Part shown: piece by piece, positions 1 through 42,122 of the stretch
Layout of the letters: the number at the start of each line of letters is the position of its first letter
Numbering within the stretch: position 1 is the first letter of the stretch
Source of the DNA: a virus
Taxonomy: Duplodnaviria > Caudoviricetes
Direction: 5' to 3' (one strand)
DNA length: 42,122 bases
IMG/VR virus record: IMGVR_UViG_3300016669_000004
Span: 1-42,122 of that record
Translations under genes and position numbers: made by a program
Notes under the pieces: generated by a model
Databases searched by the model: none
Told to the model about the DNA's origin: nothing
Seen by the model: only the letters and a program-made list of their open reading frames with translations

Positions 1-14
1 ACATAATATACATT
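1..14 (+). repeat. attL core ACATAATATACATT (dif-like)
   Basis: Identical to 42109-42122; 14/14 match to the reverse complement of E. coli-type dif (ATTTA-ACATAATATACATT-ATGCGCACC). Confidence 0.88.
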
Positions 15-25
15 TGATTGCATGA

Positions 26-38
26 CAAGCCTTTGATC
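26..38 (-). promoter_or_regulatory. Putative IHF site next to attL
   Basis: Minus strand GATCAA-AGGC-TTG vs consensus WATCAANNNNTTR (1 mismatch). Confidence 0.45.
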
Positions 39-70
39 TACCGCGGTTTTCCGATGACTCGGGAAACCAG

Positions 71-880
71 ATGCAACAGCACATAGACCAGCAGCAAAGC
101 CCAGGACCGTCTGGGCAGCATGGGCCAGTAGGACACGCTACGCCGCCCACATGCGCGGCACACGAAGCCCATGTTTCTGGCGTCACGAGCACCTCTAGCC
201 GGCACGCGCGCAAGCGCTGGACCATGGCTCAGGTGGAGACGCTGCGCCGCAACTACCCACACCTGCCGACCCATCTGGTCGCGCGCATGTGCGGTCACTC
301 AGAGAAATCGACGTACCAGAAGGCCAGCGTGCTCGGACTCCACAAGTCCGCCGAGTACCTGACTTCCCCGGAGAGCGGGCGGCTGCATCGCAATGACAAC
401 CGTGGCGGGCACAGCCGCTTCGGTCCCGGAAACGTGCCGCACAACAAAGGCCTGCGCAGGCCCGGGTTTGCGCCTGGGCGGATGGCTGCGACCCAGTTCA
501 AAGTGGGTGAGCGGCGCGGCGCGGCGCTCCACAACTACGTGCCCATCGGCAGCCTGCGTCTGTCAGCAGAGGGATACCTGCAGCGCAAGGTCACCGATGA
601 TCCGGCGCTGGTTCCGGAACGCCGGTGGGTGTCCGTGCACAGGCTTGTGTGGGAAGCGGCACACGGCCCCATGCCGAAGGGCCACACGGTCGTCTTCCTG
701 CCCGGTCGGCGCACAACAGACCTGGCGGCCATCACCCTCGACAGTCTGGAGCTGATCAGCCGCGCAGAGCTGATGCGGCGCAACAGCTACCACACGCGAT
801 ACCCCAAGGAAGTCGCCCAGCTGATCCAGCTCAAGGGCGCGCTCAACCGAAAGATCAACCGCAGGAGCAGGCAGGCATGA
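71..880 (+). CDS. HNH endonuclease family phage protein
   Basis: VHRLVWEAAHGPMPKGHTVVF...LELISRAELMRRN HNH_3-like motif; RFGPGNVPHNKG and TQFKVG repeats. Confidence 0.75.
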   Translation: MQQHIDQQQSPGPSGQHGPVGHATPPTCAAHEAHVSGVTSTSSRHARKRWTMAQVETLRRNYPHLPTHLVARMCGHSEKSTYQKASVLGLHKSAEYLTSPESGRLHRNDNRGGHSRFGPGNVPHNKGLRRPGFAPGRMAATQFKVGERRGAALHNYVPIGSLRLSAEGYLQRKVTDDPALVPERRWVSVHRLVWEAAHGPMPKGHTVVFLPGRRTTDLAAITLDSLELISRAELMRRNSYHTRYPKEVAQLIQLKGALNRKINRRSRQA

Positions 881-1140
881 AGAACAAAATGAGCGATGTC
901 CGCGACCACCTGGTCGCGATGCTGGAGCAGCTGGCAGACCCCGATGTCAAGGCCGAGGTCATCGAGCGCGCGCGGGCGACAAGCCTGGTCGCCGGCACCT
1001 ACATCAACGCGGTCAAGACCGAGATCGACGCGCTGCGCCTTGCCGACGAGATCGGCCGCACCAGCGCGGCGGTCGATGTGCCACCGGCGCTGGAGCGGCC
1101 CCCAGCTGGCCGGCTGGTGTCGATCGGTGGAGGGAGGTAG
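877..1140 (+). CDS. Conserved phage hypothetical protein
   Basis: ATGA overlap with upstream gene; MKNKMSDVRDHLVAMLEQL, typical partner of this HNH gene. Confidence 0.7.
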   Translation: MKNKMSDVRDHLVAMLEQLADPDVKAEVIERARATSLVAGTYINAVKTEIDALRLADEIGRTSAAVDVPPALERPPAGRLVSIGGGR

Positions 1141-1146
1141 GGCGGG

Positions 1147-1980
1147 GTGAACTACTACGAGCGTCACCTTGGGGATTACGCACGAGACACGGCTCACCTG
1201 TCTCTGCTTGAGCATGGCGTCTACACGCTGCTGCTGGATCGCTACTACGCGACAGAATCCCCAATTCCCGCTGACCAGGCGCATCGCGTCGCCCGCGCGC
1301 GTACGCGAGATGAGAAGGCTGCTGTAGACGCTGTGTTGAGCGAGTTCTTCATTCTGGCTGATGGCTTGTATCGCAATCGAAGGGCTGATGAGGAAATCGC
1401 AAAGCTCCAGGCTTGGCTTACGTCACAGAGGGAAAACGGGAGGAAGGGTGGTCGACCAAGGAAGGAGAAGAAGCCAGGTCCAGAAGAAACCCAAAAAGAA
1501 CACATGGGTTTTGAACGGGATAACCCAAACGAAACCCAACTCAAAGCCCACCAGACACCAGACACCAGACACCAAACAAATACTCCAGACAGTACACAGC
1601 AAGCACCCAAGATTCCTGAGGGTGCGTGCGCGCCTGCCCAGCCCAGCGTTGAGCCAACCGAGCGCGGCAGGGCCTGCCTGCTGATGCGAGCTGCCGGCTG
1701 CAGCCTCACCAACCCAAGCCACCCCGACCTGATCGCTGCCCTGGCCGAAGGCGTCACCCCCGAAGCGCTGGGCCACGCAGCTGCCGAAGCCGTCGAAGGC
1801 AGCAAGACCAAGCCGTTCGCCTGGGCGATCTCCGTCGCCAGGTTCCGCCATGCAGAGGGCGCCCGCCCTTCACCCACCGGAGCACGTCATGCAACGAATC
1901 AACCCCGCGAAAGCGATGCGGACCGCGCTGCAAAGCGAGCAATCGAAATCGCTGAACGAACGGGTCTTGACCTCTCCTGA
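1147..1980 (+). CDS. Replication initiator, YdaU/DUF1376 family (lambda O analogue)
   Basis: MNYYERHLGDYARDTAHLSLLEHGVYTLLLDRYYATESPIP N-terminus; NGRKGGRP motif; internal iteron-rich linker. Confidence 0.88.
   Translation: MNYYERHLGDYARDTAHLSLLEHGVYTLLLDRYYATESPIPADQAHRVARARTRDEKAAVDAVLSEFFILADGLYRNRRADEEIAKLQAWLTSQRENGRKGGRPRKEKKPGPEETQKEHMGFERDNPNETQLKAHQTPDTRHQTNTPDSTQQAPKIPEGACAPAQPSVEPTERGRACLLMRAAGCSLTNPSHPDLIAALAEGVTPEALGHAAAEAVEGSKTKPFAWAISVARFRHAEGARPSPTGARHATNQPRESDADRAAKRAIEIAERTGLDLS
1478..1658 (+). repeat. Putative replication origin, copy 1 of a 181-bp direct repeat
   Basis: AACCCA/TGGGTT motifs and CCAGACA x3 inside the initiator gene; repeated at 2605-2785 with 3 mismatches. 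Confidence 0.75.
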
Positions 1981-2590
1981 CCTCGATGCGGGAACGCTGA
2001 CGCGACTGTGGATCGCTGGCGTTGGTGCATGGGGTCCGAAGTGGTCGAAGTACTTCGGAGACCTGCCAGTCAACGACGACGGATCGTTGACGGTCGTGGG
2101 TGCGCTGTGGGCAAAGGGCCTGGGACTGTTCGATCGCGAGACCGTCATGGCCGCGCTGGAGCGGCACATCGCAGTCGGCAATGCTTGGCCGCCGAACTTG
2201 CCCGAGCTGCGTCTTTCCTGCCTGGGCATCCCCAGCTTTGCACAGGTCAAGCGCGCACTGTTGCGCCCGGATGGAAGCACGCATCACGCCTTCGTACGCT
2301 CGGTGTGGAGCCTGGTCGAGACCTGGCAACTGCGAACCGCCGGCAACGAACAGGCCGAGAAGCTGCTGCGCGAGGCTTACACGCTCGCCCTTGAGTCGCT
2401 GTGGGAAGGCAACCCGCTACCAGAGCCGCCAGCTGCTGAGATCGAGAGCCAACCCGTCGAGCGCAATCCGCCTACGCCGGAGCAGCTCGAACGGCACCTG
2501 GCCGAGATCCGCAGTGCCCTGGGCCTGTCGATGAGCGAGGCCGCCGCGATGGGCGAGGATGGGCTGCGCAGGGCCGGGGGCGATGTATGA
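1889..2590 (+). CDS. Replication protein P-like helicase loader
   Basis: Follows the initiator; GGAG RBS; LW...WGPKWSKYFG...W..GL...WPPNLPELR.CLG motifs. Confidence 0.72.
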   Translation: MQRINPAKAMRTALQSEQSKSLNERVLTSPDLDAGTLTRLWIAGVGAWGPKWSKYFGDLPVNDDGSLTVVGALWAKGLGLFDRETVMAALERHIAVGNAWPPNLPELRLSCLGIPSFAQVKRALLRPDGSTHHAFVRSVWSLVETWQLRTAGNEQAEKLLREAYTLALESLWEGNPLPEPPAAEIESQPVERNPPTPEQLERHLAEIRSALGLSMSEAAAMGEDGLRRAGGDV

Positions 2591-2912
2591 GGACATTCAA
2601 CCGCGTCCAGAAGGAACCCAAAAAGAACCCATGGGTTTTGAACGGGATAACCCAAACGAAACCCAACTCAAAGCCCACCAGACACCAGACACCAGACACC
2701 AAACAAATACTCCAGACAGTACACAGCAAGCACCCAAGATTCCTGAGGGTGCGCGCGCGCCTGCCCAGCCCAGCGTTGAGCCAACTCTCGATGGCCTTCT
2801 CCCAGCATTGCACGAAGGCAAACTCAGTTGCTCCGGAAGGGGGTCTAAATCCATGTTTCAGGCCCTCAGCGCCGCGCTGGTGTTGGGCATCCGCTGCGGC
2901 CTCTCGGGCTGA
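2583..2912 (+). CDS. Possible small ORF containing the duplicated initiator linker in the same frame
   Basis: ATG overlaps the stop of the upstream gene; peptide matches the internal initiator segment MGFERDNPNETQ...VEPT. Confidence 0.3.
   Translation: MYEDIQPRPEGTQKEPMGFERDNPNETQLKAHQTPDTRHQTNTPDSTQQAPKIPEGARAPAQPSVEPTLDGLLPALHEGKLSCSGRGSKSMFQALSAALVLGIRCGLSG
2605..2785 (+). repeat. Copy 2 of the 181-bp origin-like repeat
   Basis: 178/181 identical to 1478-1658. Confidence 0.92.
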
Positions 2913-2954
2913 CCTCGAACTTGTTCAGAAATCGGAAGCCTTACGGGACGCTTG

Positions 2955-2967
2955 TAAGCCATTGATT
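2955..2967 (-). promoter_or_regulatory. Putative IHF site
   Basis: Minus strand AATCAA-TGGC-TTA, perfect WATCAANNNNTTR. Confidence 0.55.
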
Positions 2968-3173
2968 CTTAAAGGATTTCCGTTAGGCCGGCGGTCCTGT
3001 GCCGTAACGGCCCGGTCGGGGCGTAGTCGGATTCAGGGGGTGCAGGGCCACCCCCCCTTCAAACGAGTTAACGAATCTTTAACGCGGCTGAACTATTGGC
3101 CCCTCGAAAAATGGGAATGGCTCCAAGGACAACAGGAGGCCCTACAAGGCCGACCACATAGGGGGGCGCACCC

Positions 3174-4313
3174 ATGACCCAAGAAGAATGCGGAACGCTG
3201 CCACAGGTCGTCCTGGACGCCTTGGCGTGGCTTCCAAACGGCGACCAACTCCCGCGGCACCGCGAATACCTCATGACCCGCGAAAAACGCTTCGCCCCGG
3301 CGATGCGGAAGATCGAGGCCGACGGGCTCCGGCCCGAGGCCCTGGCCGAGCTCTGGCTCTGGCTGGCCCACCTGGTCTTCGATCGGGCCTCGCCGCCGGG
3401 CACGACCTGTGCCTCCTACGCCAAGACCACGGGCCGGTTCCTGCTGTGGTGCGCCCGCAACGGCTACGACCACCGCACCGTGCGGATGCAGGAGTTCGAC
3501 CGCTGGGTGCGCTGGCTGGCCATCGAGTGCCGGAACTCGGCCACCTGGCGCAAGCGGCAGATCCAGTCGCTGCGGAGCTTCTACGACTGGCGCCGGTCGC
3601 GCGGCATCGCCGCCACCAACCTGGCGGCCGACCTGCAGGCGCCCAAGCCCAAGATCAAGCCGGCCCGCAAGTACACCGACGACCAGCTGCGCGCCCTGTT
3701 CCGGGCCATCGGCCAGTCCACCGAGCTGCGCCAGGTGCGCGACAAGTGCGCGGTGCTGCTGCTGCTGGCCACCGGCCTGCGGCGCGAGGAACTTGGAAAC
3801 CTGCAGATGCACCAGCTGGAGCTGACAGCCAGGCGCGGGGTCGTGCGGGTGATGGGCAAGGGCGCCAAGGAGCGCGACATCCCGTTCGAGGGGCCGGTGG
3901 TGGATGCGCTGCATGCCTGGCTCAACAAGCGCGACGGCCTACCCTACGATTGCGACCCGAATGCCGTGTTCATCTCCACCTTTGGCCAGACCCAGGGCCA
4001 GGCGCTGACCGTGCGCGGGTTCGAGGAGATGGTGTCCATCCATGCCCGCGCCGCTGGCCTGCGCGAGTGGGGCATCCATCGCTTCCGGGTCACCTTTGCC
4101 ACCCAGCTGTACGACGACGGCGCGGACATCGAGACCATCCGCCACCTGATGGGCCACGAATCCATCGAAACCACGCGCCGCTACCTGGCCGTGTCCGAAC
4201 GCGCCCGCCGCACCCGGCTCAGCGCAAACCGCCAGCACCGCGTGCTGGGCACCAAACCGACCGGCGCCCCGCTGTGGGTGCGCCTTGCCACAGGGGGCAT
4301 GGACAGTGATTGA
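3174..4313 (+). CDS. Tyrosine recombinase, XerC/XerD-like (no. 1)
   Basis: TGLRREE (R), GKGAKER (K), HRFR, MGHESIETTRRY: full catalytic set. Confidence 0.93.
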   Translation: MTQEECGTLPQVVLDALAWLPNGDQLPRHREYLMTREKRFAPAMRKIEADGLRPEALAELWLWLAHLVFDRASPPGTTCASYAKTTGRFLLWCARNGYDHRTVRMQEFDRWVRWLAIECRNSATWRKRQIQSLRSFYDWRRSRGIAATNLAADLQAPKPKIKPARKYTDDQLRALFRAIGQSTELRQVRDKCAVLLLLATGLRREELGNLQMHQLELTARRGVVRVMGKGAKERDIPFEGPVVDALHAWLNKRDGLPYDCDPNAVFISTFGQTQGQALTVRGFEEMVSIHARAAGLREWGIHRFRVTFATQLYDDGADIETIRHLMGHESIETTRRYLAVSERARRTRLSANRQHRVLGTKPTGAPLWVRLATGGMDSD

Positions 4314-4680
4314 CGGAATCAGCTTCAGCCGGTGCGGGCAGCGCCCAACCACCTTCGAGACCCAGCTCATGCACCACATCCCAGCCGACAATGCCCTGTC
4401 GCTGCTGGCCGCGCGGCTGCTGGCCGACCACGGCCCGCAGGAGGGAACCCGCCTGTTCTGCGTAGTCCTGGATGAGCTGCGCGGGGTCAAGCTGTCCGTG
4501 CCGCGGCGCGAGATGTTCTTCGCGCGGCTGTGGAAGACCGAGCGCGACGCCCTGATCCAGCAACTGGCCAGCCGCCCGGGCGGTGACTTCACCCAAGCCG
4601 ACCTGGCGCAGATGTTCGGCCTGTCAAAGCCGCGCATCTCCCAGCTTTTGGGCTCGCCGCTTAACGGCAAATCGTGTTAG
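4306..4680 (+). CDS. Mor/C-like late transcription activator
   Basis: ELRGVKLSVP...RD.LI...TQADLAQMFGLSKPRISQLL C-terminal HTH; directly upstream of terminase. Confidence 0.65.
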   Translation: MIDGISFSRCGQRPTTFETQLMHHIPADNALSLLAARLLADHGPQEGTRLFCVVLDELRGVKLSVPRREMFFARLWKTERDALIQQLASRPGGDFTQADLAQMFGLSKPRISQLLGSPLNGKSC

Positions 4681-4690
4681 ACAATCGCCC

Positions 4691-5479
4691 GTGAAAGACC
4701 CAGACCGCCCCCGCCGCAAGTTGTCCGAAGCCGAGCTCGAGCAGCGCCGCGCCGCCTCGCGCAACAAGCGCACCGTCACCCCGGCGATGCTGGCTGCCAA
4801 CCGCGAGCGCGCCAAGCTCAGCACCGGCCCCATCACCCCCGAGGGCAAGGCCCGCTCCAGCCGCAACGGCTGGAAGACCGGCCTGCACAGCCGCATCCAC
4901 AAGCTGCACTTTGACGCCGGCATGGTCTCGCTGCTGGGCGCCAAGGGCAAACCCTGCGTCAGCACCTGCCCCAAGTTTTCCACCTGCACGCTGGTGGCCG
5001 ACGGCCTCACCAGCCCAGGCGGCGACTGCCTGGACAAGGAGCGATTCGTGCAGGCGTTCGATGCGATCATCGAGGCCGTGCAGGGCGGTGAGATGGCCGG
5101 CATGCACGGCCTGATGGCCTCCGAACTTGCCGCCGCGTTGCAGATGCTGCATGACCTGCGCACCACCATGGCAGACCAGGGCCTGGTGATCGGCATCCCC
5201 ATGATCTCGCCCGAGGGTGAGGTGGTGCGCCGCGCCGATGGCTCTGAGGTCATCGGCAAGTACGTGCCAAACCCCGGCTACCCGCTGATGCTCAAGCAAC
5301 TGGAAGTGATGGGGATCAGCCTGCCCGAGATGCTGGTCACCCCGCAGTCCAAGGAGCGCGCCAAGACCGGAAAGCAGCAGACCGATGCGCTGTCCACCAT
5401 GATGGGCGAGATTGCCGGCCGCGCCGCCGGCATGCGCCCGGCCGCCGTCGGCCTGCCGCACGAAGCGGACGGCGACTGA
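4691..5479 (+). CDS. Putative terminase small subunit
   Basis: Upstream of TerL; STGPITPEGKARSSRNGWKTG motif; start codon uncertain. Confidence 0.6.
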   Translation: MKDPDRPRRKLSEAELEQRRAASRNKRTVTPAMLAANRERAKLSTGPITPEGKARSSRNGWKTGLHSRIHKLHFDAGMVSLLGAKGKPCVSTCPKFSTCTLVADGLTSPGGDCLDKERFVQAFDAIIEAVQGGEMAGMHGLMASELAAALQMLHDLRTTMADQGLVIGIPMISPEGEVVRRADGSEVIGKYVPNPGYPLMLKQLEVMGISLPEMLVTPQSKERAKTGKQQTDALSTMMGEIAGRAAGMRPAAVGLPHEADGD

Positions 5480-5480
5480 C

Positions 5481-7352
5481 ATGGCCACGCGGCAAAACAA
5501 GGCCGGCAGCATGCATCGCCGCATGCTCGATGCCGGCGTGTACGAGCTGGACGAATTCGACGCCTGGATGCAGGCGCGCGGCTGGGCGTGGCAGGGGCTG
5601 GAAAACGGCGTCTACGGCGTGAGCATCGCCGATGCCATGGTCCTGTACACGGTCGAGGACCCGGTGCGCTTCTGCGAGACCTTCATGAAGCGCAACGACG
5701 GATCGCCGTATCGATTCTTCGATTATCAGCGCGAAAGCATCCGCACTTGGAGGCAGGACACGGTAACAATTGCTGGCGCGGAGGTCGGTAAGTCGGTCGA
5801 GCTAACAGCTCTCCTGCTTTGGGGCCACATTACCGGATTCGGCTTTCAAATCAAGGCCCCAACCTCGCTGGTGGCCGCGCCGCAGCAGATCTTCCTCAAC
5901 GAGATCATCGATGCCATCGAGCGGCAGATCGGCGTGTTCAAGGCCATGGAGGGCGAGAGCATCCTCAAGGATGCCTGGATCGAGCCGCGGCGCACCCCGC
6001 ACACCCAACTGCGCCTGCGCAGCTGGGTGGCCGGCGGAAAGCCGGCATTGGCGACCATCGACTTTCGCCCAGCTGGCCATGACGGCAGCGCCTTCCGCGG
6101 CGTGCACTCGACCGCGCTGGTGATGGTGGACGAGGCGGCCAAGATGAAGGCCCAGGTGCAGTGGACCGAGCTGTACCGCGCCCGCATGCCAGGCTGCAAG
6201 AGCCGCTTCTACTCGGTGCCCGATGGAGACCGCAGCACCGAGTTCTACCGCCTCTCGCAAGCAGCGGTGATCGGCCTGCCCGAGGGCCAGCCTGGCTTCC
6301 GCAAGTTCCACTGGCCCAAGACGCTGATGCCGCCGCCGTTCTGGTCGGAGGAACGCGACCGCGAGTTCGTGCGCCTGTACGGCGGCCGCAATACCCCCGG
6401 CTACCAGCGCAACGTGATGGGCGAGTGGGGCGATGCCGAGAACCCGGTCTGGCCGTGGGCGCAGCTGCTGCCCAACATCGTGGACCTGCCCGATTTCCGC
6501 ATCATCAAGCTGATCGCCGACACAGAGGCCGATGTGCTGTCCATCGAGGTCATGGCCTGCACCATGTCCATCCACGATGGCCGCAAGACCGGCAACTACA
6601 CCTGGCTGCAAGATGGCTCCATCCCCCTGCAGCCGCTGCTGCGCGGCGGTGACGACCAGCGCCGGCAGGCCATGCTGGACATCCTGCGCCCGCACCTGAC
6701 GCCGCAGAGCATGGGCGTGTTCTACGCCGGCGCCGACCTGGGCGAGCGCGCCGACCCCACCGCCATCTACCTGAGCGAGCAGGTCGGCCAGACCCTCATC
6801 GACCGCGTGCGCGTGCATGCCCAGGGCTTCCCATATCACCTGCAAGAGGAACTGGTGGCCGCGCTGGATGGCATCTACGGGCGCCTGCCCATGTGGGGCG
6901 TGGACATGGGCTCGGCGGGCACCACGGTGGTCAAGGATTTGATCAACGTAGACCGGTTTGCGCAGTGTCACTTCGAGGACCGGCTGGTGGGGTTCCATTT
7001 CCAGCAGAACGTGGACTGCATGGGCGAGGACGGCGAGCTGCTGGAACAGGAAGACCCGCAAACCGGCGCCACCCACGTGGCCGTGGCCCCGGCCAAGCAC
7101 TGGGCCAGCCAGTGCATCAGCGCCCGCCTGCAGGCCGGCGGCTATGCCATGGCCTACGACACCGACGCGCTCAACGACATGGTCACCCAGACCGCCCGCG
7201 AGGGCGCGCGCTTCCCCATCTACTCCAAGCAGCGCGACCACATCCCCGATGCCCGCCGCCAGCAGATGCTGATCCGCCTGCATGCCCTGCGCGCCGAGGG
7301 CAGCGGACATGACCTGTTCGTCTCGGGAACCTCAGAAAGGCACGCCGCGTGA
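5481..7352 (+). CDS. terL: Terminase large subunit
   Basis: Walker A-like EVGKS, Walker B VMVDEAA, nuclease YAGADLG and C-terminal DHIPDA. Confidence 0.88.
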   Translation: MATRQNKAGSMHRRMLDAGVYELDEFDAWMQARGWAWQGLENGVYGVSIADAMVLYTVEDPVRFCETFMKRNDGSPYRFFDYQRESIRTWRQDTVTIAGAEVGKSVELTALLLWGHITGFGFQIKAPTSLVAAPQQIFLNEIIDAIERQIGVFKAMEGESILKDAWIEPRRTPHTQLRLRSWVAGGKPALATIDFRPAGHDGSAFRGVHSTALVMVDEAAKMKAQVQWTELYRARMPGCKSRFYSVPDGDRSTEFYRLSQAAVIGLPEGQPGFRKFHWPKTLMPPPFWSEERDREFVRLYGGRNTPGYQRNVMGEWGDAENPVWPWAQLLPNIVDLPDFRIIKLIADTEADVLSIEVMACTMSIHDGRKTGNYTWLQDGSIPLQPLLRGGDDQRRQAMLDILRPHLTPQSMGVFYAGADLGERADPTAIYLSEQVGQTLIDRVRVHAQGFPYHLQEELVAALDGIYGRLPMWGVDMGSAGTTVVKDLINVDRFAQCHFEDRLVGFHFQQNVDCMGEDGELLEQEDPQTGATHVAVAPAKHWASQCISARLQAGGYAMAYDTDALNDMVTQTAREGARFPIYSKQRDHIPDARRQQMLIRLHALRAEGSGHDLFVSGTSERHAA

Positions 7353-7392
7353 ACTGCTTGCGCCCATCGCCACAGCCAAAGGACATCCGCCC

Positions 7393-9531
7393 GTGAACCT
7401 GCACCCTCTCGATCCGCGCGGCTGGTTTGGGCGCAAGGATGCACTGGATTCAACCCGCAACCAGGGCGGCATGCTGGCCGCCGCCCAGCGCCAGTCCAGC
7501 CCGATGGGCGCATGGTCCGGCGTGATCGGCCAGTGGCAGCCGCGTGCGCGCTCGCCCTACCTGCTGGAGGCCCTGCGCGAGGCGATCCCCATCCTGGACG
7601 GCGGCATCAACCGGCTGGTGACCCTGGACGGCATCCTCACCGTCGAGGGCGACAACGACGCGCTGGTGCAGGAGATCGACACCTGGATGCGCAACGTGCC
7701 TGTCAATGACCTGGAGTGCGGCTACCAGGCCTTCTACGCCGGGCAGGGTGCCGAGCACTACGAGCAGGGAGTGGGCCTGGGCGAGTTCGTCTACGACCGC
7801 CGCGGGCGCGATGTGATCGGACTGCGCGTGGCCGACAGCAAGGGCCTGGCCTTTGTGCGCGAGACCGACCGCCTGCGCGTGTTCTACCGCACGCCGGAGG
7901 CCACCCGCGACCTGCGCCCCGATGGCCTTGGCGCGGTGGAGCAGCTGCTGTCTGGCACCACTCGCGGAGATACCGTCAGCGGGCTGCGCAGCGAGGGATT
8001 TGTCGAGCTGGACGCGCGCCAGTGCAGCTTTGCCCTGCATCGGCCCGAGGCCGACGACCCCTATGGGGTCAGCATCCTGCGCAGCATGCCGTTTGTCGCG
8101 CAGATCCTGCTGAAGATGGAAAACGCCGCAGGCCGGGCATGGGAGCGCTTTGGCGACCCCAGCTTCCACGTCCACTACGGAACGAAAAACCGCAAGGTGG
8201 ACGCGGCCGAGGCCGACCGGCGCGCCCGCGCCATCGCCGCCGACCTGGCCAAGGCCCTGCAGGCCAAGGCGCGCGGCAACAGCGTGGACCTGAGCACGGC
8301 GGCGGCCATGGACGATGAGATCACCATCGGGGTGATCGGCGCCAACGGCACGGCGCTGGAAATCGAGGCCCCGGCCCGGCACATCCTGGAGCAGATCGTG
8401 GCCGGCTTTGGCCTGCCGGGCTGGATGCTGGGCGTAACCTGGAGCCAGGCGGCCGGCATCGGCGAGCAGCAATCTGTGATCGTGCTGCAGGAAGCGCAGA
8501 CGCGCTTCGAGCTGCGCGAGCCGCAGCTGCGCCGGCCGGTGGAGGCCATGCTGCGCGCCCGCGGCCGCACCTGGAAGAATGGGGACTGGAAGCTGGTGCA
8601 GGTCACGCCAAACTTGATGGACATCCAGAAGCGCGCCCAGGCCGACTTCCTGGCCGCGCAGACGGCCATGATGCTGGGCCAGACCAGCCAGCCCTTGCCA
8701 AGCCCGCGCGGCGTGGACAATGGCCTGCGCGCCAGCCGCGGCGCGCCACGGCGCAAGTCCGGTTCCAAGGCCGGTGGAGACGATGAGGAAGATGGCGGGG
8801 AAAGCTGGGCGCAGCGTGATCCTGCGCTTCCCAGGCTTGAATCCGCCACCATCGACAGGCTGCTGGGCCGCTGGGTCGAACTGCGCGATGACGTGTTCGA
8901 TGAGCTTGGCCTTGATGGCATGGCCGATGACGACTTCCGCTTCGACCAGGACCTCACCGCATCACTGGCCGCACGTGGCAATGCCGCGCAGTCCTCGATG
9001 ACCAAGACTCTTGTGGGGGCCCAGCAAAGCGCATGGGAGCGCGGGATCGCAAATGCAGGGCTCGAAGTATCCGCAGATTTTGGCGATGCGCTGGTGCGCG
9101 CGGCCATCGCCGCCGCCCGCGAGCGCATCCGCACCGTCTATGCGACCAGCGGGCTGGAGCTGGTCAGGTCTGGCATCGCCCGCGAGTACCAGACACGCAT
9201 CGTTGCAGCGCTCACCTCCGGCGAGTTCGACGGCCAGAACCCAGTCAATGTGGCCGCCGCGCTGCGCGCAAGATTCGCGGCAGGTAACTACAACTGGGAG
9301 CGCCTTGCCAGGACCGAGATTGCGATGGCGCAGTCTGAAGGCAAGCTCGACCTGCTGCGGCAGCAGGGTGTCACCCGCTACGATTACGAGACCGCCAACG
9401 ATGCCCTGGTCTCGCGCATCTGCCGCACCCTAGCCGCCGCCGGCCCATACCTGGTGGCAGATCCTGCGTCACCGATACCGGGCCGCGACAGCCACCCCCA
9501 GTGCCGCTGCACCATCATGCCAAGGGATTGA
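7393..9531 (+). CDS. Portal protein fused to MuF-type minor head domain
   Basis: Follows TerL; PYGVSILR and ERFGDP portal motifs; C-terminal RLARTEIAMAQ...HPQCRCTI MuF signature. Confidence 0.82.
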   Translation: MNLHPLDPRGWFGRKDALDSTRNQGGMLAAAQRQSSPMGAWSGVIGQWQPRARSPYLLEALREAIPILDGGINRLVTLDGILTVEGDNDALVQEIDTWMRNVPVNDLECGYQAFYAGQGAEHYEQGVGLGEFVYDRRGRDVIGLRVADSKGLAFVRETDRLRVFYRTPEATRDLRPDGLGAVEQLLSGTTRGDTVSGLRSEGFVELDARQCSFALHRPEADDPYGVSILRSMPFVAQILLKMENAAGRAWERFGDPSFHVHYGTKNRKVDAAEADRRARAIAADLAKALQAKARGNSVDLSTAAAMDDEITIGVIGANGTALEIEAPARHILEQIVAGFGLPGWMLGVTWSQAAGIGEQQSVIVLQEAQTRFELREPQLRRPVEAMLRARGRTWKNGDWKLVQVTPNLMDIQKRAQADFLAAQTAMMLGQTSQPLPSPRGVDNGLRASRGAPRRKSGSKAGGDDEEDGGESWAQRDPALPRLESATIDRLLGRWVELRDDVFDELGLDGMADDDFRFDQDLTASLAARGNAAQSSMTKTLVGAQQSAWERGIANAGLEVSADFGDALVRAAIAAARERIRTVYATSGLELVRSGIAREYQTRIVAALTSGEFDGQNPVNVAAALRARFAAGNYNWERLARTEIAMAQSEGKLDLLRQQGVTRYDYETANDALVSRICRTLAAAGPYLVADPASPIPGRDSHPQCRCTIMPRD

Positions 9532-10044
9532 TCAGCCCTCGCCCCACATCTCGGCCAGCAGCGCAAGGCCCTCGCTCTGTCGCTGCCGCAGCAGCACGGC
9601 CACGTCGGCCCACACACCGGCCGGGATGCTGCGCTCGCCCTGCATCCATGCACGCACGCGGCGGTCGTTGATGGACAGCTCTCGGGCCAGGTCTGTTTGC
9701 CAGCGCTCTCCGTACAACAGCCGACCAGCACGGGCAAGGTGCTCGGGGCCAAGATGCCTGGACCTGTCCAGCGCGGCCATGTAGTGATACCAGCCCGTCC
9801 AGAATGCGCCCTGGTCTTCGATTGGCGTTCCGCCGGGTGGATCTACCAGGTCGGCAGGCAGCGCATTTGTCAGGCGTGCGATCTCATCTGCGTGGCTGCG
9901 ACGACGCTGTTTGACGAGCAACGCAAACCCTGTTGCAGGCTTGGCAAGCAGCGTGTCCAGTAGCTTTGGAGGGATATCTCCGTCTGGATAGATCGCCCGG
10001 GCGAGCTGCCCGAGCGTGTACATGGTCGCCGAAAGAGTGGTCAT
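9532..10044 (-). CDS. Two-domain protein with C-terminal HTH (Aca-like regulator candidate)
   Basis: GRLLYGERWQTDLARELSINDRRVRAWMQGERSIP HTH; last gene of a two-gene reverse operon. Confidence 0.7.
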   Translation of the reverse strand: MTTLSATMYTLGQLARAIYPDGDIPPKLLDTLLAKPATGFALLVKQRRRSHADEIARLTNALPADLVDPPGGTPIEDQGAFWTGWYHYMAALDRSRHLGPEHLARAGRLLYGERWQTDLARELSINDRRVRAWMQGERSIPAGVWADVAVLLRQRQSEGLALLAEMWGEG

Positions 10045-10047
10045 TGC

Positions 10048-10392
10048 TCAGGCTCCGGCCATGGCCTTGACGGCCTGCATGTCACCCAGCGTGATGCCGG
10101 CCTCGGCTTCGATCTTGGGCAGGTTGCGCATGTCGATATTGCCGTCCTTGTTGGTGTACTTGGCCAGCGCGGCATTCCATGCTGCGCGGATCTGCGGCCA
10201 GCGAGCGGCGTAGTCAGCCAGCTCGGCCTCGCGCAAGCGACGGCAGGCATCATCGATCTTGGCATCGTAAGGGTTGTATCCGTAGCCACCCTCGTTGTGG
10301 GTATTGCGGTACGCGCGGGCCCTTGCAGTCAAGTCGGCCAGCTCGGCCTTGATGGAGGTGATGCTGTTGTTGGTGGTGGTGTTGGTGGTCAT
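10048..10392 (-). CDS. Small hypothetical protein, anti-defence (Acr) candidate
   Basis: GAGGAG RBS; 114 aa; NEGGYGYNPY motif; upstream of the HTH gene, behind an operator-containing promoter. Confidence 0.65.
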   Translation of the reverse strand: MTTNTTTNNSITSIKAELADLTARARAYRNTHNEGGYGYNPYDAKIDDACRRLREAELADYAARWPQIRAAWNAALAKYTNKDGNIDMRNLPKIEAEAGITLGDMQAVKAMAGA

Positions 10393-10443
10393 GGTCGGCT
10401 CCTCAGCCTGTGTGGGCGGCCCCGATGGCCATCCCATGTGCGT

Positions 10444-10472
10444 AGATTGATCCTAATTTTAGGATCAGTCAA
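10444..10472 (-). promoter_or_regulatory. Sigma70-like promoter with palindromic operator
   Basis: Minus strand TTGACT-17 bp-CAATCT; perfect inverted repeat TGATCCTAA-TT-TTAGGATCA (10448-10467) fills the spacer. Confidence 0.75.
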
Positions 10473-10629
10473 GGGAGTGGAGCGAGAAATCTTGAATTTG
10501 CCGACGAACGGTCACCCATGTGCTGCCACCGCGCGATAAGCGCTGGTGACGACATTAAACCCAAAGTCTGGAAGGCTCGTGCCGTGTTGAAGTGCCCCCG
10601 CGTGTGCGTGGGCTGCCGCCGGAGCGAGC

Positions 10630-10995
10630 ATGACCACCAAGACCGCCGAAGACCTGGCTGAAATCCAGAACCTCACCATCCCCGAGCTTGGCGATGCGCT
10701 GGTGCATCTGGATGCGCAGGACCTGGCCGCGCTCAAGGCGCTGGAGCAGGGCTCCGGCAAGCCGCGTGCCAAGGCGCTCGATGCCATCGATGCGGCCGCC
10801 GCCAGGCTGCCGCCGGCACAGGCCCAGGCCAGCCCGGCAGACGACATCGCCCATGACGATGCGGCCGCCGATGCGCCGCCGGCTGCGATCGACGCCGGCT
10901 GGAAACTGCCCGACTACACCGGCCCGCTGGACATCGAGAAGGCCGAGTGGCGCCGGGTCAACCTCAAGCCAGTGCGGGGAGTGGCCACAAAGTGA
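10630..10995 (+). CDS. Hypothetical head-region protein
   Basis: GGAG RBS; coupled to the protease gene by a GTGA overlap. Confidence 0.7.
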   Translation: MTTKTAEDLAEIQNLTIPELGDALVHLDAQDLAALKALEQGSGKPRAKALDAIDAAAARLPPAQAQASPADDIAHDDAAADAPPAAIDAGWKLPDYTGPLDIEKAEWRRVNLKPVRGVATK

Positions 10996-12083
10996 GCGCC
11001 GTGCGCCACAAGTCGATGAGCCTGCGCATCAAGGCATCGGCCGCGCCGTCGGCCGAGCACCTGGCGCTGATCAACGAGCTGGCGCTGTCGGAGATGAGCG
11101 CCGAGCAGCTGTACGTGCGCACCTTCGTGGTGGCGCACAACGCCATCGACCGCGACAACGAGGTCTTCGACGACACGCTGCTGGCCGACTTTGCGCGCAC
11201 GCTGCCTGGCAAGGGGCTTTTCATCCGGCATCCCTCCGGCTGGGATGGCGACTCCGGCCCGGGCGAAGGACGCTGGTTTGCCGCGGAGCTGCAGCACATG
11301 AGCCTGGACGAGGCCCGCACCCTGCTGCGCGCCCCGGACCTGCAATGGCCGCCGACGGTGACCACCGCCACGCTGCTGATGGCCAGCGCGTACCTGGCCC
11401 GCACCGAGAGCAACAAGGATCTGCTGGTCAAGCTGGATGCCGGCATCGTCTCCGACGTGTCGATCGGTTTCACCGCCAAGAGCGCCGGGCCGATCACAGA
11501 TGCCGAAGGCCGCGAGCTGACCGCGCGCCGCATCACCTCCCCGGGCGAAGCCCTGGAAGCCTCCCTGGTCTGGCTGGGTGCCCAGCCGGGCGCCCGCGCC
11601 GTCAAGGGCGCAAAGACCGACCCCTCCGAGGACACCGCAATGCCCACGCAAGCCGAATTGGATGCAGCACTGACAAAGGCCGCCACCGCCGAGGCGGAGC
11701 TCAAATCCGCCCAGCCCGCCCGCGAGATCGTGCTCAAGGCCCGCCAGGCCCTGGGCGACGATGGCGCGCTGATCGACAACCCCGCGCTGCTGGCCGAGGC
11801 GGTCACCGCCGGCAAGGCCTACCGCAAGGCGCTGGTGGACACCATCGTGGCCGGCGAGCGTGCGCAAGGCACCTGCGCCGATGACCCCGAATCGGTCAAG
11901 GCCGCCGAGGCCATCTACGCCGGCTTTCCGCTGGCCGCGCTGGAAACCCGCGCCAAGCACTACGAGTCGCTGGTGCCGGCCGGTGGCCTGCGCGGCGGCA
12001 ACCCCAACCAACACCCGCCGACGGATGACCCCGACGGCCGGAAAAACGCACCGGCGGTGTTCGCCGGCGCCTCGCTGATCTGA
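10992..12083 (+). CDS. Prohead protease/scaffold
   Basis: IDRDNEVF, DAGIVSDVSIGF and EASLVWLGAQPGA protease motifs; helical C-terminal part. Confidence 0.8.
   Translation: MSAVRHKSMSLRIKASAAPSAEHLALINELALSEMSAEQLYVRTFVVAHNAIDRDNEVFDDTLLADFARTLPGKGLFIRHPSGWDGDSGPGEGRWFAAELQHMSLDEARTLLRAPDLQWPPTVTTATLLMASAYLARTESNKDLLVKLDAGIVSDVSIGFTAKSAGPITDAEGRELTARRITSPGEALEASLVWLGAQPGARAVKGAKTDPSEDTAMPTQAELDAALTKAATAEAELKSAQPAREIVLKARQALGDDGALIDNPALLAEAVTAGKAYRKALVDTIVAGERAQGTCADDPESVKAAEAIYAGFPLAALETRAKHYESLVPAGGLRGGNPNQHPPTDDPDGRKNAPAVFAGASLI
11640..12083 (+). CDS. Nested in-frame scaffold protein (internal start)
   Basis: GAGGA RBS then ATG (MPTQAELDAALTK) right after the protease domain, as in Mu I/Z. 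Confidence 0.55.
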   Translation: MPTQAELDAALTKAATAEAELKSAQPAREIVLKARQALGDDGALIDNPALLAEAVTAGKAYRKALVDTIVAGERAQGTCADDPESVKAAEAIYAGFPLAALETRAKHYESLVPAGGLRGGNPNQHPPTDDPDGRKNAPAVFAGASLI

Positions 12084-12096
12084 CAGGAGCCTGACC

Positions 12097-12438
12097 ATGT
12101 TGCAGTTGCGCAGTGATTCCGGCCAGGTGTTCCAGACGCGCTTTGCCGCGACCGGCGCCGTGACCGCAAAGGTGCCGTTCCTGGAGGGCGGCAAGGTGTT
12201 CATCCCGCTCAATACCGAGGCCGCCGGCGCGTCCGGCGAGCACGTCTATCAGTCCGAGGTGTCCGACGCGGCCAAGGCCACGGGCGAGGCCTGGACCGTG
12301 GGCGCGACACTGTACTGGGACAACACCAACAAGCGCTTCACCACCACCGCGACCGGCAACACTGCCTGCGGCACGGCGATCCAGCCGGCCACCGCGGCGG
12401 CCACGGTGTCCCCCATCTTCCTGTTCAAGTCCTTCTAA
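12097..12438 (+). CDS. Capsid cement/decoration protein (DUF2190-like)
   Basis: KATGEAWTVGATLYWDNTNKRFTTTATGN motif. Confidence 0.78.
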   Translation: MLQLRSDSGQVFQTRFAATGAVTAKVPFLEGGKVFIPLNTEAAGASGEHVYQSEVSDAAKATGEAWTVGATLYWDNTNKRFTTTATGNTACGTAIQPATAAATVSPIFLFKSF

Positions 12439-12450
12439 GGGGCCCCCGCG

Positions 12451-13551
12451 ATGAAGCTCTCGATCAACTACGACGGCCTGGCCGCCATCAACGGCGCCGA
12501 TGCCCAGCGCAGCGCGCTGTTTGCAAGCCTCAAGGCCGCCATGCTGCTGCCGGTGCTGATGAACGACGTGCTGGGCGCCGATGAGGCCGCCGCGGCCTCG
12601 ATGTCTGGCGGAAAGTCGATCATGCACGGCGGCAGCGAAGGGCTGACCACCGAGCGGGTCAAGGCCTACCTGCAGTCCGACCGCGCCGCCCGCCATGGCG
12701 CCAAGTGGGCCACCCCCGGCGACAATCCGCTGCTGCAGACCACCAGCGCGGCCGTGGTGTCCTTCTACGCGAGCAACGTGCGCGAGATGGACCTGGGCTA
12801 CCAGGTGCTGTTCGACGAGGTGCCCGGCATGCTGGGCAGCAACCAGGACAGCTTCGAGATCCGTGGCGCGTCGATGGGCTTCACCTGGGAGCAGATCAAG
12901 CCCGGTGGCGCGATCAAGCCGCGGCGCAACATCAACGAGACCAGCGCGGCGGTCAAGTACCTGACCTTTGGCGATGGGTTCAGCATCCTGGACGAGTGGT
13001 TCCAGTTCAGCAAGTACTACCACATCGCCGACGCCATCAACGAGTACATGTCCACGTACTACGACCGCAAGGCCGCGCTGCACTACGGCCTGCTGACCGG
13101 CCTTGGCGCCAGCATCAACGTGGCCTTTGCCACCGATGCGCAGACCACCTTCAACGCGGCGGTGTCCTCGATCCTGCGCAAGGTGGAGGCCAAGGGCTAC
13201 GCGGTGGGCAGCAACCCGCAGGTGGACATCGTGGTCAGCCCCGAGCGCGTGGGCTACGTGCTGGCCTTTCTTGAGGCCAGCCGCGGCAGCACCATGGTGC
13301 AGTACGGCGTGGCCAAGCAGCCGGTGGCATTCTCCGTGCGCAACGTCATCGTGACCACCAAGGTCACCGCCGCGGACACCGGCTACTACGTGGTGCTGCC
13401 GGGCCGCAAGCTCAAGCGGGCCGATTGGAAGGCGCTGACAATCGAGTCCAAGCGCGATCCCAGCGTGGCCGCCGAGGACTGGTACGGCCGCGGGCAGTAC
13501 AACGCCGTGGTCGGCGACCAGGACCAGGTCGCACGCGTGGCCTTCAGCTGA
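12451..13551 (+). CDS. Major capsid protein
   Basis: Position after protease and cement genes; 366 aa; strongly biased codons. Confidence 0.72.
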   Translation: MKLSINYDGLAAINGADAQRSALFASLKAAMLLPVLMNDVLGADEAAAASMSGGKSIMHGGSEGLTTERVKAYLQSDRAARHGAKWATPGDNPLLQTTSAAVVSFYASNVREMDLGYQVLFDEVPGMLGSNQDSFEIRGASMGFTWEQIKPGGAIKPRRNINETSAAVKYLTFGDGFSILDEWFQFSKYYHIADAINEYMSTYYDRKAALHYGLLTGLGASINVAFATDAQTTFNAAVSSILRKVEAKGYAVGSNPQVDIVVSPERVGYVLAFLEASRGSTMVQYGVAKQPVAFSVRNVIVTTKVTAADTGYYVVLPGRKLKRADWKALTIESKRDPSVAAEDWYGRGQYNAVVGDQDQVARVAFS

Positions 13552-13588
13552 CGGGGCAGGGTGGGCCGGCAACGGCCCGCCCACGGCA

Positions 13589-14053
13589 ATGGCGGCCAAG
13601 GTCACGCTCCAGGACATTGCAGACGCCGGATTCCGGCGCGAGCAGTTCGGCACGCCAGCAGACTGGGCCACCCAGGACGGCTATCTGGAGCGCTTGATTG
13701 CCCGCGCCACGGTGTGGGCCACCGCCCGCTATGGCGCTGGCTACGACACCGTGGCCGCAGACAGCGCCGCCTACGAGCACCTGCGCAGCGCGGAGCTGTG
13801 CTGGGTCAGCGCAAGGCTGTGGCGCGCCCGCGCGGGGTTCATCGACTCAAATGCCGCCAGCAGCCGCGACGCACTCAGCTACGCCGACCGCCGACAGTAT
13901 CTGGAGACCGCCCAGCAGATGGATGACTGCGCCGATGCCAACATGGCCCTGGCCATTGGCGGCAACAGCCCGTACCCGGGCACCGGCGCGTCTCTGGCCG
14001 GTGCAGAAACCGGCCCCTACCAGCGCCCGGCCGACAGCGGGTGGACGGCATGA
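13589..14053 (+). CDS. Head-tail adaptor (putative)
   Basis: Position and size. Confidence 0.55.
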   Translation: MAAKVTLQDIADAGFRREQFGTPADWATQDGYLERLIARATVWATARYGAGYDTVAADSAAYEHLRSAELCWVSARLWRARAGFIDSNAASSRDALSYADRRQYLETAQQMDDCADANMALAIGGNSPYPGTGASLAGAETGPYQRPADSGWTA

Positions 14054-14457
14054 GGCTGCGCGCGGTGTTCGACGCAGCACAGGTGCAGGCGGCCATGGGC
14101 CAGGGCGCGATGCTGATCCCCGCCGCGCGTGAGGCGCTATTGCGCAGCCTTGGAATCCAGGCCGTGCGCACGGCCACGCGGCTTGCGGGCGGCCCGGGCA
14201 CCGAAGCTCCGGGCACGTACCCAATCCCAATCCGCACTGGCACGCTGCGCCGTGGCATGAACTTCCAGCTTTCCGGCAACGCGGCCATCGTCTTCAACGA
14301 GACCACCTATGCCCGCGCCGTGCATGACGGCTACCAGCCCTACGGCAATCCCCGCGCCCACGCCATCCCCGCGCGTCCGTACTTCAGCGACGCCATCGCC
14401 GAACTCGATCTTGATGCCGCCGCCGATGCATGGGCCAGGCAGATGGGCGCGCAATGA
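14050..14457 (+). CDS. Neck/virion morphogenesis protein (HK97 gp10/Mu G-like)
   Basis: PIRTGTLRR...YARAVHDG...PARPYF motif. Confidence 0.75.
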   Translation: MRLRAVFDAAQVQAAMGQGAMLIPAAREALLRSLGIQAVRTATRLAGGPGTEAPGTYPIPIRTGTLRRGMNFQLSGNAAIVFNETTYARAVHDGYQPYGNPRAHAIPARPYFSDAIAELDLDAAADAWARQMGAQ

Positions 14458-14954
14458 ACCCCGCCGCCCGCGCCGCGCTGCGCAGCCTGCTGCTGACCGA
14501 CGCGCAGTTTGTCGCGGACATGCAGGCCCTGCGCCTGGGCGCCGGGAACGAACAGGTGATCCCGCGCGTGCTGGACGGCAACCGCCGCTTCGACCAGATC
14601 GGCGCCGAGCACCTGCCGTGCTGGATCAACGATGCCGGCGACATGACCGCAAGCGATGCCGGCAACGAGGGCGGCGGCATGGACGGCATGGTCATCGGCA
14701 GCAGTCAGCAGGACTGGGCCGGCGACATCGAGCTGTCGCTGCTGTGGATACAGCAGGATGTGGCCCGCAGTGTCGAGCAGACCGATGCCATCCCGGCCGC
14801 GCTGGTGCGCCTGCTGTTGCGCAACCCATCGCTGGGCGAAAGCTGCACGCTGGCGCGGGTGGTGGAGTTGCAGACCGACCGCAACGTGCGCCACCCAACG
14901 CACTACCTGTACGCGCGCCTGCGCATCAACACCACCATCGAGCGCGCAGGCTGA
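14454..14954 (+). CDS. Tail completion/terminator protein (putative)
   Basis: Position before tail tube; ATGA overlap. Confidence 0.55.
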   Translation: MNPAARAALRSLLLTDAQFVADMQALRLGAGNEQVIPRVLDGNRRFDQIGAEHLPCWINDAGDMTASDAGNEGGGMDGMVIGSSQQDWAGDIELSLLWIQQDVARSVEQTDAIPAALVRLLLRNPSLGESCTLARVVELQTDRNVRHPTHYLYARLRINTTIERAG

Positions 14955-15064
14955 TGCGCGCCCATCCCCTCAATGCCAGCCACGCGGCCCACACCGTCGA
15001 CTCCGCCGCCCGCGGATGGTCGTGTGGCTGGCGCCTTTTCGCTGCCTTCCAGGAGTAACCCGCC

Positions 15065-16060
15065 ATGGCCCAGGCCACCGGTGCACTGACCAAGATCGTG
15101 GGCTTCACTCAGCCGGCCATCCGCCAGATGGACGACCCTGTCCAAGCCGAGCTGCTGTATCTGCGAACGCTGGACTACAACGCCACAAACCCACTGGAGC
15201 AGGACCCTACCCTGTCCGGCGGCTTCCGTGGCCAGCAGCGCGGCGCCCGCGGCCGCGTGGGCGGAACCGGCAGTGCGGTGGTGACCATCGGCACCAGCAT
15301 CGCCTTCTGGCTCAAGCACCTGATCGGCGTGCCATCAACGTCCGGAACCACCGCCCCGTACACCCACACCTTCCAGGTGGGACAGGGCATCAACGCGCTG
15401 CCAGCAGCGCTGGGCATCGAGCGCGACTACAGCGACCGCATCGCCGTACCCGGGCGCTACGTGCGCGACACCGACATCCGCATTGCCTCCGGCGCGTTTG
15501 CATTCAGCACGGCGGCTGCGACCCAGCAGGCCACCTTCAACCTGGCCGGCGCGGCGCTGCGCACCATGCCGACCACGGCCGTGGATGCTACCCCGGATGA
15601 CTTTGGCCACGCCGCCTTTGCCCTGGCCGGCCTGTCGCTGCTGCTGGACAATGGCACCACCGATGTCTGCGTCGAAACCCTCAACATCAACTGGGACAAC
15701 GACCTGGACACCGAGCTGTACTGCCTCAACGATGGCGGCCTGCGCCACGACATGCCCGAGGGGCAGGTGCTGATCACCGGCGATGGCGTGGCCCAGTTCG
15801 ACACCCCGGCGTTGCTGATCAAGGCCCGCGACGACGCCGACCTGAAGCTGCAGATCACCATGACCCGCGGCACCGGCGCCGGCACCGCCGGCAACGAGCA
15901 GCTGGTGATCACCATCCCGCTGTCCACCATCGAGACCACCACCCCGGGCGTGACCGGCCCGCGCGGCATCAAGCAGAACTTCACCTTCATCGCCTATCGC
16001 CAGGCCGGCAGCGAAGTCGGCGTCACCGCGGTGCTCAAGAGCGCCCGCGCCACGGTCTGA
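15065..16060 (+). CDS. Tail tube (major tail) protein
   Basis: AGGAG RBS; TAPYTHTF, NINWDNDL motifs; no sheath gene present. Confidence 0.8.
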   Translation: MAQATGALTKIVGFTQPAIRQMDDPVQAELLYLRTLDYNATNPLEQDPTLSGGFRGQQRGARGRVGGTGSAVVTIGTSIAFWLKHLIGVPSTSGTTAPYTHTFQVGQGINALPAALGIERDYSDRIAVPGRYVRDTDIRIASGAFAFSTAAATQQATFNLAGAALRTMPTTAVDATPDDFGHAAFALAGLSLLLDNGTTDVCVETLNINWDNDLDTELYCLNDGGLRHDMPEGQVLITGDGVAQFDTPALLIKARDDADLKLQITMTRGTGAGTAGNEQLVITIPLSTIETTTPGVTGPRGIKQNFTFIAYRQAGSEVGVTAVLKSARATV

Positions 16061-16089
16061 TCCAGCGCACAACAGGAGGCACCAGCACG

Positions 16090-16551
16090 ATGTTCAGGGC
16101 GGCGGAAATTGGTTTGATGTGGGTGCCGGTGCAACTGCCGGCGGCCCAGGAGGGCGGCGAGGACCCGGTCATCTGGCTGCACATGCGGCTGTTCACCCGC
16201 GCCGAGCTGCGCGAGCGGCAAAAGAGCGCGGTCGAGCGCGTGGGCGACCCGGCCGTGGCCGCCCTGCGCGATGCCCGCAACATCGATGACATGCGCGCGG
16301 TCATGGAAGCGGCAACCCTGGTGGAAACCGAGGACCTGGCCGAGGTGGCCGCACGGGTGCGCGACTGGCGCGGCATCGAGGGCGAGGACGGCACGCCGCA
16401 GCCATTCACAGCCACCGCGCTGGATGCGCTGCTGGCGCACCAGTGGTTTGCCACTGCCGTGCGCGAGGCCCTGTTCCGGGCCAGCCGCGAGGGCGTCCCA
16501 AAAAACTCACTGCCTGGGTCCGCTGGCATGCCGGCGCGGGTCCAGGCCTGA
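16090..16551 (+). CDS. Tail assembly chaperone (G-like)
   Basis: Between tube and tape measure; VRDWRGIEGEDGTPQPFT; ends near slippery site. Confidence 0.75.
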   Translation: MFRAAEIGLMWVPVQLPAAQEGGEDPVIWLHMRLFTRAELRERQKSAVERVGDPAVAALRDARNIDDMRAVMEAATLVETEDLAEVAARVRDWRGIEGEDGTPQPFTATALDALLAHQWFATAVREALFRASREGVPKNSLPGSAGMPARVQA

Positions 16552-16901
16552 GCGATGGCACGCGGCTATGGGACTTCGAGGACCGCTACGGCGACAGCTT
16601 CACCGCCGAGGCCTGCAGCCAGTGCAAGACCATCTGCGCCGACTGCCCGCAGCCGCGCCTGCTGCCCGATGCCCAGCCAGGGGCGCTGGCCTACCTCACC
16701 TGTGCCACGCAATTCCAGTACGCGCCCAGCGGCGTGCCCACCGGCCTGCGCTACGCCGACTGCCTGGCCATGCTGACCGCCCGCGCCGAGGCGCTGGGCA
16801 TCACCGATATCCCCCAGGCCCTGGCCGACCTGCAGCACGCCGAGCGTGCGCGCATCGGCGCGGCCGTGGAACACATGCGACAGGAGCGGCGTGATGGCTA
16901 A
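16497..16901 (+). CDS. Tail chaperone GT extension via -1 frameshift (DUF1799-like)
   Basis: Slippery CCCAAAAAAC at 16497-16506; the -1 frame continues KKLTAWVRW...TQFQYAPSGVPTGLRY. Confidence 0.7.
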   Translation, partial: PKKLTAWVRWHAGAGPGLSDGTRLWDFEDRYGDSFTAEACSQCKTICADCPQPRLLPDAQPGALAYLTCATQFQYAPSGVPTGLRYADCLAMLTARAEALGITDIPQALADLQHAERARIGAAVEHMRQERRDG

Positions 16902-19257
16902 CAGCCCGGCACGGTTTCAGGTGCGGTTTGAGGTTGACGGCGACGGCAACGTCAAGGCGGCCATGGATAGCGTTTCGGTCAAGGCCAGGCAGGCAGGAGA
17001 GGCTGCCGACGATGCCGGCAAGCGTTGGACCAGCTTCGGCGAAAGCATCGGCCTTGCCGTCAGGACCGGAACGTTGGCGCTGGGCGGTCTGGCCGCCGGT
17101 GCCCTGGCGTTGGTCATCAAGAATAGCGTCGAGGCCGAGAACTCGATGGCCCAGCTCAATGCCGTGCTCAGGTCCAGTGGCCAGGATGCAAATTTCAGCG
17201 CAGAGCAGATCAAGGGGATGGCCGATACCATCTCCAAGGCCAGCACCTTCAGTGGGACCGAAGTCACCGATGCCGCCACGCGTCTGCTGTCCTACAGCGG
17301 CATCGCCAAGGAGCAGTTTGCACCGGCTTTGCAGGTGGCCATCGATCAGGCCACGCGCCTTGGGATCAGTGTCACCCAGTCGGCTGAAATCGTTGGACGG
17401 GCACTGGAATCTCCGACAAAGGCCGCAGCCGCGTTGGCCCAACAGGGGTTTGGCGCAGCATTCACCGATTCTGTGCGCGAAAGCATCAAGGCGCTGGAAG
17501 ATGCCGGCCGCGAGGCCGAAGCGCAGAAGATCATCATCGACATCCTCAACGAGAGCTATGGCGGCGCATCAGTTGCGGCACGCGACACGTTGGGCGGCGC
17601 GCTCAAGGCCCTGAAAATTACGGTAGGAAACCTGCTGGAAGGAGACGCCGAAGGCGAGGGGTTGAAGGGCCTGCGCCAGTCGATAGAGGATCTGATCAAA
17701 ACACTGGACGATCCACAGGTTAAATCAGGATTTGCTGGCTTCATCGAAGAATCACTGCAGCTTGTTGGCGTGCTGGCACAGCTTGTAGCAATGCTTGGAG
17801 AAGCAAAGGACAAACTGGATGCATTCGGAATACAGCAAGTCGGAGGAACGGCCAACGTCCGTGACCTTGCACAAATTAGATACGAACGTGCAAACATCGA
17901 GCAGGAGCAGGCTGCACGGTCGAGTGGAACATCTGACACATTTCTGGGAAGACTAGGCCGTGGATGGGCAGGAGCAGGAAATGCATTCGGACTGAATACT
18001 GTCAGCGGAATGTCTGACAAGGATCTTGAAAAACGGCTGGCTCAGCTGCGAGATTTGGAAGATCAAAGTATTGCGTTGTTCGGTGACACAAGCAAACCTC
18101 GAGTGCTCATAAATCAAGGAAATCCTGGAGATCCACAGCCATCCTTGAGGCCAATGGCACAGCGCAATCCTGTGGCTCCAGCGGGCACCACCGACACCAG
18201 CACCCGCAAGGCCGCGCTCAGCGAGGAAGACCGCGCCGCCCAGCAGCTCGAGCGCACCTACCAGCGCCTGATGGACCGCTACGCCGAGGAAATCGCGCTG
18301 GGGCGCGATGCCAGCGAGGAAGCCAAGGTCAGGTACATGATCGAGCACGAGGGCCTGCAGGGGCTGGATGCGGCCCGCCAGAAGGCCCTGATCACCCAGG
18401 CCCAGTTGAATGACCAGAAGATGGTCGAGGCTGAGCTGCAGCGCTCCATGTACGAGATGGACGGCCCATACATCGCGATGCTCAATGACCTGCAGGCCGA
18501 ACGCGCCGCGCTGGGCCTGTCCAACGATGAACTGGAGATCCGCGCCAACCTGCTGCGCGCCGGCGTCAGCCGCGAAAGCGACTGGGGCAAGACCATCGCA
18601 GAGAACACCAGGCAGCTCCAGCAGGAGCGCCGCGCCACCAACGACCAGATCGATGCCATGGACAGCGTGCGCGATGCCGGCAAGGACCTGTTCATGGGCG
18701 CAGCCACCAGCGCCGACAGCTTTGGCGATGTGGCCATCAACGCCCTGGAGCGCCTGCGCAACCGCATGCTGGAGATGGCCGCCGAGCGGCTGATGGACCA
18801 GATCTTCGGCGTGTACGGCACCACCCAGACCGGCAGCGCCGGCGGCTGGATGTCCTCCATCGGCGGCTGGGTCGGCAGCCTGTTTGGCGGTGGCAAGGCC
18901 ACCGGCGGCGCCATCCGCGCCGGCTCCATCTACGAAGTCAGCGAAGGCGGCGCCCCCGAGCTACTGCGCCAGAACGGCCGCACCTACCTGCTACCAGGCG
19001 CCGACGGCACGGTGATCCCGGCCCGGTATGCGGCTGGTGGCGGCGCAGCCGGCGGTGCGGCTGGGGCACTGCAGGTGCAGGTCAACAACTACGGCAGCAA
19101 CAAGGTGGCAACGCGGGAGGAGTTCTCAAACGGGCCAGATGGCAACAGTCTGCGCAAGCTGGTGATCGACATCATCGCCGATGACCAGGCCAGCGGCGGC
19201 AAGACCGTCAGGTCGCTCAAGAGCAGGTTCCCGGGCCTCAAGGAGACAGTCGGTTGA
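16894..19257 (+). CDS. Tail tape measure protein
   Basis: Long Ala-rich helical protein; C-terminal GKATGGAI...YEVSEGGAPEL motif. Confidence 0.9.
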   Translation: MANSPARFQVRFEVDGDGNVKAAMDSVSVKARQAGEAADDAGKRWTSFGESIGLAVRTGTLALGGLAAGALALVIKNSVEAENSMAQLNAVLRSSGQDANFSAEQIKGMADTISKASTFSGTEVTDAATRLLSYSGIAKEQFAPALQVAIDQATRLGISVTQSAEIVGRALESPTKAAAALAQQGFGAAFTDSVRESIKALEDAGREAEAQKIIIDILNESYGGASVAARDTLGGALKALKITVGNLLEGDAEGEGLKGLRQSIEDLIKTLDDPQVKSGFAGFIEESLQLVGVLAQLVAMLGEAKDKLDAFGIQQVGGTANVRDLAQIRYERANIEQEQAARSSGTSDTFLGRLGRGWAGAGNAFGLNTVSGMSDKDLEKRLAQLRDLEDQSIALFGDTSKPRVLINQGNPGDPQPSLRPMAQRNPVAPAGTTDTSTRKAALSEEDRAAQQLERTYQRLMDRYAEEIALGRDASEEAKVRYMIEHEGLQGLDAARQKALITQAQLNDQKMVEAELQRSMYEMDGPYIAMLNDLQAERAALGLSNDELEIRANLLRAGVSRESDWGKTIAENTRQLQQERRATNDQIDAMDSVRDAGKDLFMGAATSADSFGDVAINALERLRNRMLEMAAERLMDQIFGVYGTTQTGSAGGWMSSIGGWVGSLFGGGKATGGAIRAGSIYEVSEGGAPELLRQNGRTYLLPGADGTVIPARYAAGGGAAGGAAGALQVQVNNYGSNKVATREEFSNGPDGNSLRKLVIDIIADDQASGGKTVRSLKSRFPGLKETVG

Positions 19258-19610
19258 GCGCTTTCCCGGCCTACGTCAAGATCCTGGTGGCCGACTTTGG
19301 CGAGGAGTTCGACCCATCGGTGCTGCGCAGCGACATGGACCGCGGCCCGCCAAAGCAGCGCATCGAAAACAGTCGGGTCAGCCAGGAGCTGGCCGCCACG
19401 CTGCTGTTTTCCAGCAAGACCGAGATGGCTGACTTCGAGACCTGGTACATCACCGACATCAAGCGCATCGGATACTTCGACCTTGTGCATCCACGCACTG
19501 GCGCCACGGTGTCTGCACGATTCAAGGGTGGCAGCATCGGCCGGCTGAGCCCACGCAATCCGCAGTACACCAGTGCCAGCCGGCAGGTCACATTCGAGTA
19601 CATGCGATGA
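19254..19610 (+). CDS. Distal tail protein (putative)
   Basis: LRSDMDRGPPKQR motif; follows tape measure. Confidence 0.72.
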   Translation: MSAFPAYVKILVADFGEEFDPSVLRSDMDRGPPKQRIENSRVSQELAATLLFSSKTEMADFETWYITDIKRIGYFDLVHPRTGATVSARFKGGSIGRLSPRNPQYTSASRQVTFEYMR

Positions 19611-20071
19611 GCACCGCATTCACCAAGCAGATCCAGCAGGTCACCGACACCGACGGCATCATCATGCTGCTGGAAGTGACATGCCCGGCCTTCACCGCGC
19701 CGCTGCACATCGTCAACGACACGCGCGACTGGACCAGCAACGGCCAGGTGTACACCGGCTATCCATTCGGGTTCACCCTGCCGAACGATACCTCGGGCGA
19801 AACCCCACGCACGCAACTTGTGATCGACAACGTGGGCCGGGGCCTGACAAACGAGCTTGAGCGCGTCGGCCCAAACCAGTTGGTCATGGCCAAGCTGATG
19901 ATCGCCAGCCGGCGAGATCCGAACCAGATCGAGCGCACCTTCGCGTTGCCGATGGCGTCGGTTTCCGTGTCGCCCACCCGTGCCAGCGCCACCTGCGGCA
20001 TGGACTACCTGATGCGCCAGCAGGCGATGAACAAGCGCTTCACCCCGGAACTGACGCCTGGCCTGTACTGA
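19607..20071 (+). CDS. Minor tail protein, DUF1833-like
   Basis: LHIVNDTRD...YPFGFTLP...LVIDNVGR...FTPELTPGLY. Confidence 0.78.
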   Translation: MSTAFTKQIQQVTDTDGIIMLLEVTCPAFTAPLHIVNDTRDWTSNGQVYTGYPFGFTLPNDTSGETPRTQLVIDNVGRGLTNELERVGPNQLVMAKLMIASRRDPNQIERTFALPMASVSVSPTRASATCGMDYLMRQQAMNKRFTPELTPGLY

Positions 20072-20466
20072 TGCGCAGCCGCGATCTCGCGCCGTACATC
20101 GGGCTCGCATACGACCCTGAGCACTTTGACTGTGTGGATCTTGTGCGGCTGGTATCGCGTGAGCTGATGGGCCGAGAAGTGGATCTTCCAGGCGGACATC
20201 CGCGCGGCCGCAAGCGGTTGCCGATGGTGCAGTCGGTAGCCAGGCAGATCGCAGTGCCAACTGACGCGCCGGCAGATGGCGACCTGGTACTCATGTTCGA
20301 TCGCGGCCTGCCCGTGCCGACCCATGTCGGCCTGTACTTCAACCTGGCCCATGAGGGCTGGGTGCTGCACGTCGGTGCAGGCATTCCATTCAGCACAACC
20401 CATGCAGTGCGCGACCTTGCAAGCCTGGGCGCACCCATCGAAAGGATCTACAAGTGGGCCAACTGA
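20071..20466 (+). CDS. NlpC/P60 tail assembly protein
   Basis: YIGLAY...FDCVDLV...HVGLY...VLH. Confidence 0.82.
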   Translation: MRSRDLAPYIGLAYDPEHFDCVDLVRLVSRELMGREVDLPGGHPRGRKRLPMVQSVARQIAVPTDAPADGDLVLMFDRGLPVPTHVGLYFNLAHEGWVLHVGAGIPFSTTHAVRDLASLGAPIERIYKWAN

Positions 20467-23400
20467 CACAGTTCAACTTCACCCCTCACCCGGTTCTTCT
20501 GGATGGGCAGCGCATCGTCCATTGCCAGCTGCTGCCGGGGGAAAGCCTGTATGCATTCCTCCAGCGCCACGTTGAGCGCCTGGATGGCCAGCAGTGGCAC
20601 GTGTCCATCGGAGGACATGATGTCCAGCGTCATCTATGGCACAACGTGCGGCCAAAGGATGGGCAGGTCATCGAGTTGCGCGGGGCGCTTGGTGACAATG
20701 TGCTGCAACTGGTTGCCATTGCAGTGCTGTCCTATTTCACGCTGGGTGCTGGTTCTGCATGGATCGGTACGACGTTCGGCGTCAGTGCAGGGGTGGCATC
20801 TGCAATAGGCGCTGGTCTGTTCATAGCCGGCTCCATGCTTATCAACAGCGTGCTGGGCCCTAAGATCCCAAACATCGGAAGGCAGGAGCAGGACAGCGTC
20901 TACAGCATCGGCGCGGCCAGGAACACCGCGCGTCCGAACGAGCCTTTCGGCATCGTGTTCGGCGAGGTCCGCAGCACGCCGGACTATATCAGCGCGCCAT
21001 ACACCTACTACATGGGCAACGACCAGTACGTCGTCATGACGATGACGCCTGGCCTCAACTGCCAGCAGATCGGAGATCTGTACAACGGCGACACGCTGCT
21101 GTCGTCATTCGACGGCGTGGACGTGTGGTATTCGGGCTTTCCCGGGATGCCGGAACAGGCGATCCCGCTCTACAGCAACGTGGATACCACCGACGGCGGC
21201 GCTCTTGATGACGCAAACGTGTGGGTCGAGCGAACGACATCGCTCGGCACCATGTCGGTAATGCTCAACTACAGCTACGTGCTGTTTGATACCACGACAA
21301 AGGGCAAGCCAAAGAACAACCAGGAGGACATCACCGCCCAGTACCGGCCGACAGGCTCAACGACGTGGCTTGCGCTGGCAACGACTCACGTCGTGAGCAA
21401 GGAGCAGACAGAGCAGCGCAAGACAGTCGAGTTCACATTTCCATCTGTCGGCCAGTACGACATCCGCGTCAAGCGCAACGGAAACGACACCGACGGCAAG
21501 GGCGCGCACATCCAGATGTCCTGGACCACGCTCAATAGCGTGCAGCCTGACACCACGGACTATACCGGCATTCCGCGCATCGGCCTGCGGATAAAGGCCA
21601 CTGGCCAGCTCAACGGCTACCCAGACGAGATCCGGGGCGTCGTCAAGTCCGAGCCGATCGATGTCTGGACAACGGCTGGGTGGGTCACGGCGACTGAGCG
21701 CTCACAGGGCCTGTCCAATCCAGGTGCGCAGCTGCTGGCCTATGCGCGCGGGCTGTACATGCAAACCAGCGCAGGCCAGGTGCGCTACTCAGGCCTCGGG
21801 CTGACAGACGACATGATCGACATGGACGCGCTGAAGGCGTTCATGCTGCACTGCACGGCGAACGGGTTCACGTATGACTACATCGTCAAGGATGCAAAGT
21901 CGCATGACGATGTCTGCAACACCATCGCGCTGGCAGGCATGGGGCAGATCAGCTGGGCCGGCGGCAAGTTCTCTGTCGTGTGGGCAGCAGACGACCAGCC
22001 GATCAGCGGCGTGGTCAACATGGCCACGATCAAGAAGGCCAGCTTCAATGTTGACTACTCGCTGGTATCTGCGGCCGATGGGATCGAATACAGCTACTTC
22101 GACAGGCTGACGTGGGAGACGAAAACCGTCATCGTGCGCGCGCCCGGCGTGACCGTCGCGCTCAACCCGGCGAAGGTGTCGGGCGAGGGCGTCAGCGATG
22201 CGGACCACGCAGCCAAGATGGCGCGCTATCACCTCGGGCAAAGCCTGTATCAGTTCAAGTCCATTGGTTTCAACACAGACCTGGAGCATCTGACATACCG
22301 TCGCATGTCCGTGCTGCAGCTTGCGCACGACATGACGCAGTGGGGATATGGCGGGCGGCTTGTAGGTGCAACGATCAATGCTGGCACAGTCACACTGCAA
22401 CTGGACGAGCCGGTCCCGCCGCCAGCATCGGGTAATGCATGGATCGGTGTCCGTGTGCTGGGCGAGACCGTCTACCGCGTGCTGGCCGTGCAGCCCTTCG
22501 CTGCGGAAACCAACCAGATCACCCTGGCCGAGCCGTGGCCGTCAGATGCTGATTTTCCCGGCGAGGATTTCCCGGCACACGACAGCATCTGGATCTACGA
22601 CTTCAAGCAGACCCCGGGCTATCGGGTGCGCGTCGTCAATATCGAGCCCGAGTCGGACCTGAAAGGCGCGCGCATCAGCGTGGTGCCGGAGAGTGACGAA
22701 TTCTGGACCTACGTCCTCACCGGCGAGTACACCCCGCCCACGCAAGGCACCTCGCTCAACGTTCGCCCGGTCGTCAGCAACGTGCGAGTGAGCGAGCAGA
22801 ACAACGTCCAGGGCAACACGGTTTACACCACGCTGTCTGTCACCTTCGACGTGGACGGCGACATGCAATACGCCGCGGTGCTCACGCAGGACAACGCCAG
22901 CCCGACCGATGAGCTTGTGGAAGTCGCGCAGACCCAAACCCGGACCGCGAGCTTCCGGATTCCGGGCCCGGGCACCTATGCCATCGTGGTGCGCCCCTAC
23001 GACCGCAACGGCATCGTGGGCGGGGCTGCATCCATCGTCTACACCACCGTGAACGCCCAGCCGGCGCCGATCCTGTTCGACACGTTCGCCATCAGCGAGG
23101 ACCCGAGCGGCATCCGTCGCTACAGCTGGGGCTACGCCGGAGACACGATCCAATCGCCCGACTTGCTCGGCGCAGAGATCCGCTACACCGCAGGGGATGT
23201 CGCACTCCCGAACTGGGACACCATGCAGCCGCTGGGCGATGGCTACCACACCGGCCCGTTTGAATCCGTCCTGCCTTCGGCCGGCCAGTGGACCTTCGCC
23301 ATCCGCGCGCGCAACACCAGCGGTGTTCTGTCGCCGGACATGCTGATCCTGGTGCAGACGCTGCAATACAACCTGGCGCAAAAGCTGGAGGAAGTGGATA

Positions 23401-26400
23401 CCGCAGTCGCGCAGGAAATCATCGACAGGTTCAATGCGGACGCGGCGGCGGCCGATGCGCTTGCGGCCGAAGCCCAGGCACGCGCCGATGCGCTGGTGGC
23501 ATTGGCAGAACAGGCCGCAGCGGACGCAACAGCCAAGGCCAACGCCGCACGCGATGCGGCCATCGCCCACGCGGACGTGATCGGCGCCCAGGTGGCTGAC
23601 ATCACTGGCGCCGACGAGTGGGCTACTGGCGTCACCTACCCGGCCGGCGATCTTGTCAAGCGCAACGGCACGCTCTACCGCGCCCTGCAGGAAACTACAG
23701 ACAACCCACCAGAGAGCAGCCCCACATACTGGGAAGCCATCGGCAACTACAGTTCGCTGGGCGAAGCGGTGGCTGCGTCCATCGATATGGGCAACACCAA
23801 CGCCAGCGACATCGAGACCGAGTCCACAAGGCTTGATGGCGTTGTTGCGAGGATGCCGACCGGCACGGGCACCCTTGCGACGTCGGCGAGCGTAACACAG
23901 GAGGCAACGACGCGCGCAAACGCGGACAGCGCACTTAGCTCCAGGACAGGAGTTATCGAAGCGCGCCTGCCTACAGGGACAGACACACTCGCAAACGAGG
24001 CGCGCGTTGTAACAGCTGAGAATGCCAGCGTATCGCGCGACGATGCGATCAGCAGCCGGGTGACGGTTGTCGAAGCGCGGATGCCCGCTGGCACAGGGCA
24101 GCTTGCCACGTCCGCCAGTGTGACTGACCTGCAGACATCAACTGCCAATGCCGACTCCGCGCTCAGTAGCCAGATCACTGCGGCTAATTCACGCATTGAT
24201 GGGAAGGCAGACAGCAGCGCTCTGAATGCTCTGTCTAGCACTGTGACACAACAAGGGAATACGATAACATCGCAAGGCAACGCGATCACGCAAGTCAAAA
24301 GCAGCATCGCGCCCAACGCCAACGTTATTTCAAACAGTGGTGTCGAGGCAGACCTGACAGATTGGGAACTCGGATGGGATTCGGCCAACGTTCGGTCTAC
24401 CCTGGTCCGCGACCGGAATGGACCTGCCTATCCACGAGGGTCTCATAACCTGTCTGTGAACTGGCCTGCTAACTCAGTTGCCGCTGGATCAAACGCATTT
24501 CTAGTAATTAACTCAACTCGAAAGACACCGACTTTTGGAATTTCAAGGGTGTGCCTACAGACTATCTACAATCTGGCTGAAGGCTCGATGGCATTCGGTG
24601 TTGACTTCTTCGACTCGTCTGGCGCATTTATAAGCGGACCGAATGAAACAGTAGGGTCCACTGGTGCGGGCTGGACGACTGTTTTCAGGTTCTACGCAGT
24701 GCCGGAAAATGCAGCAACCATGCGCGCGTGGTTCCGTGGACATGTGACTACAGCCAGTAGTAGTGAGCGGGTGTTGTGGATTGCCCATCCCATGCTCAGT
24801 GCTGCAACCGCTGATCAAACCGTACCCCCGGCATACTCGCCTGGAATGATTGGGATTGACGGTAAGTACGCCTCTGCTACTCAGTCCTTGAATACTCGTG
24901 TCACAACGGTTGAAGGTACGGTTACCTCCCAAAGTTCCAGCATCACGAGTCTTCAGAATACAGTCGCAAACAAAGCTGACAGCAGCGTGGTCAGCGCACT
25001 TGATAGTCGTGTAACAAGCGCAGAGAACACTAACACAAGTCAAAGTTCCAGTATTACTAGCCTACAGAACACAGTTGCAAATAAAGCAGACAGCAGCGCT
25101 CTGAATGCTCTGTCTAGCACTGTGACACAACAAGGGAATACGATAACATCGCAAGGCAACGCGATCACGCAAGTCAAAAGCAGCATCGCGCCCAACGCCA
25201 ACGTTATTTCAAACAGTGGTGTCGAGTCAGACCTGACAGATTGGGAACTCGGATGGGATTCAGCCAACGTTGGGTCTACCCTGGTCCGCGACCGGAACGG
25301 GTTCGCGTATCCCTATGGGTCACACAACCTGTCCGTCATCTGGCCTGCGAACTCAGTTGCGGCAGGCGCCAACGCATACCTGCTGATTAACTCGACGAAG
25401 AAAACGCCGACCTTCGGCATCTCACGCGTGTGCATCCAGACGATCTATGCATTGACCGAAGGCTCGATGGGATTCGGTGTTGACTTCTTCGACTCGTCTG
25501 GCGCATTTATAAGCGGACCGAATGAAACAGTAGGGTCCACTGGTGTGGACTGGACGACTGTTTTCAGGTTCTTCGCAGTACCGGCAAATGCAGCAACCAT
25601 GCGCGCGTGGTTCCGTGGGTTTGTCAACACAGCAAGCAGCAGTGTGCGCACTTTCTTGATTGCGCACCCCATGCTCAGTGCAGCAACTCAGGATCAAACA
25701 GTTGCACCTGTCTATTCACCTGGCGCACTCGGTCTTGATTCCAAATACGCATCTGTCACTCAGTCCCTGACCACGCGCGCCACAAACAGCGAGAACAACA
25801 TCGCGTCGGTGCTGGCCCAATACTTCCTGTCAGTGCAGGCAGGGAACCTTATCGGTGGCATGAAAATTGGCAACAACGGGTCAGTGGTGGACTTTGCGAT
25901 CCTTGCGAATATCTTCCGCATTGTTGACCCAAGCAACTCGGCTAACCTGCTGAGCTATATCAACGGCAACCTGACTGTCAGTGGTATTGTCGAAGGTTCT
26001 CTGCTGAAGTCCTCCGCAATGGAACTTGGGTCAACGCGCATCCATACAGGGAGTGGGCGGTTGGCACCATTCACGATCAACGACAGTGCATTCAATCTGC
26101 TTGCCAGCAATGCCGTGTCGAGTCAAACAGTCACAGTATCAGGGTTCGTGGGGCCTGCCAACGGGAGCGGATACAACGCCAAGCGGTTCTCGCGCCAGCG
26201 GATGGACGTGTATCTGAAGACGCTGATTGCCGCAGATGATGGTAACGAAGAATTGTATATCGAGGTTCAGTATGACGGCGGTGGGTGGAGCACTATCCAG
26301 TCATACCCATTCGACGGTAACAACCGGACGACGATCCAGATATCTATCCGCTACACCACGCTTGACTCATGGTCAACAGTCGCATTTCGTGCAAGGACAA

Positions 26401-26948
26401 CTCTTGCCCACACAAACATGCTGAGCCTGGATGTCGAGATCAACAACACCAACGAGTCTGGCAATGCGGCAGGGTCAAAATCCGGTCTTAATGCAGGCGA
26501 AGGTGCCGGTGGTACTCCTCCACCACCGGGCGGTGGTGATTTCTGCGTTGACTATGAGACCACTGTCCTGCCAGACGGCCGCTACGTGCGGGATCTGCAA
26601 GCTGGGGACATTGTTGAGTGCGTGAACGTAGTGACTGGAGACCGGGCGATGGTGCCGCTACGTGCTATGAACTTTGGCTTTGAAGACTGCTACACAGTGC
26701 GAACGGAACATGGCGAAGTGATCCAGTCCAGGACCACACCAATGGATATGCGCGATGGAAGCATCAAGTGCACGCCAGAACTACAAGGTCAAGAGCTACT
26801 GACCCACGATCATGGATGGGAGGTTGCAGATATCGAATACCTTGGAGAGCGCAAGGTCTGCAAGCCAGACTTCGGCGACCGCATGTTCTTCGCCGGTACA
26901 CATGCAGACCGCACGATTGCCACCCACAACATCCAGTACAAACCCTGA
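20454..26948 (+). CDS. Tail tip/host specificity protein (TipJ-like) with duplicated binding module and C-terminal Hint domain
   Basis: 2164 aa; I-like N-terminus, J-like core, coiled-coil repeats, two ~293-aa repeats, terminal C...THN domain. Confidence 0.88.
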   Translation: MGQLTQFNFTPHPVLLDGQRIVHCQLLPGESLYAFLQRHVERLDGQQWHVSIGGHDVQRHLWHNVRPKDGQVIELRGALGDNVLQLVAIAVLSYFTLGAGSAWIGTTFGVSAGVASAIGAGLFIAGSMLINSVLGPKIPNIGRQEQDSVYSIGAARNTARPNEPFGIVFGEVRSTPDYISAPYTYYMGNDQYVVMTMTPGLNCQQIGDLYNGDTLLSSFDGVDVWYSGFPGMPEQAIPLYSNVDTTDGGALDDANVWVERTTSLGTMSVMLNYSYVLFDTTTKGKPKNNQEDITAQYRPTGSTTWLALATTHVVSKEQTEQRKTVEFTFPSVGQYDIRVKRNGNDTDGKGAHIQMSWTTLNSVQPDTTDYTGIPRIGLRIKATGQLNGYPDEIRGVVKSEPIDVWTTAGWVTATERSQGLSNPGAQLLAYARGLYMQTSAGQVRYSGLGLTDDMIDMDALKAFMLHCTANGFTYDYIVKDAKSHDDVCNTIALAGMGQISWAGGKFSVVWAADDQPISGVVNMATIKKASFNVDYSLVSAADGIEYSYFDRLTWETKTVIVRAPGVTVALNPAKVSGEGVSDADHAAKMARYHLGQSLYQFKSIGFNTDLEHLTYRRMSVLQLAHDMTQWGYGGRLVGATINAGTVTLQLDEPVPPPASGNAWIGVRVLGETVYRVLAVQPFAAETNQITLAEPWPSDADFPGEDFPAHDSIWIYDFKQTPGYRVRVVNIEPESDLKGARISVVPESDEFWTYVLTGEYTPPTQGTSLNVRPVVSNVRVSEQNNVQGNTVYTTLSVTFDVDGDMQYAAVLTQDNASPTDELVEVAQTQTRTASFRIPGPGTYAIVVRPYDRNGIVGGAASIVYTTVNAQPAPILFDTFAISEDPSGIRRYSWGYAGDTIQSPDLLGAEIRYTAGDVALPNWDTMQPLGDGYHTGPFESVLPSAGQWTFAIRARNTSGVLSPDMLILVQTLQYNLAQKLEEVDTAVAQEIIDRFNADAAAADALAAEAQARADALVALAEQAAADATAKANAARDAAIAHADVIGAQVADITGADEWATGVTYPAGDLVKRNGTLYRALQETTDNPPESSPTYWEAIGNYSSLGEAVAASIDMGNTNASDIETESTRLDGVVARMPTGTGTLATSASVTQEATTRANADSALSSRTGVIEARLPTGTDTLANEARVVTAENASVSRDDAISSRVTVVEARMPAGTGQLATSASVTDLQTSTANADSALSSQITAANSRIDGKADSSALNALSSTVTQQGNTITSQGNAITQVKSSIAPNANVISNSGVEADLTDWELGWDSANVRSTLVRDRNGPAYPRGSHNLSVNWPANSVAAGSNAFLVINSTRKTPTFGISRVCLQTIYNLAEGSMAFGVDFFDSSGAFISGPNETVGSTGAGWTTVFRFYAVPENAATMRAWFRGHVTTASSSERVLWIAHPMLSAATADQTVPPAYSPGMIGIDGKYASATQSLNTRVTTVEGTVTSQSSSITSLQNTVANKADSSVVSALDSRVTSAENTNTSQSSSITSLQNTVANKADSSALNALSSTVTQQGNTITSQGNAITQVKSSIAPNANVISNSGVESDLTDWELGWDSANVGSTLVRDRNGFAYPYGSHNLSVIWPANSVAAGANAYLLINSTKKTPTFGISRVCIQTIYALTEGSMGFGVDFFDSSGAFISGPNETVGSTGVDWTTVFRFFAVPANAATMRAWFRGFVNTASSSVRTFLIAHPMLSAATQDQTVAPVYSPGALGLDSKYASVTQSLTTRATNSENNIASVLAQYFLSVQAGNLIGGMKIGNNGSVVDFAILANIFRIVDPSNSANLLSYINGNLTVSGIVEGSLLKSSAMELGSTRIHTGSGRLAPFTINDSAFNLLASNAVSSQTVTVSGFVGPANGSGYNAKRFSRQRMDVYLKTLIAADDGNEELYIEVQYDGGGWSTIQSYPFDGNNRTTIQISIRYTTLDSWSTVAFRARTTLAHTNMLSLDVEINNTNESGNAAGSKSGLNAGEGAGGTPPPPGGGDFCVDYETTVLPDGRYVRDLQAGDIVECVNVVTGDRAMVPLRAMNFGFEDCYTVRTEHGEVIQSRTTPMDMRDGSIKCTPELQGQELLTHDHGWEVADIEYLGERKVCKPDFGDRMFFAGTHADRTIATHNIQYKP
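24207..25780 (+). repeat. Tandem intragenic duplication (879-bp period) in tail tip gene
   Basis: ADSSALNALSSTVTQQGNTITSQGNAITQVKSSIAPNANVISNSGVE starts at 24207 and 25086; right end approximate. Confidence 0.9.
26544..26930 (+). other. Hint (intein-like) domain
   Basis: Begins CVDYETTV...VRDLQAGDIV after a GGGDF linker; ends IATHN followed by only IQYKP. Confidence 0.78.
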
Positions 26949-26958
26949 GGATATACTT

Positions 26959-27297
26959 ATGGCACTGATCAGCGAAAACACGCAGTTTGACAACCGGGTG
27001 GAGGCCCTGGCCCCAAGGATCGAGATCCAGTGGGAGCCGCGAGACAACAGCGGCACGGTCCTGTTCTACTTCGAGAAGTTCGACCGACGGATCAGTGACT
27101 GGCATGTCAACAGCCGCATGTGGATGGGCACGCTCAACGCTTCCATCGGTGACATCGTGGTGGACACCTACACCTACACCGATCCGCTCACTGGTGATAC
27201 CAAGACGGTGAGCGGTGCCGAGGTTATGGCGATCGTCAAGGCGGTGACGGACAAGCGGTGGACACTGAGCCTGCCGCCGGAGCCCAGCCAGCAATAA
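26959..27297 (+). CDS. Hypothetical tail-associated protein
   Basis: GAGGA RBS; directly after the tail tip gene. Confidence 0.7.
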   Translation: MALISENTQFDNRVEALAPRIEIQWEPRDNSGTVLFYFEKFDRRISDWHVNSRMWMGTLNASIGDIVVDTYTYTDPLTGDTKTVSGAEVMAIVKAVTDKRWTLSLPPEPSQQ

Positions 27298-27341
27298 GCC
27301 CCCGGCCCGCGCCTAAACACTGGCTGGTATCCAATACGGGC

Positions 27342-27905
27342 ATGCCCACGCTGCTGCCCCTGCCCATCGCGCCCGAGACGGCCATCACGCGGGTGATCGC
27401 GCCGGCGCTGGCGGTGCTACCGGGGCACATGCGCAGCGCGGTGGCGGTGGTGCTGATGCTGGCCATCGCGCTGCAGGAGTCCAGGCTTGCCCATCGCTGG
27501 CAGGTGGTGGATGTGCGCCACCCGGAGCGCAAGGGCCCGGCGCGGGGGCTGTGGCAGTTCGAGTTGGGTGGCGGGGTGGCCGGGGTGTGCAGCCATCCGG
27601 CCAGCCGCACGCGGGCGCAGGTGCTGTGCACGCAGCGCGCCGTGCCGTTTGAGCCGCGTGCCATCTGGGATGCGCTGGACGATGACGACCTGCTGGCCGC
27701 TGGCATGGCCAGGCTGCTGCTGTGGACCGATCCGCAGCCGCTGCCGGCCGCAGGGCAGGTGGAGGCCGCCTGGCAGTACTACCTGCGCAACTGGAGGCCC
27801 GGGGCCTACAGCAACGGCGACGCGGCCGCGCGGGCCAGCCTGCGGGCCAAGTGGGGCCGCAACTACGCCACCGCCCTGGCCGCGCACGATGCGGTGGAGG
27901 CGTGA
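27342..27905 (+). CDS. Putative endolysin (lysozyme-like)
   Basis: LAIALQES...GPARGLWQFE motif; first gene of the lysis cluster. Confidence 0.7.
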   Translation: MPTLLPLPIAPETAITRVIAPALAVLPGHMRSAVAVVLMLAIALQESRLAHRWQVVDVRHPERKGPARGLWQFELGGGVAGVCSHPASRTRAQVLCTQRAVPFEPRAIWDALDDDDLLAAGMARLLLWTDPQPLPAAGQVEAAWQYYLRNWRPGAYSNGDAAARASLRAKWGRNYATALAAHDAVEA

Positions 27906-27920
27906 CATGAGGGCAAAGCA

Positions 27921-28205
27921 ATGAAGCTGACGATCGAAGGGGTGATCCGGGCGTTGGGCGCCACACCGGTGCCGGACATCGCGGACTGGGGCAAGTGGTG
28001 GTCCACGCGGCTGTCGCTGCTGGCGGCCGCGCTGGCAAGTGGATCTGTCGTGTACACCTCGTTGCCAGCCGAACTCAAGGCCGCGCTGCCGGACTGGGTG
28101 GGCACGGCCCTTGGCGGGGCGGCGGTGGTCGTGGCGATCCTGATCCCGCTGTTCCGCGGCATCGAGCAACCCGGGCTCAAGGACGGCGGACAGGGATCAC
28201 CGTGA
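27921..28205 (+). CDS. Putative holin
   Basis: Two hydrophobic segments; WGKWWSTRL motif. Confidence 0.62.
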   Translation: MKLTIEGVIRALGATPVPDIADWGKWWSTRLSLLAAALASGSVVYTSLPAELKAALPDWVGTALGGAAVVVAILIPLFRGIEQPGLKDGGQGSP

Positions 28206-28555
28206 TGGCGCAGCAGATCGATCTTGCGGCCGTCGGCGGCATCCTGGGCGCCATCGGCGGGGTGGTCGGCGGCCTGTGGGGATGGATGCAGCGCAACCGG
28301 CGCAACGCGGCCGAGGTGAATTCTGACGTGGCACAGTCCAAGGCCGAGGAATCCATCTACCGCATGATGACCGAACGGCTGACCGCGTTGGAAACCGACG
28401 TAGGCCGGCTGCGCGATGAACTCGCCCAGGAGCGCAGCCACTCGCGCGCGCTCGAGCGGCACATCTTCAAGCTGGAATCACTCATGCGCCGGGCAGGGCT
28501 TGAGCCACCAGTTTTCACCGACCTCCACTCATCGCTGCCGCGGGATCACATGTGA
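28205..28555 (+). CDS. Membrane-anchored coiled-coil lysis-region protein (holin/antiholin-like)
   Basis: N-terminal TM segment GGILGAIGGVVGGLW, then coiled coil. Confidence 0.6.
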   Translation: MAQQIDLAAVGGILGAIGGVVGGLWGWMQRNRRNAAEVNSDVAQSKAEESIYRMMTERLTALETDVGRLRDELAQERSHSRALERHIFKLESLMRRAGLEPPVFTDLHSSLPRDHM

Positions 28556-28568
28556 CCGGGCCTGCCGC

Positions 28569-29078
28569 ATGAACGCCATCATCGCCGCGCTGGGGGGCAT
28601 CCGGGCCAGCGTGTTCGCCTCGCTGATGCTGGTGTTTTCCGGGCTGTTTGCGTGGAAGGCCCACCAGGCCACGGCCACGGCCGCCCAGTTCCGTGCCTAC
28701 CAGGACCGGATGATCGCCCTGACTGCAGCCGCGCAGGAAAAGGCCCACCAGGCCCGCGACACCTTCATGTCCGCATCGCTCGACAACGAGCGCGCCTATC
28801 AGCAGGGGAAAGACGATGCCAAGGTTCAGCAGGATTCCGTTGTGGCTGCTGCTCGTACTGGTGAGCTGCGGTTTCGGCAGCTGTGGCAAGGCTGTGTGTC
28901 CACCTCCGGCCTCGCTGCCGGCGTTGCCGCCGCTGCCGGCGGAGCGGATGGCCAAGCCGGATTACGCGCAGAGGCTGCGGGACGAATTGTTCGAGTCGGC
29001 GCCGACGCCGACAACCACGTCAGCTGGCTCCAAGCCGAACTGATCGCCACCCGGACGCTGTGTGGGGCGGGTGGGTGA
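28569..29078 (+). CDS. i-spanin (Rz-like)
   Basis: N-terminal TM segment, helical periplasmic part, embedded lipoprotein ORF. Confidence 0.78.
   Translation: MNAIIAALGGIRASVFASLMLVFSGLFAWKAHQATATAAQFRAYQDRMIALTAAAQEKAHQARDTFMSASLDNERAYQQGKDDAKVQQDSVVAAARTGELRFRQLWQGCVSTSGLAAGVAAAAGGADGQAGLRAEAAGRIVRVGADADNHVSWLQAELIATRTLCGAGG
28816..29043 (+). CDS. o-spanin (Rz1-like lipoprotein), embedded
   Basis: Signal peptide with lipobox-like Cys (GFGSC); Pro-rich; nested in Rz in another frame. Confidence 0.75.
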   Translation: MPRFSRIPLWLLLVLVSCGFGSCGKAVCPPPASLPALPPLPAERMAKPDYAQRLRDELFESAPTPTTTSAGSKPN

Positions 29079-29088
29079 GGGCTACATG

Positions 29089-29445
29089 TCAATCGATCGG
29101 GACTATCGTGCAGCGGCATCGCTTGCAGTGTGGATATCCTGGGAGCGCCCCGTCCTCGACAGAGAATGGGCTATGCGCGGCCAGATCCAAGCACGCCGCA
29201 CATGTCGCACTGTCACCGGCCGTGGATATCTCGTAGCGTCTAACACCTTGCTCTCGGAAAGACTGCAGTTTGGACATATATTGAGCACGCGAGCACTCTT
29301 GCCAGACAATATCTAGAAGGTCATCTGGAGCCACTGAGGGGAATTCCCTCCGCAGCTTTCTCGCAATGTTTGCTGGATTTTCACCGGCAAACCTCTTGTC
29401 GGACAACTTCTTGATGACCAAGGCCCGATGATCATGTGCACTCAT
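29089..29445 (-). CDS. Stand-alone MuF-like Cys-motif protein
   Basis: EQGVRRYEISTAGDSATCAAC...PHCKRCRCTIVP; in the cI operon. Confidence 0.6.
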   Translation of the reverse strand: MSAHDHRALVIKKLSDKRFAGENPANIARKLRREFPSVAPDDLLDIVWQECSRAQYMSKLQSFREQGVRRYEISTAGDSATCAACLDLAAHSPFSVEDGALPGYPHCKRCRCTIVPID

Positions 29446-29726
29446 GTCCGTGGCCCATGATAGTCGCGCGCAACCGGCTCATCAGCCGCCACCGTTGGCG
29501 CGATCGCCTTTGCCTCTGCTCGCTTGGCAGAAGCCTCGATGACGGCCGCGTGCCTGGCAATCATTTCGAGCATGGCGTTGGATGCTGCAATCTCCCGTTT
29601 GATGTCAGCCAGCCGGTCCTTGATCCCGAACACCGCAAACGGCAGCAGGAACCATAGCAGCGCAAGCACGATCAGGAACGCAATGACCACGAGCCCAAGC
29701 ACCCCGGTCAGCATTTGGTTTTCCAT
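29442..29726 (-). CDS. Small membrane protein (lysogenic conversion/exclusion candidate)
   Basis: GAGGA RBS; long N-terminal hydrophobic helix; downstream of cI. Confidence 0.7.
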   Translation of the reverse strand: MENQMLTGVLGLVVIAFLIVLALLWFLLPFAVFGIKDRLADIKREIAASNAMLEMIARHAAVIEASAKRAEAKAIAPTVAADEPVARDYHGPRT

Positions 29727-29768
29727 TCCATTTCCTCGATGTTGATGACACAGAACGGCCCGCTGCAG

Positions 29769-30119
29769 TTAGCTAGGGTCCTTGAACTCCCGGATCATGG
29801 ACAGCAGCGCCTGCTGTTGTCCAGGGGTCAGCCGCGCGATTTCCTCTCCCAGGCCAGGCACACCCACATCGTAGCTGGCGCCAGGCTCACCGATGGACTG
29901 ATCGGCCGGCATCAACAGCTCCCATGGGTGGACGCGAAAGTACCGCGCAATCTTGTCCACCACGTCGATGGTGGGGTTCCCCTTGCCGTATTTGATGCGC
30001 CCAAGCGTGCCGTCGGCCACGCCCATGCGCTTGGCCAGCTCGATGCGGGCCATGTCCTGGCTGGCCAGAAGCCTGTTCAGGTTATCCGCAAGTGATTGAT
30101 TTGAATCGGCTAGCCTCAT
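29769..30119 (-). CDS. CI-like XRE repressor
   Basis: LADNLNRLL...ELAKRMGVADGTLGRIKYGKGNPTIDVVDKIARYFRV; divergent from cro. Confidence 0.85.
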   Translation of the reverse strand: MRLADSNQSLADNLNRLLASQDMARIELAKRMGVADGTLGRIKYGKGNPTIDVVDKIARYFRVHPWELLMPADQSIGEPGASYDVGVPGLGEEIARLTPGQQQALLSMIREFKDPS

Positions 30120-30194
30120 CTGGCTAGATTGGCAAAAAAAACTAGCCATTTGGTGCTTGACGCCGGAGCAACATGTGGCTAGATTGCCTAGCCA
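30108..30194. promoter_or_regulatory. Genetic switch: PR-like promoter and GGCTAG operators
   Basis: TTGACG(30157)-17 bp-TAGATT(30180); palindrome TGGCTAG-N5-CTAGCCA at 30176-30194; more half-sites at 30108-30148; both ATGs sit 6-8 nt from -10-like boxes (probably leaderless). Confidence 0.75.
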
Positions 30195-30391
30195 TGGACA
30201 ACGTCGAAGCCACTCGCAACACCCTTCGCACCCACCGCGGCACCTGGCCCGACATCGCACAGTCGGCTGGCCTGTCGTACTGGTGGCTGCTGAAATTCGC
30301 CCAGGGCCAGATCAAGGAGCCTGGGGCCGCCAAGATGGAGAAGCTGAAGACAGAGCTGGCACTGCGCCGCCCCAAGGCCAGGGCCGCCTGA
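30194..30391 (+). CDS. Cro-like regulator
   Basis: 65 aa HTH WPDIAQSAGLSYWWLLKFAQGQIKEPG; divergent from cI. Confidence 0.8.
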   Translation: MDNVEATRNTLRTHRGTWPDIAQSAGLSYWWLLKFAQGQIKEPGAAKMEKLKTELALRRPKARAA

Positions 30392-31152
30392 TGCGTGCCA
30401 TCGGCTACATCCGCGTCTCCACCGAGGAGCAGGGCCGCGACGGGCACTCGCTGGCCATGCAGCCCGAGCGCATCCGCCAGTGGTGCGCGCTGCACGAGCT
30501 GGAGCTGGTCAACATCATCGAGGACCGCGGGGTCAGCGCGGGCACGCCGCTGGACAAGCGCAAGGGCGGGGTGCATCTGATGCAGGCGCTGAGCGCCGGC
30601 GAGGCGCAGGTGGTGGTGGTGTTCCGGCTGGACCGGCTGTTCCGCGACACGTTGGACGGGCTGCTGTTCTTCCGCCAGTTCGCCGAGCCGCGCGGGCTTG
30701 TGGTGCAGTCGGTCAGCGAGCTGATCGACACCGGCACCCCGCAGGGCCGGCTCAACCTCAACCTGCAGCTGTCGCTGGCCGAGTACGAGCGGGCGGTCAC
30801 CTGCGAGCGCAACAGCGCGGTGGCCCGCCACCTGCGCCAGGCCGCGCGGCCGTTTGGCTACACGCCCTATGGGGTGGTCAGGATCGAGGGCCGGCTGTAC
30901 CGCGACCCGGAAACCTGGCCCTACCGCGAACGCATCATGGCCCTGCGCGCGCAGGGCAAGAACGGCCGGCCGTGCAGCCTGGAGCGCATCTCCGAGGCGC
31001 TGCACGAGCTGGGCATCCCCGCCCCGCATGGCGGGCGGCGGTGGAACAAGCCAAGCATCGCGCGAGTGATCAAGACCCATGAGGCGATGGAGCATTACCC
31101 GCCGGCGCCAAAGGGCCAAGAAGCCGTGGTTTCACGTGGAGAGCTGCAATGA
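30391..31152 (+). CDS. Serine recombinase (resolvase domain plus short recombinase-type C-terminus)
   Basis: AIGYIRVSTEEQ catalytic Ser motif, VFRLDRLFR, PFGYTPYG. Confidence 0.92.
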   Translation: MRAIGYIRVSTEEQGRDGHSLAMQPERIRQWCALHELELVNIIEDRGVSAGTPLDKRKGGVHLMQALSAGEAQVVVVFRLDRLFRDTLDGLLFFRQFAEPRGLVVQSVSELIDTGTPQGRLNLNLQLSLAEYERAVTCERNSAVARHLRQAARPFGYTPYGVVRIEGRLYRDPETWPYRERIMALRAQGKNGRPCSLERISEALHELGIPAPHGGRRWNKPSIARVIKTHEAMEHYPPAPKGQEAVVSRGELQ

Positions 31153-31382
31153 AAACCTCAATCCTGGACCTGTTGCCGCCCAACCAGTCCCTGCGCCTGC
31201 TGCACTTGCAGCACGAAGTCTCGGTGCTGGAGCAGGCCCTGGCCTGCATCACCGACCAGTCCAGCCGTGACCAGATCTACGGCCGCATCGCCGGCCTGAT
31301 CGAACAGCGCCGCGACCGCATGGTCGCCGTGCTGCAGGCCGCCAACGGCGGCGACCTGTCCCAACTCAACGACCGCGCCTGA
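31149..31382 (+). CDS. Hypothetical early protein
   Basis: ATGA-coupled ORF. Confidence 0.65.
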   Translation: MKTSILDLLPPNQSLRLLHLQHEVSVLEQALACITDQSSRDQIYGRIAGLIEQRRDRMVAVLQAANGGDLSQLNDRA

Positions 31383-31404
31383 GCGCACCAGCGGAGCCTG
31401 ACCC

Positions 31405-31638
31405 ATGTCCATCATCCTTGGCGCCACCTACACCGATGCCGCGACGCAATTTGTCGGCATCGCCATCGCCCACACAGACTACCTGGGCGGCGGCTGCCGC
31501 ACCCAGCTGCAGACCCGCATCGAGCGCCCCGGCCAGCGCCCTGTCACCGAGTGGTTTGACGATGGCCGGCTGCAGCGACTGCCGCTGATCCCGGTGGCGG
31601 CGCCAGCGCCGGCACTGAGCGTGGTGGAGTCCGCCTGA
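31405..31638 (+). CDS. Hypothetical early protein
   Basis: GGAG RBS; LG.TYTD..TQFVGIAIA...YLGGG...WFDDGRL phage motif. Confidence 0.68.
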   Translation: MSIILGATYTDAATQFVGIAIAHTDYLGGGCRTQLQTRIERPGQRPVTEWFDDGRLQRLPLIPVAAPAPALSVVESA

Positions 31639-32231
31639 TGGCCGCCCGCCCAACCCGCAGCCAGCTCATCGGCACCATCGTCAGCGATGCGGTGCTGCAG
31701 TCGCGCATGACCTGGAACGCCTACGCCGAGGCGGTGGTGCAGCACTACCACGCCACCACCGATGTGGCCGACCGGCTGGTCGAGTTCCGCGTTGCGACCA
31801 CCGCCGACAACGCGGACCAGGCCACCCGTAACAACACCCAGACCGTCAAGCGCATGTTGATCGGCGAGATCCGCATGCACGTGGACATCGAGGAATCGCT
31901 GATTGGCGCGCTGCCCGAGGCCTGGCGCGAGCGCCTGCTGACCGCGCTGCTTGAGCGGCAGGGCCTGATCTACGCCAAGGCGCCGCGCCCGGCCGACGCG
32001 CCCAGCCACTTCAACGTGCCGTGCGAGCTCATGCGCAGCACGGCCACCGCGATCGAGCGGATCGAGCCGATGCTGCGCGACCAGGTGATCGGCCCGGATG
32101 ACCTGCCCTACTTCGAGGCGGCCGAGCGCGGCCTGAACCTGGTCATGGGCGTGTGCCTGAGCACCGCCGCGCAGATGCAGGCGGTGCGCGCGGCGGCCGC
32201 GGCCAAGCCGGGCAAGCGGAGCAGCCACTGA
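31638..32231 (+). CDS. Hypothetical early protein (possible CII-like regulator)
   Basis: Coupled ORF; position in early operon. Confidence 0.65.
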   Translation: MAARPTRSQLIGTIVSDAVLQSRMTWNAYAEAVVQHYHATTDVADRLVEFRVATTADNADQATRNNTQTVKRMLIGEIRMHVDIEESLIGALPEAWRERLLTALLERQGLIYAKAPRPADAPSHFNVPCELMRSTATAIERIEPMLRDQVIGPDDLPYFEAAERGLNLVMGVCLSTAAQMQAVRAAAAAKPGKRSSH

Positions 32232-32467
32232 TGTCCGCGCAGGGTTCGCCAGCGCCAGGTGCGCAGTGGCTGCGCTGGTTTCCAGCAGCGGCGCCAGGGG
32301 CCGGCGGCCGCTGGCGGTTGATCCGCTTTGCCCAGGTCGATGCCGGCGGCGCGCCGCTCGGCAAGGCCATCACCGCAATGACGCCAGGCAATCAACCGCG
32401 CCTGTTCCACACCGAGGCCAGCGCCCTGCGCTGCGCCGCCATGCTCAACCTGGAGGACGCCCTGTGA
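32231..32467 (+). CDS. Hypothetical protein
   Basis: TGATG-coupled ORF. Confidence 0.55.
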   Translation: MSAQGSPAPGAQWLRWFPAAAPGAGGRWRLIRFAQVDAGGAPLGKAITAMTPGNQPRLFHTEASALRCAAMLNLEDAL

Positions 32468-32567
32468 ACACCCACCCGCGCCGCCCAGGCGCCCACAACG
32501 AGGAAGCCACCGGCGCGCCAACGCCGATGGCTTCGATTTGACCACCGCCACAACAAGGAGCGCAGTC

Positions 32568-32804
32568 ATGCAGCAGTGCACCACACCCGCCGATCCGGCG
32601 CAAGTCCTGCCCCACTACCCCAAGGTCAGCTATCGCCTGCTGCTGGCCGTGGCCATCACCCGTGATGCCCGCAACCACGGTGTCAACCCGCTGCCAGCGC
32701 TGGCCGCCGCGCACGATGCCTACCGCGCCAGCGGCGGCAACCGCTTCCACGCCCGCCGCGCCGGCTGGGCGGTGGTGGATGCGCAGTGCGGGAGGGCCGG
32801 CTGA
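32568..32804 (+). CDS. Hypothetical protein
   Basis: AAGGAG RBS. Confidence 0.6.
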   Translation: MQQCTTPADPAQVLPHYPKVSYRLLLAVAITRDARNHGVNPLPALAAAHDAYRASGGNRFHARRAGWAVVDAQCGRAG

Positions 32805-33037
32805 TGCAGCTCCCACACATCCTGCGCATCTGTGTCGAAGCCAGGAGGAACAACAGCCCGGGGCCACTTTCTACCGGCGAGGCCCTGGCCGCGGCCATCG
32901 TGCTCGATCGGCCGGAGTGGATCAAGGCCATGGGATACACCCTGGCCGAGGCCATCGCCCGCGTCGATGACGATGGCCAGACCATGCCGCGCCTGCTCAA
33001 GGCCCAGCAGCTGCTTGAAGGCGAGGTGGCAGCATGA
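32804..33037 (+). CDS. Hypothetical protein
   Basis: Coupled ORF; LSTGEALAAAIVLDRPEWI.AMGYTLAEAIARV. Confidence 0.65.
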   Translation: MQLPHILRICVEARRNNSPGPLSTGEALAAAIVLDRPEWIKAMGYTLAEAIARVDDDGQTMPRLLKAQQLLEGEVAA

Positions 33038-33981
33038 ACGCACAAGCCCCTGTCTTCATCGATACCGCCATCAACCAGTACCTGGTCATCCGCCAGGCGC
33101 GCGGGCTGGCGCACAACACCATCCTGGCCTACGGCGCCGACTTGCGGCACTTCGCAGCCTACGCGGCCGGCTTTGACACCACGGTGGTGCAGCTGATCAG
33201 CGAGCGGCTGGTCAACCGGTGGATCGACACCGGCCTGTTGCACCTCAAGTGGTCCCGCCGCACCGCCGCGCGCAAGCTGGAGGCCGTGCGCGGCTTTACC
33301 GCCTGGTGCCGGCGCGAGCGCTACATCCAGCACGACCCGTGCCAGGACCTGCGCATCCGCTTCCGTCCACGCCGTGTGATCGCCCCGGAGATGGGGCCGC
33401 TGCGCGAGATGGTGTCCGGCATCGGCACCACCACGCCGGTGGACCTGCGCGACCGCGCCATGCTGCTGCTGATGCTGGATGCGGCCCTGCGCGCCAACGA
33501 GGTGGCCCAGCTGGATATCCGCCCGCCAGGCGCGGCCATCCCCAGCTACTGGGCCGACACCAGCCACCTGCGCGTGTACGCCATGCCCAAGGGCGGCGAG
33601 GCGGGCGATGCGGACATGGTGGGCATGGAGGACCAGACTGCCGCGGCCATCGATGCCTGGCTGGCGGTGCGCCACAAGCTGGCCGGCGCGGGTGAGACGG
33701 CGCTATTCGTCAACCAGCATGGCCGCCGGATCAGCCGCGGCGGCCTGTACCACGTGGTGCGCGCGCGCGGCGCCGCTGCCGGCATTGCCCGCCTGCATCC
33801 GCACAAGCTGCGCCACCGCCGCATCGGCGACATCACCGAGGCCCTGGGCCTGCACATCGCCAGCGCCCAGGCCCGCCACCGCAACACCAGCACCACTGCC
33901 AGCATCTACGGTGCCCACGCCGCCGAGGTCCAGCGCGCCGCCGTGCGCCAGCTGGCGCCGGTGGGGGAGGTGCGGGCATGA
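33034..33981 (+). CDS. Divergent tyrosine recombinase (no. 2)
   Basis: Xer-like N-terminus RGLAHNTILAYGADL; ALRANE (R), PKGG (K), HPHKLRH, ARHRNTSTTASIY (H, Y). Confidence 0.88.
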   Translation: MNAQAPVFIDTAINQYLVIRQARGLAHNTILAYGADLRHFAAYAAGFDTTVVQLISERLVNRWIDTGLLHLKWSRRTAARKLEAVRGFTAWCRRERYIQHDPCQDLRIRFRPRRVIAPEMGPLREMVSGIGTTTPVDLRDRAMLLLMLDAALRANEVAQLDIRPPGAAIPSYWADTSHLRVYAMPKGGEAGDADMVGMEDQTAAAIDAWLAVRHKLAGAGETALFVNQHGRRISRGGLYHVVRARGAAAGIARLHPHKLRHRRIGDITEALGLHIASAQARHRNTSTTASIYGAHAAEVQRAAVRQLAPVGEVRA

Positions 33982-34397
33982 GCAGACTCAATTGGGACGA
34001 TGATCCGGACAACTGGAGCATGATCCGCTGGCGCGGCGCGGTGCGCTCGGCCTTGCGTGGCGCCCGGGGCCAGGCCTTCCTGCGCGAGCTGGGCGCAGCC
34101 CTGGATGCCATGCCGGTGCGTGAGCTGATCGCCAGCCAATTCCTCGATGACAACGGCTGCGCGTGTGCGCTGGGCGTGGCCGGCGCGGCCCGTGGCCTGG
34201 ACATGCGGGCGATGGATGCCGCAGACGCCGCCAATGTGCTGCAGATCGCCTATTCCATGGCCTGCGAGATCATGTGGCGCAACGACGAGGACGGCCCATT
34301 CGACGAGAGCCCACATGCGCGCTGGGCGCGTGTGCGGGCATGGGTGCAAGCCAACATCGTCACCACGGAAGCGGGGGAGGGCGCATGCAACGCATGA
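33978..34397 (+). CDS. Conserved phage hypothetical protein
   Basis: WRGAVRSALRGARGQAFLREL..ALDAMP; coupled ORF. Confidence 0.7.
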   Translation: MSRLNWDDDPDNWSMIRWRGAVRSALRGARGQAFLRELGAALDAMPVRELIASQFLDDNGCACALGVAGAARGLDMRAMDAADAANVLQIAYSMACEIMWRNDEDGPFDESPHARWARVRAWVQANIVTTEAGEGACNA

Positions 34398-34645
34398 TCT
34401 CCACCGCCACGCCGCTGCCGCTGTGCAGGGCAGGGCACGTCGCCCGCTACATGCACGACCTACGCGGCCTGCGCGCCGGCGGCGGGCACTACATCGAGTG
34501 CGCGTGCAGCCAGACCAACCGCCACGCCAGCTTCGATGACGCCCTGGCCCAGTGGTGCGCCAGCGGCGGCCACGCCATCTCATCTGCATGCGACCAGCGC
34601 GAGCTGCCACTTGGCAACGTCGTGTCCATCAACCGGATCAAGTGA
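34385..34645 (+). CDS. Cys/His-rich hypothetical protein
   Basis: PLCRAGH...GGHYIECAC. Confidence 0.62.
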   Translation: MQRMISTATPLPLCRAGHVARYMHDLRGLRAGGGHYIECACSQTNRHASFDDALAQWCASGGHAISSACDQRELPLGNVVSINRIK

Positions 34646-34652
34646 GGCCTCC

Positions 34653-34913
34653 ATGTCCACCAAACAGACCGCCATCCTGCTCGATGCACTCAAGGAAGGC
34701 CCCATGACCGCCGCCCAGATCTGGCGCAAGCTCGGCATCGCCCGCGCCAGCGCCAGGGTCTACGACCTGCGCGACAGCGGCTTTGACGTGCGCAGCGAGA
34801 TGATCACCGTGCGCAACCGCCACGGCGAGCGCTGCCGCGTGGCCCGCTACAGCCTGATGAGCGCGCGGCAGTCAAAGCAGCTGTCCCGGCACGGGCGGAG
34901 GGCAGCGGCATGA
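34653..34913 (+). CDS. Winged HTH protein
   Basis: ILLDALKEGPMTAAQIWRKLGIARASARVYDLRDSGFDV. Confidence 0.75.
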   Translation: MSTKQTAILLDALKEGPMTAAQIWRKLGIARASARVYDLRDSGFDVRSEMITVRNRHGERCRVARYSLMSARQSKQLSRHGRRAAA

Positions 34914-35233
34914 GGCGCCCAGACAAGCCGGTGGTGGTCAACATCCACCTGCACAGTTTCGAGCAGATCGCAGCACTGATCCAGGCCCGTACCAGATCCT
35001 GGCGCTGCGACCGGCTCATGGCCACGGTGGCCAGCAACGGAGACATCCGCTGCCGCGACATCGGCAAGGAATCCAGCCGCAACGACGCGCTGGCGCGCGA
35101 CATCATCGGAACCTTCAGCCGCGACGCGCAGATCGAGGACATCGAGGACGCAGTGATCGCGCAGATGCGCTCGATGCAGATCATGCCGGAGCGCTGCGCG
35201 GAGCCTGCGCGGCGGGCGGGGGTGGCGGCATGA
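34910..35233 (+). CDS. Hypothetical protein
   Basis: ATGA-coupled ORF. Confidence 0.6.
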   Translation: MRRPDKPVVVNIHLHSFEQIAALIQARTRSWRCDRLMATVASNGDIRCRDIGKESSRNDALARDIIGTFSRDAQIEDIEDAVIAQMRSMQIMPERCAEPARRAGVAA

Positions 35234-35535
35234 GCGCCGACACCATCCACGCAGACACCTGCATGACGCCCATGCAGGCCGCCGCCATCCTCAAGCTCCA
35301 CAACGCCTGGCGGCGCGGGGAGGGCGACCACACCGCAAGGCCCGGAGAGATCGGACAGGCGCTCGACATTGCCGTGGCCGAGCTAGAGCGCGCCGCAAAC
35401 TGCCCCAGCTGCGTTACGGGCGGCTCCGCTTGCGGCCTGGCCATCACCTTCGATCGCGCCGGCGCACCAATCTGCGGGAACTGCTGGTCCATCCAGGAGA
35501 CCAAGACCCGCAGAAAGGAGGCGCCAGATGCGTAA
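35230..35535 (+). CDS. Hypothetical protein
   Basis: ILKLHNAWRRG motif plus two CxxC pairs. Confidence 0.62.
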   Translation: MSADTIHADTCMTPMQAAAILKLHNAWRRGEGDHTARPGEIGQALDIAVAELERAANCPSCVTGGSACGLAITFDRAGAPICGNCWSIQETKTRRKEAPDA

Positions 35536-36142
35536 GCGCCTCACCGCCTGGCTGTTCAGCATGCTGATGGTGCGCGTGGCCGGCCGCCGGCCTCCAAACT
35601 TCATCGTCGGGGCCGATGATCCGGCCGGAGCCTACCTGCGCCGCTGGTACATCACCCCGTGGCGGGGCTGGTTTCAGGCCATTCCCGAGCCGCAGCGCAA
35701 CCGCTGGCAGCGCTCGGTGGTGTGGACCACCCAGCACTTGCTGCCCAATCTGTACCTGCACCAGTTCCTGCGCGATGACGACGACAGGGCCATGCACGAC
35801 CATCCATCGTGGGCGGTCAGCCTGATCCTGCGCGGCGCCTACCTGGAGCACACCCGCGGCCCAGATGGCCGGCCCATGCGGCATCTGTACGAGGCCGGCA
35901 GCCTGCGCTTCATGCCGACACTGCACACCCATCGCATCGAGCTGCTGCGCGATGTGGTGGTGCCCATAGATCAAAATGGCGCTGGCCAGCCTCCAGCCGT
36001 GCATTCCAGGCCATGCTGGACGCTGTTCATGTTTGGCCCCAAGCGCCGCGACTGGGGCTTCTGGTGCGGCGATCGCTGGGTGCCATGGCAGCAGTTCACC
36101 GCCGCTGGAAAGCCAGGCGAAGTCGGCAGGGGCTGCGACTGA
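35528..36142 (+). CDS. Cupin-like phage protein
   Basis: YLRRWY...NLYLHQFLRDDDDRAMHDHP...LILRGAYLE...HRIEL...WTLF. Confidence 0.65.
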   Translation: MRKRLTAWLFSMLMVRVAGRRPPNFIVGADDPAGAYLRRWYITPWRGWFQAIPEPQRNRWQRSVVWTTQHLLPNLYLHQFLRDDDDRAMHDHPSWAVSLILRGAYLEHTRGPDGRPMRHLYEAGSLRFMPTLHTHRIELLRDVVVPIDQNGAGQPPAVHSRPCWTLFMFGPKRRDWGFWCGDRWVPWQQFTAAGKPGEVGRGCD

Positions 36143-36521
36143 TGGCCGCCCACCAATGCCCCGCCTGCGGAAGCCTCACCAGCGCGCCCACCTGCTGCGG
36201 CGTGCCGCTGGACAGGCCATTCATCATGGACCGGGAGCGCATCAAGGCCCTGCGCCGCTATGCCCACGGACGCAAGGGCCTGGACCTGGACACCTACACC
36301 CTCAAGCTGCTGGCCGTCGGAGCCCCACCAGCACCACCGCGCTGACCCGCACCCAGTATGTGATCGACGACTTTAAGGACCAGTTGCTGATCGTGCTGCT
36401 GCGCCGGCTTGGGAGCACCGTGACCATCCCCGTTCGTGAGGTCGATGACACGGGACGCTACGTGTGCTCGTTTAGCGTCAAGAACGACGCTTTCAATTTT
36501 GAAGTGACGGAGAAGCAATGA
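36142..36521 (+). pseudogene. Frameshifted Zn-finger gene fused to the 3' part of another gene
   Basis: MAAHQCPACG... stops at 36345; another frame carries TSTTALTRTQY|VIDDFKDQLLIVLLRRLG with no clear start of its own. Confidence 0.45.
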
Positions 36522-36838
36522 GCAACACCACTCTGACCGACGGATCGCCCGTCACGCCCGACCACCGCGACATTGACCCGGCCACAGGCATGCAGAAGGG
36601 CTATGTGGTCTTGAGCGCCGAAGAGCGCGCCAAGGGCTTCGTGCGGCCTGTGCGCCAGTCCTACGTGCACACCAAGTGCGGTGGCGTGACGACGATGGGC
36701 CTTGCATTGGCCGAGACCTATGCGCGCGACCCCAAGTTCTACAGCGGCATGTATTGCGCGATTTGCCGCACCCACTTCCCAGTGGGCGCCGATGGTGAGT
36801 TCACGTGGAAGGGCACGGACGAGAAAGTGGGCACGTGA
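36518..36838 (+). CDS. Conserved phage hypothetical protein (Cys-containing)
   Basis: GMQKGYVVLSAEERAKGFVRPVRQSYVH.KCG...ETYARDPKFYSGMYCAIC. Confidence 0.78.
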   Translation: MSNTTLTDGSPVTPDHRDIDPATGMQKGYVVLSAEERAKGFVRPVRQSYVHTKCGGVTTMGLALAETYARDPKFYSGMYCAICRTHFPVGADGEFTWKGTDEKVGT

Positions 36839-36839
36839 C

Positions 36840-36929
36840 GCCTAACACCTGAGTTAAGCGGTGCCGCACCCGCGCGGCACCAGATAGGAGAGATAACGAT
36901 GCGGCATCCGCTTGAACGAATTGTTAGGC
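36840..36929 (-). repeat. attC site 1 (90 bp)
   Basis: Minus strand GCCTAAC-AATTC-GTTCAAGC...GCTTAAC-TCAGGT-GTTAGGC. Confidence 0.88.
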
Positions 36930-37336
36930 CCGACCTGGTGCCTGGAGTGGTGCGGTGTGCGAAGTGCAGCTTTCAATTGCACCGCACGAATCTGCACATG
37001 AGCAACGGAACAACAAGCGCAGGGGACAGCGACACCGAGCCGTGCCCGAACGGCTGCGGCCCGCTGTGGCCTGTAACTTGGAAGCAATGGGCCGAAGAAG
37101 CAAGCGCCACAGCTGAAAGGTTCTTTGACGAATCCCAAGAAGCAAAAAAGCTGGTGGACGACTTGGCGTATCTGGTGCGGCGATTAGCCCATTCACTCGA
37201 TAAGCCGAGTGGAAACTGCCTCTTGGCGAGGCAGGCAGTGGACTACTTGCGACGGCATGACCTAGAAGGGTCAACATTGCGCGATCAAGGGCATAACGCT
37301 CCGCATAAGCCGCGTAGCGAAGCGGAGTCGGCTTGA
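36899..37336 (+). CDS. Cassette E gene: phage Zn-ribbon hypothetical protein
   Basis: VPGVVRCAKCSF...PCPNGCGPLWPVTW; RBS and ATG lie inside attC1, stop inside attC2. Confidence 0.72.
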   Translation: MRHPLERIVRPDLVPGVVRCAKCSFQLHRTNLHMSNGTTSAGDSDTEPCPNGCGPLWPVTWKQWAEEASATAERFFDESQEAKKLVDDLAYLVRRLAHSLDKPSGNCLLARQAVDYLRRHDLEGSTLRDQGHNAPHKPRSEAESA

Positions 37337-37350
37337 TGCGGTTGTTAGGC
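37291..37350 (-). repeat. attC site 2 (60 bp)
   Basis: Minus strand GCCTAAC-AACCG-CATCAAGC...GCTTATG-CGGAGC-GTTATGC. Confidence 0.88.
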
Positions 37351-37366
37351 GATTTTGGAGGATGAG

Positions 37367-37702
37367 ATGAGCGACGATTATTACTACAGCGGGCAGTATG
37401 CCGAAGAACAGGCCGAGGCCGAGGCGCAGGCAAAAGAGTTTGCGCACCGACCTGGGCCATGGCATGTCAGCGAGCACACCGAAGGAAGCGAGGCGCTAAT
37501 TTACGACGCCGATGGGTTTGAGGTTGCGCGGGTGTGCTACCCAAACCGGAATGCGGACGCGAAGCTGATTGCTGCTGCGCCTGAACTTCTCCAATCGGCA
37601 AGCGCGGCATTGCATTACATGCGACTGCACAAGTACGCGGATCAGGCATGGGCTGATGATTTGGAGGCTGCGATTGCTGCGGCCATGACGCCTAACACCT
37701 GA
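37367..37702 (+). CDS. Cassette D gene: phage hypothetical protein
   Basis: GGAGG RBS; HRPGPW...DAKLIAAAPELL phage motif. Confidence 0.78.
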   Translation: MSDDYYYSGQYAEEQAEAEAQAKEFAHRPGPWHVSEHTEGSEALIYDADGFEVARVCYPNRNADAKLIAAAPELLQSASAALHYMRLHKYADQAWADDLEAAIAAAMTPNT

Positions 37703-37749
37703 ATTAAGCCGACAGCCGAAGGCTGTTCGGCTTGAATGAATTGTTAGCC
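37690..37749 (-). repeat. attC site 3 (60 bp)
   Basis: Minus strand GGCTAAC-AATTC-ATTCAAGC-CGAACAGCCTTCGGCTGTCG-GCTTAAT-TCAGGT-GTTAGGC, textbook attC layout. Confidence 0.93.
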
Positions 37750-37776
37750 GTCAACCCGACGGCATGGAGAAACGAC

Positions 37777-38052
37777 ATGCAAGAACCGACGATATTGCCA
37801 GTGAAGCCCGGCACCGTGAGCGATGCGGACAAGGCCGCGTTGAGGGATGCCGGAGTGGTGGTCATTGAACACGAAGCACCACATGAACTGCGCTTGTTGC
37901 GCCTCGGATACGACTTGCCAGGAGGCGCGCTGCTGCTCGCAGCGGCCAAGGCATTGACGACAGAAAACAGTCTTGGTGCAGACATCCAACGGCGGGTATT
38001 CGGGAAAAATGTGGCAGACGCCTTGATCAAAACCATGACGGCTAACGCCTGA
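37777..38052 (+). CDS. Cassette C gene: hypothetical protein
   Basis: GGAG RBS; fills the cassette. Confidence 0.72.
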   Translation: MQEPTILPVKPGTVSDADKAALRDAGVVVIEHEAPHELRLLRLGYDLPGGALLLAAAKALTTENSLGADIQRRVFGKNVADALIKTMTANA

Positions 38053-38099
38053 AATCAGCCGACTTGCGAAGCAAGTTCGGCTGCATTGAATTGTTAGGT
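38040..38099 (-). repeat. attC site 4 (60 bp)
   Basis: Minus strand ACCTAAC-AATTC-AATGCAGC...GCTGATT-TCAGGC-GTTAGCC. Confidence 0.88.
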
Positions 38100-38123
38100 G
38101 GCGAACCACCGAAGGAGATTGGA

Positions 38124-38432
38124 ATGGGAGTTGCGCAAGAGAACCGAATCCGTAGGCGGATGATTGAGGACGGCCATCGCAAAAATGATCTTGTACGCCT
38201 GTTTGAGGCGGCAAGCATGGAGCGGGGCCCGAGACCGCCCGCTGTGAAGCCGCCAGCGACGGCGCGTCGTCGAGACGTGCGGCGGTGGATGCAGCACAAC
38301 GCGGGTGATTACGACACTGCGACCGCGCTTGCCGAGGCAGCGAATGCAGTATTTCGGCTACCTGATGGCGGACTTGACTGCGAGACTCATTGGATCTGGG
38401 ATGAAGCCGCAGAAGCAATTGAAGCCACCTAA
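38124..38432 (+). CDS. Cassette B gene: hypothetical protein
   Basis: AAGGAG RBS; stop TAA lies within the ACCTAAC core. Confidence 0.72.
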   Translation: MGVAQENRIRRRMIEDGHRKNDLVRLFEAASMERGPRPPAVKPPATARRRDVRRWMQHNAGDYDTATALAEAANAVFRLPDGGLDCETHWIWDEAAEAIEAT

Positions 38433-38486
38433 CACCGGAAATAAGCCGCCCTGCGAAGCAGGGTCGGCTTGATTGACTAGTTATGC
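38427..38486 (-). repeat. attC site 5 (60 bp)
   Basis: Minus strand GCATAAC-TAGTC-AATCAAGC...GCTTATT-TCCGGT-GTTAGGT. Confidence 0.88.
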
Positions 38487-38502
38487 CGCGCAACGAGGAG
38501 CC

Positions 38503-38946
38503 ATGCTGACAATCACGCCAATAACGCTACGCGAGGCAAATGCCTACGTCGCGGCCAATCACCGGCACCACCAGCCGGTGCGCGGGTGCATTGCCTGCAT
38601 GGCTGTGAGCGATGGCGACCTGGTGCGCGGCGTGGCGATTGTGGGGCGGCCAGTGGCGAGGCGGCTGCAAGACGGCTGGACAGCAGAAGTGACGCGGTGT
38701 TGCACGGACGGCGCGAAGAACGCGCCGAGCATGCTCTACCGCGCAGCATGGCGCGCTGTGCGTGCGCTGGGATACAGGCGGCTTGTGACGTACACGCTGC
38801 CGGAGGAAGGCGGCGCGAGCCTGCGCGCAGCTGGCTGGCGCTGCATTGGCCAAGCCGGAGGTGGGATCTGGAATTGCCCGAGCCGGCCGCGAGTGGATAT
38901 GCACCCGCTGCAAGTGAAACTGCGGTGGGAATTGGAAGCGGCATAA
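38503..38946 (+). CDS. Cassette A gene: XF1762/Mom-like GNAT-fold protein
   Basis: ITLREANAYV..HRHH...GVAIVGRPVARRLQDG.TAEVTR...GYRRLVTYTL..EGGASLRAAGW. Confidence 0.75.
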   Translation: MLTITPITLREANAYVAANHRHHQPVRGCIACMAVSDGDLVRGVAIVGRPVARRLQDGWTAEVTRCCTDGAKNAPSMLYRAAWRAVRALGYRRLVTYTLPEEGGASLRAAGWRCIGQAGGGIWNCPSRPRVDMHPLQVKLRWELEAA

Positions 38947-39020
38947 CACCAATTATCCGCCGCATCTGCAACGTAACGCCGCGATCCCAGACAACCCAAA
39001 CGAAAACGAAGGCGTAACAG
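38941..39020 (-). other. attI-like terminal site of the cassette array
   Basis: Core G/TTATGC with no attC hairpin; two GTTACG direct repeats upstream on the minus strand. Confidence 0.5.
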
Positions 39021-39058
39021 GCCCGCGATGATCACAGAGCAACAGCAGGACAAGGCCC

Positions 39059-40630
39059 ATGGCTGACGGCTCGCACTCCTTCAATTTCCCGCCGCCTCAG
39101 CACTCGCGGCTGCGCCCGGGCGAGATCATCGTGGATCTATTCGCCGGAGGTGGCGGAGCCAGCGAGGCGCTCAAGCAGGCGCTCGGCCGCGACCCAGACT
39201 TGGCCTACAACCACGACGCATGGGCCATCGGCATGCACGCGGCAAACCATCCGCTCACATCCCACCATCGCGAGGACATCTGGCACGCAGACCCACGCAT
39301 CGATGTCGCCGGGCGCCAAGTTGGCTGGTTTCATGCCAGCCCAGATTGCACGCATTTCTCTCAAGCAAAAGGCGGCCAGCCGCGCAGCGGCAAGATCCGC
39401 TCGCTGACGTGGGTCATCCTCAAGTGGGTTGGGCAGCTCAGGCGTGCCGACCAGATCAACTGCACCAGCACCGCCCCGCGCATCATCTCGCTCGAGAACG
39501 TCTGGCAGATCCTGACCTGGGGCCCGCTGGTTGCAAAGCGTGACAGGACCACCGGCCGCGTGTTGAAGCTGGATGGCAGCGTGGCTGGGCGCGGCGAGCG
39601 TGTGCCCAGGAACATGCAGCAGCTTGTCCCTGACAAGCGCCACGCGGGCCGTACCTGGCGCAAGTTCGTCGCTGCCCTGCGTGGCATGGGCTACGCCGCG
39701 GAGTGGCGCAAGCTCACGGCCAGCGACTACGGCGCCGGCACCAGCCGCGCCAGGCTGTTCCTGGTCGCTCGGCGCGATGGAGAGCCGATCCGGTGGCCAG
39801 CACCGACCCATGGCAAGGAACCTGGCCTGCTGCCACTGGTCACCGCCGCCGATTGCATCGACTGGTCCATTCCATGCCCCTCGATCTTCGCCCGCCGCAA
39901 GCCTCTGGCCGATGCCACGCTGCGCCGGATTGCCAAGGGCGTGCACCGTTACGTCCTGGACACCGCCGAGCCATTCATCGTGTGCGGGGGTGGGCTCCAG
40001 GGCCACTGCGTCCCCACACTGGTCGCCTGCGCCAATGCCAGCGCCAGCGGCGTGACAGCCGCAGATGCGCCGCTTGGGACCATCACCGCCTGGCCACGCG
40101 GCGGAAGCACTGCGCTGGTGACGGCCTTCATCGAGCAGGCCAACGGCGGCTTCTACAACGGCGCCGGGAATGACCTGCGACGGCCGATGCCAACCATCTG
40201 CGGCACCGGCAGCCAACAGCGGCTGGTCGCCGGCTATCTGGCCGCGGCCGAAGCACCAGAGCACGAGGCCACCGCCCTGCGCGTGGCCGCTTTCCTGACG
40301 ACCTACTACGGCACCGGCGGCGCCGTGAAGCTGACAGATCCGCTGGACACGATCACAACCCGAGATCGGCTGGCCCTGGTCACCGTGACCATCAAGGGCA
40401 TGCCCTACGTCATCATCGATATCGGCCTGCGCATGCTCAAGCCGCACGAACTCTACCGAGCCCAGGGATTTCCAACCGGCTACGTCATCGACCGCACCGC
40501 CGACGGCCGCCGCCTGACCACCAGCGCCTCAGTCCGCATGGTCGGCAACAGCGTGAGCCCACCGCCCCTGCGCGCCATCGCCACCGCCAACCTTGACACG
40601 GCCCAGATGCAGCTTGCGGAGGCCGCATGA
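39059..40630 (+). CDS. C5 DNA cytosine methyltransferase (orphan)
   Basis: VDLFAGGGG, SPDCTHFS, LENV, RARLF, MVGNSVSPP. Confidence 0.92.
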   Translation: MADGSHSFNFPPPQHSRLRPGEIIVDLFAGGGGASEALKQALGRDPDLAYNHDAWAIGMHAANHPLTSHHREDIWHADPRIDVAGRQVGWFHASPDCTHFSQAKGGQPRSGKIRSLTWVILKWVGQLRRADQINCTSTAPRIISLENVWQILTWGPLVAKRDRTTGRVLKLDGSVAGRGERVPRNMQQLVPDKRHAGRTWRKFVAALRGMGYAAEWRKLTASDYGAGTSRARLFLVARRDGEPIRWPAPTHGKEPGLLPLVTAADCIDWSIPCPSIFARRKPLADATLRRIAKGVHRYVLDTAEPFIVCGGGLQGHCVPTLVACANASASGVTAADAPLGTITAWPRGGSTALVTAFIEQANGGFYNGAGNDLRRPMPTICGTGSQQRLVAGYLAAAEAPEHEATALRVAAFLTTYYGTGGAVKLTDPLDTITTRDRLALVTVTIKGMPYVIIDIGLRMLKPHELYRAQGFPTGYVIDRTADGRRLTTSASVRMVGNSVSPPPLRAIATANLDTAQMQLAEAA

Positions 40631-41073
40631 GCCGCGGCTACCAGCGCGTCATCGTCACTGGCCACCTCGGCGCCGCGCCAGAGATCAAGGCCCCACCAGC
40701 CGGTGGGCTGATCGCAGAGTTCCGCGTGGCCGTCACCGACCGCTGGAAAAACAGGGCAGGGCAGTGGGACGAACACACCGAGTGGCTGGGCATCAAGGCC
40801 TTTGGCCGCACCGCCGAGATCGTCCAGCAGTATCTGCGCAAGGGCGGCCTGGTATCGGTGGAGGGCAAGATCAGGACAGAGAAATGGCAGGCCAGCGACG
40901 GCAGCGACCGCTACCGCCAGTGGATCTACTGCGACCCCACCGGCCTGACCCTGCTTGATCGGCGCGAACACACCGTCACCGCGCCTGAGCACCAGGGCAG
41001 GGCAGCCCATCCAGCAGCGCGCCCCGGCGCCACACCAGCACATGAGCACGCCGATGACGACATCCCATTCTGA
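40627..41073 (+). CDS. ssb: Single-stranded DNA-binding protein
   Basis: VIVTGHLGAAPE...TEW...YLRKG..VSVEGKIRT.KW; DDDIPF C-terminus. Confidence 0.93.
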   Translation: MSRGYQRVIVTGHLGAAPEIKAPPAGGLIAEFRVAVTDRWKNRAGQWDEHTEWLGIKAFGRTAEIVQQYLRKGGLVSVEGKIRTEKWQASDGSDRYRQWIYCDPTGLTLLDRREHTVTAPEHQGRAAHPAARPGATPAHEHADDDIPF

Positions 41074-41074
41074 T

Positions 41075-42037
41075 TCACGGCGCCACGCGCCTGGCCCGCG
41101 GGTGATGGCTTGCCGCCTGCTTCAGCGTGGCCATGTCGATGCCAAGGTAGCGCGTCGTGGTCTCGATGCTGGCATGCCCGAGCATCTGGCTGATCGCCAT
41201 CAAATTGCAGCCGCTGCGCTGCAGTTCAGTGGCAAAGGCGTAGCGCAGTTGGTGCGGGTAGTGTCCCGTCCATGGTCGGCCAGTGCCGGGCCGGATGCGG
41301 TCTGCGCCGCAGGAGATGCCAAGCGCCTTGCGCGCGTAGCGGTTGACGATCACCCAGACCGAGCGGCCATCGCGCAGCGGGCGGCCAAAGCGGGTGACAA
41401 ACAGCGCCGCACGCTTTCCGGCCCCAACGCTCGCCCGCTGGCGCACATAGGCCTCCACCAGCCCATGCCAGGCCGCACCAAACGGCACCAGCCGGTCGCG
41501 GCCGCCCTTGCCCTGCACATACAGCAGCCCGTCCAGTCGCACGCTGCCAAGCTGCAGCCGTGCAAGCTCCCCGGCCCGCAGCCCACACTGGTACAGCGTG
41601 GCCATGATCAAATGGTCGCGCAGACCCACGAAGGTGGACAGGTCAGGCTGGGCCAGCAACAGGCCCACTTCGGCATCGCTCAACGCCATCACCGGCCGCC
41701 GCACCACAGGCCGTGTCACTGGCCAGTCCACCGGCGCCCAGGCCGTGGCATCAACCAGCCGCCGCCAGCCGAACCAGCACCGCAGCGCCGCCAGCTCGCG
41801 CTTGAGCGTGGCCGGCGCCAGCCGCTCGCGCCGGCTGGCCACGTAGCGCAGCACAGGGTCCAGCTCAGCCGGAACCCGCTCCGCGAACAGCAAAAACCGC
41901 GTCACCGTCCCACCGTAGTCACGCACCGTCGCAGCGCTACGCCCCATGCCGCGCAAGTACCACCGGAAGTCCTCAACCGCCCCCGAAGGCGGAGAGCAAT
42001 AACGCCGCGTTCTTTCTACCAACGGTAAAACCTCCAT
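41075..42037 (-). CDS. Tyrosine recombinase/integrase, XerD-like (no. 3), next to attR
   Basis: CGLRAGE (R), GKGGRDR (K), PHQLR, LGHASIETTTRY. Confidence 0.93.
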   Translation of the reverse strand: MEVLPLVERTRRYCSPPSGAVEDFRWYLRGMGRSAATVRDYGGTVTRFLLFAERVPAELDPVLRYVASRRERLAPATLKRELAALRCWFGWRRLVDATAWAPVDWPVTRPVVRRPVMALSDAEVGLLLAQPDLSTFVGLRDHLIMATLYQCGLRAGELARLQLGSVRLDGLLYVQGKGGRDRLVPFGAAWHGLVEAYVRQRASVGAGKRAALFVTRFGRPLRDGRSVWVIVNRYARKALGISCGADRIRPGTGRPWTGHYPHQLRYAFATELQRSGCNLMAISQMLGHASIETTTRYLGIDMATLKQAASHHPRARRVAP

Positions 42038-42063
42038 CGCAACGCAACGGAGAACCGCTGAAA

Positions 42064-42076
42064 AATCAAAGCCTTA
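42064..42076 (+). promoter_or_regulatory. Putative IHF site next to attR
   Basis: AATCAA-AGCC-TTA, perfect WATCAANNNNTTR. Confidence 0.6.
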
Positions 42077-42108
42077 TCAAGTGCAACATCCAGCCAATTC
42101 TAGTCTGG

Positions 42109-42122
42109 ACATAATATACATT
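42109..42122 (+). repeat. attR core ACATAATATACATT (dif-like)
   Basis: Direct repeat of 1-14. Confidence 0.88.

Follow-up and report, generated by a model that had tools for sequence, protein, structure and literature searches.

The locus examined here raises the question of how a phage comes to carry an array of integron-type recombination sites in which all of the genes are turned round, and which enzyme could move such units. The window, i.e., the whole stretch of 42,122 nt that was analysed, is the entire virus record IMGVR_UViG_3300016669_000004, which is 97% complete and represents a temperate tailed phage with genes for packaging, head, tail and lysis. After a repressor-like gene on the minus strand comes the early region, on the plus strand, where a serine recombinase and small genes are followed by the array, a C5 DNA methyltransferase and SSB. 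Among named phages, KY697807 is the nearest (terminase 50%). The explanation considered probable is that the array comprises five mobile integron-type cassettes with genes on the attC bottom strand and, likely, an attI at one end, and that it probably belongs, as a member without integrase, to a family of phage integrons, IntI being provided from outside. Elsewhere in the window, the replication region has two copies (1537 and 2664) of one 45-nt stretch that contains short internal repeats, and a small minus-strand ORF (29089–29445) and the C-terminal portion of the portal ORF (about 9200–9531) both match one set of minor head protein families, possibly reflecting a duplicated domain.

A sequence-only reading had proposed five attC sites, and all were recovered both by a box-and-spacer scanner and by a covariance model: attC1 (36840–36929, 90 nt, 64.7 bits) and four 60-nt sites, attC2 (37291–37350, 49.1 bits), attC3 (37690–37749, 63.9 bits), attC4 (38040–38099, 65.9 bits) and attC5 (38427–38486, 65.8 bits), each with its top strand on the minus strand. 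The R''/R' core boxes, the L''/L' boxes and the spacers are present. The scanner returned exactly these five sites with minus as top strand, against a chance average of 0.03 hits per sequence over 30 shuffled versions of the 42 kb, and its one weak plus-strand hit (24802–24927) is not in the covariance-model list. The model was trained on 24 attC sites from arrays of the bacterial type, none taken from the window, but these had been picked by the same scanner and so the layout is common to both methods. Run on both strands, as the earlier reading had advised, it gave the five sites 49–66 bits on the minus strand and 14.6–22.5 bits on the plus strand. The plus strand folds with z values of -4.2, -2.4, -5.0, -4.1 and -3.7 for sites 1 to 5, and the predicted hairpins show extra unpaired, extrahelical bases on this strand, in agreement with the assignment of minus as attC top strand. 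Sites 2–5 have a GAA loop on the plus strand, and in the available text of Nivina et al. (PMC5027507) this loop belongs to the bottom strand of attC; together with the unpaired bases, this marks the plus strand as the one that IntI would fold and cut. Since a CALIN is defined as two or more attC sites within 4 kb on one strand with no integron integrase close by (available text of PMC4889954), and the window has five within 1.65 kb on one strand and neither intI nor a remnant of it, the array is by definition a CALIN. It would work like an integron array and departs from the canonical cassette in the strand of its genes.

The cassette lengths given by the earlier reading (451, 399, 350, 387 and 514 bp) are correct when the crossover is placed at AA|C. 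Cassette 1 (36846–37296) carries gene 1 (36899–37336), which has a weak phrog_660 match, starts inside attC1, whose loop holds its RBS (36886–36890) and ATG (36899), and stops inside attC2. In cassette 2 (37297–37695), gene 2 (37367–37702) matches phrog_1273 and stops inside attC3. Gene 3 (37777–38052) of cassette 3 (37696–38045) has no family match but four homologues (48–93%), and also stops inside the next hairpin. Gene 4 (38124–38432) of cassette 4 (38046–38432) again has no family match, uses the TAA of the next core as its stop and found 30 hits, including the window's own protein, while an Atlas search gave no usable hit. Gene 5 (38503–38946) of cassette 5 (38433–38946) belongs to the XF1762 family, is a Mom-like DNA modification protein by PHROG, and likewise ends with the TAA of a core. 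To these can be added a feature that the earlier description did not include, a truncated sixth unit to the left of the array (36359–36845, plus strand), which holds the 3' part of a small gene and gene 0 (36518–36838) and has lost its hairpin; in three other viral loci (L008, L009 and L010), an attC precedes this pair of genes. It had further been stated that the ends of every cassette are complementary to each other. This holds for cassettes 3–5 (11, 10 and 10 of 12 positions) but not distinctly for cassettes 1 and 2 (8 and 9 of 12), which tie with cross pairs; across 182 viral units, own ends have 2.6 extra paired bases versus 0.5 in shuffled pairs.

All five genes lie on the plus strand, as had been claimed, and so oppose the canonical order of a top-strand gene followed by its attC; here the hairpin comes first and a bottom-strand gene follows it. 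The coding assignment is borne out by PHROG matches for genes 1, 2 and 5, which are to phage families and bear out the phage-type cargo, by full-length homologues for genes 3 and 4, and by genes 2 and 5 differing from their relatives mostly at third codon positions. Such observations weigh upon the idea that a fragment of a host chromosomal integron was captured in reverse, with plus-strand ORFs arising by chance. The 60-nt sites are indeed similar to those of a canonical array, four of the five cassettes have a GC content of 56–58% versus 65%, and one loose end in sequencing run X1 reads as a cassette of canonical layout that has this type of site. Against this stand the phage families, the homologues, the synonymous bias and the ribosome sites (four of four genes tested) of the plus-strand genes, and the recurrence of the same layout in other viral loci, so that this origin is largely refuted and scarcely credible.

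That recurrence was seen in several ways. One pattern scan produced 69 viral loci, some of them overlapping, and in these (one canonical contig excluded) a ribosome site with a start was found on the bottom strand in 59 of 72 units and on the top strand in three; in canonical controls the same test found two bottom and four top among 30, and is thus insensitive for the top strand. Every attC hit around homologues of gene 5 (22/22) and of gene 0 (17/17) is on the strand opposite the gene, with attC sites at five of the 41 loci of gene 5 relatives and no attC hit at the rest. A scan with a phage IntI as query yielded 80 viral and 80 genome loci, the latter from one of 64 parts. In the viral loci intI is on plus and the attC top strands are on minus, facing away from intI as in the usual integron; intI does not lie on the attC top strand, as it would with an inverted integrase. 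Among 74 ORF pairs drawn at random from 114 in these loci, PHROG hits fall on the bottom strand in 26 cases versus three on the top strand, the three being HTH families; the bacterial IntI loci are canonical (25 calls versus 4). A noisy longest-ORF test gave 29 inverted versus 16 canonical calls in the viral IntI loci, half of the latter belonging to canonical arrays in three loci (L301, L294 and L260), and the longer ORF is on the top strand in 35 of 120 units. DNA methyltransferase families are frequent among the inverted cassette genes of viral IntI loci L233–L310. An exception to the inverted rule is seen in L235 (4612–5950), where an exact tandem duplicate of a cassette beside attI has top-strand genes (HTH match) and a promoter-like stretch. 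Two other viral IntI loci (L266, 7544–8972; L291, 3347) have attC sites downstream of intI as well, and L163 (2751–3714), a complete related phage, has a different inverted array after its methyltransferase, the first unit being without a hairpin.

Evidence for movement comes chiefly from cassette 2, which is present in two other viral contigs, L195 and L196. These have attC2 and gene 2 in common and differ past both cores. The identical stretch runs from the core ahead of attC2 to the core behind gene 2, so that the gene moves together with the hairpin preceding it. The cassette stands alone in L195 (the same as L403), as an insert of exactly 399 bp at AA|C. Six loci were fetched by way of the neighbouring gene; five have an empty site and the sixth is L195 itself. 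The empty site was not found among cultured phages; it is viral contigs that have it. Contigs from three other studies carry cassettes 1, 2 and 5 singly at about 99% identity with cassette-exact ends: one matches 36842–37293 with two differences and then diverges, and another has cassette 2 (37295–37698, one difference) between foreign flanks on both sides. A sister phage is 99.2% identical over 35053–36358, beyond which come a gene end of its own, an attC and a cassette that differs from the window's. The expectation of the earlier reading that relatives gain or lose cassettes exactly at the core is thereby borne out by the L195 insertion compared with the empty sites, by the single-cassette contigs and by the L195/L196 borders, and the units move with borders at the core as canonical cassettes do. 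Judged by these comparisons, the cassettes of the window are mobile as units.

Cassette 5 has other neighbours in L085, at 78% and with the hairpin ahead of the gene less conserved than the gene, and in run X2 (38429–38947, two differences). Near-identical pieces of cassette 3 occur in runs X2 and X3, the small-share runs X10–X20 having been left out of this comparison; joints ending at the start of attC3 leave cassette 3 unproven as the follower, because only 21–29 letters are present there and that start is common. A co-travel test of hairpin and gene over 248 units yielded informative pairs only from canonical arrays, so for phages the co-travel evidence rests on L195, L196, L085 and the contigs of the other studies. 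The source-like run, for which there are only contigs, lists no circle junction. In run X1, the summed depth over 37671–37837 is about 14x that of the flanks, implying that this sample holds many similar attC sites, and its loose ends read as canonical as well as inverted cassettes. The cultured phage collection has the array in no record, with matches only to gene 0, gene 5 and one attC, and a plasmid search returned matches only to attC and XF1762.

The same data bear upon a mechanism that needs no site-specific enzyme, in which the hairpins would be shared linkers for homology-driven shuffling by RecA or phage recombinases, or else RNA elements. The first 24 nt of sites 1, 3, 4 and 5 are alike at 75–96%, and several genes begin or end inside hairpins, as such a role would allow. 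The insertion in L195, however, shares no more than AAC with its target, the borders fall on the core and not across the repeat, and an Rfam search of the window gave no match; this mechanism is therefore regarded as highly improbable.

The borders of the array are of two kinds. On the left, at 36358/9, a gene of the phage backbone is fused into the middle of the truncated two-gene unit at a short homeologous stretch with no att core. On the right, a sixth attC was considered and ruled out (fold z of +0.7), and the site there is attI-like instead (38941–38977, minus strand), with a core box, a short spacer and a second TAAC box 26 nt on. It was ranked with a profile of 28 sites ahead of phage IntI genes, the motif being common to the intervals between last cassette and intI, and came third of 84,154 positions. 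Two other positions of the window score higher, and it is first among those with the second box; its score of 11.8 lies towards the bottom of the training range (1.5–28.8). The top score of this profile belongs to a near-identical repeat of about 45 nt (24320 and 25199, 879 bp apart) within the long tail fibre gene. No promoter-like site resembling Pc was found by scan at the candidate attI, and the array genes would face against a promoter there. Promoter and terminator scans of the window were at chance level (three promoter sites versus 1.5 expected).

Such borders invite the view that the array is a frozen relic, its cassettes having once been mobile elsewhere and then been brought into this phage in one block, through homologous or illegitimate recombination, to be immobile ever since. 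A left junction lying inside a gene without an att core, the lack of intI and a weak attI score would all suit this. It sits poorly with five hairpins that are all intact, with the different cassette content of so close a sister phage, and with the near-identical single cassettes found elsewhere with exact ends, and we consider it unlikely. The preferred reading is of cassettes still mobile by means of an IntI from outside.

The window encodes three tyrosine recombinases (3174–4313, 33034–33981 and 41075–42037) and one serine recombinase (30157–31152) in 42 kb, and KY697807 has a similar set in the same order. That this phage has no IntI, as had been noted, was upheld: all three tyrosine recombinases score far under the IntI cut-off of 265 bits, the IntI insertion is absent from the two that were aligned, and no intI remnant was found beyond the array. 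In the place that intI takes in IntI-bearing relatives are the C5 DNA methyltransferase and SSB (39059–41073, plus strand). An intI with the IntI-specific insertion, as a complete integron has, is present in L008, L009, L075 and L112.

The earlier suggestion that one of the phage's own tyrosine recombinases is the catalyst was not supported. The nearest of them is the Xer-like enzyme at 41075–42037 (minus strand), relatives of which lie near IntI-less arrays in L163 and L192, directly adjoining the end site in the latter, and the end site of the window has a TAA-N6-TTA spacing that we take to be dif-like. But this enzyme scores only 43.9 bits with the IntI profile and is without the IntI insertion, five further relatives have no attC within 8 kb downstream (0/5 loci), and the syntenic KY697807, which has such recombinases, shows no attC in the 16 kb examined. 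Moreover, eight of 15 near-complete attC-bearing records have no tyrosine recombinase (PF00589) match. Two complete phages with ten attC hits each are without such a match, and must therefore depend on a trans-acting enzyme. Movement by the phage's own Xer-like enzymes, three of which are encoded, is thus very unlikely.

A scan of 40 attC-bearing records found one IntI above the cut-off, in a canonical array, and one more contig of the pattern scan, outside the 40, has an IntI (L149 and L309, one contig name). Of five contigs tested that have attC-like sites next to a relative of gene 0 or gene 5, four had a true IntI over the TIGR02249 cut-off, located in each of the four right behind the array and co-directional with its genes. 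The IntI of L009 matches VchIntIA with an E value of 1.5e-80 and has the insertion, and the relatives' enzymes keep the catalytic and other IntI residues (57–60 of 60). In an IQ-TREE analysis, 59 viral IntIs form one branch (SH-aLRT 99) with no separate genome row, one genome contig, equal in length to a viral record, having been dropped as an identical protein and both samples being query-biased; FastTree gave a viral clade of 60 rows, L281 moving out of it in IQ-TREE. Outside the 59-row clade, IntIs beside inverted arrays are found in L075, L112, L309 and L281. A GenBank virus record, KX853513 (L393), has an IntI-like gene annotated xerD (4680–5678) and, on the strand that carries the genes, two weak attC hits (8415–8813).

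From integron biology, it may be supposed that the folded plus strand is cut at AA|C, that an IntI supplied in trans excises and inserts cassettes, and that new ones would enter at the candidate attI on the right. The likeliest enzyme for this site would be a phage-clade IntI from a co-resident phage; a host IntI could also perform attC x attC excision. In general, attI sites prefer their own IntI. The layout suggests that transcription of the array genes reads through from the early promoter of the phage, to the left; intI, where present, would then close the operon, and the newest cassette would lie farthest from the promoter.

Phage CALINs as such are already published (Qi et al. 2023, PMC9892861), and those described in its available text resemble the window in having an attC cluster without intI in a phage and cargo of methyltransferase type; their attC sites recombined with IntI1. 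Their example TJE1 differs in being canonical, the covariance model hitting its three sites on the gene strand, and the available text of that paper gives no description of bottom-strand genes, hairpin-first units or a phage IntI clade. Complete integrons, both class 1 and sedentary chromosomal, have the attC boxes, unpaired bases, GAA loop and AA|C in common with the window, as far as the available texts of PMC5027507 and PMC4889954 describe them, and their usual intI-attI-attC geometry is kept in its IntI-bearing relatives. The window differs from them in its bottom-strand genes, which would run against a Pc, in having no intI, in its phage early-gene cargo and, likely, in expression from the far end. 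The Treponema inverted-integrase integrons (available texts of PMC4889954 and PMC9668308) have intI and cassette genes co-directional, as do the phage arrays, but in Treponema intI is flipped relative to attC, whereas in the phages the relation of intI to attC is usual and the genes are flipped. IntI is reported to insert at secondary sites (available text of bioRxiv 2022.09.11.507474), and the lone cassette 2 in L195, like the SALINs and attG insertions of that preprint, is at a secondary GTT site; unlike SALINs, its target is the end of a phage gene and its own gene is on the bottom strand, so that it joins the phage operon. A literature search, in which most subscription journals were outside coverage, found no paper describing phage cassette genes on the bottom strand, and the reversed layout is regarded as a novel variant of the integron cassette.

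A wider proposal can be made, held tentatively and with slightly less than even confidence: that phages run an integron system of their own, in which a phage IntI lineage with its own attI serves a shared pool of mirror-image cassettes used by many IntI-less phages, the present one among them, that ordinary early genes, such as relatives of gene 5, are newly packaged as cassettes, and that reversed polarity separates the phage and host pools. The last point would follow because a promoterless host defence cassette inserted in a phage attI would run antisense to the phage operon, and likewise a host attI would place a phage cassette antisense to Pc. As one metagenome survey kept genes by their top-strand association (available text of PMC7370490), a pool of reversed cassettes may have been overlooked. 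The origin of cassettes is named as unknown in the available text of PMC4889954, and gene families that phages carry as ordinary genes in some cases and as cassettes in others provide matched pairs for its study. Integrons have been viewed as bacterial devices, and the selectivity for the bottom strand as serving the alignment of genes with Pc; phages appear to use this chemistry with the gene reversed, and it offers a site-specific route to the mosaicism of phage early regions, their DNA-modification genes included.

What the first reader, a model, noticed from the sequence alone, without database searches (positions are those of the whole stretch)
42052..42122. Tailed dsDNA phage integrated at dif with both attP arms degenerate
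Seen: the terminal repeat ACATAATATACATT (also 1-14) equals the inner XerD arm, the TATACA spacer and the first two XerC-arm bases of dif. The reconstituted attP is TCTGGACATAA-TATACA-TTTGATTGCAT: the XerD-side arm is partly kept and the XerC-side arm is largely lost. IHF-consensus sites flank it in inverted orientation (42064-42076, 26-38). Established: known dif users are mostly filamentous phages, TLC-like satellites and islands relying on host XerCD. Inference: this 42-kb siphophage may use its own Xer-like enzymes, alone or mixed with host Xer, in an IHF-assisted complex, and the lysogen may depend on attR or phage enzymes for dimer resolution.
Basis: partly seen in the sequence, partly recalled or inferred. 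Interest (0 to 1): 0.82.

Follow-up and report, generated by a model that had tools for sequence, protein, structure and literature searches.

The report
Tailed phage family integrating at dif
This 42-kb tailed phage inserts into the host's chromosome-dimer-resolution site (dif) through an attachment site that keeps the XerD-side arm but has lost the XerC-side arm, and it likely does so with its own Xer-type recombinase encoded beside that site; such sites have been described for filamentous and tailless phages that borrow the host enzymes.

Summary
Confirmed in the main; the title overstates one point. The 14-bp terminal repeat is the core of dif. A sequencing run holding this phage shows host flanks that complete a 28-bp dif, plus attL, attR and attP junctions. 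The phage belongs to a family of about 40-46-kb tailed phages of Xanthomonadales and other gammaproteobacteria. In 39 of 40 distinct loci a dif-type site lies just upstream of the same Xer-like recombinase. In 14 of 14 prophages with both ends found, that end is a full dif and the spacer matches at both ends. Only the XerC-side arm is lost (5-10 of 11 mismatches). The XerD-side arm varies no more than native arms (0-4), though this phage's arm is at the divergent edge. IHF-like sites are conserved and phased (19 of 28 versus 3.2 shuffled). Best reading: the adjacent recombinase is the integrase, likely working with host Xer on dif; this is untested. A co-integrated inovirus with a similar one-armed site and no recombinase keeps a host-only route open. 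Ten paper searches found no tailed dif phage. This scan noted the same lineage earlier on other DNA.

The parts
1..14 (-). att core at the attL end: inner XerD arm (1-6), spacer (7-12), two bases shared with the host XerC arm (13-14)
   Evidence: host XerD-side flank joined here in run X1
13..23 (-). phage arm that replaces the XerC arm in attP/attL (ATGCAATCAAA on the minus strand)
   Evidence: 8 of 11 mismatches to native XerC-arm consensus; family motif N-S-S-T-R-W-N-C-N-A-M
26..38 (-). IHF-like site, 1 mismatch, ending 2 nt outside the phage arm
   Evidence: same register (-14 to -17) in 7 of 28 family attP sites
42104..42114 (-). phage XerD-type arm (TTATGTCCAGA on the minus strand); becomes the XerD arm of the regenerated dif (attR)
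42109..42122 (-). att core at the attR end; the host XerC arm continues beyond 42122
42064..42076 (+). IHF consensus site, perfect match, 27 nt from the XerD arm
   Evidence: a site at +28 to +31 in 14 of 28 family attP sites
41075..42037 (-). Xer-type tyrosine recombinase P0001 (Y1), 320 aa, transcribed away from att; the likely integrase
33034..33981 (+). second tyrosine recombinase P0002 (Y2), catalytic residues conserved, role open
3174..4313 (+). third tyrosine recombinase P0003 (Y3), just upstream of the packaging genes, catalytic residues conserved, role open
30385..31152 (+). short serine recombinase next to the repressor, conserved in the family, role open
5412..7352 (+). terminase large subunit
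   Evidence: phrog_2
7282..9531 (+). portal fused to a Mu F-like minor head domain
12451..13551 (+). major capsid protein
   Evidence: PF25209
15065..26948 (+). tail tube, chaperone, tape measure, tail tip and J-like central fibre; no sheath found among the 58 ORFs scanned (siphovirus-type tail)

Best explanation
The phage integrates at the host dif site through a one-armed attP (XerD arm and host-matched spacer kept, XerC arm replaced), and the adjacent phage recombinase Y1 is likely the integrase, predicted to sit on the attP arms of DNA likely bent by IHF and to recombine them with dif likely still bound by host XerC/XerD. Shown: the site, its polarity, the regenerated full dif at the Y1 end, the one-armed junction at the far end, excised-type attP junctions, and the intact Xer-type enzyme. 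Inferred: Y1 binds attP (its XerD arm well, the phage arm weakly); IHF supplies the architecture that Y1's missing arm-binding domain cannot; both strand pairs are exchanged, so the whole 6-bp spacer must match; Y1 replaces the FtsK or XafT trigger. The lost XerC arm would stop FtsK/XerCD from excising the prophage during dimer resolution, while attR keeps dimer resolution working.
For: Tight linkage: 39 of 40 distinct loci have TTATGT 62-209 nt upstream of the Y1 homologue, and the 40th has a one-base variant; about 0.02 is expected per 150-nt window. Polarity is fixed, with identical spacers at both ends in 14 of 14 two-ended prophages across six spacer types. The catalytic R, H, R, H and Y are kept in 26-27 of 27 homologues. 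Y1 has an Xer-type two-domain fold with no arm-binding domain. It carries the C-terminal HPR motif in 22 of 27 homologues, as do 7 of 7 XerC and 28 of 28 XerD but 0 of 15 Y2 and 0 of 14 Y3; that this tail mediates XerC-XerD contacts is recalled, not from a call. Y1 is closer to host XerD (35-37%) than XerC (28-30%) in 3+3 valid comparisons. The phage arm is a conserved motif of its own, with 0.45-1.09 bits at positions 2-6 against a flank mean of 0.17, and A10 in 28 of 28. IHF-like sites occur on the XerD side in 19 of 28 (shuffled mean 3.2, max 9) and on the phage-arm side in 10 of 28 (2.4, max 6), against 1 of 12 and 2 of 13 host flanks. No XafT-family (DUF3653) gene is found in six frames of the window. 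All 5 lysogen genomes tested keep xerC and xerD.
Against: No experiment; which protein sits on which arm is not observed. Y1 forms its own clade, not nested in XerC or XerD, and the quick tree does not resolve its sister group. In G529 an inovirus at the same dif has a similarly one-armed site, no recombinase among the 8 ORFs scanned, and a DUF3653 gene, so host XerCD plus an activator may accept such sites. DJR phages with 17-bp one-armed attP are classed as host-Xer users (PMC12715192, section 7). Two more intact tyrosine recombinases are conserved and unexplained. Nine of 28 attP sites lack an IHF-like site on the XerD side at <=1 mismatch. Spacer identity at both ends could also arise by conversion over cycles in one host lineage.
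Confidence: 0.48

Rival explanations
1. Y1 acts alone as a homotetramer, with IHF, using dif simply as its attB. Host XerC/XerD are bystanders that must be displaced.
For: Same linkage and catalytic conservation. Simple integrases without an arm-binding domain exist, for example Brujita (PMC8138268 passages). The phage-arm positions T4, A6 and A10 match an inverted XerD-type arm, so one XerD-like enzyme could read all four arms.
Against: Three arms share CATAA while the fourth is very different, which is awkward for one enzyme. The Xer-type HPR tail is kept only in Y1 among the three phage enzymes. The XerD arm's outer bases stay dif-like, although attR function alone would explain that.
Confidence: 0.27
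2. The phage is a true IMEX: host XerCD catalyse integration at the one-armed attP, and Y1 serves as activator, excisionase or resolvase of phage circles.
For: Hosts keep xerC and xerD. The spacer always matches the host's. An inovirus without a recombinase uses a one-armed site at the same dif. XafT helps XerCD synapse imperfect sites (PMC9226527 abstract and introduction). One-armed DJR attP sites are described.
Against: No XafT-family gene in the window. A complete catalytic set is kept in Y1 across 36-73% identity, always next to attP. Phased IHF-like sites occur on phage flanks and not on host flanks; I know of no IHF requirement for IMEX integration (recalled).
Confidence: 0.15
3. The phage encodes a complete two-enzyme Xer-like pair, Y1 with Y2 or Y3, one reading XerD-type arms and the other the phage arm, independent of host Xer.
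For: All three tyrosine recombinases are present and syntenic in 5 of 5 whole genomes compared, with conserved catalytic residues. No second att-like repeat was seen next to Y2 or Y3 among the largest repeats listed.
Against: Y2 and Y3 lie 8 kb and 3 kb from attP in other operons and lack the HPR tail. Phage proteins with this fold can be regulators (SPbeta MrpR and phi3T SroF appear among the fold hits).
Confidence: 0.1

Closest known systems
dif-type double-jelly-roll phages with one-armed 17-bp attP (PM2, Cr39582 and Vibrio prophages; PMC12715192 passages and section 7; PMC11630473 passages)
   Same: dsDNA phage at dif; attP with one arm plus spacer (PM2's site matches the XerD arm); one junction regenerates dif; tandem arrays.
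   Different: Those are 13-kb tailless phages with an XafT-like P15 and, in PMC12715192, no integrase; PMC11630473 notes some with integrases, role unresolved. This is a 42-kb tailed phage with no DUF3653 gene, a dedicated Xer-type recombinase beside attP, phased IHF-like sites and a conserved substitute arm.
TLCphi-type IMEX and the gonococcal genetic island (PMC9226527 abstract and introduction; PMC5357621 passages)
   Same: Double-stranded attP with full spacer homology and one degenerate arm; a degenerate junction is thought to protect against FtsK-driven excision.
   Different: Mirror image: they lose the XerD arm and keep the XerC arm, and depend on host XerCD (with XafT or FtsK). Here the XerC arm is lost and the element encodes its own catalytically intact enzyme.
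CTXphi, VGJphi and Xanthomonas inoviruses Cf16-v1/phiLf
   Same: Integration at dif, including the Xanthomonadales dif (PMC2731167 passages).
   Different: ssDNA filamentous phages without integrase; CTXphi uses XerC-first exchange resolved by replication (PMC9226527 introduction).
Lambda-type temperate phages with tyrosine integrase and IHF
   Same: Integrase gene beside attP, short core, IHF sites flanking the core (lambda layout recalled).
   Different: Y1 has no N-terminal arm-binding domain, and the target is dif, not a tRNA or other gene.
Tyroviruses of Bacillus (PMC9703825 passages)
   Same: Three conserved Xer-like tyrosine recombinases in one tailed phage.
   Different: 160-170-kb Bacillus phages with a perfect inverted-repeat site of their own; no dif integration in the passages read. 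Homology to this family was not tested beyond phage-database searches that returned no such record among the rows shown.
Phage MACPNOA1 (KY697807.1)
   Same: Same family: all four recombinases in the same order and a one-armed dif-like attP beside the Y1 homologue.
   Different: Deposited as a Microcystis phage with no att site annotated; Y1 identity 43%.

Membership tests
IMEX (integrative mobile element exploiting Xer) | Integrates at the chromosomal dif site | tested here: met
   terminus position in G004
IMEX (integrative mobile element exploiting Xer) | Carries a dif-like attP and regenerates dif at one junction | tested here: met
   14 of 14 two-ended prophages
IMEX (integrative mobile element exploiting Xer) | Lacks an integrase of its own | tested here: not met
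   three intact tyrosine recombinases and one serine recombinase
IMEX (integrative mobile element exploiting Xer) | Depends on host XerC/XerD catalysis | not testable with these tools
   hosts keep both genes; needs mutants
TLC-type IMEX | Canonical XerC arm, degenerate XerD arm | tested here: not met
   the reverse: XerC arm 5-10 mismatches, XerD arm 0-4
TLC-type IMEX | Encodes an XafT-family (DUF3653) activator | tested here: not met
   0 matches at E<=1 in six frames of the window; the same family was detected in a neighbouring inovirus; a remote analogue is not excluded
TLC-type IMEX | Full 6-bp spacer identity with dif | tested here: met
   14 of 14 pairs, six spacer types
CTX/VGJ-type IMEX | Filamentous ssDNA phage; intact XerC arm | tested here: not met
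   terminase, portal, capsid and tail genes; XerC arm lost
XerC or XerD orthologue (for Y1) | Reaches the NCBIfam cut-off and falls inside the XerC or XerD clade | tested here: not met
   148 and 133 bits against cut-offs of 335 and 330; separate clade with support 100 (quick tree)
Tyrosine recombinase, simple (Xer-like) type (for Y1) | Core-binding plus catalytic domain, R-K-H-R-H-Y set, no arm-binding domain | tested here: met
Lambda-type integrase system | N-terminal arm-binding domain | tested here: not met
   the model starts its core-binding helices at residue 20; no such Pfam domain
Lambda-type integrase system | IHF sites flanking the core that are needed for recombination | tested here: inconclusive
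   sites are conserved and phased; binding and need are untested
Caudoviricetes, siphovirus morphotype | Terminase, portal, major capsid protein, tail tube and tape measure, no sheath | tested here: met
   (58 ORFs scanned); morphology itself not observed

The most novel reading that the evidence does not exclude
A tailed-phage family encodes its own FtsK-independent Xer-type subunit that forms a mixed recombination complex with host XerC/XerD at dif, steered by IHF: a third route to dif that is neither pure hijacking (IMEX) nor an autonomous integrase.
Probability: 0.45. Interest if true: 0.85.

Novelty: new variant of a known kind. Interest (0 to 1): 0.72.

Why it matters
Papers read here list only filamentous, tailless and satellite phages and islands at dif, mostly borrowing host XerCD. 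A tailed family with a mirror-image one-armed attP, its own Xer-type enzyme and IHF sites gives a natural test of how Xer partners are chosen and how FtsK control is bypassed. It also tests how a 42-kb element survives between two direct dif-like sites. It is testable now: lysogens exist in cultured Pseudoxanthomonas, Stenotrophomonas, Luteimonas and Xanthomonas, and one relative is a deposited phage. Island-finding pipelines that discard Xer-like integrases (as PMC8138268 says of TIGER) would miss these elements. The spacer tracks host dif variants and may limit which hosts can be lysogenised.

Tried and rejected
Assembly-overlap artefact: rejected. The contig ends fall where host and phage paths branch, and IMG/VR classes the record as linear. 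'Both arms degenerate': rejected for the family. No DNA match of window 33000-42122 in the phage collection; protein searches there found only MACPNOA1 as a family member. No host flanks in G000, which is the window itself. No sigma-70 promoter or terminator in 40900-42122. No PADLOC hit for 12 proteins. One search extracted 4 of 10 host Xer rows in the wrong frame; these were dropped, and re-extracted them. One search took the wrong far end for G529 (the inovirus junction); this was corrected and G658 added, whose numbers are the ones reported. The strict attC scan missed 4 of the 5 window sites and the relaxed one missed 2 of 5, so family counts of attC are floors. The careful tree did not finish, so one search is the quick tree, which leaves Y1's sister group open. 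Helix-J sequences were listed beside the arms, but kinship confounds any co-variation and no test was made. No complex prediction was run: a pass between two tyrosine recombinases would likely come from likeness to solved Xer dimers, and one job cannot choose among partners. The host species of this phage was not identified. The TIGER paper was not held. Literature: searches returned no paper describing a tailed phage at dif; the library lacks most subscription journals, and no supplements were read.

Full report
Observation. The window is a whole virus record with no host DNA. Its only terminal repeat is the 14-mer at 1-14 and 42109-42122. Read on the minus strand, the joined ends give ATGCAATCAAA-TGTATA-TTATGTCCAGA. 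The X. campestris dif quoted in PMC2731167 (passage) has the same spacer and inner XerD arm. The gene content is that of a tailed temperate phage: terminase, portal, capsid, tube, tape measure, J-like fibre, lysis genes and repressor. It also holds three tyrosine recombinases and one serine recombinase (58 ORFs scanned).

This phage at dif. Contigs of run X1, which may be the source sample, were laid on the 98%-identical attP contig L068. One loose end before the core supplies the host XerC arm ACTTCGCATAA, and one behind it supplies the host XerD arm TTATGTAAAAA, which completes a 28-bp dif. Pieces for attL, attR and attP have depths of 425, 456 and 388 against about 770-800 for the phage body. 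These pieces carry only 30, 30 and 46 letters on the reference, so they fall under the tool's bridging rule. attP is, however, spanned in one piece in runs X3 and X5 and in L068. An attP junction can come from circles, concatemers or tandem prophages, and contigs cannot separate these. The record's ends are therefore branch points at the att core, not a k-mer overlap.

The family. The recombinase next to attR (Y1, P0001) has 119 relatives at E<=1e-62. Of 82 stored loci with the family motif and at least 200 nt upstream, 40 are distinct: 20 have a full dif upstream, 19 have a one-armed attP, and 1 (L089) has a one-base variant of the XerD arm. Named hosts are Pseudoxanthomonas, Lysobacter, Stenotrophomonas, Luteimonas and Xanthomonas. 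The family was found in 4 of 401 genomes of the order and 3 of 400 of the class, counting the centre genome each time. Both ends were found for 14 prophages, of which 13 are distinct. The other full-dif loci were on broken contigs or were not searched. In all 14 the Y1 end is a full dif, the far end carries the phage arm plus the host XerD arm, and the spacer is the same at both ends (TGTATA, TGCATA, TGCCTA, TGTACA, TACATA, TATAGA). In G004 dnaA is at 10-1317 of 3.97 Mb and the two sites are at 2.052 and 2.096 Mb. One of the 14 pairs and one of the 28 attP rows rest on the unpublished genome G002; its spacer type is also seen in G529. All four recombinases are syntenic in 5 of 5 whole genomes compared, including the deposited phage MACPNOA1, the only family member found in the phage collection.

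The arms. After removing 5 near-duplicates, correcting G529 and adding G658, 28 attP sites remain. Phage arms differ from the native XerC-arm consensus at 5-10 of 11 positions, while native arms differ at 0-3 (the native set was selected by a pattern that fixes part of both arms). Phage XerD arms differ from the native XerD consensus at 0-2 in 24 cases and at 4 in 4 cases, including this phage; native arms differ at 0-3 in 29 of 30. So one arm is lost and one is kept. The phage arm is not random: positions 2-6 carry 0.45-1.09 bits against a flank mean of 0.17 (max 0.84), and A10 is invariant. For 8 of the 28 rows (far ends found by pattern) that A was part of the search pattern; it is also present in all rows found without it. 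Kinship among the phages inflates these values.

IHF. Matches to WATCARNNNNTTR (motif recalled) with at most one mismatch lie within 100 nt on the XerD side in 19 of 28 sites, 14 of them starting at +28 to +31. On the phage-arm side they lie in 10 of 28, 7 of them at -14 to -17. Shuffles give means of 3.2 and 2.4 (max 9 and 6), and host flanks give 1 of 12 and 2 of 13. The window's two sites sit in these registers. Binding is inferred; a phage protein with a similar motif is not excluded.

The enzyme. Y1 scores far below the XerC and XerD cut-offs and forms its own clade (quick tree). Its best solved relatives are XerA, XerD and XerH. The model (mean pLDDT 86.8) shows a core-binding and a catalytic domain with no arm-binding domain. 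Catalytic residues are conserved. The family has an 18-residue insertion before the HxLR motif, with invariant W and G, which is the least confident part of the model. Y1 ends in the HPR motif of XerC and XerD in 22 of 27 homologues; Y2 and Y3 never do. It is closer to XerD than to XerC by BLASTP.

Mechanism. The linkage, catalytic conservation, phased IHF-like sites and absence of an XafT-family gene point to Y1 as the integrase; I put about 0.85 on some Y1-catalysed route. The kept XerD arm, the Xer-type tail and the intact host xer genes make a mixed complex with host Xer the single most likely form (0.48), ahead of Y1 alone (0.27) and a phage-only pair (0.10). Against all of these, G529 holds an inovirus with a one-armed site, a DUF3653 gene and no recombinase among 8 ORFs scanned, and one-armed DJR attP sites are described as host-Xer substrates (PMC12715192). 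Host-only catalysis therefore keeps 0.15. Loss of the XerC arm would leave attL a poor partner for FtsK-driven recombination, by analogy with the gonococcal island (PMC5357621 passages); this is inference.

Literature seen. Passages: PMC12715192 (plus section 7 whole), PMC11630473, PMC2731167, PMC9703825, PMC8138268, PMC5357621, PMC9892861 and 10.1101/633727. Abstract and introduction: PMC9226527. Search listings only for the rest. Ten searches found no tailed phage described at dif; the library is incomplete, and no supplements were read, where such prophages could be listed. This scan earlier noted what appears to be the same lineage in another genome (e1-6289886), as well as integrase-free tailed prophages at dif in other phyla. 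These are unchecked notes, read after my analysis, and are not counted as support.

Verdict. A real, family-wide feature. It works like a dif-targeting element but fails IMEX membership on carrying its own recombinase, and it is the mirror image of TLC-type sites. New variant of a known kind; interest 0.72.

Noticed in passing
window 36840-38486: Five attC-like elements spaced 350-421 nt apart separate small early genes; the ORFs read on the + strand while the attC top strand appears to be the - strand (my reading). Related phages in other runs skip or swap sequence at these points, and L069 holds different cassettes. attC-like sites also occur in L051, L060 and L065, and none in 138 kb of host xer loci. 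No integron integrase is present. Such arrays in phages are known (PMC9892861 passages).
   Followed up: partly
G529 / L177 176-6556: A 6.4-kb inovirus (Rep, ssDNA-binding protein, Zot/pI family, repressor, DUF3653) sits at the same dif beside the tailed prophage, with its own XerC-arm-less junction; its DUF3653 gene lies next to the XerD arm, where Y1 lies in the tailed phage.
   Followed up: partly
L082 and L083 (one metagenome contig, 44.6 kb apart): Two copies of the recombinase gene, one beside a full dif and one beside an attP-type junction: likely a tandem double prophage.
   Followed up: no
L007 (KY697807.1) near 40498-40511: MACPNOA1 is filed as a Microcystis phage but has a proteobacterial-type dif mimic. 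PMC8138268 says Oscillatoriophycideae, which include Microcystis, lack Xer. Its lysogenic host is likely a proteobacterium.
   Followed up: partly
window 3174-4313, 30385-31152, 33034-33981: Two further tyrosine recombinases with intact catalytic residues and a short serine recombinase are core genes in 5 of 5 genomes compared; their roles are unexplained.
   Followed up: partly
whole window and five relatives: KOPS-like octamers point towards attR: 8:2 in the window and 12:4, 15:2, 14:1, 15:2 and 3:0 in relatives (no shuffle control).
   Followed up: partly
window 1463-1658 and 2590-2785; 24204-24503 and 25083-25382: A 196-nt direct repeat (95%) in the replication region and a 300-nt repeat (91%) inside the tail fibre gene.
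   Followed up: no
window 39047-40628: The DNA methyltransferase gene is skipped in related phages of runs X2, X3 and X7; a Mom-like gene lies next to it at 38473-38946.
   Followed up: no
L016, minus strand near 6393: A further dif-like site with an unusual spacer, in inverted orientation, in the host-side flank of a related prophage.
   Followed up: no
sample of Xanthomonadaceae: The dif spacer is unusually variable in this family (TGTATA, TGCATA, TGCCTA, TGTACA and others), as are the outer XerD-arm bases (27 types in 30).
   Followed up: partly
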